Assembly (NCBI GenBank): GCA_964247055.1
Contig: OZ176054.1
Coordinates: forward strand, 1,798,001-1,862,000
Length of the DNA stretch: 64,000 nucleotides
Direction: 5' to 3'
Source of the DNA: Paragordius varius
Lineage: Eukaryota > Animalia > Nematomorpha
Positions 1 through 64,000 of the stretch are shown here, in pieces. The notes under the pieces were generated by a model, which worked only from the letters and a program-made list of their open reading frames with translations, made no database searches and was not told the origin of the DNA. Position 1 is the first letter of the stretch. Each line of letters begins with the position of its first letter. The position numbers and the translations under genes were made by a program.

Positions 1-2305
1 CGTTTCATGTGACGAGGATCAAAATATGATGTCCCACCCTTCTTACTATCCAGATAAAATGAACAATATGGAAAACGATGATAAGTATACATATATACAC
101 ATTATATATAAACGGCGCATATATGTAGGTAACTATTTGATTTTAATACAATTTAGTTTGAAAAAAAAACTATAAAGCTAAAAACTGTTGGGTGCATAAC
201 ACAACTATACATTTGCGGTTATATAATTATGCCAGAGAATATTTATAAATAAGATTTAGCCATAGTTTTTATGTGTATGCCTAATTTTGTAATTGGTTTA
301 TATTATCCTAACATAGTATGGACATATTAACACTTCGATTCAAGTTGGGATATCTTAAGACCCTAGACCATTTAAATTTATGGTCCTATGCTAAGAAAAT
401 TATAAATAAGCCAAAATAATTAAATAAAAAAATCACCATATCAAGCGGCTTCGGCGCCATTTTATTTCACATTATTTTTGCAGGATACAGTGCTTTTTTA
501 TCGCTAAAATAAAGTTAATTTTTTATTAAAAATATATCTAACATTAATATAAACAGAAAAAATGGTTTATTTTGCATTATTTGATATCTCTAATACACAT
601 ATGTCATGGTGGCTATATTTTTACCATTGGGTTTATCCCTAAACTAAGTATATCAAATTTTAATAAATCGTTTTTGTATTTCGGTGCATTAATGTTATAT
701 AAGTGCAAACTTTTGCAATGGTTTCAAGTTTCATATTTTTTGAAATATTTGATTATAAACAGGCCTGGGGTCGTCAAAGATCCCAATTTTAATCGGAGGT
801 CCAGAATGAATGTGTTGTATGCAAGTATTAATATACATGATTATATCACAAAATTTTTTGTAAGTTATTATATTATTTTCCGCCAAAAATTAATGTTTAA
901 ATTTTGTAATATACCGATTTCATTTATTAATGAGGTTGGGATTGATACCTTTTCAATCACTCTTTTTTCTGAATACTTGACATTTTTATACGGTAATTCA
1001 TATTTTACATAATTTCCACAAAATGTGAGAGTTTTCGATTTTAAATATCGTTTTAGAAACACAGATTTTTCAATCACCAACAGCATGATGTCCGTTGTTA
1101 TGAGCCCACTTGCATCAAATTACGGTAAATAAACATTGTGTTTTAAATTTACATTTATAGGACATTGTAATTTCATATAAATTATTCATACTTTTACGAT
1201 ATAAACCTATTCATAGTAGTCTACAAAAGTTTTTTATTAATTACAGTTTTGTAATTTTTGGTTTCGGTAATATACAGTAAAAACTGAAATTTTACGGACA
1301 AAACGTAAAAATATATAGAAAAATAATTTATCTAAAAAACAACCAACCATACTTTTTAAATCTTGATTTTCTAAATATAACTTATTGTTTAAAATGGCAA
1401 AGTGTGAAATAGAGCTATATACTACGAACACATTCAATCCACATTTTACATAACTAAATAGCTATTTAGAAAAGTATGGTTTAAAAGAGCATGGTTGTCT
1501 TTTAGAAGAAGATAATTGTCTTATGTTTTGTCCGTATAATTTCAATTTTTACTGTACGCTTTTTTATTCTATATTTTCATTACCATGATTTTTCTAATGA
1601 TAATTTTCCATATAAATTATGATAAAGATCGCAACCATCAAATAATACGAGAGGAGCAACAACAACCGTTTCAATGCATTTCAAATTTTGCAAATAAAAT
1701 CAAACGCAGGCATTTCACTAATAATCCGCATTCCGATGATAAGTTTGAAACAATCTCTGGCCATTTGAATATCATTCCATGCACTACGCTAAATCCTAAA
1801 TTACCGTATAATAATTTATTGTTAAATATCTAATTCGATAATAATTAATTTATGGACATGTATTCATTTATATAAAAAAAAAATTCAATATAATTTATTT
1901 TATTTAAATTCCAATATGTGGCAATTTTCACAGTTTTTTGATTCTGTGGTTTTTATTATTGCGTCTACATAAAAATTTTGGTATTTTTATTAAATATGTG
2001 TTCTATCTAACTAATTATCAAACAAAATTGGTTTTTCGGAATGTAAATCTTTTAATAAAACCTTACTGCTCATAATTAATCAAAAAAAATTATTATCTAA
2101 ATATTTAACAATTTATGATCAATCTAAATATAGCACAACTAATTGTGTTTGGGAAGAAAGGGATCACCATATGGGGAAAGAATTAATTGAGTCTTACCAA
2201 GCGTTTGAAAGTATTAATCAGCAAGATCATATAGATTTTGCTACCTATTTTGGCAAAAGCCCTTACATTTCTTGCTTTAAAGATGCGACGACCAAAAAAT
2301 TTTAA
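1..2305 (+). CDS. 3' part of an unidentified spliced gene (exons <1-84, 1084-1124, 1628-1805, 2134-2305)
   Basis: Four GT/AG-bounded segments join with consistent phases (2,1,2) into ...VSCDEDQNMMSHPSYYPDKMNNMENDDN MMSVVMSPLASNY DRNHQIIREEQQQP...NPKLP TTNCVWEERDHHMGKELIESYQAF...DATTKKF*. No family recognised; the acceptor at 1627 is weak. Confidence 0.5.
327..831 (+). mobile_element. Family A TTAA-flanked piggyBac-like MITE (older, diverged copy)
   Basis: TTAA-CACTTCGATTCAAGTTGGG at 327 and ...TGTGTTGTATGCAAGTA-TTAA at 831; the interior is homologous to the copies at 24352 and 43648. Confidence 0.8.
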
Positions 2306-2999
2306 TGAGTTTATTATAGATACAATCTGTAAATTTATATAAATATATATACGATATATATTAACTTTACTGTATTAAAACACCTAGTTTTACTTTTAAT
2401 TGACAATTTTTAGCATTACTTTATGGTTAAATCTTATTGGATATGTGATCTCAACATAATAAAATACACCATCTCCAAAACATGCATTTACTTGTACAAT
2501 AATTATACATACACACGCCTCTTTATAATATAAAATGACCATTGAAGTTATTGATGTGGTTATTTAATTTTTTTTATTATATTTCATGGTACTTATCAAG
2601 ACATCACGCTAGTAACTTAGTTTAAACATTTTTACATAACACAATATGGTAGTATACAACTAATAAATTATAAAAGTTACAATTTCTTAGGCTTATATTT
2701 GTAACCATAAATTCAATTATTGTAACATATTCCATAGAAAAATATTTTAGAGAAATTTTAGTTTTTAATGATGTTACTTATTAAAAGTTTAGGCTTATAG
2801 GTTTTACTTCTTCATGAATGTGACTGCTTTCAAAAACTTGTTTAGCGCATGATGAAAATCAATCAATTGTGAGATATAAACATTTGATATAAAATACTTT
2901 GTCCAATTTGGACTTTTTATTATTTTAATAATATTTGAACCATCGGCTTGATTTTGTTACATCTTGTTGCATTTGAGTCAATGATGCCTGCTTATAGTG

Positions 3000-5900
3000 C
3001 CCACAAAATATGGGGTATAAAATAATATCCCGATGAAATATTATTCTAATAGGAAAATGTATCAGTAATATTATATTTTGGTTTTGGCCCTTGCAAGTAA
3101 TTTAAGGTCCAGGTCAGTAAATGGCAAAATTTCCTCACATTTGTTAGAGTTTTTTTGGTTAAAACTATATGCTTCATTCATAAATTATCAATAAAATATA
3201 TCATGAACTCTATATTAAAGCAAAACAATTTATAAAAATTTAATTTTTAACTGTTCCGAAAGTCATAATTTTACGCACTTCTAAAATGGGCTAGTTCGCT
3301 TAAAACAAACGCAAAACTGAGATTGCACGATAAAAATCTTATATATATATATATATATATATGCTAAATTTTTGCATAAAAAAATTTTCCTGAAAAAATA
3401 GGTAATTTGCTTTAAAATTTACTTTTTAAGAAAATTATGGTAAAGCGTACCTTATATTCTTTTGATATGATGAAAACGATATATAAACAATTTAATATAT
3501 TATCAAACACTTTTTCTATATAAATTCCAATATGCTGAACATACTATAACTGAAGTTTGAAAATTTTTTCATTTTCATTATATTAAATATAAATTGTTTT
3601 TTTACAACACCCCAATTTAAAAAACAAAACCTTTGAATCGAATTCTGAGGCGATATGTTCAGCATCATCATATTGTATAGAAAAGTGTTAATCGCAAAGA
3701 GTGTTTTTTACAACGTTTTCACCCAAAAGCACAATAGCACACCCTTCGATTAAACTATAAATTAAATTTTTAAGCGAAATACTCATTTTTTCGAAAAAAA
3801 ACTTTGATTATACCAAATTTTAGAATATATTAAAAATATTTATCGTGCAACGGCGCTCGTTTTTTTATCACTCCATAACCTTTTAGGGTAGTTTTACCAA
3901 GAGGGATTTGAAAATTGAATACCGAAATTAAAAATGCTTTTTGCATTAAACTAAAAAATTTATTAAATAAATCCTCATTTCAAACTTTTCGCCCCCATTT
4001 TCACTATAAATTTTTTTCACATTGCTAATGAACAGGCAAATAAATGTATATGGTTAGAAAATGTAAAAAATAACTTTAAAAGGCTTTAGGCTACATTTTA
4101 CCAGCAAATGGATATATTTTGATTTTTATATCAGATGTTCGCTTCAGTCGTGTTTTGGAGCTGTCCCAATTTTAGACTCTAGAAGTCACAAAATTGTAAA
4201 AAATATAAACTTTTTTATTTTATATATGGGAACAATTTTTGATAATATAATCTTAACAATTCAAAACAGTAGTTTATTTACAAAATTGAACTTTAAGATA
4301 TAAATCTATCCCAATATCAGTACAAAAAAGTGAAAAGGTCATAAAGTGTTCAGAGATTTGCCCATTTGGCACGGATTCAAAGAAATCAGACTTTTTCACA
4401 TCTAGAATAATATTTATAAAAGTACATTTCTGATTTATAACTAATTTTTAGTTATATTTTTAGGATTGATGCATTTGACTTTAATCAAAAAAAGTTATTT
4501 AACAAAATGTGGTCGTTTTCTGATATGAAGCAGTTACGACAAAAGTTAAAACTTCGTTATTTAAGTCGTATATCGTGTTTTGAAATAAAATCATTCCCTA
4601 AAATTTAATGTGAAAAAAATGTTCAGAATCATCAATAGAAAAGTTGTTTTTATAATATTTTAAGGTGTTTTTACACCGTTCCCACCTTGCCTTAAAATAT
4701 GATAAGACTCCCCACCAAAATAATAGTTTTCAACACTTCATGACTGTTTGGGATAGTTTTATGTCACAGAGTGATTTGAAATTATATCTTAAAAGAGATT
4801 TAAGGTAATAGGACGAATTTAAAAATGTGCATTTTTAGCATAAAAAAATTTGAAAATGTAAAATTGTAAAAAAATACTCATCTAATATTTGCCATTCTTT
4901 TTCATTGAATTTTTTATCGCTAATACAATAAGGAAATAAATATATATATCGTTAGATATAAATGCTTAACTTAGTAGGTTTTATTCTGCCAGCAAAAACT
5001 TTATATTTTTAGATTTAAATCAGCTGTTTTCTTTTTAATATTGTTTTGAAGCTGTCCCAATTAACTGTAAAAAATAGAAACCTTTTTACTTTAAGAACAA
5101 TGTTTGTAACTAACCTACAAAACTGTAGTTATTAAAAAGGGGAGTTTGCAAATATATATAACTACCCCAACATGTCATCGCGGACAAAAAAGTGAAAATT
5201 TTATGAAGTGTTATAGCTATATTTTTATATTTCGGTAGCAACAGTTTTTGATATCAAACATTAACTTATTTTGAGAATTTGCCTCGCACAATCATGGTAT
5301 TATGCGTTTATTTTGATAAATCTTACCCATTTTAAATGGGGTAAATTTTGAGACTTTGGGTGCTTACATTAATTAAAATATAATAAATAATATTGTTTTG
5401 CTATGCAGTTTATGAGGCATTAAAAAATTTTTTTTGATATACTACATCTCATATCGCTCGTATCCCAAATGATAAAACATTTCTCTATCAATATACACTA
5501 AAACCAATACTCAGTGTCCAAAAATTTTTGTTTAAATATCATAGGAAAATGTATCAGGATTATTATGGTGCTTTTGACTTTAGTTGTTATGATTATTTTT
5601 ACGCTTTTATGATACTGCTCGGTATTTAATGACAAAATTTGTTCCATTTTGTTAAATTTTTTAAATGCAAAAATATTACCGAAATATATTTTAACTTCAT
5701 TTAGGAAGCTAAACATTATTTTTATAAAATTTGTATATTTTGATATGAGCTTCATATGTCCCTAATTTTTTCCCCCTTATGGGCTATTTCTTTTATAATA
5801 CATGCAAAAATGACGACGTGCGCTAAAAATTTAAAAAATATCTTGAAATTTGTTAAAAAAATGGTTTTCCGAAAAAATTAAATTGTTCATTAATTTAATT

Positions 5901-7500
5901 AGAGCAAAATTATGTTGAAGCCTACTTAATACTGTATTGACCCGTGATTGAAGTTGAGAAAAATTTTAAAATATATAATAAATATGTACTTATAATTTCA
6001 ATGATAATTTTCACCTCAGAATTATTAAAGGCTCTATAAATTTTGAATTTCACAGTCTCCACAAAAAATCTGGTGAAATATATATATTCTGATATGATAA
6101 TCCATCAGTTACTATTTTGTTTTTTTTGGCATAAAAAAATTATTTATACTTTTTGATTAGATGCTCCGCAACAGAAAATGGCATTTGCGCCTAATTGTTA
6201 ATTAAAAATTTTTAGGGAAAGCAAAAATATATCACCAAAATATACCATAAACTCCATAAAAAAGCAAAAGATTTTAAAAATTTTAATATTTAGATGTGGG
6301 CTTTAAAAGTCGAAAATTTTTTTGCTCTTCCAAAATGGTCTAGTCCTCTAAAATTAAACCTAAAAATGGCGGGATTGCGCGATGAAAAAATTAATTACGT
6401 AGATTAGCAAGAATTCCGATGCTGTTATTTATATTAAGTTTGAACCTCAAGCTCAAATTATCACTATGATGGGTAAAAGTGAAAACTCAAACATAATAAA
6501 AAAACCCCGAAGTATAGCTAATATCTGTTAATCATAACCAGTATTAGAAAAATATTTAAATATCTTTCGATATCAACTAAAAAATATTTTTTATAAAATG
6601 CATATTTTTTTCAAAAATAATTTTTAGCAACATTTTTTTGAGCGTACTTTATACTATTTTGAGTCATAATGGAAACCGTTTAAAAACGCTTTAATATATT
6701 ATTAAAACTTTTCTCTACCCAAAGGCATTTTTGGGTTTAATTTTAGAGGACTAGCTCATTTTAGAAGAGCAGACCAATTTGGGACTTTCCCACATCTATA
6801 AATGAAAATCTTACAAAATCTTTAGTTTTTATGTAGTTATTGTAATGTTTTTTGGAAGGAAGCCACTAACTTTCACCAAAAAAATTTTATTAATAAAATA
6901 TGAGCAAATTTTGCCATTTTCTGATATGGAGTCAAAAGCGTAAATAATTTTCATAAATCACTGGTAAATATAATAACACCATTTCTACATTTTCCTATCA
7001 TATATATATTTTATCAGGTTTATACCCCTTATTTTGGACGCAGTATATGGGTCTAATTTATAATTACCATTAATTTGAAAGCAAGCGAATATTTTAAGAA
7101 AGATAGGAATATTCAGCATCATCAATTTTTAAAAATATATAAAATTCCATCAAGTCTTAAAATTAAGTACGCTCCAAAAAAAATTTAAACATATTTTTTT
7201 AAGTTTCAATTTTTTACCTTAATCTAGAACTTCTTAAAAAAATATCGCGAAACTTAATATTTTCGCGCTTATCTTAAGAGAAATAAGGGCAAAAAAATTG
7301 GAAATTTTCGGTACTTAAAATTCAAATTTTAGACTATTGTTAAACATACTATATAATATTTGATGATATTTCTTGAAATATAGTTAGCTTTTATCAATGG
7401 CTAATTTTCAGATTTAATATACGACAAAATTGCAATAACTTTTATATCCCTGGGCCCCGAAATCAAAAGCACCACTAGAATCCTGATGTATCTGCCTATC
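3000..7500. repeat. Degenerate direct and inverted repeat cluster (old dispersed element family, also at ~47990-48660)
   Basis: Recurrent blocks: GGAAAATGTA..GTGCTTTTGA (3050, 5540, 48420, reverse at 7460); CCAGCAAA..GCTGTCCCAATT (4100, 4990); and an ~80-bp inverted pair at 6292-6370 / 6723-6797. Boundaries are approximate. Confidence 0.55.
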
Positions 7501-7870
7501 GAAATATATATACTTCATAAAAAATATTTTCACCTAGATTTTGACGAACTATTATATGTGTGTAAGAAAATAATTTAAAAAATTTAAAATATTTATTTTA
7601 CAAATTAATCAATATAAAATTCGTCTATAAAGAATTCAAAGTTTTAAGTGCTGATCATGAAATTTTTGAGTAAAAAAGCATTTGGATGTTTCTACATAAG
7701 GAATAAAAAAATTTATTGAATCATTATAAACTCGACCAAATAATCATAAAATTTACTATATAAAAATTAAAATTTTGTTTCTCACAAAATAAACAAATCA
7801 CATCTGATTTTGGTATATACATCTTTTACGATTGACTCATTTGGTAAAGCTCCAAGTATTATTTCTAATT

Positions 7871-8503
7871 ATGTCGGCGCATGGATCAAATACTGAGAAA
7901 TCTAATGGTAATAATCATCGTCATGGCCATGGCAAACATCTTGTTGAATTAGAAATATCTGGTATGGGATCCAGTTTATCCGATCATCCTAGAGGCATGA
8001 CAGTTGATGCACTTCATGTCGATGAAGAATATGCCAAAGAACAAGGATTGCCACCTAACCAAAAGCTCATATTAACAGATAAAGATGCTCTTTCAACTGT
8101 TGAAGCTTTTAGATTAGAACACCCTGATGGCATTACTATGGCCGGTGATGAATCTGAACTATACCGCGATGAATTGGATGAGCTTGATTTTGAACAAGAA
8201 AAATTTGGCGTTCATAAAGGCGGAAAAGGAAGATCGAAAGGTGACATAGCTGCTCATCAAAGGCCAGATCCATCAGGAAATGTACGTAAAGTCGTGAATA
8301 ACCTTGTGAATAATCAAAAAAACCAACGTACCAATCACGTAATTCAACACGGGTTGACCAAAGATGAACGGGCAGCCATACGGGAAGCCCAAGAAAAAGA
8401 ATTGGAAGAAATTGGTAAGAAAAAACGGCATGAAGACCCGGGCAAATTGACACATGCCGAACAACACATGTTGGAGGAATCAATTGAGAATGAGGCTCAT
8501 TAA
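7871..8503 (+). CDS. Intronless 210-aa hydrophilic, acidic/His-rich protein of unknown family (probably largely disordered)
   Basis: The open frame is markedly GC-richer than its flanks. First in-frame ATG is 7871 (in-frame TGA at 7805). AATAAA at 8788. Coding-like composition (EEYAKEQGLPP, DELDELDFEQEK, REAQEKELEE). Confidence 0.75.
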   Translation: MSAHGSNTEKSNGNNHRHGHGKHLVELEISGMGSSLSDHPRGMTVDALHVDEEYAKEQGLPPNQKLILTDKDALSTVEAFRLEHPDGITMAGDESELYRDELDELDFEQEKFGVHKGGKGRSKGDIAAHQRPDPSGNVRKVVNNLVNNQKNQRTNHVIQHGLTKDERAAIREAQEKELEEIGKKKRHEDPGKLTHAEQHMLEESIENEAH

Positions 8504-8828
8504 TACCGTCTGCCTTAATGTACACACATTAAGTTAATTAAACGATTATTCTTACTATGCATTATCGTTTATTTCTAATATCCAATCTATTCCGATCACA
8601 TTTCGAACGATTTGGGACCTAGTTTACTATATTTCATTATGTTACACAATATCAAATTTAGCCCGGTACTAGATTATATAATACATTTAAATAGACTATT
8701 ATATATTAACATATGACATTATTGAATATATGCCATTCAATTGATTGCAATCACTAATATATAATGTTCGATGTAAAAACATGAATCAATAAAATTATAT
8801 TTAGATTTCATCATATTTTAGGTAAAAT

Positions 8829-9937
8829 TTATTTTTTACTACCCCCCATTAGTTTGCAAATAAAGATGAGTAGCACAAATATTAGCACTGAAGGGATGAG
8901 AAGTGCAAATATATCGCTTGATAAATCTGCATTGGTACTCGGCGTTACATTTAATCTCATTGTTGCCAATAATTTTTTGGCCTTCCAGCAGCTAAATTTG
9001 AAAATATTTTTGCATTTAGTAAAACATAAGCTGATTAATATTTCTTTCTTTGTGGTTTTTGATTTGCTTAGAACAGGGGTACCCACACAATCGCTTTGTG
9101 GCCGCAATTTCGAATTAAAAAGCTCGAAGAGCCGCGTTGGAAAATGTATGGTTAATAAATATGTATAAGTCTGTAATTACACAATACTCTTTACATTTTC
9201 GTTAGATCGCTGCCAAAATTTGCAAGATTTTTTCAGAAAACTTGTAAAAATTATCAATTTTACTAAGATATTCTATCCAACAATTTTTTTCTTTATTAAA
9301 TCTTGTATATATTTCTTTCAAATTTCTTGAGGGCCCTGTTTTAGAATGTTCGTTAAAATCAAATCAATTTTTAAATAGCACTAGGCCCCTTATGATTATC
9401 AAATTATTTCATCTAATAATAACCTCCAAATATTTGTATCCGTGTATTTGACTTTCCGAAAATGTAAAATATAATCTTTATCAATGAACACTCTTCCTTT
9501 CGTTAGCTTATATAATATTTTTGGATCTAACACTTCAGTCCCATTATGCCAAGTAACAAAGTTATGTTTTCGTCTAATTGGGAATAAGCATTAAAAGATA
9601 GATAATAATCAACCTTTTTAATAATAAAATTACCAACTTTCATATATGGTAAAAATGTATTCTTTAGTATGTTAATTTGCTAAAAAAACTTAGATAAATA
9701 GCAAAGTGTGTCTAAAAATGAAATTGTACTTTGGACATTTTAGGCTAATACTTTGACCTCGCTCGACATAAATAGTGTCACGTTTGGCATACAAAATATC
9801 GCTATTATTTTCACCACCTTGATCCAAAAGATTTAACATTTAAAATTTATTGTTATTATAAAATACTATGATTGTTACATACCAATAGTAACGCAATATT
9901 GTGATTTATATTTTGATCGATCATTAAGCTTGTTTGG
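8829..9937 (-). CDS. 3' exons of an Ig-domain single-pass membrane protein, FAM187A-like (exons 9937-9883, 9817-9730, 9573-9424, 8991-8829; 5' exons unresolved)
   Basis: Phase-consistent splicing (1,2,2) gives ...YVERGQSISLKCPKRKHNFVTWHNGT...TKGRVFIDKDYILHFRKVKYTDTNIWSCWKAKKLLATMRLNVT...IFALLIPSVLIFVLLIFICKLMG*. It has the Ig Cys/Trp/D-x-x-x-aromatic-x-C pattern plus a TM helix. The RVFID..LH.R..D..I..CW motif recalls the C-terminal Ig domain of FAM187A (from memory, not searched). Confidence 0.7.
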
Positions 9938-11359
9938 CTGAAAGTGAAAGTTATATGTATTCAGATTAGGAAACACAATTTGAGAAGATTTTTACTGTTA
10001 ATTTTTAAGGCATTAATTGTTATCAAAGTTATCGAGAAATATGGATAATGTATTATTAAGGTTCAATCGAAAATTGCCAACTTTACGTTCTTTCCCAAGA
10101 AGAATTTTGAATTCTCCGGGAAATATAAAATTCGAGGATGGCTACTCATATATTTAACATAAGGCAAACATGTATGTTAGATTAAGCTCTTCCCTCATTA
10201 ACTTTTAGACTGGGGCCCATTAATTTTGAAATGTCATTTTGTAAAAATATTTTATTTAGAATATATATTTCGTTTATTAACACCATTAACTCTTCTGTAA
10301 AGGCTTATTTTAAGGCCGTTTAATATTTTTGTATACCACATAATTCTCTTACTTTCATAAAGTACTATTATGTAAAAGTTTGATTCAATTTGTATATATA
10401 TATAAACGGTAATTACAACTAGATTGAAAATTTTTAATTAAAAACAAATTCTTGATTATTACAAATATAGGTAAAATTGCATAAGCACCCACTTTTGCCA
10501 ACGGAGTAAACAGAAAATAATTAATAGATATAAAATTGTCGTAAATTTTTTCTAATCCCTTGATTGAAAAGAAACCATTCATTGATGTCCGTTTGTTATA
10601 TCTATTTTGAATGTTGCTCTCCGATTTTTTACGCTAAAAATGCGACCCCTTGGCCATTTGTATTAACACGCCTGATGATATCTACAAGAATAAATTATAA
10701 ATTGTATTTTGATATTACTTTTTAACTATAAATCAATCAAAAATGTTGCTAAACACTATTTTGTACATCTATTTTTATCCCAAAGTAAGCCTATTTAGTT
10801 TAACGATCTAAAGCGGCTATATGCATGTATTGTTCTTGTGACTTTAATATACAGGGGTCACGAATATTGTTTTGGTTTTTAACATCAAATTCATAGACCA
10901 TTTTTCTTCAAAGGAAACACTTTTTCAACCAAAGGCAACTTTTTAACATTCAAACGCAACATTTTTTTTCCTTTAAACGCAATAATTTTCCAACAAAACC
11001 CATATTTTATTTATAGAAACAAACCTTTTTTAGTTAAAATAGGTAGCTTGAATGCATAAACACAGATATAATATGCTTTCATTTTCAAATCTATGTTTCA
11101 AGAAATTTTAAAGTGCTTATTTAGAAATTTATGAATTTTGTATGGAATTTTTTTATTGGTATAATCAAGTTGGTTTTCAATCATTTCAATGATTCACAAA
11201 CATTTCGTTGATTTTTTAACATTTTGGCTTGTTCTGTTTTTACAATTTTCAACTTTTCATCAAATTTTTGTTTATGAATCATCTTTTTTTATTTAACATT
11301 AGCGTAAATCTCGTGCTGCTACGCAACCCGAGGAATTCCTTTGGACTTCTGGAGGGGGG

Positions 11360-12890
11360 GTGGCTCTTTGAAAAAAGGTATCAATAAAAAGTTCTATATA
11401 TGTGGATTATTTCGTAATTTAATAGCTATGATCTCATAGGATTTTCTAAACGGTTCATTCATACTAATATATTAGTTTTGAAAATTAGCTCCAAAGCCAC
11501 GCGATTTTTGAATGGCGTCTTTAAACTGGTAGACCCCTACCCATAGGCCTATATTGAAAAGGCGCTAAGTTAAATTTTTTGCATTTATAGGGAAAATATT
11601 TGGAATCATGTTTGATCGTCATGGGTTATTCGAATACCTCAACACTAAATAATCGTTATATGATGGCGTATTTTTAGGGCATAAAGGCCCCAAATTAACG
11701 GCTAATAAAAAAGGCCTGACCTTAATTTTTACCTAGTTACGGGTAATATTTCGATCTTTAAATGACCTCATATGGCATGAGTTTTCTGTAAATTAGTTCC
11801 AAAACAACGTAATTTCTATATAGTGGCGCAATTTTTGGCGGGTAGTTTCTTACCCAGAGGCTGATAGAAAAAAGCGCTTGATTAAAATTTTTGCCTTTTT
11901 ACGGAGAATACCTGGAATCATGATTGATTCCATATGCTCTCATTAGTATTTGGAAAAATTGCCTCAAAATTAATAATCATTCTATGGTGGCGCATTTTTC
12001 AGGGCGAGAAAGGCCTAAATAAAGGCTAATAAAAAACGTACGACCTAAATTTTTGTCTTGTTATGGGTAATATTTTAAGCACCTATTGAGCTCATATGGC
12101 CTGATAGGTTTTATGAAATTTAGCCCCAAAAGCACGCTATTTCGATATGACGGGTCAGTTTTTCGCGGGTAGCTCCTTACCCAGCAGCTATCATCAAAGA
12201 AACGCTTGACTAAAATTTTTGCCTTTTAACATGGAATACGTGGAATCCTTACTAAATTTTTACGGTCTCATACCATGGGTAAAAAATAGATTCAAAAAAT
12301 ATTTTTGTGGCCTTTGTTTTTTGAAAAAAATGGCATTTTACGGGGGAAGGGGTAAAAATAGGGCCTAAATTAAAAAAGCGAGCCTCCTATGTTCGGCGCA
12401 ATCGAAAAGTTTAAAAAAAATCATATTTGAAATTGAATGGTCCAACACGTTCTCCGAAAAATTGTCTCAAAGACAATTTTTGTGGACTTCTGTTTTCAAT
12501 AAAAACCCGTTTATTACACGGGGTGGGCCCGAATGTTTTTTGAAAAAAGGGCCCTTTACCGGGGGAGCGGGTAAAAAGAGGGCCTAAATTAAAAGGGCGA
12601 GCCGACTATGTTCGGCGCAATCGAAAATAAGTAAAAAAAACATATTTGAAATTGAGATCCAACACGTTTTCTGGAAAATTGTCTCAAAGACACGATTTTT
12701 GTCGAGATGTTTTCAAAAAAACTCGCTTTTTACACGAGGTGGGCCCGAACTGGGGACCTAATTCAAAAAAAGGTGAAGCTGTCGGATTCATTAATGATTA
12801 CATTTTTTCGATATTTGGATTTGAATTACCGGTTTTCCGGAAACAAATCACAAAGCCAGCATTTTCCATTATTATAAATATATAGATTAC
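11360..12890 (+). mobile_element. Family C long non-coding dispersed element with internal tandem repeats
   Basis: Three diverged ~325-335-bp units (CTCATA(T)GG anchors at ~11433, 11767, 12091) plus two 219-bp units (CTATGTTCGGCGCAATCGAAAA at 12387 and 12606). Homologous to 48950-49870(-) and 58155-59880(+). Ends are approximate. Confidence 0.75.
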
Positions 12891-15800
12891 TTTTTTTCAA
12901 TAATGATTTCAACGGAATAATGCAATAAATAAATGTCTAAAAATTAGTATTATAAAAATATAGATTTTTGAAAGAAAAGTTGATTTTTAATAGTAGATTA
13001 ACTAATGATGATATAGGTAAAATAAAATGACAGATAGTTATGGGCAAAAATGTAAATTAAAATGTGTTAAAAGAGCCACTTGAAATGTTACGGAAACTCT
13101 AAATGAAAATCATAAATTTTAAGTTGTCCAACAAAATTTTTTAAGCACCGCTTCGCACCGGTTCAAAATCAATGCAATCGGCCTCGTTCCTAAAAATTTA
13201 ACGGTTCTGGAATCGTCTTTTTTATTTGGAACCGGATTTTTTTGGTTCCTGACTTTTCATAAATGATTTCCACACAACATTTTTAATCATGTATATATAT
13301 GTACACACGTATTATTATATAAAATGACGAGATTTTTGTTTTTAATTTGGCACTAAATGCATACATAATATTGTTTATGATCGGTAATAAGTACCGCTAA
13401 TCTAACCTTACATGATAAAATTTTATTATTTGCGTAAAATTTTTGGTCAGTGAAAAACCATGAGGCCAAGTATCAATGACATATAGTAGGGCTCATCCTT
13501 TCGTTGATAAAATTTAGGGATTGGGTAAAATTATTTAAAGTAGATTTTAAAATTTTAAAACTAATACAGGTACGAACATACTACCTGGTTAAATTAATCG
13601 TATTTTCCCATTTTCTTAGCTATTAGATTCCAAAATATAATTTTTGGTTTTTTACCAGAAATTTAGTTCATAAATTGATAGGAATGTTTTTAATCTAGAG
13701 TTAAAAAAATCTGCCTAAATAATATATGTGGTTCTATTCAAGTGTTAAAGGATAATCAGAAAAAAACTGGCCATAGAAATTCCATATCAATCGGTAACGA
13801 GAAAAAAATGTTTTATATGATTGATTTTTTTACAAAATAATGTGGAACAAATGTCAAAATTAGGATGATAAATCATTTTTAAATAGAAACCAGAAAATAT
13901 TACCAAAACATATAAAAAACAAAACGTATTTTTAAAAAATAAAACATATGGAAACCGCTCATTTTTGATCTGGAGCGGAGCCAAGCTGCCAAGAATTTCA
14001 AAATGGACCCGGGGTCGTTCCTAAAATTTTAAAATCGGAACCAGTTTGGCTCCAACTCAACGGAAGCGGTTCTTGATTAAATATCAGAAGGCGGGTTTTG
14101 ATTTTTATATTTTTTAGACATCAATGCTAACAGGAAAATATCTTTAAATTAGAGGTTAACTTAATGTAAAGTTTTATTTAGTAATAGAAGAAGTGCATTT
14201 GAAAATAGTCATCTTTTTAAATAAAAAATGTTGGTTGCATTTGATTGAAATATTCCTTTTGAATGAAAAATGTTATAAATTAAATTTTAATTGGCTCACA
14301 AGAAACATTGAGGATTTATGACATCCCTTCGTCTTTGAAATTGACGCGCAAAGCCGTGATTAAACGATAAAAATTTTGATTAGCTTTTACTTTGGCATAA
14401 TAAAAAATGGACGCATTATTTAAAAAAGATTAAATTGTATTTTAGATTTTTATATCGCAACATTTTTTTGGATTTTTATGCATTATAAAATACATTTTTA
14501 ACATTAATCGATGCTGTTGAAGAAATTTAATTCAAAATTGAATTGAAACACATTTTACATTTACAGATTTAAATAAACGAGTATTTTTTTATAATATTTT
14601 GTTTAAATAGTGGATAACCTGGTGAAGTGTGTAAAATAATTTGCACATTTTTAGAAAATCAATGGGTTGAAATAAACCGTAAAGGTCATGAAGGGTTTTC
14701 GTTAAAAATCCAATTCAAATGTCTTTTTCGGAAAAAAAATAAAATTATATAGCAAAGAAAGTATATATTTGAATGTTGTTGGTTTTCATAAAATTTTCAT
14801 CTACAGTGTTTAACTACTTAAGATATATATTTATCACGTACATTGCCATATAATTTTATTAGGCACGTTAATTTTTCACGCATATTAGATTTCCCCTAAA
14901 ACCACCAACTTACATTGTTGCATTTGTGGTATTGATTTACAGATTATGACCGATGAATGCATCTATCTATGATCGGTCCAAAAATATCTTGAAAAAAAAT
15001 TATTGTACAATTTTATTTATACGATCTAAACAGGAAAAATGAGTTTTGTAAGTTTTGGGTATTTTGTAGAATTTTTAAAGCAAGATGCAAATAAATACTT
15101 TCTTATATTTTATTAGTCAAGCATAAAACTGCAAAAGTTCTTTAAAAATATAATGAAGCAAAATTTGTTTTTACACATATAAAATGTTCATATTTATTTG
15201 GGAACCATGTTGGATACCCCTGATTAAACCATGTTTTGGGGTTTTTTTAGAAATGTAATACAAGTTTTTGTGATTTATCTTTATGTTTTTTTTTGGTTAT
15301 GGTCTCATATTCAACAAAAATTTGGATATATCACACTTTTATACCGAAATCATTATGATTTAAAAGAAAACCAATATCAAACAAATCTTAATTTTTTTCT
15401 CTAAAAATACTGGAACACAAAACTTTGTTCTTTAATCTGAACCAGAAAGGATTTTTTAAGAAGTATGTTGAAAACTAGTTAAAAGTTTAACGAAAACGGT
15501 TCCCTTTCGATTTCTGAAAGATATTTAAAAGTTCAGAATATAACTAACACAAAACATTATCTAATTTTAGGAAAACATTATTTATAAACGGTTTATAATT
15601 TTACGCTTGATTGTTTAGGTGTATTATAGAAATTTCTGAACCGCTTAACCTATGATAAAAACACGCGAGATTTCAATTAATATTTTTCAAAATAGATATA
15701 AGCTATTTTATAATTTAGATAAGGAGTTCCCAACACAAATCGCTGCATTTTTAGTTCGAAAAACCCGACAAACCACATTCGAAATGTTAAGCATTCATAT

Positions 15801-16019
15801 ATTATTAATTAGATTTTAAACATAAGACTGCAAAAAGCAAACGCAATATAATATTTTTTTCTAGTTCTTGCCAAGGAGAGACTTTAGAATTGCCCTAAAA
15901 TATTTTTGCTAAGACTTTTGAGTTAATTTTTGCAAATTATTAATTTCCAAATTTTTCACGGGCTGCACATAAAGTTTTAGAGGGCCGCGTGGATACCCCA
16001 AATTGCATAACTTTAATTA

Positions 16020-16126
16020 TACCATTTACAGTTCAAATTCACCCTTAATTGGAATTGTTCAAGGATGATATGAATTGATCAAGGGTGAATTTGAATTTTT
16101 TAAGGGTGAATTCGAATTGTAAATAG
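16020..16126. mobile_element. Short, internally deleted family B2 MITE
   Basis: TACCATTTAC terminus with TTCAAATTCACCCTT units and inverted AAGGGTGAATTTGAA units, as in 46396-46657. Confidence 0.6.
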
Positions 16127-19100
16127 AAGAAAAAATCGTGAATGCCTATAATATCAAAAATTTAATCCATTATTTTTATAGCGTATGGTAACAAGCACAA
16201 ATGCTTGAAATTAAACAGCTTTTTCCTCTGTTGTTAATATTAATTTTGTTTATTTAATTATGGACAAACTTTTTTTTTATGTTATATGCTACTGTAACAT
16301 CGCACATTATCCCTAATATTATTATACCAATGGTAGTCCATGGTAGTTTAATATTAAACATTTTTAATGTTTGCCACTTGGTTTTAACCGACAATCTTAT
16401 TTTAATGGTGTCTTTAGGTCAATATTGATTTTGTTCTGATAAAGATCAAAGGTAATGAATGCTAATAATATTATATGATTTATAAAAACATAGTATCACT
16501 TATAAAAAAATTTATTGATAGTATATATATCTCATAAAAATATTTTTTATAAATGTTACCTTAGTCATTCATATAATGTATAGATTTTAATGATATATAA
16601 TTTATTCAAGTCATATATTTATTTACATAATCCATGCTTGACACTAATATTGATATTGAATGTGTAAAAATTAACAGCTTTTTATGATAGTTTTAACAGA
16701 AAAAAGTTTATTTTTCAGTTATAATTATAGGGACAAAATACTGAAATATTGATTGATTATTGGTTAGTTTTGCATAAGTCACAAAAAAATCTCTAAAAAA
16801 GATTGGTAAAAAATAGCAAATATGGATAGAAACTGACTTGTCTTTTTGGTGGGATTAACTAAAACAAAATTGATTTCTTATTATTCATATAAAAAATAAC
16901 CAGTTTTAAAAAGTATGTATTAAACATTTAATGCTTTTACATGACGGTTTTTTTGGTTTTATTTAATCTATAAATTAGTGAGTTTTATTTTAAACTAAAT
17001 TAAATTATCCCCCAAAAAGTGCAAAATCTGTTCGAATTAAGTTGTTCATTGATATGGCAATACTTTTCGCCTTATTTTTTTTACATGATTGACCATTAAA
17101 TATTTTTATTAACCATTAACGTGCTTTAAAAGAGTTTATATACACATGTCCTGAATGTATCAATAAATACAGACAGTTTTAATTTTATCTGAAATTCACC
17201 AATTCATTTAATATAACGATAATTATTTCACGTTTGCTTAATTTTTATGATATGCCACAAAAAGGCAACATCAGATTCTTTTACAAGGAGTACCCTTAAT
17301 AATGACCATTTGACCACTAATCTTTTTAGAAAACCAAAAAATTAACATTTAACCGTTATTTAAACCAGTGATTTTATTGCTTCGTATTTTCAATTGATCA
17401 AAATATAATTCTCATGCAACATACAAATGCAAAATTAATTAAACCTATCTCACAAAGCTCCCTCACCTCAATAATATTAATTAATAATTTTTTTACATTT
17501 TGGAATAAAAAAATTTTTAACTATTTATCATGTAGGGAATTACCTCGATAAATTCCCTTAATGCATTGTTAGTTAGGAAATTTTGTTATTATATTGTGAA
17601 TGTTTTGATACCTGTAATAAAGTCCAATAATAATACGCCTGTAAATACAAAAATTTTAAAATAATATTTTAAACACTTTTCAATACCTATGAGCTAGGTA
17701 TCGTATTTCAAAACTCTTTAGGATACTTATGATTTCATTTACCCTAACTTTAAAATATAGAGTATACAATAACTATGAAATTTACAAGATATAATAGTAT
17801 GTAAATATGAACTTGTAAAAACCATGAAACCAAACATGTATGTATATACATTTAAAAAATAAAATTAAGATCTAATTTAATTAAATTTATTGTAAATTAA
17901 AAATTAATTATATGTATACATTGTGGTGAATGAGTTTCTTTTCTACTGTATGTTTCTTTCTTTCATCAAAGGTGTTTTTATAATTTTTATGCGATACTGC
18001 TCAGTGTGCTAACATGTAATAAAAGATCTTATCGGAAAATTTCCTCCGTTTTTAAGGTACAATTTTGTGATAACAATTTGTTTTATCAGAGGAGGTACTA
18101 TATATGAATAGATCTAATAAGCCCTTTCTTAGTAATATACCTGCGTGCGTGATATTTTTAAGTACACATATTTTTATGAATTATGGCGGCGAATTATCCT
18201 TTGATCTAAAACTTTAAACAGATTTATCCTATAGATTGATATCAATAAATGTTATATGGTAGATGAATATCTAAAGGAAATTATCAATCATTTAAAATGT
18301 ACAGTTTATAACCATTTTTGTATAGCACACATAAACACACAGAAGGTATCCTCATAACTTACACAAAAAATGTATGTATATTTTATTAAAAACAGACTTA
18401 ATTAATTACATAAATTTAGTAAAACCACGATTTTTTAATATGTAATTTAAGTAATGATATATATTTTTAAAACATGATATTTATTATGGGAATATATAAA
18501 ATTGATTTTTTCCCATATGCTGGCTATTAAAATTTGTGTTTATACCACAATGTTAGCTATTTTCATGTTTTTGATACCCATATAGCCCTTATGTAGAAAA
18601 AGTTTAATAAAAAATCATTAAATTTTTATACTTAATATGTTTGATGGCAGGCAACTTAAATTTAATTCTCATGTATTTAAAAATCCCCAAATATGGGTAC
18701 TGATAAATAACAATATTCCAAATCATATCCATATTTATAAAAATGATTCTCAACTTTAAAAAAATAATCTCTATTTGATATAGCTCCCTTTTATGTCCAA
18801 TTAATAATGAATCTTAAAACAACAATAAGCTCTGCAAAAAAAACAAATATTTTTTTTTATTTGATATTCATAAATTTCATATATAAATTACTTTCTTAGA
18901 AAATATATAAAACTAACTATACCTCTTTGAGGAGTGAATACTACTGAAAAAAGGTGAGCTTTTTATACCTTATAAAGGTTTTATAGATATTTAATAAATA
19001 TAGGTTCTTGGTTCTAGGGATATTTTTATTGGTTAAGAAAGATGAAAATTTAAATGTATGGATGTAGGTAGATTTATTTCGTACATTAAAAAACGAAAAA

Positions 19101-20997
19101 ATCATAAGTTTAGGTTTACATGTTAAGTTATTTCTCCATTCACCAATTAAAATACTCTTATCTCCAATAAATAAATTTTTTTCTTTAAAACAATGCAACA
19201 CATGTAGATTTAACATATAGATTTGTAAATACAAATAGTCTTAAGTTAAGAAAAAGAAAGAAATAAAAGACCTTTTACGCCTATTTTTACTTATGCGTAA
19301 AAGATTTAAAAAGAATGTATTAATAATAATACCTTATATTTTTTCTAATACCTACCTTTACTACCTTCTTATAATATTTATTTACCTTAAAATAAAAAAA
19401 TTCACCTCTCAAATACATTGTATTATATATTTGTAAAATTTTTATAATATTTTCAATATATATATATATATATATATGAAACAAGATTTTTTTGTATATA
19501 AAAAGTTTTAAAAGATAGATTTTGGGCCATCAAACACACAAATTTTTGAGAAATTTTAATATCAAAAATACAGATAAAAAGATGAGTATTACTAGGAAAT
19601 AAACATGTTAGTATTTTATATGAGTATAAATATCATTTTTAATCTTTTCTTTTGCCATATATGCGAGTCTGCTTTACACACCTACCTAAATGTTTATATG
19701 CTATGTAAAATGTTTAATAAAAAAACATTTGTATTTATAAGCATTTTTATATTGTAATTTTTTTTAAATTTGATAAAACTATCCCTTATTTTTCAGTTCG
19801 ACAATAACCAATTTCGCCCATATAAATTATATATATATATCTCCTCTAGTTATCCGAATAAATATTTTATTTAGGCGCACATCATAAATCATTGCAACAT
19901 TGAATTTTATTATTACAATACATATAACAGTTTTAAAAGGAGATATTATATATAAATTTGAATATTCATACTACATATTTACTTAGTATGTATATACATA
20001 ATTCTTCTGTAGCATAGTTCATATTTTAACTTTTTTATATCTCGCTTTTAACACATTAAATACTTATTTCACGAAAATCGCTAAAAAAATTTTAGGGTAC
20101 AACTGCTTTATATCTATCTACATATTACCAAATCATACGAAAACCACATTGGAAAAAAACCGGATACATATACCAACATTATTGTGAAAATTAGTAATAA
20201 AATTTTTATAATCTCAATCTCACTCACTCATCTCAACAATATTTTTATCTGGTAATTCAATACCCAACACCCTAATTTATTTTTGCAACTTTTTTTCACC
20301 CATAATATCCAATTATTCATATTCATTGAGATTCATTTGGAATTACACGTTGGTTTTTGAATATCGAATTGCATACCCATTTTCATACTCTATATAAAAT
20401 AATCTTCGTTTAGTTAAATTTCCTATTCGTTTTTGATATTAGTAGCTGGAAATACTTTTAATCTGTTCCGAATCGGGTAAAAGCTATTTTATAAAAATGG
20501 AACTTTTGCAGTTAATTTGATTGGTAACATTTTGATCTTTCTTCAAACAACTAAGAATTACACGGATAAAATTGTATAGTAAAAGAATCCGAATTTTTTT
20601 TGCTTAAGAATATTGAATACATATTTACGCGGGATCACTGTTAATCTGTGCTGCAAAGAATTTCATGAAAAGAAAGAAAAACATTTCGCACAAATAGTAA
20701 TAACTTTATAATCATTATTATTTTTATTACATATCTTTCTTGTTAGAAATACTATCTACAAAATTTAGCACATTCAAAAATTGTGTGCTTAAACATATGC
20801 ATTTGAAACAATAATCTCATTTTCTCTACAAAATCATTCATTACATGTAAAATATTGTATAAATCAATCGTCTACCAAAATCTTTCGCCACTACCTTTAC
20901 GCATATTATTACCAAATTTACTTTTATTTCAATCATTGGGAAATAATGGCTAAATATATCTGATTATCAGACTAAATAAACCGCCCCCTCAAATCAA

Positions 20998-23900
20998 ATG
21001 ACTCAGGCTGTAAGATCACAAGAATTACCATGGATTAAGTTTAGAGAACGAGCAGGTGGCCACAATGAAATGGGCCGGCATGATGTGGCAACCACCAATT
21101 TCTTAAACCCCAATTATTACAACAGCAATAATCATGTGATAAAAGATGAAAAATATTCACAAATATTATCCCATCATCACACACGACCGTATTCCTGCTA
21201 TTTTGGGTATGGGACTGCCGATGAATCAGCTGATTACAAAAACTTTGGCACCACGGCGACAGACGATGAATCTAAATCCAACAAGGTTATTTCTCTCCTG
21301 TTATCTGAAAAACTGCTCAATCAAAATGGCATGATTGCAGACCACGATGAATCAAAACACGTGAGTAGTAGTGATGTTGATAAACGGATGCGATCTTTTC
21401 CAGATTCATCAAAGAAATTTATTCTTTCCACCTCACCAACTCAAATTTCGTCGTCTGCTTTGCCGACGACCAACTCCAACAAAGATCATTTGCACCAAAT
21501 ATGTCCCAACAACATTAATCCACATCATTCACATTATAACACGAATTATCAATATCCGCCATTACGCGAACGGAGATTCTATTATATACATGATAAGTAT
21601 AATCATACCTCATACGTACGAGGCAAATTTTTGGGAAAGGTGATTTTCCTTTTTTTCATATTATACTTTTAAACCTAAAAAAAGTTTGAAGAAATTGATT
21701 GATTTTAACAGATTAAAGTCGCTTCCGTGGACCTTGTCATTTATTCTAATATTATAATAGAGAATTTAGCATTTATTTATTTATTTATGGGCGAAAATCA
21801 CGATTTTTTGTTGGTTGGAAACCATCATTAATTTATATCTACAGTAATTTGTACTTGAATAATTTTCCATGGTCATTTATTATATATTTATTATACATTT
21901 ACCATTTTTTTTATATCATCTTTAATGAGTAAAATGTATTCAATAAGAAAACATCACCTGTCGATAAATATATATTATTTGTATTTTTTATAGGATGATA
22001 TGTAGGTACTTAAGGGTTTAATCAACATGATATATATACATATAATTACTGAAATTTTTAATGTGTACAGTAAAGATATAATCTCAAGAATGACCAGTAA
22101 GACAAAATTTTTATGGCTTATGTACAACATGTGAATGAATTTTAAAAAAGTTTTCCAATGAACACCACACCATTTATTGACTTTCTTTATTGAACAGATA
22201 GTTATCTATGTTTTGATTAAGAACCATATCTCAGAGAATATTTACAATGTGAGAAATTTGAGTTCATAAAATATGTACATATCTCGAGAGACTCTAATCT
22301 GTAATATAAAAAAAGTTTATCACTAATAGGTGTGATATGAACAATTTAAGGGCCACTCCACTAACTAATGTATAGAAAGGGATATATGTATATAAATTTA
22401 TTAGATATACGTGCTTAATCAAAATTTAATAAACCCCAACAAATTTTATTCACAGACAAAACCACCAAAAATATTTATTTTTCCTCAATTTGTTTCTTAT
22501 ATGATGTTAACAGATTGTAAATTTGCTGTTAAAATTTATCCATTGTTATATATGTATATATTTGAATCGTAACTTTCATTTTTATAATATCTTTATACAT
22601 ATTGTTAAAATAATATTTATAACAAAAAAAAAGGTTAGATATTGTGTATAATTAATTGTTATTTAGTAACATTTTGTTTAATAATAATTAATTTTAGCAA
22701 ACATAACATTCCTTATGTGTATGCATTCAGAATCGCGAGAATTCAGTTGTATTGTTCATTCTTTTGTTCAAATGAAAATTGAAAAAAAACTGAATATATC
22801 AAAACTTTTACTTTTTTTCACAGTTAGTGTTATTGTGCAGACTTCGTGATCCCTCATATCTCTAAGCTATTTGCTTGCATGACTCTGCACTTTTTTTACT
22901 GTAGGAAAATGTGTTTTTTTTTTGAAAAATATAAAGGTTACACAAAATTATATGTGTATATGTGACTTTTTGTTAAAATTTATATATATATATATATATA
23001 TATGATTGAAGATGCTACAATTTACTTATTTTAGCTTTCAAAGAATTCTTCATGTTACTGAAAACTATGTATTTATAAAACAAAAGTTCTTTATACATTT
23101 TTTAAATCGCACCTATTCTGTTAAAATATCTTATTTTTATAAATTAAAAATATACGGCAGTCGCAACATTAATATTTTCATTTTTTTATCATGATAAAAG
23201 ATGCTTATTATGGAAAATCTAAATTTTGTAAGGTTCAAAAACTTTTTTAAGGCTATTTTAGTTAAAGTTTGTAAAATTTAACTATGTTTTGCAATTTCAA
23301 GTTCCCTAGACATTAAAATCCAAAGTTTTACTTATAATTGATTTGACAGATTTTTAAGAAATAAATTCATATAAACTGTGTGTTATTGACCTTAAATAAT
23401 TTTTATTTCTATAAAATATAAAATACATATTTGTATTACGAATGCGTTATATTTTTTCAGTTTTAACCTTTTATGTGCATGTTGCATATATGGAATTACA
23501 ATTTTAATCCCATTCCCCCTCCCTAAACTACTATTGCATAAAATTGAATATTTATTTATTTCAAATAATTTTTTAACAAGTCAAAATTAGTATTTTTTCA
23601 TCTAACATGGTATTCCAAGTATATAATATTTCTGATTTTTTTACATTTTAACATTTGGGAACATTTTTTAATACGATAGATCGATCATTGTGAAAAATCT
23701 TTTGACTTAAAAGACAGATGCCATATTATAAAAAAGTGTCATTATATTTTAAAATAATTCATAATTGGAGAATAAGTTAAGTTTTATAACTTTGAACTTT
23801 TAGTAAAGTGTGACACACCCGCCTTCCCTAATTTGTAAAAAAAGGTTTAGTGTTAATTTCATATACTATAATACATCTAATATTATTGTCAGATATTTCA

Positions 23901-26900
23901 TATAAAATTGATTTCAATCTAGGTTTATTGCTAACAAGAAACGGAAGGTTTTGTTTAAATTTTGCGGTATATATAACTTTATTGATTTCGAATTGCTTGA
24001 GTGTGACTGACAACTTTTTTATGACGTTCCATGTATCTATTTTATATGTAATTCAATACTTATAATAACTCAACACATACATGCCACATTAAAACAATGA
24101 ACTTTAACCAAAGTCACTAATACGACTGATAAACTTTAAATAAAATTATTTTTTTATTTCAAAAAAAAATTGACAACAGAGAGCGTCTTTAAGTTTATGG
24201 CATTAGTAGATAGGTGTAGAGGTAATTCGATATAATAAAATCAATTTTAGATTAATTAGATTTAATATAAATGTTATAATAATTTTAGATTTGCCATTAA
24301 TTTTACACGTATCAGATGTTTAAGCACCCTGTTAATTAATAAGGAAAGAGGTTAACACTTCGATTCAAATTGGGGTATCTAAATACCCCGGATATGATTT
24401 ATAAAAAACTACTGAAGGAAACGGTCCCAATTTAAACTTATGCTTCTATCCTGTTTAAAATTATATAAATATGCCAAAATATTTTGATAAAATTTTGTTT
24501 TGAAAAAAAAGTTCCATATCAAACTACTTCGACGCCATTTTTATTTTACAAAATTTTTGCAAAATATCGTCTTAATTTAATTTTAAGTGTAAAACTAAAG
24601 CTAAAATTTAATATAAATTACATCTAACATTGATAGAAATAAAAAAAGCGGTGTTTAATGTATTATTTTTTAAATTTACCATTTGACACATGTCACGTTG
24701 ACGAAAATTTTACCTTTCAGTTTTAGCTTAAAATATTTAATATAAAATATTTTTGAATAAAATTTTTTATATATTTAGGTTTATTAATGTTATATAAGTG
24801 CAAAATTTTGCCATGGATTGGATTTCTTCCATACTTTTTAAAGTATTTGATTTTAAGCAGGCCTGGGGTATCCAACTACCCCAATTTGATTCGAAGGACT
24901 AAAATGAGTGTGTTGTATCCAAGTGTTAAATATTTTTATGTAATTAATTATCTTTTAATTTAAATTTTTTATATTTAGGGTGGATTTGCTAAATGTTATA
25001 AATTTACGAACGTTACCACAAATGCTCAATATGCCGCCAAAGTCATAACCAAATCAAAACTTACAAAACCATCACATCGAGACCAGGTACCACCCTTGCT
25101 TTAAAAAAAATTTTTCCACAAATTATTTTAAATACATATACATATTTTAGGATATATTACATTTCTGAGTATACATTTCCAGGATACATAATATATGTTA
25201 AAATAAATATATCACACTCTTTATATTATATTCTCATATTTCTATGATGATTCAACTCTAAAAAACAACACCACGGGTTATAAAACTTAACATTTTTCCT
25301 ATCAAACTTGTTTTATTTAGGGGAGATGTGCCTTTTTACCTGTTTTTGGCATAGAAATGAAATTTTTTTTGTATTTCATGTTTTAATTACTAATGTAAAA
25401 CATACCGCTAAAACATAATTTTTTGACTTGGTGTATATCTTTGATGTATTGCTATTTTTTCATCAAAAAGTTTGTTTAACTTTGACATCTTAATTGTGCA
25501 AAAAACAAAAGATACATATATAGGACATTTTATTTTTCCTCTATGAATTGGTCAGTTGAATACAAATTATACCGGAAATGTATAATTTTTATTTTAAAAT
25601 TTATTTTGTTTTTTTGTTGAAAATAATTTGTTATACTTTTTCAAAAGTATTAATTTTTAATTATGCATGTCTCATATGTGAAAAAAATAGGTTAATCGTG
25701 AAATTGATATCCATAAACCACTAAACCATCCCAACATTGTGAATTTGGTGAATAGTTTTGAGGATGATTACTATCTCTACATTATGCTAGAATACTGTGA
25801 TAATAAAGTAATATATATATATATATACAAAACTTAAAAACAATTCTTTTTTTCCAAAATATATTTATTGAATGATTTTACTATAATAATAAGTAAATAA
25901 ATTACAAGTTTTGAAGGGTAATGGGAAATAGTGTGTGATTTTCTTGCATTATAATAAATAACTAAGCAGCCAGGCAATTATGTAATAAAGAAAGAACAAA
26001 TTTGGTATTAGGCAACAAAGTAGAGCGGAAAAATAGAGATTTTTTCCATTAAAACTAACTACTCTAGTTCTCCGTTTTAATCTAAAACAAATTAGGCACA
26101 AGGTCGCACGCGCATATATTTTAAACTTTTAGTTAGTTCTTTTTATCCAATTTTTAATTGTTCCGAATATGGGAAGACTAGACAGTAATACAATTGATAT
26201 CTATATGGGTTTTGATTTTTGTAAGATAAACTACATTGTGATTAATATTTTGGCTGATAATTAAATATGTTATGAAAATAATGTTTTCTTTACTATATAT
26301 AAGCACTATAGTGTTAGATGATCAATCAGAAAGGGCTTTAACACTTTGATTCAAATTGGGGTAACTGGTTACCTTGGACCATATTAAAATTAATAATTTA
26401 AAAAAACTGCTGAGAGATATGGTTCCAAATCCTATTCATCTATCCTAATAAAAATTATATAAATACGCCATTTTATTTTACAACATTTTTGTTAATATCG
26501 TGTTTTTTATTCTAACGCTAAAAAAGTTTTTTTATCAAAATCACATATGAATAGAAAAGCGGTTTATTTTAATTTATTTTTATAACTAGCTAATGCACAC
26601 ATGTTATGTTGGCTAAATTTTTAATTTCAGGTTTAACAATAAAATGAGTAAGTAATTTTTTTTGAGTGAATCATCCCTTCATTATTGTGTTATAAAAGTG
26701 CACAAACATTTGCCATGGTTTTAATTTATTCCATATTTTTTTGAAATTTGATTTTAAACAGGTCTGGGGTTGTTACTAGTTACTCCAATTTGAAACAAAG
26801 GACTGAAGTATATGTGCTGTATTTAAGTGTTAATTAAATACTCTTGTTATCAACACCCTATGATAAAAATGGTGTGTTTAAAACAAGCAGATATTGGAGT

Positions 26901-27441
26901 CCAAGATTTCTTTCATTAAATTTTTTAAACAAAAAATATTTTTTTCTTCATAAAACTAAATGATTTTTGTTTGTTTTTGTGTGTAAACCAGACCCTAGTT
27001 GAATTGATTAAGGATAATGGGCCACTGTCTGAAGGCGAGGCTCGGTTTTTCCTTCAACAAATTTTGAGCGCTGTTCAATACCTTCATAATGTTGAACATA
27101 TTTTACATCGTGATCTGAAATTGGGTAATATGTTTTTAACGCGAAAACATAAACTAAAGGTTGGCGATTTTGGACTTTCGTCCCATATCAAGGATATCCC
27201 TAAAAAAGTGTAAGAAGACAACAACTACTTTGCTATTTCATTATTGATTTTTTCATACTTTTGAGTGATTTTTGGGTGGTTGATATTAAAACAAACAAAG
27301 AAAGAAAGAAACAAAGGGTCAATGTAATAGAATATTAATTAATGTTTTAAATTTATTATTTATGCCTTTTAAAATTTTTATCGAGACAAGTATATGTCGA
27401 TTTTTAATTTTAAATATAATTAAAATTCGAAATTAGACTAA

Positions 27442-27493
<52 letters not shown>

Positions 27494-30400
27494 AAAATTA
27501 AAATCAAGCGTTAAATATTACTGTGATATCTGAGCAGACGGTAACTCTTTTTTAAAAATTTGTAGAGCAGGGTACAAATTAAATAATTTCATTTTTTTCT
27601 TCAAATAACTTTTATAGATCAATCTGTGGAACTCCCAATTACATAGCACCTGAGATTTTGGCCAAAAAAGAACACGGCTTTCCAGCTGATATTTGGGCCA
27701 TTGGTTGTATCATGTAATTTTTTTATTTTAATTTATTTTACTTTATACTAATTTTAATTTAAGGAAATTGAACCTGGGTTTTCTATTGCTATATATATTT
27801 TTATATATAATCACGTAATTGGTTAAAAACTTTAATTTTTTCCTTTTATAAGCCCATAAAATAGGGGGAATTTAATTTCAATTTAATTTAATTTAATTAT
27901 CTTTCCTCATCTCAACAGCAAAAGAACAAATATCACTATGTATTTTGAAAAAAAAATCAGTTTAAAATATAAATGGTTGTAAAAAATAATTTTTCATGCA
28001 TAAAAATGAATTACAAATTTAATATATCATTTTTTTCATAAACAATTTCACGCATCAAAATTATTATTTTTTGAATTTCCATCACAATTTTTGGGTAAAC
28101 GAACCCTAAAAACATTTTTATTACATGTACGATACAAAATATATTAAGTCACAAAATTTTTATTTTATATTTTATGATTTTAGTTTCTATATATTTTAAC
28201 TGTAATATAAAAAAATGTACGGTTTTTAATTTTTTTATAATTTTAGTGTACTTTTTTTAAAATTATAAAGCTTATAAAAGTATATTGTTTTTTATTAAAT
28301 TTTTGCAAAAATATGATACCGCAATTATGGAGTACCCAAAAAGCCCAATGTAGACATTAATTATTTTAATTTTACCGCTCTGTTTAACTCTAATATATCG
28401 GCATTCCCATTTCTTAAACGTGTAATGAGTTCAAATTAGTGGTTATTTTGAGAACTATTTGTAAAAAAAGAAACACTTTGAATAATTTTTAATTATACTA
28501 TGAGGGGCCTAGACTTACCGACTCTCTTTGTGTTGATATAAAAAATAAAGTTAGGATTTTTAAGCCTAACGCACCATGTTTGTGTTAAATCGACCACCTA
28601 AAAATTTGTAAAAGTTTAAGAATTAAAAATTACCATATTTGGTTGCTTATTTACTTTTGGCATTCCTCGAAACCCCGTTAGTTGTTTAAAATGTAAATAA
28701 CCTAAAATATATGTATTCATACACATATATTGTGTGGTTCTTTTAACATTTACACGTCAAAATTAACATTGTTGTTTGTAAGTTCATATAAATGTGTATA
28801 AAAATATGGTAATGACACACGATATATAAAAAGTAATCACCATTTCGATGAAAATATTAAATTGTTTAAAATTTACACTTTTAATTTCTTACAGTTTTTA
28901 TGACTTTGTAGATAACAAAAGTTCATAACTATAAATAATTCCCTTCAAGTATACACATTAAAACTAATCTTTTATAATTATCTAGACTGTGTTGGACACA
29001 TTATCTGTACTGAATATATATATATATATATAACTGTTATCATAATTTATAATCACTTTTCTTCATCAAAAGTTATTCATTCATATGTATATCTTTAATT
29101 TTCTTATAACACTTAACTGAATCGTTCGTGTTAATATTAACATTATTGTGGCATAAAATCCCTTTCTTAGAACTTTCTTAATGTTATACAAAATGACCTT
29201 TTCTGATTGCCAGGTAAAACAAACTGATTTATATATATTTATATTTATACGTGATCAATTTTATTAAATTTATTTATTTGTATATGAAATATAAATTATA
29301 CGATGTTTTGTGTAAAAATTAATTTATAATATGTAAATTTTATTGCGTTTACATAAGTTACATGGATGGATGGATAATTTATTATTAAACGTTATATGAG
29401 AATGCAAAATGTAGTTAGTTATAAGAATAATGGAAAAATTCAGTAAAGTTTATTAACTCTTACGAGAAACAACCATGTATAAATTTTAATCATAGATGTT
29501 AACAAAGATTTTCGATAAAGCCCTTTTATAAATTTTTAAACCCATTTTAAACATTTTGGTGTAGGTAAAAGGATGGATGAATCATTTATTAGGGCCAAAT
29601 CTAAATAATCTTTATTAACAAGGACATATATTTAAACTGCAAAATTTTACTAGATAGAAAAGTTTCATATGTGTCTTTATTTAAAAGAGCAATAAATTTG
29701 ACTTACATGTGAAATAGGTATGCAATGTTAACTGGTAAACCACCGTTTGAATCTGATAGCTTAGAAGAAACGTACGATCGTATCGCTAAAAATATTTATC
29801 AAATTCCGGCTTCGTTTTCTCAACCTGCCCGAGATTTGGTTAAACGCCTTTTGGCCCCAAGTACACGGAACCGAATAACTTTGAATGAAGTGGTTAGACA
29901 CCCTTACATTCAAAATTCAGAGACGCCTAATTATGGACAATCAAGAAAGACCCCACAACAAAATGAATTTTCCCACATCAAATTATCCTCCACTGGTATA
30001 AATGCTAATGCCCCATCAGTTAATTCAATTGTTGAGGAAGAACAGCGATACAGAAATGGTGCTAGGTAAGGATAATTATTTTTTTGTTTGAATCGCCTTT
30101 AAAGGTTTATGAAAAGATTAACTAATATATGAAATTATTTTGTTCTAGGGACCACTGCAAACGTCATTCAGCCTACATTTTTGACAGTAAACCCGTCAAT
30201 CCAGCATTTAACACAGATCATATCGGTGGATTAATAACTAATGAGCGATATAATATGTTTCGTAATAACAAATCACCAATGCCAATGGCCATTGATGATA
30301 AAGCTCTGCATAATCAATTTACTAAAATTGCACAATATTCACAACCAAGCAATAAATGCAATATAATGATGCCACAAAAACAACACGAAGAAATTAAGAG

Positions 30401-33400
30401 TAGACCACCTTCTAGCATGGGATTGACACAAGGAGTGCAGAAAGAAACGCAAATATTGTATCCAGAACTTGGTGGTGGTGATCTGGTTAAAAACACGGAA
30501 TCCAAAGAAATAATTTCAACTAACCATCTGCTGCAATCAAACAAGGATGTTTGTCCATTTTATGAAAACTGTAATTGCCATCACACCACTACCGCGCTTC
30601 AACATCAAATAGGGATGAATGAACCACACATATCATTGGTCAAACAACAATCTCAGGAGGAAAGAAATGTTAATAGGGGTAAGTAACACAATTCTTAAAG
30701 ATCGAAAAAGTTTGTAAACAATTTTCAATTTTGGCATAATTTGTAATAACGTTTTTCCTGGAATAGATTACATTTATTTTATTTTGTTTATCTTTAATAT
30801 AATACCATACCTATTTTTTAGATATGATACATCCTATCTACGCCCAACCCAAGCGGTACAGTATTGCAATCTGTAATACAGCGGCCATGCTTCAAAATAA
30901 TACCAACAATGATAGAACTGAAATGAAATCTGTCGCTAATCCATCATCAGACAAAGTAAAATTTAGTGTGCCGATCAAATCTGCTACCTGTAACGACATT
31001 AAACAATTTCCAATCGTTTCGAGGTATATAAAAACCGACCGAAAAATTTCTATCTTTTAATAAAAACTATAATGCCCTACAAATACTAATGATAAATTTA
31101 TTTGTTTGTGTATTACAGATACAACGAACCCACAAAAGTTCCAAATAATTATGCTTCTATAATCAACGAGGTATTTACATGTGTTTATCATTTTTTAATC
31201 TTAATGTTATTTATTTTTTAATATTCGACGAAAATGTTTTATGTGTAAGCTTTTTAGTTTGAAAATTAATAAAGCTAACCAAAAATTTACTTATATCATC
31301 TATATAGGATAACTTTGTGTCACAGAATTTTGCGAACTCAAAGAAACGTCCTATATCTGCCATGTTTTCTCCATCCTCAAATTATACTAAAGGAGATGTT
31401 TTCATGCCAAATAGTATATCAGCTACCGGATTAACGAATGGCAAACCATCCTCAACAACACATGTGGTAGGCTTGGCTAATATCATTGAAACCGAAACAG
31501 ATTTGGACACTCAACATTTTCAACAACCGTCATTTTATGATAAAAATATCCAAAGCATCTTACCTAGAAGTAGTCTGATGCGTGAAAGAGCCCGAACATT
31601 TATTAACCCAAATAGTGGCAGGGGTATCGGAAAAAACTCAGCGAATGGTTATTACCCTAATTCGGTTAATAATGGACCAAATATACCGCCAGGGAAAGAA
31701 AGCCGAAATTTTTTGTCCACAGGCTTGGATGCTAAACGGCTTCGAAGTCGCCTTATTAAATGGGTCCATAACGTAAAAACGACAACTGTCCCAAATCCTG
31801 TTGGCGCCATCGATAATGTTAATGGGGATGTTCATTTAATGGCGCATGAGCATGAAGAGTTATTGCAAAATGGCAATTCTACCCCCCAGCAGTCTTCCCA
31901 TATTAAAACAGACATTCTGTCAAATAATTCCCATGCTACAACCAACAAAAAAAGTGGAAAAGATAAGGAGAAGGGCTCAGCTTCTGCTAAACGTTTGTCC
32001 CTCACATCTTTTATGATGTTACGTGGTCGTTCCAAATCTATCGTCGTAACGACATCCAATACTCATCAACATTCGAATTTTGCTAAAATAAAAAACGAAA
32101 ACATAAAAATACCATCTATAGGTTCAATCGCTACTGGACATAATATAGGGTACGATAGGAAGGAAATTAAACAATCGTCTGATTATAACCATAACATGAT
32201 TAATGTTAATAATAATCTTAATAGTAATAAAAAGGATAAAATTGGTGCGTTTTCAACTAATGCATCATTATCTTCAATTTCGATAACAAACAGGCTGCGG
32301 AAACGACTTTCATGCGTATTTCCTTTGGCTGGCCCCACACCAAATCAGCTTATCCATAATCCGAATATCCCAAGTTTTCCAATTGTGAATTCGAATACGC
32401 CTTCTAACGCTACTGAAAATTTAAACCATCAAAATACATCTCCCTTTAACAATCACTACCGTAACGATTATCAAAATTATAATTATATGGCCGCAGAGAA
32501 AGATTCAAACAAACTGGTTCGCTCTGACACAGGATTTTATTCGCAAACTCCTTCGCCGTGTCCCGCTGTATCGTCAAAATCAATCTTGCACAAAGAAAGC
32601 TATGTATCACCGCCCAATAATATAACTCATTCTGATCCTATATACGCTAATACTCACGCCTTGCTAGATTATAACAATCAAAGGAAGGTCATTATGGACC
32701 GAAATGAGAATGCAGCTGATAATAATGGTAATCATCATAATCTTCAAAGGCACGAATCCACAAACACGCACGAACAAAATCGAAGTGGCGGTACAGGTGA
32801 CAGTACAAGGTCCTCTTCCAGTGGAGTCGAATGCCAAACGCCTTCCGCCTCAAGTTCTGTCAACAATCATTTGCAAGTAGCAAATGGCGAAAAATTCGTT
32901 CAGACAGACCATAAACAACAAGAGCCAAACAGATATTTCGAAAATCCAAATTACCCTCACGAACAAGATAAAAACGGTGCTGCATTGCATCGTGACAGAG
33001 AAATGATTCATGAGAGATTTCACGAAAACAAGAAACTGGAATACGAAACAGATTTTGCGACAGCGCCCTTGAAAACAAAACTACAAACCATACTTCACAT
33101 CGTAAATGTGATTATCAGGGAATGTGAACAATCACTATTTAACCATAATGATATATGCGCCGCAAAAAATTTTGTCCAAAATCCCTACAATTGTGAAATC
33201 TCTTTTGAATCTATATTAGGTAACAGTTTTCATATTAATTCATAACTCTTTCTTTAAGGGAGCCTATTCTATAATCTTCGGTTTCATTCTTTTTTTCAAA
33301 TAATGGTTCAAATTTATTACCATTTTTAGAAGTTATTATTATGATACAATCTGGATAAGGTTTCAAAAGATAAAAACAGTATTTGCAGCGAAATTTCTTT

Positions 33401-35649
33401 TAGCAGGCCATATTTAATATATTCAAAAAATCTAAAATCATTAAAAATTTTAAAATAAATTAAAAAATATTTTTAACCACAGTTCTTACCCATAAAGTAT
33501 TTGCCTCAAATAATTAGAAGCATATTCAATTATTTATTATGTTGAAATACAACAACAATTTGATTTTCATTTTGGTTTTATTAGTCTAAGGCGTTCGTAT
33601 CATTCATATATAATCAAAAATATTTTTTTATATATAATAGACCCATCTGTATACTCTTTCACACCCACGGATGATGCACAGCCACACCAGTCCGAAGCAA
33701 TTGAACTCAAATTGAAAAGCAACAATCAGTTAACCGCATATACGATAGCGTGGGTAACTAAATGGGTTGATTATGCCGAGCGATATGGATTTGGATATCA
33801 ACTTTCGGACGGCAGTAGAGGCGTTTTATTCAAAGATAAGGAACGGATCTACGTGGCTGATCAAAAGTTTAATTTTGTTTGTTTTCATTTATGTAGTTAT
33901 CTTTAGATTAGATTATTCAAAACTAAAAGAAATTTCTTTATCCAAATATTTTGAACTTTAACTCCTTGGGGAGTATGTTTTGCAAAGATGTAAAACTTTT
34001 CTTATAAAATTTTGTGTAACTTTTTTGAACTTTTCGTGTCTTTTTCTTATGTTTAAATTTTTTTAAACCATTTCGTAATGTTGCACAATAAAATTGGTTT
34101 AAATTAAAGAAATTGTCTCAACCATTTATGATCAGGAGATTACAGTATGCATTTTAATGGTTGCTTATTTAACACTAAAGTAGGGCGATTTGCAACACAG
34201 TAGTGTATGGAAAAAAGAGTAAAATTACACTCCTGTGTTGCAAATTGCCCTACTATAGTGTGAAATAAGCGACCCTTAAAGTGCATACTGTTTTATAATA
34301 TATATATAAATACTATTTTTAATCGCAATTTATCAAAAACATTGTTTGATAACCTATTTTTCTCTATTTATTTTGTGTGCTTTTAGAATTTGTTTATATG
34401 ACGAATCCAACGCTCTGCGACTCCTCTTACCCCTTAAGAGTAGTGAAGCACTTTTGAGATACCCGCCTCCGGAATTCGCTGATAAATTGAGCGTTTACAT
34501 ACATTTTGCAACTTTTATGGAACGAAATTTGGTCGATAATGGAAGAAAAGCATCTAATAATAATCCCGTAAAAAATTAATCTTATAATCATAAGTGACAC
34601 TAAAATATGATACAATTTTTTAATTTTTTAATCAATATCATATATCGAATTCACATTTGAATCTTTTAAAAATAAATAGTTGTTTTCGGGCTGATATAAC
34701 TCATACTGACATTAAATATTTCTTTATGGCATAGTTTATTATTGTTTTTTGTATGTTAATTTCAAACGAAATTTCATTTTTTCAATATTAAAAATATAGG
34801 TTTTTGATAATCAAAAACACATAATTTATTTTAGGGTAAATTTAAAATGTTCAAAAATGAATTTAAATTGTTCGAGGGTAAATTTACAATGCTAAGGGTA
34901 AATTTGAGTTGTTAATGGTATATATATATATATATATATATATTTAATAAATCGTAATGTTATAACCGATTAGTGATCTTTAATTGATTTTTATACTTAA
35001 TACCTCATTAAATTATATGTAGATTTACGATGATAAAACATTGATAAATTCGAAAAACGATTATCCTAATAAAAACCATCAAGTCCAACATCAGTACGTT
35101 ATATATAAACGATTTACCTCAACACAAACGGATAAAATCAAGTCAGCTAATAACGCGGGAAACTCGAAAGAAAAAAGGTATATTTTGAAATTATTAGAAT
35201 TCAGTAACAATTCACTTTATTCTAAGCATATGAATATTTTGGTTACTACAAATAATCCTTATCGAATGTGAGAAAATAAAATTAAAATACAATGATAAAA
35301 ATATGCTAAATAATATTTTAGATACGATAGCTTATGGATGATACTAAATGATGGTACGTGTCAGCTCAATTTTCTCAGAGATCACATAAAAATGATTTTC
35401 GGTTTTCCGTCTAACAAAACATGTACATTGATGCTTATAGATGGTAAACGAAATCAGTTTTCTATCGATTTACCTATGGCATCATTGGACAAATCTCAGC
35501 AAACCATTTCCACTTTTAAAATTTTACAAAAGCCAATGTCAAAAGTTAATAATGAAAACGATGGCATGTTCCTTTCTTTAATGGGATTTTACGAAAAATT
35601 AAAGATATTTTGCGCCTACCTAAAACTCGATGATGTTTTGGCTTTGTAA
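20998..35649 (+). CDS. PLK: Polo-like kinase (PLK1-3 group, PLK2/3-like polo box), 14 exons, ~1734 aa: 20998-21639, 24979-25086, 25691-25807, 26992-27209, 27618-27713, 29718-30065, 30149-30678, 30822-31023, 31119-31170, 31308-33219, 33641-33866, 34387-34567, 35023-35267, 35322-35649
   Basis: Kinase motifs LGK|[44 protein letters not shown]. Polo box 1 [27 protein letters not shown]; polo box 2 [15 protein letters not shown], with the His/Lys phospho-pincer. All junctions are GT-AG and phase-consistent; total 5205 nt is divisible by 3. The exon 4 and exon 12 donors are slightly uncertain. Confidence 0.92.
24352..24929 (+). mobile_element. Family A piggyBac-like MITE in PLK intron 1
   Basis: TTAA-CACTTCGATTCAAATTGGGGTA ... 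ATACCCCAATTTGATTCGAAGG..TGTATCCAAGTG-TTAA (reading ACTACCCC at the inner repeat); it ends 49 nt upstream of exon 2. Confidence 0.9.
26338..26833 (+). mobile_element. Family A piggyBac-like MITE in PLK intron 3
   Basis: TTAA-CACTTTGATTCAAATTGGGG ... AAGTG-TTAA with a homologous interior. Confidence 0.85.
27445..27491. repeat. (TA)n microsatellite in PLK intron 4
   Basis: Perfect TA run of ~47 bp. Confidence 0.95.
34142..34291. mobile_element. 150-bp fold-back (hairpin) MITE, Tc1/mariner-like CAGT termini, in PLK intron 11
   Basis: 66-bp inverted arms (34142-34207 / 34226-34291) with 7 mismatches and an 18-nt loop; the left end reads TA-CAGTATGC. Confidence 0.8.
34833..34920. mobile_element. 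Right end of a family B2 MITE in PLK intron 12
   Basis: AGGGTAAATTT..TTGTT units ending in AATGG-TA, followed by a (TA)n run. Confidence 0.6.
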
Positions 35650-38291
35650 TTTTTTAAACTTTTATGATATAAAAGTAAAGGTTACGGTACAAAACTCAGA
35701 ACAAAAAACAGCAAATACAAATTACTCAAATGCTATCTCTATCTTCCATTTTTTTTAAAAATGACACGCAACTATGCATTTTCAAATACAAATATATTAC
35801 TAATCTCTTTATTAAACATATTTGATACTTTTTCTACCTCATTTGGGGGGCTACTATTTTATAGAATTATATTATATTATAAACGTATATGATACATTCA
35901 TTAATCTCGCATATAAAGGTGCATTTATCATTAAAAATGTTGGTTATTAATCCATTTATACATATACTACTTTGTATATCATATTTTAAGGTAGATTTTA
36001 TCAAAATAACAATTAATTATATGAACGCACCTAAGTATTATTTTTAACTAATTATTTCATTGTTTTATTACATAATTTTTTGGACTTTTAATTATTTTTT
36101 AACATTTGTAATGTAATAATATTTTATGACTTATGAATGTGATTAATTGGAATTCTATTTTTCCGATACTAATAAAGACGATTATGACACCAATTCCAAA
36201 CTTTTATATTTGATTTTGCATTCATACCACATAACCATATGCAAAACTGCACATTTTTGTAATATATATGCAAAGTATCCGTTTGTAATACTTTTTATCA
36301 GCTCCGGCAATAATAATAAATTTTTTATCTATTCTTGGCTCAAATTTAGTCGGGTACTTAATATGAATTGATTTTTTCGTTTGTTTTTAAATCTGATTGA
36401 TTAATTAATTAAACCTAATTTATCATCCTTAGAGGGATTTCGGAGTTACCAAACAACCTCATGATAAGTGCTGGAAAGCATTCTAAAAAAACTAACAATA
36501 CAATCAATAAAAAAAGAAAGCGTTTTACCAATTAAACTTTATTTATTATATTATACATCGATTAATACTTAGGGTGTGCGAAAAAACCGGTTCAATTGTT
36601 GGTTAGAACACTGTTTCTAAGACAGCTTTTTAGGAAAGGTCTATGATGCACACGGATCATCCAGTCAGAGCCTAATTAAAAATCACTCAATTTGTAATTC
36701 ACGCGTTTGTGAGGTTTTAATAATTTTTTCTAGTCTACCACTTCTCCAAAAATATAGCTTTAAAGTAATTTTAGAGAATCCAAACGTAAAAAACTATTTT
36801 TAGATAGTGAGGGCTTATTGAGGCTAATCCAAAAATTATCCGACGATATAATAAATTTTTTAAATCTCAAATGGTTTATTAAGTTTTTCGGAAAAATGAT
36901 ATATAGTTTATTCTTAATTCTCTTGTTAAAATAATAAATAATACAACAAATAAATATTTAAAATTGATTTTTTAAAGTCTAGGAGTTATACTAAATTTAA
37001 AGCATAGATCGCGAGTATACAAATCAAATTTAACTTATAATCATTAACATTCCTATTCAAAATTTTTGCCTTGTTGAACTTTTATTCTAAAATGGGCTGT
37101 TTTTTTTTAAAAAAATTATAGTTTATACATTTAAGTTTCGTTTTTGAACAATTTTGGTTATGCTGATCGTACTGATGAGTGCTAACAATCACAAAACTAG
37201 TCTGCGATTACTATTGACGAAAGGGTTTCACATATCATTTATAATTTCTATTTATACTTTCATTTAGTTCTACTTAATTATCCTTTATCGTTATATTACG
37301 GATTCAACTGTTATTACAAAACATAACCAATCCGTTATTTACCATTATAAAGAGTTTTTTTGTTCATGAATATCCGCTTTACAAGCGCAATCTTTTTTAA
37401 TATTTTAATGCTTATTTGACGTTTATGATATTCATACTGTGCCCCTTACAACTATGATATCTGATTGGTGTTAATTTGTAGTAATCGGCTAGTAAATATT
37501 TAAACAAAGCATAAACATTAAACGATACGAGCGCATCTATTTATATAATATAAATATCACAATTGGTTATATAGAAAAAAGGATACTGATTTAGTTTAGT
37601 AAATACGGCACAATTAATTTTTAGTATAACTTTAAAATGGACAAAATATTGGTGTATTAAATAAAGTAAATGTTAAATATATGAACAAATTAAGCGGATA
37701 TTATTGAGGCATGAAAAAAACAACGGGTTCATTTCTATTTTGATTCTAAAACATATCAATCACATTTTTATAAATTATATGAATAAATTAGGAAAATATT
37801 TGGAAAAATGTTGCACGATCAATAATAATAAAAATGAGTTAAGGACAAACATATAGTAAAAATTCAATTATACGGACAAAACGTAAAAATATAAAGACAA
37901 ATATTTTTTTAAACACGAGAACCATACTTTTTCAAACCTTAATTTTTCCTATAAAAACTATAGTATAAAATATATAATTGATTGTGTTACATAATGTACA
38001 CTATTTTACACTTTAATCAAGATTAGATAAAGTATGTTTGTCTTTTACATAAAAATATTTGTCTTTACATTTTTATGTTTTGTCCGTATAATTAATTGCC
38101 TTTTTACTGTATATTGACTACAAAAATGACATGGATTTTAACGGGACACGCGTTTGCACTAAAAAGAACAATTACCAAATTGTTATAAACTTGTGTGGAA
38201 TGTCTCAAATGTCAAATAAAATATAGGTTATATAAATTAAATATTTTATGATAAATGCTATATTATTCACACCACTAGGCGATACGATATG

Positions 38292-39092
38292 TTATTGGTG
38301 TCGAAATAAACTGTTAAATTCAGGGGACGTATTAGTTGAAGAAACATTATAATTTTTCATCGAGTAATGATATGACGCAGGGGGATGTTTGGTTTGATTT
38401 GAATGATTCTTTTTGGCTTCATTTAATTTAAAGGCGGCGTCGTTTGGCTTTTTATAACTTTTTATGCTCTGTGATGTCGATTTTTGAGGTTGACCTTTTG
38501 TAGAAACATTTTTGAAAGTTCGTTTATCACTGCTTGCTTCTATATCTTTCGGTACAAACGTCGGATCATGTAGAAAAGCCATGGTATTATTGGTTTGATC
38601 AGAAAAATTTGTTGTTAATCTTTTACCTATTAGAGAATCATGTGGGCTACTTGGGGTAACATTGAATAATAAATTATAGCATTCGGATAAAACGTGTATA
38701 GTTTCACGAGCACTAGCTTTTAACAAAAGTAAATCATGATCCATCATTGCAATGTTTGATTTGTTGGGAATAGTTGATAAAGCTGGAGTTTTATCATCAA
38801 TTATATTATTACAATCATTTAGGGGTAATAAATTTAAAACAACATTTTTGCTATCATTTGGTAAGTGTTTAAACTGACAAGATTTTACATTCCGTTTAGA
38901 ATCAATCAGTTCCCCACCACCTTTAAACACGGGTGACATGGTAGAAGGCAACAAAGGAGTTGATTTATCAATATTATTCGAACAAGATTGTGGATCTTTG
39001 GGTAAATCTTTCCTGTTATTGCTTCTGTTTTTATTGTTATTATTAAAGACTGTGGATGTGGAAATGTTAATATGATTGGATTTGGGTGTATT
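38292..39092 (-). CDS. Terminal exon of the ORP9/10/11-like gene (middle helical region; no lipid-binding ORD seen)
   Basis: The frame is open from the acceptor TTCTAG| at 39092 (phase 0) to the stop at 38292. It contains DHDLLLLKASARETIHVLSECYNLL, resembling the DQDLLMLKATS..MNCLNDCFHIL segment of OSBPL10/11 (from memory). Confidence 0.7.
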   Translation of the reverse strand, partial: NTPKSNHINISTSTVFNNNNKNRSNNRKDLPKDPQSCSNNIDKSTPLLPSTMSPVFKGGGELIDSKRNVKSCQFKHLPNDSKNVVLNLLPLNDCNNIIDDKTPALSTIPNKSNIAMMDHDLLLLKASARETIHVLSECYNLLFNVTPSSPHDSLIGKRLTTNFSDQTNNTMAFLHDPTFVPKDIEASSDKRTFKNVSTKGQPQKSTSQSIKSYKKPNDAAFKLNEAKKNHSNQTKHPPASYHYSMKNYNVSSTNTSPEFNSLFRHQ

Positions 39093-41257
39093 CTAGAATT
39101 AAATTATATAAAAAAGTATATTTGTGCCTTTAATAAGCATCCTTGGTGTAATTTATATTAAAATAGCTTGGATAACATGATAACACAATCCTTCACGAGT
39201 ATTGATATTTGTTAATGGGTAATTTAAAAAAATAATTCATAATATTTATTAATCTACTTAATTAAAATTTTCCGAATTTAATTGGTGAAATTAAACCGTT
39301 TATTTAAATAGCTAAAATTATTTTGTTGCTCAATATATATATGTATATATATCGCTCCGTAATTAAGTTAAAAAAGTAAATAATAAACGAAAAACTAGTT
39401 GATATTAATGAATATAGACTAATTAGAGGCCTTTTAAATTTGCGATTTGTACTAAATGGGGTTGGTTTTAATTTATTGTATTTTGAATTAAAAAAAGGCG
39501 AAAATTAGGGTATCCTACGGATTTAAAAAGGAATCTCAAAGTCTAGGGCCTGTTTAAATATTATAAGTTATTTAAATATAAAGGGTTGCCTCTGTTTGCC
39601 CCAGATATTGTAATTGATGAGTTTTACTAATCATAAAAATAAAAAAAAAATCTTTAAAACTTTTAACCAAGGGTAAAAATTATCTACTGATATTTTATTT
39701 GACATTTGATTAATTTTTTAAAGATAAATTTTAGTAACAGTGTTGATAGAAAAGTGTGTTTAAATGCTTTTTTCTGTTTAATATTTTTTAAATCCAACGT
39801 ATGGGTTTTTTAAACAAGTTTACGCAATAGAATAATATCGGTGTATAATCATAATTTTAATTTTAGAAAAAATAAAAATTAAAAAAAAAACTTACATTAA
39901 TTAAATTATAAATGTCAGTGTAATGGTTTTGTGTATTCCTTAATACTTCCCGAACCACCTTGAAATGATTTTGATCTAAATTTCTAAAACATAATATATA
40001 TATATATATATACCCCTCAAGCAAAAGGGTGAATATATACAATGGATTTAAAAAATTTAATATATGCCCAAAAAGCATGGCTTAAAACAATGGTAACCGT
40101 GGACTAAAAATACTTTTTATGGCCTTAAATTATTTATTAAGTTTTTGATATATACCATTTACAACATTTCGAGTTGGTTTTTTAACAATTTTATTTTGTT
40201 TTCAACTTTAAAGTTGATAGCGATTCATAAGTTTAAGTCAAATAAATATAGATTAAAAAGATAGGATAATGAAATGGAAATTAAATTACAATATATTTTT
40301 ATTAATCTTATATTAAATATAATATAAAAATTTTGTGGATTGTTAATTGTAATTTTCCATTTATAATTTAAAAAATTGTCAAATTGAAAAAATAGTTCGA
40401 AAAAGGCTTTTTTGAATTAAAAATATAATTTTAAATGAAATATTAGTAAGAATTAAGGATATTTGGTTAAAAGATAAAAAATAGATAACATATACAATTA
40501 TAGTTATATGCAAACTAAAAAAACATGGACCAATTTAAGTGCTTAGTTGAAGTTTTCAAAGACCAACTTAAAGAGTTAAACACTTGTAAAATACAAATAG
40601 CTCTAAAAATATTATAGTGAAAACATGATAAGTATTTATTGCGCCTTTAAAATTTTTTTAATTACTGGTGGCTTCAATAAAAATAATTTATAAAATTATA
40701 TATTGTTTTAACTCACTAAATTCCAATATTTCCGTATTAAGCTAAAAGAATTAAAAATTGCCATCTTAGATGTACGCTAAGAAAATCGTTTAAAAACAGA
40801 CCACCGGAAAAATTAAAAAGTTGTTTCAAATTTTCAAAAATTACACTTGCTTAAAACGGATTGATATGATATGGAATAATACGATGAAAAATTATGGTTA
40901 TCCATAAAAAACAATTCTATTTCGAAATTATATTTCCGTCGTATAAGGGTTGGGTTGTGTTTTTAAAAGGCCAAAATGATAATAAACAGTCAAATACAAA
41001 AATAATTATAAGTTTAAAAATAAAACGAAAATAAGGTAAAAATATGTTTTTATTAGAGAGTCTCAGATAAAAATGATAAAATAATCAGATACCAGATTTT
41101 TTATGTAACTCCATTATATTTAAAAATCCCTAAAAGCAGGACCATTAAAAAATTATTTTTAATTTTAAAATATCTAATTAAACGCTCCTTTATCTTAGTA
41201 TAAGTTATGGGCTCATATGCTCTCAGTCATGTGACATAAATCATTTTCAGGAAAAAA

Positions 41258-42011
41258 CTAATTTGAAAAATATATTTGCCGATATTTATGTAAATAACTG
41301 ATCAAAAACTTGTAAGAATTTTTGTAATCAGTGGCAAATGTATTTTGAGATGTCTTTGATAATTGTGTAGTGTTTTCAGTGGATTTTGATAGCTCTTCTT
41401 GTGCATTAGAATAAACGTTGGAAGTTTGATTTGTATCAAACGAAAATAAATTGGAGAAAGTATTTATAAAATTTTGATAATTCATGTCTGTATTTAATAA
41501 ATTATTTGAAGGTTTCTGTGTACTATCATGATTATCCATCTTTGGTAAATCCATTTTCTAAATTTTATTATATAATAAGTATATTCGTGAAAATTTATCA
41601 GTCAAATATAATAGTTTTACATGTTTCTCTGCTGTATAGCGTAAACGATCTATCCAAAGCTGGCGCTCTTTGCTATCAACGGCTGCAACGTTATATAAAG
41701 AATACTTTTTAATTTTAGAACCTCATCATTTTTCAGAATATTAAAAATTAATGGATCTTCTTCGCTTGGTATGACCGAACTACCCTAATTGCTTAAATAA
41801 CAAAAATCTACTTGCAAAAATATCCTATTGCGTGGCTTGATATTTGCTTTCCAGGTATCTTCCGTCTAATAATAAAAAGTAACTATACAATGTAATAATC
41901 CAAAAATCCAGTTTGTGGATCTATCACAAACCATCGAAACTGAAACCCTTTGACCAAATTTGTAAATTTAAGCAAATATCCTCGTAGAGAAGTGTCAAGT
42001 TCAGCTGACAT
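41258..42011 (-). CDS. PH domain of oxysterol-binding-protein-related (ORP9/10/11-like) gene; exons 42011-41889, 41865-41812, 41784-41706, 41682-41621, 41557-41258
   Basis: Spliced translation MSAELDTSLRGYLLKFTNLVKGFQFRWFVIDPQTGFLDYYI|TEDTWKANIKPRNRIFLQ|GSSVIPSEEDPLIFNILKNDEVLKLKT|VDSKERQLWIDRLRYTAEKH| is a complete ORP-type PH domain. Introns are 23, 27, 23 and 63 nt, all GT-AG. In-frame upstream ATGs at 42023 and 42056 are possible alternatives. Confidence 0.85.
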
Positions 42012-42091
42012 AATTAAACGCATGAGGCTTATCGTAAAAACATTCTTCTGTTTCATTTACAAAGACGACCCCACGTTGCGGCAAAAACGGG

Positions 42092-42095
<4 letters not shown>

Positions 42096-42163
<68 letters not shown>
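42096..42163. repeat. (AT)~34 microsatellite immediately 5' of the ORP-like gene
   Basis: Perfect 68-bp AT run, 40-85 nt upstream of the candidate start codons. Confidence 0.95.
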
Positions 42164-42167
<4 letters not shown>

Positions 42168-42270
42168 TAAAATTTTAATTTTTTTTAAAATATACATTCT
42201 TCTGATTTTACAAATCTACATACACAATTCACGAAATTCTGTGCAAAGATGTCTTTAATATATTTTAGAT

Positions 42271-42545
42271 CAAGGGGTACTTAAACGCGGACCTTCGGGA
42301 CTTTATGTGCGGCCGTAAAAAATTTGAAAAATTAGAGTTTACAAAAATCTATTAATCGGATAATATTTCTTAAATAATTTTTATAAATATCTATCCAATT
42401 GACAGAAACTAGAAAAATTATTGTTTTGTGCTCGAATTTTACAGGTAATAATAATCAATTATTCATAAATAGATTTTGAATGCGGTCTCTATATTTTTTG
42501 AGTTAAAAACACGACCCGCGAAGCCATTTGTGTTGTACACCCCTG
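42271..42545. mobile_element. hAT (Charlie-like) MITE, 275 bp
   Basis: CAAGGGGT...ACACCCCTG termini with subterminal GCGGCC/CCGCG motifs; 8-bp flanks TTTTAGAT / TTCTAGAT (7/8 identical). Confidence 0.75.
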
Positions 42546-43647
42546 TTCTAGATCAATACGACAAGATTATCACGGTACTTTTAGTGTTGGGCTACACGAG
42601 TGATATTAGATAAATATTTTTATGATTTTATATCGAAAAATTTGAGCATAATATTTTTTTGGTAGAAATGATTTAGTTAACAATTAGAATAAAATTGTGG
42701 TAATGGTCCCAGACTATATTTATATATTTTAATACAAGCAAAATTGGGCCACAAATATTTTATTAAATTTTAATATAATTAAAAAGCTTTTGGCTTCAGG
42801 CCAATTTTCTGATAAACGTGACTGTGCCTTTATATATAAAAGTGGATGGTTTTATATATTTTTGAATGGACCAAACATAGTTTAGTTGCTTCTAAATCAT
42901 CATCTCAGTTAAAAACTATCCAGAAATAGGGGCTTTTAAATATAAGTTTTTAATTTTCTGGATAACGTGCATGCCTTTTTTATTCTTTTACGAATGTGCC
43001 GTCCATGGTCAGCTTTTAAATTAGCCCTACATTTCCCAATAAGATTAAAACCGTGTTTTTCCTCAAGTTATAAGCTGCAAAACGGCACAAATGTTAGCCA
43101 ATGTTTTTTTACACTCTAATGGTACCGATATCATATAATCTTTTTCAATACCTGCTAGGAAAAAGTCCCTCTCTGAATGCAGCATCAGATAAAAATGGCA
43201 TTGAAACAGCTTTTCGTATTATACTATGTGAGCAGACATGGTAGCATTGCCCTTTTCTTGATACACCTTGATCTAAGATTTTCCTTATAATATTTACATG
43301 TTTCTTCCCTAATATAGATAAACCTATTTTATAATAAAAATGTAATTTTTGGGCGGGGGTGGGTTGTCTTACCAGTTGCCTGGATTGTTATGCTCAATAA
43401 TTACCGAACTAAATGGGTAGGATTTGTTCAAAGCTATACCAATTATGTTTTATAATTAGAATAATAAAAGAAATGTTAGAGATTGTCCGCCACACCGTAG
43501 AAACAGTATATAAAAATACAATATATTTAGGTCACATTGTAAGAAAACCGGCATTAGTATAATTTTAGGGAAAAGGAAAAGTTATTTTGATTTATAAGTT
43601 TATTGAAGTATTTAAGTCTAATAAAAATCATCAGGTAGTGTATTAAG

Positions 43648-44226
43648 TTAACACTTGGATACAACACACTCATTTTAGTCCTTATTCAAATTGGGGTATT
43701 TGGATACCCCAGGCCTGTTTAAAATAAAATACTTTAAAAAATATGGAAGGAATTGAAACCATGGCAAAATTTTGCACTTATATAACATTAATAAACCGAA
43801 ATATATAAAAAATTTTATTTAAAAATACTTGATATTACTTATTTTAAACTAAAACCGAAAGGCAAAAATTTCGTCAACGTGACATGTGTGAAATATTAAA
43901 ATTAAAAAATGATACAAAATAAACCGCGTTTTTTATTTCCATCAATGTTATATGTAATTTAGATTAAAAATTAGCTTTAATTTTACCCTTAAAATTAAAT
44001 GATATTTACAAAAATTTTGTAAAATAAAAATGGCGTCGAAGTAACTTGACATGGAACTTTTTTCAAAACAAAATTTTAATAAGCTATTTTGGCATATTTA
44101 TATAATTTCTATTAGGATAGAAGCATAAATTTAAATTGGGACCGTTTCCTTCAGTATATTTTTAAAAATATTAATTTAAATTTAGTCTGGGGTATTTAGA
44201 TACCCCAATTTGAATTGAAGTGTTAA
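43648..44226 (-). mobile_element. Family A piggyBac-like MITE, reverse orientation
   Basis: TTAA-CACTTGGATACAACAC ... CCCCAATTTGAATTGAAGTG-TTAA; the reverse complement of the 24352 copy. Confidence 0.9.
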
Positions 44227-44483
44227 TATAGAAAAGATATAACTAAATCAAATCCATTAATTCTCGAAAATTTTTATGTGTATTAATCATTATATCATCA
44301 TCAATTGTGTTGAATATTTATAAACCCATTTTGAAATCAAATATTTTTATGCGTAATTAACCGTTTTATTATATGAATAGACAAATTTATTTGCAAAATA
44401 CTGATATAATTACAACTAGATATATTAAATAATGGGACACAAACATATAATACACGTATAGTATTACGAATCAATCTAATTTG

Positions 44484-45920
44484 TTATAGTTTTTGGAATA
44501 ATTTTGCTAATTTATTGAGAGCTATGGTGCGCATTTTTGCATCTATCGTTAAGGTGAAGTATACACAGAGTGCATTATTCCCATATTTTGTGAGATATGC
44601 TATGTTTTGAAACCATAACTCATATTTTGAATGGAAAACATCGGTCCATGGTTGATACATTAACATATATATGGTCATTGGTATGGTAGTTACCGTAAAG
44701 TGCAAATTAATCACAATCATTAACAGTGTTATTTGATAATCTCTTTCCTTCATAATACCATTATTTTCCGAGCCAGTAGTCCTAGAATTCGCATTGTGAT
44801 TCCGTATTTGATTACGTTTCTTGACAATAGCCATGAAATATTTCATGACATAAATATTACTAATGGTGGAAATAACGTACGGTGTAAAAGCTAAAGCAAA
44901 ATTTACCCAAATTCGATACCTGGGGAACCAAGGTCTTTGGGTATTAGCTTTGTGAACATATAACTTATGAATGTAAGGCTCCAACCTACTTTGTTTACTT
45001 AACATTGACATGTTATGCCTTTTCAAATAACTTGTAATATCCAATAAAAATATTTCCTTGCTTATAATCGAGGTTTCAGGGGCCGATATTTCATAATTTT
45101 TATTAACTGTCAAAAACTTAATCATTACCACATCAAACCCTAGGCTATATGGTATGGTTAGTGTGAGACATAGCATAAAGCCGACAATCATACACACTAA
45201 TATGACCTTGTTTGAAGCCACAGTCCGATATTTAAAGGGCCAACGGAGTGCACAAAGACGGTCCAAAGAAATGAACATTCTTAGAAAGTAACCGAAATGT
45301 GTAAATATATCCATGATAGGAAATCCCACTTTTAAACTATACCATGTGAATACGTAACTTTTTCTACAAGTTTGATAACATCCTATGTATAGCATGGGTA
45401 CCATCCATGCATTAATAGACACCAAAAAATCTGTAAGAGCCAGACCCTTTATGTAAAGATAAATATTATATTTTTGGCCCGCTTTTCTTGTTCCGAAGGG
45501 CCATATTTTAGGTTTCCAAAAACGCATTTTTCTCTCCCTTTGAACAGATGACAATCTCCTTCCTTCACTATTATATTTACTTGCCATGTTAGAATTTTGA
45601 GATTTGACATCCTTATTTTTTGTTATAAGTTGCTTGCTTGAGAGCGTCCCTACCTTTTCCCCTTCTATTCTTCCTCCTTTAAGATTGGTAAATTTTTCAT
45701 CGTTGTTAACACAAGTTGTTGTGTTAGTTGTTAGGTTATTTTCATCGGAATTCAAACACCACATGTAAAATAGATCGCCCAATATTCCAAGGCTTAACAT
45801 GGTGGGAAAAACAATGTTGTAACTGATATCTATCGAACGGTAAATATACCAAAGGGGGACACTCATATCTGTACGAATAGCATTACCATTTAAAGTTGTA
45901 TTATTGTATGAATTTAACAT
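44484..45920 (-). CDS. Intronless class A (rhodopsin-family) peptide GPCR, FMRFamide/sex-peptide-receptor-like, ~478 aa
   Basis: Seven hydrophobic segments; N-terminal N-glycosylation sequons (NNTT); TM1 GILGD; TM2 YLYIKGLALTD; TM3 ISLDRLCALRWP; TM6 TTIP; TM7 NNALCVY. The first in-frame ATG is 45920 (the ORF track starts at TTG 46004). Confidence 0.88.
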   Translation of the reverse strand: MLNSYNNTTLNGNAIRTDMSVPLWYIYRSIDISYNIVFPTMLSLGILGDLFYMWCLNSDENNLTTNTTTCVNNDEKFTNLKGGRIEGEKVGTLSSKQLITKNKDVKSQNSNMASKYNSEGRRLSSVQRERKMRFWKPKIWPFGTRKAGQKYNIYLYIKGLALTDFLVSINAWMVPMLYIGCYQTCRKSYVFTWYSLKVGFPIMDIFTHFGYFLRMFISLDRLCALRWPFKYRTVASNKVILVCMIVGFMLCLTLTIPYSLGFDVVMIKFLTVNKNYEISAPETSIISKEIFLLDITSYLKRHNMSMLSKQSRLEPYIHKLYVHKANTQRPWFPRYRIWVNFALAFTPYVISTISNIYVMKYFMAIVKKRNQIRNHNANSRTTGSENNGIMKERDYQITLLMIVINLHFTVTTIPMTIYMLMYQPWTDVFHSKYELWFQNIAYLTKYGNNALCVYFTLTIDAKMRTIALNKLAKLFQKL

Positions 45921-46395
45921 TGTATGACAAAATATTATTAGTTTGTGTTTAATGGATTTTTTTAATTTTAGTAAGCTAAATTGATAATAGAATCCAAAAT
46001 TCAATAGAGTTGATAGTTTTGAGCAAAAACTATTTTAATAAATATGATTTGTGTTTGCTATAAAACAACACAAACAATAAAAGTAATTTAATTAAAATAT
46101 TATGTTTTGATGCACCTCCAAACAGCGGTCAAATTAATTACGATAATTACACTCTGTAAGCGACCGATAATGATCAAAACATTTAATTTATTTAATCACA
46201 CTATTTTGACCAAAGCTTGCACATAGGTGGTAAAGATTAATAAATATATAATAATATAATATAATATATTGTAAATTTTCATAATTTTAGGTGTCGTTTG
46301 ATCTCTGAAAAACAGTGTGCAACTTTCATCCTGTAAAACTAGTTTTTGCCATTAATTATAATTAGATATCTTATTATCTAGAATATTCTTTAGTA

Positions 46396-46657
46396 TACCA
46401 TTTACAAATCAAATTCACCCTTAAACAATTCCAATTCACCTTTGAACAATCCAAATTTACCCTCGAACAATTCAAATTCACCCACGGCTAATATAATTCA
46501 TTATTATTATGTTTAATATAAAACAAAATTTCATTTTAAATGTAAAAATATATAGGTAATTTTAATCATAAAAAACATATAATTTAATTTAGGGTGAATT
46601 TGAATTGTTCGAGGGTGAGTTTGAATTGTTTAAGGGTGATTAAAAGTGCAAATGGTA
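46396..46657. mobile_element. Family B2 TA-flanked MITE with inverted 21-bp subterminal arrays
   Basis: TA-CCATTTAC ... GTGCAAATGG-TA; left units AATTCACCCTT(G/A)AACAATTC, right units are their reverse complement. Confidence 0.8.
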
Positions 46658-48949
46658 TATAATATGAAATTTGAGACCAAATGAGCATTGAAATATAAGT
46701 TGGTTCTAAAATATCATTTTATATTCTTTTAACTATTCTACCTTATTTTAAAATCGGTCGAAATATAAAAAAATTATGAAATTTTTATTTTAATCTACGG
46801 TTAAAATAGATGCATAGTTAAGTAAAGTCAGCTGTGGGCAGACGAGTGTTTAAAGCTTCTAGGGGTCATTAAAACAATTCTTTACATTTTAAAAAAAGGG
46901 AAAAGAGACTAAAAATGTATATTTTTTGTATACAAGATGGATCCAAATATAATTCTTCATTTCCTTTTATGATTCCATACGCCTTTCTTTAAATTCATAT
47001 TTATATATGTATTTAATAGAAAAATGCATCAGGATTTTACAGCTGCTTGCTTTTGTAATTCGTTGTCGATTGGAGAGACTTATTCAGTAGAATCACTATA
47101 TTACTAAGATTGTTAGCATAATTTTGCAAATCCAGACTTTCAAAGTTTTAGCAAGCCCCATGTGGCCCACGAGCTGCGTTTAACAACCAGTGTGGTAGAT
47201 TATTACATTAGTAATTGTTAAAAAAAGTATACAGCCTATGCTTAATGCTAAAAAACTAAAACATTACAATAAACACTTTTCATTACAATTTAATGACGCT
47301 AAACTATTCTATCTCCTTATAATTTTGATTAAAACGGTCTTCAAATTTAAACATATTTTCTATTTTACAAAAATTTGAAGATGAACGAATTCTTTGTTCG
47401 AAATTCTGAGGTGATAAAAATATTTAACTTAAACATATTATATAAAAAGGGTATTTATAATTTCGCAAAATGTTTTTCTACTGTTTTCACCATGTTCCGC
47501 TACAAAATACGGTTAATCAAATTTCGCTAAAAAATTTTAAACAAAGTATGCATTTTTTTAAAAAAAAAATTTTGTAGTAATCTTCCATATAATATTCTTA
47601 CTGCTGAATCTGGGCATTTTCGCGTTTATATTACGAAAACTAAACCATAAAAATTCAACAATTTAAGAGTTTCGATGCTCACATCACTTAAAACTTTTTA
47701 TAATTATTCGTCATTCAGTATAATGCAGGCAAATTTTGTGAATTTACTATCAATGAATAGCTCTAAAAATGCAAATAACTGTCTGATATCACTTGTAAGT
47801 CTCAAAACGGTCTGATAGAAAGATAAATTTTCCTATCAGAATATATATATTTTATCATAATGATTTTTGTGTTCGGTTTGTTATATGTAATTAACCCATA
47901 GTTTCTTTGACTCTATATCGCAATATTTAATATATATCATCGCGCACAAAATCGGATAACTATTCTGATAAAATATATATACAGATAGATAAATGTATAA
48001 TTCTATGATGATTTTTGTTTTGAATCTTACGAGCGAAATAGAAAAGTTATTGCCACTTTTCTGGTAAAATTAGAAAATGACGAAATTTGCGCACATTTTA
48101 TTACTAAACAATTTTTTTAGTCACAACTAAATGCTTTATACCAGAATAATACTGAAGGTTATCATGAATATATAAAAATTAAAACAATAATGTTTTAATT
48201 TTAGATAATAGATATAAGCTCCAAAAGTCTCAAATTTTCGAACCGTATAGGACAAGTTTAATTAATCTGAAATGCCGATATTGCGCAAAAATATATATCA
48301 AATAATAATATCATAGTTTTTACCGATGAAACGGTAAATAAACACTAAAATATTATATTGCGATCCGAATATGCGGTATAAAAATATCCTAGAAATATAT
48401 ATATTTCGATGGGAAAATGTAGGATTCGGTGCTTTTGATTTTGGCTACGAGCCATTCAAAAAATTTACACTTTGAGAAAGTGGTCTTTATGAGAAAATAG
48501 CAAAATTTGCGCGCACTTTGTTAAACAAAATTTTTTTGGGAGGGGCTTATTGCTTCATTCCAAAAAATATTACTAAAATATATTATAGACTACGTAAACA
48601 TTTTTACAAAACTTTAATGTTGAGCTCCGAAAGTCCCAATTTTTCGCCCAACTAAAAGGGATAGATCTCTTAAGGTAAATGCAAAAATTGCTAGAATTTA
48701 TGATAAAATTTTTTAACATAAGCTAGATCAGGGGTGTCTAACAGGTTAAAAAATTTTGAGTGGCTCTATAATAAATTTATTTAAAATGATTTTTTTGCAA
48801 AAAATTTATTTAAGAGTGACGTAAAATTTTTTAGGAAGTAAAATTTTAGATAGATTTGCATAAATTTTTATTATAATATTTTTTATTATTTTTCATCACA
48901 TTCATTTAATCATTTATTCCCTTCACATTTGGATATGACAAAATATGAA

Positions 48950-49870
48950 GAAATCTATATATATATATATATATATATAAATGGAAAGTGATGACTTTAC
49001 GATCTGTTTCCGGAAAACCGGTAGACCCATTCAAATCCAAATATCAAAAAATATAATTATTAATGAATGCTTCGACAATAGCTTCGCCATTTGAAAAAGG
49101 TCCCCAGTTCCGGCCTACCCCGTGTAAAAAAACGGTTTTTTTTAACAGAAGTCCACAAAAATTGTGTCTTTGAGACAATTTTCCCGAAAACGTGTTGGGC
49201 CATTCGATTTCAAATATGATTTTTTTTACTTATCGATTGCGCCGAACATAGTCGGCTCGCTTTTTTAATTTAAGCCCTCTTTTTACCCGCTCCCCCTGTA
49301 AAATGCCATTTTTTTCAAAAAGTCCACAAAAATAATTTTTTGAATCTTTTTCCCCCAAGATATGAGACAAATTTAATAAAGATTCCAGGTATTCCCTGTT
49401 AAAAGGCAAAAATTTTAGTCAAGCGTGATGATAGCTGCTGGGTAAGGAGATACCCGCTAAAAACTGACCCGTCATATCGAAATAGCGTGCTTTTGGCTAT
49501 AAATTTCAGAAAACCTATTAGGCCATATGAGTTGAATAGCTGCTCAAAATATTCCCCGTAACAAGGCAAAAATTTAGATCGTGAGTTTTTTAAAATTAGC
49601 CGTTAATTAGGCCCTTTCCGCCTTGAAAAATGCGCAACCATAGAATAATTTTTTAATTTAGAAGCAATTTTTCCAAAAACTAATGAGAGCATATGGAATC
49701 AATCATTATTCCAGGTATTTTCCGTAAAAAGGCAAAAATTTAAGTCGAGCGGTTTTTTTATATTAGCGGCTAAATAGGCCCTTTACGTCCTAAAAAATGC
49801 GCTATCATTGAACTATTATTTAGTTTCGAAGCCATTCTTCCATAAACTATTAAGAACATATGGAATGAAT
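48950..49870 (-). mobile_element. Family C element, reverse orientation
   Basis: Reverse complement of 11900-12890 (CGATTGCGCCGAACATAGTCGGCTCGC; GTTTCCGGAAAACCGGTA); a (TA)n expansion sits at the terminus. Confidence 0.8.
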
Positions 49871-51785
49871 ATTTGATAATTTTGCTCTCCATTTCATGAT
49901 GAAGCTATCAACGCTCTTTTTTTATTACAAATGGAATTAATTAATTAGCAATCCAATAATAACTTAAAATTTTTATTTGGGCAAACAAAATAAAATTGAA
50001 TATTATGAAAAATATATAAGGTCCGCGAAATTTTCTAATCTAGATCATTTGCTCAAAGATTATTTGGTCCTTTTGGATCTACCAATCTTTGTGAAATTTT
50101 TTCTAGAATGAAACATACTAAATTTATTATGTTTTAATCGATGATAACTTTAAAATGAACTAAGATATCCTGTATCAAATATTGAGATAGATTTAAATAA
50201 ATTGAGCAAAAAATTTAGAAAACAAATATATCATTAAAAAATTATTTTAAAGTTCAGGTAAAACTAAATGTCGATCATTAATGCGTTTTTTCGCATATTA
50301 AAATATATTTGGTTTTACTAACTTTAATTCTATTTAGTAAAAGCTATATATAGCAGTACTGATTTTTGAATGTCATTTAAAAAAGGTTCTGATATGATTA
50401 TGGTCTACAATTATGATATTATCAAATTCTTTAATTATTCCCACATATTTAAAGAAAATAACTTTGACAACTCTACTTCATTCGTCAAATCTTTTCCATA
50501 ATTCTGCTATATAATATTATTTAATTTATTGATAACAGCTAATTTAGCAATATTATAATATTTTTACTATTGCTTCACCAAATCTTTGCCATGATTAAAA
50601 TCTTTAGGCAAAATATCGATTTTTTATGAAAACATTTTTTGTTGTCAAGGTTTAGCATATATTTAAAATTTTATCACGCAATCTAGGCCCTTTCGCCTTT
50701 ATTTGAAAAAATCCATTTTGTGCGGATCCAAATTGACACTTTCAAAGTCCACATCTATTAAAATCAAAATATTGTTTGGCTTTTTATATACAGTTTGTGA
50801 TATATATAAATGTTTGGGAATGAAGGATTTATACAAAAAATATTTTTTTAAAATGTGAGTTCGCCATTTTCTGATATAAATTACCACAAAAGTGTAAACA
50901 ACTTTCGTAATTCACGATGATGGCATAAATCAAAAGCATCTTTGCGCACATGTTGCTAAATAATGTGTTTTTTAAAAAAGATTAACCAAATCTGAAAGCA
51001 AATCAACTTCTAAAATAAATTTCTTAAGTGATAGAAATGTAGAGCATCATGGTTTAAACATAGTGTTTTTATAATATCTTAAAGCTTTTTTATAATTTTT
51101 CCATCAGGCTTCAAAACAGTATGAAACATGCCTCGTCAAAATTTAAAAAATAAATTTTTCATGCCATATAGTAGGGGTAACCAACCTTTTTTTCCGCGGG
51201 CTACTTTTTTAATCACGCGGGCACGCATGATTCTTAGGTATTAAAAGATTCAATAATCACTTTAACACAAAAATATATCTTACGGATTGGGGTAACTAGC
51301 ACAGGCCATTTAAAATAAATAATACAAAAATAATTTTGAGTATTTTATATAGATTCCAAATTTTATCAAAATACTATTGCGATGATTCAGAAGACCTATG
51401 TTTGCCACAATCAGTACACATACTAAAACATTTACATTATTCAATTAATTAATTTTACAATGGATAAATTGTACATCTTGCCGGAGTTTAGAAGATTGAA
51501 ATAAAAAATGGATTTGTAACTCTTGGCAAGATTTTTATAATTTACCAGATTTTATGGATTACTGCGTGACAGATTTTAATTAATGGACATATGCTTCAAG
51601 ATAGTATCCATCAAATCGAAAAATGTATCGTGCTTGGTTAAGTCGTGCTGCATTTTTAGAAAGATTAAGACAATTTTACTACAAATATATATTACAGAGA
51701 AAAAATTATTCATATCCACAATAAATAGATATCGCTTCTTAACCTAGCTTTTTTCTACAATACAGAAAAATTGCACATTGCAAAT

Positions 51786-52093
51786 TGTTATCTTGGTAGA
51801 TAAAAAGATAATATTGGAAATGTGAAATGAACTGAATTATTTATTTGGTTTTTTAAGGTGTATATATAGCAATTTTAATTGTCCATGATTTGCATTATAT
51901 CAATAAAATTTCAAGTAACAAAGGTTATATATTTACATATAACACAAAAAATATAAAAAATAATACAATTCAAATACGGTGAAAGTTATGATATATAACC
52001 AAGGTATGTATTTCACATTTGCATATAACACAGAAAAATATGATATAAAAATAAAGTATATCTCTCAGATTTGCATAACATCACTTCCCCCTT
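51786..52093 (-). mobile_element. Polypurine tract plus candidate 3' LTR of the Gypsy element
   Basis: On the minus strand AAGGGGGAAGTGA directly follows the integrase stop and precedes TGTTAT (52080). A matching ATAACA is at 51786-51791, giving a ~295-bp TG..CA segment. The distal boundary is tentative. Confidence 0.55.
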
Positions 52094-53309
52094 AAGAGAA
52101 CCGGACCGGCTTCCGCTGAATTCTCTCGGGGTAACGTCGCTCGTGCGGATTTGCATTGATATTGTCATTATTATTATTAATGTTATCATTGCTACTTTCA
52201 TTATTATTATCATTTATTTTATCATTATTATTGTCATTACTATTGTTATTATTATCAATACTACTATCATTATTATTATTGTTATTGTCTATATTACTAT
52301 CATTACTATTGTTTGGAGTAACCGGTGCGGTTGAGTTGGCCGGTAGGTCTACGTGTTTCAACTGATCTGCATGCTTTCTGACAATCTTCTGGTTTACCTG
52401 ATCCCACACACTGTACGAAAGGAGACCCGTTCTATCAACAACATCGCCGGCTCGCCATCCAAAATTTTGTTCGTTTCTCATCATTACGGGTTGGTTTATT
52501 GAGAATTCACGGCGTGGCCGGGGTGCGTCTAAGATTTTTGCTTTTGTGTTGATCCAGGTGAGGGGTGTTTGAGATACTCGTTTGAAGAGTAGTTGAAACG
52601 GGGTTTCTTTTGTAGTCGCATGTATTGAATTACGATACGACCATAGAGTGGTATTGAAAGCTTCTTGTGGTGAAATATTATCATTTTTGATTTTTCTATA
52701 CTTGCCCTTGAGGGTCCCCACTAACCTTTCTACCATCCCATTACTTTTAGGATGATAGGGGGTTACCCTCACGTGTTTAATACCCAAGTTTGTTAGAGTA
52801 GTGGATGTGAAGTACGAATTACTGAAATAAGAAGCATTATCACTAATAACCGTCCTCGGAAACCCAAACCTGGCAAAGGTTTCCTCGAGTTTATGCAATA
52901 TGTTTACCGAATTAACCCGTTTTAACAAGAACCCTTCCGACCATTTTGATGAGCTATCAATCAATAACAACCAATAATACCCGTCAACTGGTCCCGCTAT
53001 ATCGATGTGTAACCGCTCCCATATCGCAGCATTTGGATCCCATTGATAAGTCGGATTTTCAACTAGGCTTGGCTTGTTTACTTGACATGAACTACACTCA
53101 CTGTATCTTCTTACCAAATCGTTCTCTAATTTTGGCCAAAAACAGGTAAACCTTGCCATTGCTTTCATTGTTTCTACGTTATTGTGCCCGCTGTGTAAGT
53201 AATTGACCACATTTGCCTGTAAGCTTTCTGGGATGATAATTCGATCGTTTAAACTGAGCAATCCGTATTGGTACGAAATCTCTCCCTTCCGATTCGTAAA
53301 CCCAGCCAA
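52092..53309 (-). CDS. Ty3/Gypsy (K02A2.6-like) integrase, 5'-truncated pol fragment with uninterrupted frame
   Basis: HHCC zinc finger (LHSGH...CSSCQ); rve core D(IAGP)..D(NA)..HPKSNGMVE; C-terminal SH3-like segment, Asn-rich tract and RRYPERIQRKPVRF tail. No gag/PR/RT/RH in the window. Confidence 0.93.
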   Translation of the reverse strand: MAGFTNRKGEISYQYGLLSLNDRIIIPESLQANVVNYLHSGHNNVETMKAMARFTCFWPKLENDLVRRYSECSSCQVNKPSLVENPTYQWDPNAAIWERLHIDIAGPVDGYYWLLLIDSSSKWSEGFLLKRVNSVNILHKLEETFARFGFPRTVISDNASYFSNSYFTSTTLTNLGIKHVRVTPYHPKSNGMVERLVGTLKGKYRKIKNDNISPQEAFNTTLWSYRNSIHATTKETPFQLLFKRVSQTPLTWINTKAKILDAPRPRREFSINQPVMMRNEQNFGWRAGDVVDRTGLLSYSVWDQVNQKIVRKHADQLKHVDLPANSTAPVTPNNSNDSNIDNNNNNNDSSIDNNNNSNDNNNDKINDNNNESSNDNINNNNDNINANPHERRYPERIQRKPVRFS

Positions 53310-53518
53310 CTCAACATCACTTCCCCCTTCAAATCAAAAAATTAAAGAATATATTTTTTAAAAAAGATTCCATACAAAAATATTTTTTTTATTTTTAAAA
53401 AGGGGGCACGTTTTGGAATCTCGCGGGCACAAAATCGACCGCGGTCTACCGTTTGGCCACCCCTGCTATATAGCATATATCAAAAATTGTTTAAAACCTC
53501 GGCATTTTTGCGTTTATT

Positions 53519-54069
53519 TTAACATTTCGATTCGAATTGGTTAAGTTGAAATTAAAAAACTACTGCAAGAAACGGTCCCAATTTGAATTTTGCTTCTATG
53601 CTAATCAAAATTACATGAAAAGCCGAAATATCTAAATAAAATTTTGGTTTTGAAAAAAAGTTCCATATCAAACTACTTCGACGCCATTTTTATTTAACAA
53701 AATCCTTGCAAAATTTGTTTATTTGATTTTAAAGCTAAAATAAAAGCTAATCTTTCATTTAAATCACATCTAACATTGATAGAAACACAAAAAGTGGTTT
53801 ATTTTGCATTATTTTTAAAATTAACTACTGCACACATGTCATGCTGACTAAATTTTTAGCTTGCGGTTTTACCTAAAATTAAATAATATCAAGTTTTTTC
53901 GAATGAATTTTTTTATATATTTCGGTTCAATAATGTTATGAATGTGCAAATTTTTGCCATGGTATGATTCCATATTTATTGAATTATTTAATTTTAAATT
54001 GGCCTGGGGTATTCAACTACCCCAATTTAATCGAAGGACTGAAATGAATGTGTTGTATCTTAGCGTTAA
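53519..54069 (+). mobile_element. Family A piggyBac-like MITE
   Basis: TTAA-CATTTCGATTCGAATTGG ... GGGGTATTCAACTACCCC..TGTATCTTAGCG-TTAA. Confidence 0.8.
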
Positions 54070-54876
54070 AAGAACACCGTTTCCTGCAAAAACTTTGGGG
54101 GTTCGGAGCCTACATCTAAAAATAAAATTAATAAAATTTTGATCTTAAATATATGATATATTTTAGTGATAATTTGGGATGTATTTAGCTTTCATGAAAA
54201 AGTTTTGTTAAACAAAATGTGCGAAATTTAATTTTCTCATCTAGAAAAGTTAATACAAAGTAATAATATCTTTTACATGTAAGGACCAAAACCAAGATAA
54301 TTATAATCCAGCATTTTGCCATTAAAATTTTCATCATTAGATTTTTAAAATATTTGAATTTTTAAAAATGTTCACAATGCTATATTCTTATAGCAATAGT
54401 GTAACTTTTTTATATATTTGTAGGGCTTGAAAACGAAAGTATCAGAAATCTGTTATTTTACTAAAATAACATAATTCATCAGGATATTTTTTCGCGCACT
54501 CTGTGTAACATAAAGATAAATATAGAGCAGGGCTTCTTAAACTTTTGTAGTTCCCAACCCCATTTATGATTGCGAGTTTCTTAAAAACCCCAACAATATA
54601 AAAGAAAAATAATAGTTTCTTGAAATAACACTTAGAAATTTTGTTGATAATATTCATCAGGATTATTTCGGTTTTAAGAGATTGACAAAAATAACTCTAC
54701 ATTTTAATAAATATGTATAATATTTCCTGATTTATAGTAAATTCATACAAGATAATAGCTAGCTGTGTCACTTCGGTGTGGCGTAGTCTTACCGATAATT
54801 ATTCTTAAATATTTGCAATAAATAGAGTTAATGGAGATAAAAATAATAATAAAAATATTTAATAAAAAGAATGTCT

Positions 54877-56626
54877 TTAACACTTCGATTCAAATTGGGT
54901 ATCTAAATACCCCAGACTAAACTTCAGTTAGGATTTTTAAAAAACTAATGAAGCAAACGGCCCAAATTTAAATTTATGCTTCTCTCCTAATAAAAATTAT
55001 ATAAATATGCCAAAATATCTTAACACTTGAATACAACACATTCATTTTAGTCCAAATTGGGGTAGTTGGAGACCCCAGGCCTGTAAAAATCAAATACTTT
55101 AAAAGTGTGGAAGGAATCGAAACCATGGCAAAAATTTGCACTTATATAACATTGATGAACGGAAATATATAAAAAGATTTATTCAAAAATACTTGATCTT
55201 AATTATTTTAAGCTAAAATCAAAAGGTAAAAATTTAGTCAACGTGACACGTGTGCAATTGTAAAATTGAAAAATAATAAATGAACGGCTTTTTCTAGTTC
55301 TATCAATAGATGTAATTTAAATAAAAAATTAGCTTTAATTTTACACTTAAAATTAAAAGAAGGCGATATTTTGTAAAAAATTTGCAAAATAAAAATGGCG
55401 TCGAAGTAGTTTGACATGGAACTTTTTTATCAAAACAAAATTTTTTAGAGATATTTTGGCATATTTATTTAATTTTTATTAGGATAGAAGCAAAAATTTA
55501 AATTGGAACCGTTTCCTTTAGTAGTTTTATAAAACTATTAGTTTAAATTTAGTTTGGGGTATTAAGATATCCCAATTTGAATCAAAGTGTTAATGACGCC
55601 ATTAACATCTTCATGTAATTTTAAAGGTTAAATTAAAGCTAATTTTTTATTTAAATTACATCTAACATTATAGAAATAGAAAAAGCGGTTTATTTTGTAT
55701 TAATTTTTTAATTTTACTATTTCACAAATGTCACGTTGACGAAATTTTTACCTTTCGGTTTTAGGTTAAAATAAGTAGTATCGAGTATTTTTGAATAGAA
55801 TTTTTTATTTATACCATTTGCACATCAAGAGCCTTGAACACTTCAGGTTGGTCCTTGAACAGTTCAAGTTGGTTATGAAAAATTCAAGTTGGTCCTTGAA
55901 CAATTCAAGTTGGTCCTTGAACACTTCAAGTTTTTGACTTTTTTGTTTTGTTTTAAACTTTATCAATCAAATAGTATATTATTCATCTTTTTTATTGTTT
56001 TTAACCTATTTTTAACTATTTAACATAAATTTCAAATCGATATCAATAATCTTTGAGAAACCGTATATCTTTAGTAATTTGTTAAAATAATTTTGGATAT
56101 TTATAAGATTTTAACACGAAATGAAAAAATATATAAGTTTTCTGGGTTATTAATTAAAATCTTTCATTAAAAACATTTAAAATTCAATAATTTTGTTCAA
56201 TTGAAATAAAATAGTTTGAAACAAAAAAGTGGTTTTTTAATAAGTTTTTTTATTTTTAAATGAATAAATATATAATAATTAAAGAATATTAGGTTAATAA
56301 ATAATAAATTAAAAAAAATAAATGCAAAATCTATGGTTAAATCAAAATTTATATATTTTAACCAACTTGAAATGTTTAAGGACCAACTTGAAGTGTTCAA
56401 AGACCAACTTGAATTGTTCAAGGACCAACTTGAAGTGTTCAAGGACACTCTTGAAGTGCAAATGGTACATTTCGGTTTATTTATGTTATATAAGTGGAAA
56501 ATTTTGCCATGGTTCCTATCCCTTCCATACTTTTTTAAAATATTTGATTTTAAACAGGCCTGGGGTATCAAACTACCCCAATTTGAATCGAAGGACTAAA
56601 ATGAGTGTGTTGTATCCAAGTGTTAA
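54877..56626 (+). mobile_element. Family A MITE carrying a nested reverse family A copy (55020-55593) and a family B insertion
   Basis: TTAA-CACTT left end at 54877; interrupted at TTAA 55020 by a complete reverse copy ending TTAA 55593; resumes and ends AAGTG-TTAA at 56626. Confidence 0.8.
55812..56467. mobile_element. Family B TA-flanked (Tc1/mariner-like TSD) MITE with 21-bp subterminal arrays
   Basis: TA-CCATTTGCAC...GTGCAAATGG-TA. Removing it restores the family A sequence TTTATA-CATTTCGG. Left array is (AAGTTGGTCCTTGAACA(C/A)TTC)x~5; the right array is inverted x~4. Confidence 0.88.
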
Positions 56627-56699
56627 TTATTCTTTTACGGGTTTTTGCATTGGCTATATTGTTTACTCGAAATATACCATATTCTGTCCCTTATTAAAA

Positions 56700-58034
56700 T
56701 TAACACTTCGATTAAAATTGGGATTTAAGTTAGGATTTTTAGAAAAGTACTGAAGGAAACGGTCCCAATTTTAATTTTGCTTCTATGCTAATCAAAATTA
56801 CATGAAAAGCCAAAATATCTAAATAAAATTTTGTTTTGAAAAAAAAGTTCCATGTCAAACTACATCGGACGCTATTTTATTTTACAAAATTTTTGCAAAA
56901 TATCGTCTTAATATAATTTTAATCCTTTAGTAGTTTTATAAAACTATTAGTTTAAATTTAGTTTGGGGTATTAAGATATCCCAATTTGAATCAAAGTGTT
57001 AATGACGCCATTAACATCTTCATGTAATTTTAAAGGTTAAATTAAAGCTAATTTTTTATTTAAATTACATCTAACATTATAGAAATAGAAAAAGCGGTTT
57101 ATTTTGTATTAATTTTTTAATTTTACTATTTCACAAATGTCACGTTGACGAAATTTTTACCTTTCGGTTTTAGGTTAAAATAAGTAGTATCGAGTATTTT
57201 TGAATAGAATTTTTTATTTATACCATTTGCACATCAAGAGCCTTGAACACTTCAGGTTGGTCCTTGAACAGTTCAAGTTGGTTATGAAAAATTCAAGTTG
57301 GTCCTTGAACAATTCAAGTTGGTCCTTGAACACTTCAAGTTTTTGACTTTTTTGTTTTGTTTTAAACTTTATCAATCAAATAGTATATTATTCATCTTTT
57401 TTATTGTTTTTAACCTATTTTTAACTATTTAACATAAATTTCAAATCGATATCAATAATCTTTGAGAAACCGTATATCTTTAGTAATTTCTTAAAATAAT
57501 TTTGGATATTTATAAGATTTTAACACGAAATGAAAAAATATATAAGTTTTCTGGGTTATTAATTAAAATCTTTCATTAAAAACATTTAAAATCCAATAAT
57601 TTTGTTCAATTGAAAATAAATAGTTTGAAACAAAAAAGTGGTTTTTTAATAAGTTTTTTTATTTTTAAATGAATAAATATATAATAATCAAAGAATATTA
57701 GGTTAATAAATAATAAATTAAAAAAAATAAATGCAAAATCTATGGTTAAATCAAAATTTATATATTTTAACCAACTTGAAATGTTTAAGGACCAACTTGA
57801 AGTGTTCAAAGACCAACTTGAATTGTTCAAGGACCAACTTGAAGTGTTCAAGGACACTCTTGAAGTGCAAATGGTACATTTCGGTTTATTAATGTTATAT
57901 AAGTGCAAAATTTTGGCATGGTTTCGATTCCTTCCATATTTTTTAAAAAAATAAATTTTTAACAGGCCTGGGGTATTTAACTACCCCAATTTGAATCGAA
58001 GGACTAAAATGAATGCGTTGTATCCAAGTGTTAA
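56700..58034 (+). mobile_element. Second composite family A unit containing a 967-bp near-identical duplicate of 55515-56481 (incl. family B copy 57221-57876)
   Basis: TTAA-CACTTCGATT at 56700 and AAGTG-TTAA at 58034. 56924-57890 matches 55515-56481 at a constant offset of 1409 with only a handful of differences. Confidence 0.85.
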
Positions 58035-58931
58035 TATTCAACTATCATTGGATTTATTTTAAGATTTTCATTTTACGAAATCATGGTTTAAAATTCTAAT
58101 TTGAAATTGTGTTCATACAGCTGGGATCAAGGGATACAAAAAGTAAAACATTTGTGGTCCCTTTTTAAAAGATAGAATGATAATATACAAACTCCCCAGA
58201 AATGAGTTTAACTGAACTCGTATGGTTTCTTAAGTTTATTTTCAATTAGCTTTAAAACTACGCCTACTTTGTATGGCGTCTCAATTTTAAACCGGTAGAC
58301 CCCTATCCATAGACCTATGTGGAGAAAGCGCTGAATTAAATTCTTTGCCTTTATAGGGCAAATATTGGAATCATCTTTAAAACCATCGTCTCAAGGGTTA
58401 TTCAAAAAATACAACACTAAATAATCGTTATATGATGGCGTTTTAGGGCATAAAAGCCCCAAATTAACGGCTAATAAAATCCGACTTAATTTTTACCTAG
58501 TTACGGGTAATATTTTGAGCTTTTAATGAGCTCATATGGCTTCATAAATTTTCTGTAAATTAGCTCCAAAACAACGCAATTTCTATATAGTGGCGCAGTT
58601 TTGACGGCTATCTGTTTACCTAGCATCCAATATGATAAAAACGGAAGACATAAATTTTGGCCTTTTAACAGAGAATAACTCGAATCCTCAGTGAATTGTA
58701 ACGATCTCATACCCTGGGCAAAAAATTATTTAGTTTTTTTGAAAAAAATGGCATTTTACGGGGGGAACGGGTAGAAGAGCCTAAAAAAGTAAGCCGACTA
58801 TGTTCGGCGCAATCGAAAAAAGTAAAAATAATTATTTTTGAAATCGAATGGTACAACATGTTTTCCGGAAAATTTTCTCAAAGACACGATTTTCTGGACT
58901 TGTGTTTTAAAAAAACCGTTTTGTACACAGG

Positions 58932-59713
58932 GGCCCATGTGACGGTTAAAACAATGTTCATACATTCGTTCTTTTGGTGAATATAAAAAGCTCATCCTAC
59001 CTTCACTTGCGTGCTATAAAACGAGCATATAAAATTGAGGATCGAGGATTTTTAATACTTAATAACTTTTGAACTATATGGAATTTTTGAATTCTGAAAA
59101 GTGTTCCAAATAAAGTAAACACTATATTATAATATTTTAGCTGACAAAAGATTGTTTGTTGAAAGTATTATCAAAAATTTTAATTATATTAGAAGGCATT
59201 AAAACTAAATAAATACTTGGGTATTTTTTATTAATTAGCTCTAATTTTTAGTCCAGTATAATTTTCGTTGGCAATTAAAACTAAAAAATGTCATATAATT
59301 ACTATCCATCAACATTCGACACTATAGTGGATAATCCTTGGTATATATCATATAAATCTTTTTTTATCTATTATTTATAGGCTTGGTCCCATATCTCAGA
59401 CAACATCTAGTCCGAGGCTGGCTATTCGTTCAGCGACTGTTCCTCCTCAAATGATCGAAGCTCGGGTTCCTGCTCGGTATATTTATAAACTCATTTATCC
59501 ATTTTGCATTTTGTATATCTATTATTTATAGGTTTGGTCCCAACCCACAGACAACAAGCGAAAATCAATACGAGAGCTTTTCTTAGCCGATTTTTTAATA
59601 TGTGGCTTCATCGGAAATCAACCTCAAAAAGTACACTCAACATTCACATAAAATAAACATATGATTTAAAACGAGCCCATTTCGGTGAAGGTAGAGACAC
59701 CTTCACATGGGCC
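58932..59713. mobile_element. 782-bp TIR element with 3-bp TSD (PIF/Harbinger-like termini)
   Basis: Perfect 11-bp TIR GGCCCATGTGA / TCACATGGGCC; AGG duplicated on both sides. Excising it restores a 30-nt stretch co-linear with the uninterrupted family C copy. Inner 10-bp inverted repeat CTACCTTCAC (58997) / GTGAAGGTAG (59685). Confidence 0.85.
59288..59586 (+). CDS. Putative 3-exon mini-gene (67 aa) inside the TIR element: 59288-59340, 59381-59476, 59532-59586
   Basis: ATG start; two phase-2 GTATAT..TATTTATAG introns (40 and 55 nt); open frame MSYNYYPSTFDTIVDNPW-LGPISQTTSSPRLAIRSATVPPQMIEARVPAR-FGPNPQTTSENQYESFS*; AATAAA at 59652. Confidence 0.55.
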
Positions 59714-61436
59714 AGGGTATTCCCCAACTGGGAGCCTAATTCAATAAAATGGCGAGGTTATTGTCGGGGCATTCATTATTAATTATTTTTTTGACATTTG
59801 GATTTGAATGGGTATACCGGTTTTCCTGAAACAGTCACAACGCCAGCATTTTCCATTTTGATAAATATATAGATTATAATGATCGGAAGAAATGCTGGTA
59901 TAAACAGTCTTTCCGAACCAGATGATTTTAAGATATATTTATAACAATAATATAAGTTAAAAAACATTTTTTCTAAATTGTATTTCACTAGCTACCCTTG
60001 CTACGCGACCCCAAATGGGGTCACAACCCATAGTTTTAGAAGCACTGATATAGAATATTAAATCTATGCATAAAAAAGATGATATTTTTTTTCCAATTTA
60101 CACGATCGAAAATTAGAATTTTTTTAAATTTTAAAAATATAGAATATATTATTTTTGAGTGACTGACTTATATAACTGCAAAAAAAATTTATGAAATAAA
60201 TTTTTTATTTATCCAATATTTGAAGGATGCGTCAGAAATTATAGAATATTTTTATTGGGCAAAAATCACGGTACTAGATTCATCGGGGTTTAAAATACCT
60301 TATAAAGATTACTATAATATATCATTACCTATTTTTAAAATATTTAAATCTAATTTGTTTCGCGTCTATTGTTAAACATCTGTGATTTAAATGGCTTCAT
60401 TATAGTCTGACTCTCGTGCAATATTAGGTAAATTGTTAACTTTACTATTTATTAATTGTAATTAATATTAAAAATGAATACAATTTAATCCCATAACTTA
60501 GATACCTTAGATTTAATTTTTTTTATTTGTTTTCAGCGAAAAATTCGTAATTTAAACGGTTAGTAAAGATATATATTAGTATTTGATGAAAATCATTTAA
60601 CTTTTTTACGAAAACTGGTTACATACCATTTACATACAATAAATAAATTTTATTATAAAACAGATCAGGATTTTTATTAGACTTTCTAAGTGTCATTATA
60701 TATAACAAACTGTAATTAACTATTATTAATGTACTTTTTGGCTCTAGGTCAATTTGGTTGTATATGGTACTTTTTTTAAAAGCATTCAATTATATTATGT
60801 TTATTGTAAATTTCTAGACAAAACATTTTTGCGAACTAATCTTACGAAAATTAAAAACCTAACCAACAATATTAAAGTATATATGGATGGAAATTATTAA
60901 CCATGCTTCCCGTAATTCTGCAAATTAAAAGTTCAATTATGATCTTGGATTGGAACACAAATAAAACATAGATGCATCACCATTCATTAATCGTATGTTC
61001 CAGGGCGTTAAAGCAACCTTGAATATCCTTCTCTTTCCAGCATTTTTGTAATATAAACTCTCCCGTTTAAATTTAATCGGTTTACGTTGTCAAATAATAT
61101 ATTTGCTCAAACTTTCTCTAGCTAAATATATTTATAAATAAATTTTAAAATACCCATATTATTATACATCTCATCAGTTTTATGTCTTATCTATACATAA
61201 GTAACTAAAAAGAATACGTGATACATCGATATTTGGCTAGCCAAGATTTACACTGACTAATCGCATTTTTTCCCCGGAACTTTTGTTAAAGCGAAAAGTT
61301 AATAAAAATTTACTAATGATTATCTTCGAATAATCCCCTTTTTTCTTCGTTAAATTCCAATCTAATAAATGTTTAATGATGACAAATATTACTTTGTAAA
61401 TTTTTGAAGAATAATTTGAAATCTTAAAAACATTTT

Positions 61437-63884
61437 ATGAACAATATAACTGAAGTGATGGAGCAATGGTCGAATGAGCAAATTTTATCGTCTGACGCTG
61501 ATGATGTTACTGATTTTTCCGATTTATCGTCTGAGGTGGAATATCGATCGCTATCTCCCACATCTCGATCATCATCATCTTCATCCTCTCCATTAGCAAT
61601 AGCACGTAATCCTTGTTCACAAACGAATGAGGATCCATGTTTTGTCGTTTCTTCAAATGGTTCATTTCCTCCAGTAGCAGACGAACAAAAATGTGTACGT
61701 GATGCAAACGAACTCGAATCCCCATTTAATAATTCTGCTAATGATTGCCATTTGAACAATAAGATATCACAAAGCGAAAGCAGTGACGATTCATCGACCA
61801 ATGGCGTTGATGAAGACGGATCCATTCGATGCAGGCGAAATAATGAAAGGCGTTCAACTCTTACGCCATTAAATGCTAATCATGATGGATGTATTACTGA
61901 CATCGAAGCAAGTAATCCCAGCCATGACAATAAATATGATTGCTTGGATGAAGGCATGTCATCCCTTTCACTCGAATGTATAAAGGGTAAAACAAAAACC
62001 TATATAAACGATAATTTTGTGCATCACCGAAAACCTTATTCGTATTTTGGTGTACCATTGATATCATTAATAACAAAAACTGATACTCACGGTGTACCAC
62101 GCTTAATGAATGAGCTAGCTCAATATTTGTTGAGACACTTTAGTGCCATATATTCGTTTCAGAAACAAAATTGTTCACCCAAAATAAAGGATAAGCATCA
62201 AATGAAGCACAAATTTTCTGTTCCTTATTCTCTGGGCACTTACTCTCGTGATAATAATAATAATCATTATTTGAATGATTTGGTATACCTTACTTGGTCA
62301 TCCAATTCGCATGCAATTCAATCAATATCATCTAAAGAAACGCCCCAAGTATCGGAAGATTTTCAACAAAAAATTTTGCGAGATTTAATTGCTGCCAGTA
62401 GGTTTTTCTTTTTTCCCTGCGTCCATGAACCATCACTGGCTAACATAAACTTGTGTCACAAGAAAGACTTAATAATGGCTGAAATTCCACAATGTCGGAC
62501 GGAAAATGAATCAGTTATGACATCCATACCTTATCATCAGCATCCGTGGTTACTTACTCCAGCCAGTTTGCATTCCCACATGGCATGTTTATCGGTCTCC
62601 AAATTAACTGATGCCATCGATCAGTATGGGATTGAAGCATTTTTGGGCGAAATGGAACTGAGGTATGCGTTGACAGAAGCTACACAAGATATCATTTCTT
62701 CCAGCGATAATAAAAGTTATAGCAATCCAAGCTACAAAGTTTTCTATCATTACGGCTTTGAAACGGGGAAAAACAGTCCTGTGTCGTCTATGGATAAAAC
62801 GACCGTTGAAAAGGATAAAACATTATGCAGCGATCTAATTTTCATGATTTTTTTATTTTTAGAGAAATTGCCTCAGTCGCTCATTCCCTCGGATGTTACT
62901 TTATCACTTATACAGATCCACATAAAAGCATTTAATACCAATGAGCACTTGAATGATAATATTTGTGTCGATATCAATGAAAGACTGAATGATAAGAATG
63001 CCCAAGAAAATTTGCATACACCAAAATTATTGGATGTGTATGGAAAGTTTTTGCGTGATACATTGCCCTCTGCCAATTATAGGCTAACTGTTTTCATTTT
63101 AACATTATTAAGGGATTTATGGATACTATCCAACAAAGATTCTGCACTTATGGAAAATTTTGTTACATGTTTTTCGTGTACGGCTACAATTTTTTTGAAA
63201 AATGACGTTGATACTTGTTGTAATGATACGTTGCTTTCATCACAATCTAATATGTTGCAAAGTAGTCCCCTATTTCATAATGAAGAAGAAAGCGAATCTT
63301 ATAGGGTAGCTCACGATTCTAGCGCGTATTTTAAGGCATGGAGGCCTATTGTTAAAACGCTTTTGTTGCACTCCAACACAATTTTTGCCATGGATATGGA
63401 TTATCAATGCTTAATGACCGATGTGATATCCTTAGCTCCATCTTTATACCACCACCATGGTGCACGTCAATCGCACGATAAAATTGAATTTATCAATCAC
63501 GTTACTCCTCCATTGAGTGTTGTTGGTGAGGGTGGATACCAAATTTTGAATCAAAATGATGAATCATCCAGTGAAACGAAAAATCCTACGTTCCTTAAAA
63601 TTTGTAAAGGTGAGAAAACATACATTGTACCAATCGAACAATTTGTGCAAAAAGTTGGTTCTGACATTTCAGATGTTCATTCTTATAACGGTCCTTCTCC
63701 CACTTCTTTATGCCAAGAAAATGCTTCGGCTATCATGGTCAATGATAATAATAATTGGCTTGATGGAAATAATAATAAACATAACAAATTTGTTGAAAAC
63801 ACAAATGTCACTATAAATGATATCAAATCTATTCCTATCCAAGAGAAATCAAGTATATATTTTAGTTTATGCTTGAAAATATGA
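61437..63884 (+). CDS. RhoGAP-fold protein (possibly FAM13-like), 815-codon exon; the gene may continue beyond the window
   Basis: RhoGAP landmarks YFGVPL..GVPRLMNELAQYL, DLIFMIFLFLEKLPQSLIP, LPSANYRLTVFILTLL, MENFVTCF; Ser/Asn-rich N-terminus. No G(I/L)(F/Y)R arginine-finger motif is visible. Confidence 0.7.
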   Translation: MNNITEVMEQWSNEQILSSDADDVTDFSDLSSEVEYRSLSPTSRSSSSSSSPLAIARNPCSQTNEDPCFVVSSNGSFPPVADEQKCVRDANELESPFNNSANDCHLNNKISQSESSDDSSTNGVDEDGSIRCRRNNERRSTLTPLNANHDGCITDIEASNPSHDNKYDCLDEGMSSLSLECIKGKTKTYINDNFVHHRKPYSYFGVPLISLITKTDTHGVPRLMNELAQYLLRHFSAIYSFQKQNCSPKIKDKHQMKHKFSVPYSLGTYSRDNNNNHYLNDLVYLTWSSNSHAIQSISSKETPQVSEDFQQKILRDLIAASRFFFFPCVHEPSLANINLCHKKDLIMAEIPQCRTENESVMTSIPYHQHPWLLTPASLHSHMACLSVSKLTDAIDQYGIEAFLGEMELRYALTEATQDIISSSDNKSYSNPSYKVFYHYGFETGKNSPVSSMDKTTVEKDKTLCSDLIFMIFLFLEKLPQSLIPSDVTLSLIQIHIKAFNTNEHLNDNICVDINERLNDKNAQENLHTPKLLDVYGKFLRDTLPSANYRLTVFILTLLRDLWILSNKDSALMENFVTCFSCTATIFLKNDVDTCCNDTLLSSQSNMLQSSPLFHNEEESESYRVAHDSSAYFKAWRPIVKTLLLHSNTIFAMDMDYQCLMTDVISLAPSLYHHHGARQSHDKIEFINHVTPPLSVVGEGGYQILNQNDESSSETKNPTFLKICKGEKTYIVPIEQFVQKVGSDISDVHSYNGPSPTSLCQENASAIMVNDNNNWLDGNNNKHNKFVENTNVTINDIKSIPIQEKSSIYFSLCLKI

Positions 63885-64000
63885 ATTATTTTTTTTGTAG
63901 TCGTAAGTTTTATGTACCTTTTTGACCGGATCAATTTTTATGCTAAAATATTTGAATGAAACATGTCATTTTATATTCTATATAGAAGGTACATTAGCTC

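Follow-up and report, generated by a model that had tools for sequence, protein, structure and literature searches.

To our knowledge, animals were long thought to lack introns shorter than 30 nt. In a survey of 51 metazoan genomes, introns below 30 bp were found only in myxobolid myxozoans and in Dicyema japonicum, in which, as its main text describes, the 5′ motif is reduced to GTA and an A-rich stretch precedes the AG (Hadjez et al. 2026, PMC13644364). An earlier, sequence-only reading of the DNA analysed here had named ciliates, nucleomorphs, microsporidia and dicyemids as the main bearers of ultra-short introns. The myxobolid myxozoans have to be added to that list on the evidence of the same survey, whose main text names neither Nematomorpha nor relatives of Gordionus.

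The window, the whole 64-kb stretch of DNA that was analysed, contains a gene in which three segments of 23, 27 and 23 nt interrupt a PH domain. The proposal of the sequence-only reading, that they are spliceosomal introns, is very probably right, and the comparison below places these introns of 23-27 nt at ancestral positions; we put the probability at roughly 0.85. The assignment is favoured by the GT-AG ends, the restored domain, the position and phase shared with orthologous genes, the DNA contigs obtained independently and the pattern of variants.

Three short segments in a PH domain gene

The open frame starts at the ATG at 42011 on the minus strand and is interrupted three times inside 330 nt. 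The recognised parts of the gene are as follows.

Exon 1, 41889-42011, minus strand: 41 codons from ATG 42011, first half of the PH domain.
Intron 1, 41888-41866, minus strand: 23 nt, GTATAG..TTAG, phase 0, after ..DYYI.
Exon 2, 41812-41865, minus strand: 54 nt, 18 codons, colinear with 2d9x (the human ORP11 PH domain) and the ORP11-like profile.
Intron 2, 41811-41785, minus strand: 27 nt, GTAGAT..TTAG, phase 0, after ..IFLQ.
Exon 3, 41706-41784, minus strand: 79 nt, colinear with 2d9x and the ORP11-like profile.
Intron 3, 41705-41683, minus strand: 23 nt, GTATTC..GCAG, phase 1, within the codon after ..LKLK.
Exon 4, 41621-41682, minus strand: 62 nt, end of the PH domain (..KERQLWIDRLR..), with tblastn, PDB and profile matches.
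Intron 4, 41620-41558, minus strand: 63 nt, GTAAAA..TTAG, phase 0, linking the exon 4 frame to the open frame 41557-41258.
Exon 5, 41557-41300, minus strand: low-complexity linker, with candidate donors near 41306 and 41294.
Last recognisable exon, 39092-38295, minus strand: 266-codon open frame with the central LLLLKA..T..L..C family motif, ending in TAA.

A second in-frame ATG lies upstream of the first exon as listed, at 42056. A perfect (TA)34 microsatellite occupies 42096-42163, 40 nt upstream of the gene's first in-frame ATG.

Re-reading of the sequence gave the same coordinates, lengths (23/27/23 nt) and termini for the three segments as had been claimed. All three begin with GT and end with AG, as does the 63-nt intron 4; the 5′ ends of introns 1-3 are all GTA, and the 3′ ends are TAG or CAG. 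The earlier claim that none of the segments can be read through was reproduced in every case. If intron 1 is kept, GTA TAG is an immediate stop; intron 2, if kept, is read as far as the in-frame TAG with which it ends, and intron 3 shifts the frame. In tblastn alignments intron 2 appears as a stop-terminated insert of nine residues (VDFCYLSN*), which is present in none of the homologues. Alternative GT and AG sites near introns 1-3, inspected by eye, lead to a frameshift or a stop, and the boundaries are therefore unique. Because retention of any one of the introns gives a premature stop, only a fully spliced mRNA would encode the PH domain.

Since single exons are too short for Pfam scoring, PDB chains, tblastn and our own profile, built from nine full-length ORP11-like proteins, were used instead. 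Exon 1 alone matches residues 9-42 of the PH domain of human ORP11 (PDB 2d9x; E 6.5e-8) and positions 27-63 of the profile (57.6 bits). Joined exons 2-4 match residues 47-106 of 2d9x (E 1.7e-7), with no gaps at either junction. The complete joined product, of 106 residues, is an unbroken PH domain that scores 127 bits against the profile as one domain. Over 97-99 residues it shares 50-54 % identity with proteins of a fluke (Schistosoma rodhaini), a snail (Biomphalaria) and a tapeworm (Spirometra). With a single domain in the joined product and unique boundaries, the statement that the PH domain is co-linear only when the three segments are removed holds.

Downstream of the PH domain the gene structure continues through longer introns. 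The position of intron 4 is not exactly common to the orthologues in the alignment, and three variants fall inside it. The tiny introns are at the 5′ end of the gene (23, 27, 23, then 63 nt), and the next intron measures ~2.2 kb. TTCTAG at 39093 is a plausible acceptor for the frame starting at 39092, which has tblastn matches at 38822-38643 and covers profile positions 218-329 (E 2e-5).

The earlier label of the gene as an ORP could be kept in part. An N-terminal PH domain of the OSBP/ORP type, as in ORP9/10/11, is present; compared with human ORP11 (2d9x) and its ORP9/10/11 subfamily, the gene shares a PH domain colinear over residues 9-106 and a central LLLKATSQAT-type motif, whereas its linker is low-complexity and N-rich and the window holds no ORD. 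Motif, tblastn and profile searches of both strands of the 64-kb window found no C-terminal ORD with the EQVSHHPP signature; the HHPP motif is absent from the window, and there is no profile match past model position 329. The label therefore needs a caveat: the protein encoded here may have no ORD, the locus may be a truncated copy, or the ORD may be encoded at a distance of more than 38 kb. The missing ORD bears on the present splicing of the introns here, not on their being introns.

Intron positions in orthologous genes and predicted splicing signals

The sequence-only reading had suggested checking whether the three positions match ancestral introns. We compared the locus with the ORP11-like genes of Biomphalaria glabrata (XP_013092942.2), Hydractinia symbiolongicarpus (XP_057290683.1) and a third animal (L003). 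Each orthologous protein was mapped exactly on its own DNA and then aligned with the joined product of the window. The intron lengths at the three sites were:

Site 1, phase 0: 23 nt in the window, 129 nt in Biomphalaria, 212 nt in Hydractinia, 1019 nt in L003.
Site 2, phase 0: 27 nt in the window, 103 nt in Biomphalaria, 377 nt in Hydractinia, absent in L003.
Site 3, phase 1: 23 nt in the window, 830 nt in Biomphalaria, 2483 nt in Hydractinia, absent in L003.

All three sites coincide in alignment column and phase with introns of the mollusc and the cnidarian gene, and site 1 also with an intron of L003. By our own arithmetic, the chance that three disruptions fall on three specific sites among ~315 codon-phase sites is ~2e-7. 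The Biomphalaria and Hydractinia introns at these sites are ordinary U2-type introns with GTAAGT-like donors and polypyrimidine tracts. They have the same column and phase as the short segments, but are 103-2483 nt long and carry the full GTAAGT and polypyrimidine signals. The identity of columns and phases with those of ordinary introns argues that the short segments are shrunken ancestral introns, not insertions or products of decay. Many fragmentary ORFs of other animals in the databases end at YYL followed by V (GT), which would fit a widely kept intron at site 1.

The segments thus have the marks of U2-type introns: GT..AG ends, a conserved coding sequence restored by their removal, and the position and phase of introns in orthologues. 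A U12-type reading was considered for intron 3 (GTATTCTTT) and rejected. The intron has a resemblance to the U12 type, without the RTATCCTT 5′ signal or the TCCTTAAC branch site, and the orthologous introns, with GTAAG or GTAAT, are U2-type.

In the explanation that we prefer, the introns are very probably U2-type introns that were inherited from an ancestral animal gene of the ORP9/10/11 type and then reduced in length, to 23, 27 and 23 nt, in a nematomorph-like lineage. Their removal would be carried out by the major spliceosome through intron definition. The signals used would be GTA alone at the 5′ splice site, (T/C)AG at the 3′ end and, as the branch point, an A ~7-9 nt before the AG. Each of the three introns has A residues at this distance from the AG (TTTTAT, TTTAAG, TATAAC), as picked out by eye. 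With this arrangement the branch point would follow the 5′ splice site at a distance of only ~15-19 nt, far under the limits of the yeast and human spliceosomes.

Independent contigs, variants and other explanations

Logan contigs of four public runs from three studies were placed on 36300-42085. In all four runs the depth was even across introns and intergenic DNA, so the runs behave as DNA. The three segments were full-length in X1 record 8 (41646-42043), X4 record 24, X6 record 32 and X2 record 16. The sequence-only reading had named assembly errors as an observation that would speak against it; the presence of the segments in independently assembled contigs from four runs puts such errors out of consideration. 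The X1 contig has one 1-nt insertion somewhere within 41646-42043, which we counted against the preferred explanation.

The variants described here are those listed, up to 41792. In PH exons 3 and 4 the three listed substitutions (41642 in exon 4; 41718 and 41776 in exon 3) are all synonymous. Introns 2 and 3, which together comprise 50 nt, contain four substitutions and a 1-nt insertion among the listed variants. Intron 2 differs in other contigs by two substitutions or by the 1-nt insertion, which makes it 28 nt long in three runs; all of these variants extend the A-run 6-10 nt before the AG. The variants of intron 3 are at positions +5 and +6 and leave the GTA unchanged. In the linker exons the only indels among those listed are of 3 nt (+TTA at 41412; 38765 and 38768 together -3). 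This pattern shows coding constraint on the exons and none on the short segments.

Of the explanations that compete with spliced introns, the one that survives best, though we consider it unlikely, is that the locus is a dead or partial ORP11-type copy, made of PH domain and linker after loss of the ORD, and that the segments are relics of introns with no transcription or splicing at this place. It would account for the missing ORD in the 64-kb window and for the repeats that adjoin the 3′ end of the gene: directly beyond the TAA (38294-38292) very high-copy repeats begin, with a word depth of 1e5-1e6 at 37844-38229 and 37072-37457. It also agrees with the many non-synonymous variants in the linker exons and with the lack of any RNA run or database protein that covers the locus. 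Words of the locus were absent from the listed RNA runs of the same species label, which are tiny in size, and the protein collections searched contained no protein spanning the junctions. The query with exon 1 gave no near-identical match there, and the 266-codon frame (39092-38295) had no protein matches. A dead copy is, however, difficult to reconcile with the state of the sequence, since every exon frame is open, all splice-site dinucleotides are intact, the listed changes in the PH exons are synonymous and the linker indels come in multiples of three. Moreover, even if the locus were such a copy, the introns of the parent gene would already have been equally short.

Removal of the segments by a route other than the spliceosome, such as DNA elimination of the kind seen for ciliate IES, or a bypass during translation, appears very improbable. 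The length of the segments does resemble that of ciliate IES, and model spliceosomes could not work with so small a distance between 5′ splice site and branch point. On the other side, the segments end in GT..AG and not in TA..TA, they agree in position and phase with ordinary U2-type introns of other phyla, and no joined form was found among the DNA joints listed. Weaker still is the view that the segments are assembly or sequencing artefacts within one continuous exon, raised solely because AT-rich long-read assemblies can contain small indels: it is hardly credible for stretches of 23-27 nt that have GT..AG ends, stand at ancestral intron sites and are thus unlike homopolymer errors, and that recur in the independent contigs.

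The remainder of the window and known short-intron systems

Outside the ORP11-type locus we annotated the following features.

NUPR1/p8 open frame, 7832-8503, plus strand: PF10195 DNA-binding phosphoprotein domain (E 1e-10), in a frame much longer than the usual p8.
Polo-like kinase (PLK) gene, 24979-35649, plus strand: kinase exons 24979-25087, 26971-27210, 27583-27714 and 29725-30069; polo box 35338-35649.
Rhodopsin-type GPCR, 45920-44487, minus strand: single exon.
Retrotransposon integrase, 52095-53309, minus strand: H2C2 zinc domain and rve core, then an N/D/I-rich tail.
815-codon open frame, 61437-63884, plus strand: no Pfam family, no homologues among 5.8 billion proteins.
Short repeated element, at ~700, 24790-24930, 43690-43790, 56500-56700 and 57850: one copy in a PLK intron, with a common translated motif.

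The coexistence of tiny introns with large ones in the neighbouring PLK gene, which had been pointed out earlier, was borne out, with kinase exons lying ~0.37 and 2.0 kb apart. Among the PLK exons, the one for Pkinase profile positions 43-78 was not found. The PLK gene is interrupted by a low-complexity open frame of 642 codons (31317-33245). High-copy repeats fill the window, as judged from word depth, and the short repeated element looks like a MITE family. An Rfam search of the window gave no matches. The GC content of the window is ~26 %; that of the published Gordionus montsenyensis genome is 26.93 %.

The GPCR had only six matches among 5.8 billion proteins, all of them proteins of Gordionus sp. 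m RMFG-2023 with 36-37 % identity and E-values down to 2e-85. Judged from these matches, it looks like a member of a nematomorph-specific receptor family. We take the window to come from a nematomorph that is a relative of Gordionus and distinct from it. The six Gordionus paralogues are on one 54.6-Mb contig, and the two that were located lie ~5 Mb apart on one chromosome. In a synteny search, no ORP gene was found in the 21 kb around each of these two paralogues.

On balance we favour the view that horsehair worms, or at least the lineage represented here, have to be counted as a third animal lineage, independent of the other two, in which spliceosomal introns fall below 30 nt. They would be the first case of a large, transposon-rich genome where such introns make up a class of their own, placed at the 5′ ends of genes and accompanied by kilobase introns. 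If this is true, extreme intron shortening does not need genome compaction, and the presence of tiny and kilobase introns together in a genome of the nematomorph type would separate miniaturisation from compaction. It would also raise the question of how one spliceosome can handle a spacing of ~15-19 nt between 5′ splice site and branch point as well as ordinary introns.

There is a practical side to the finding: RNA aligners and gene finders that assume a minimum intron of ~20-40 nt will break genes like the ORP11-type locus. If the reading is right, a part of the 'missing' universal genes and of the low BUSCO values in nematomorph genomes could reflect failure of annotation at tiny introns. 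The word 'intron' is absent from the Gordionus genome paper, which reports a BUSCO completeness of 71.6 % (10.1101/2023.06.26.546503), and from a 2024 nematomorph comparative preprint. For this reason the claims of gene loss in the phylum deserve to be checked again.

Among the described systems, the ciliates offer one point of comparison. Paramecium introns (~25 nt, PMC5014332) are in the same size range, have GT-AG ends and, like those described here, are exposed by stops or frameshifts when retained; the 15-16-nt introns of Stentor, as cited in the main text of PMC13644364, also fall in this range. Ciliates differ in that they are protists with almost exclusively tiny introns and have no class of long introns alongside. 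The introns of myxobolids and Dicyema, as characterised in the main text of PMC13644364, are closer: they are animal GT-AG introns of 20-30 nt with GTa as the 5′ signal, little or no polypyrimidine tract and a few A residues upstream of the AG, they occupy conserved positions between conserved exons, and their bearers are parasites, all of which they share with the introns in the window. In myxobolids and Dicyema, however, the genomes are small (75 Mb in Henneguya) and the median intron measures 22-27 bp (PMC13644364, main text). Here the gene with tiny introns at its 5′ end also contains introns of 63 nt and ~2.2 kb; it lies in a repeat-rich window of 26 % GC, with PLK introns of 0.4-2 kb next to it, and the lineage belongs to the Ecdysozoa. 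By length (23/27/23 nt) and by their 5′ ends (GTATAG, GTAGAT and GTATTC, compared with GTAAGT in the orthologues) the three introns fall into the sub-30-nt class. Genome-wide shortening, with a median intron below 30 bp in a compact genome, does not describe what was found, given the 63-nt and ~2.2-kb introns of the same gene, the 0.37- and 2.0-kb introns of PLK and the repeats. The kind of intron is already known; the lineage is not.
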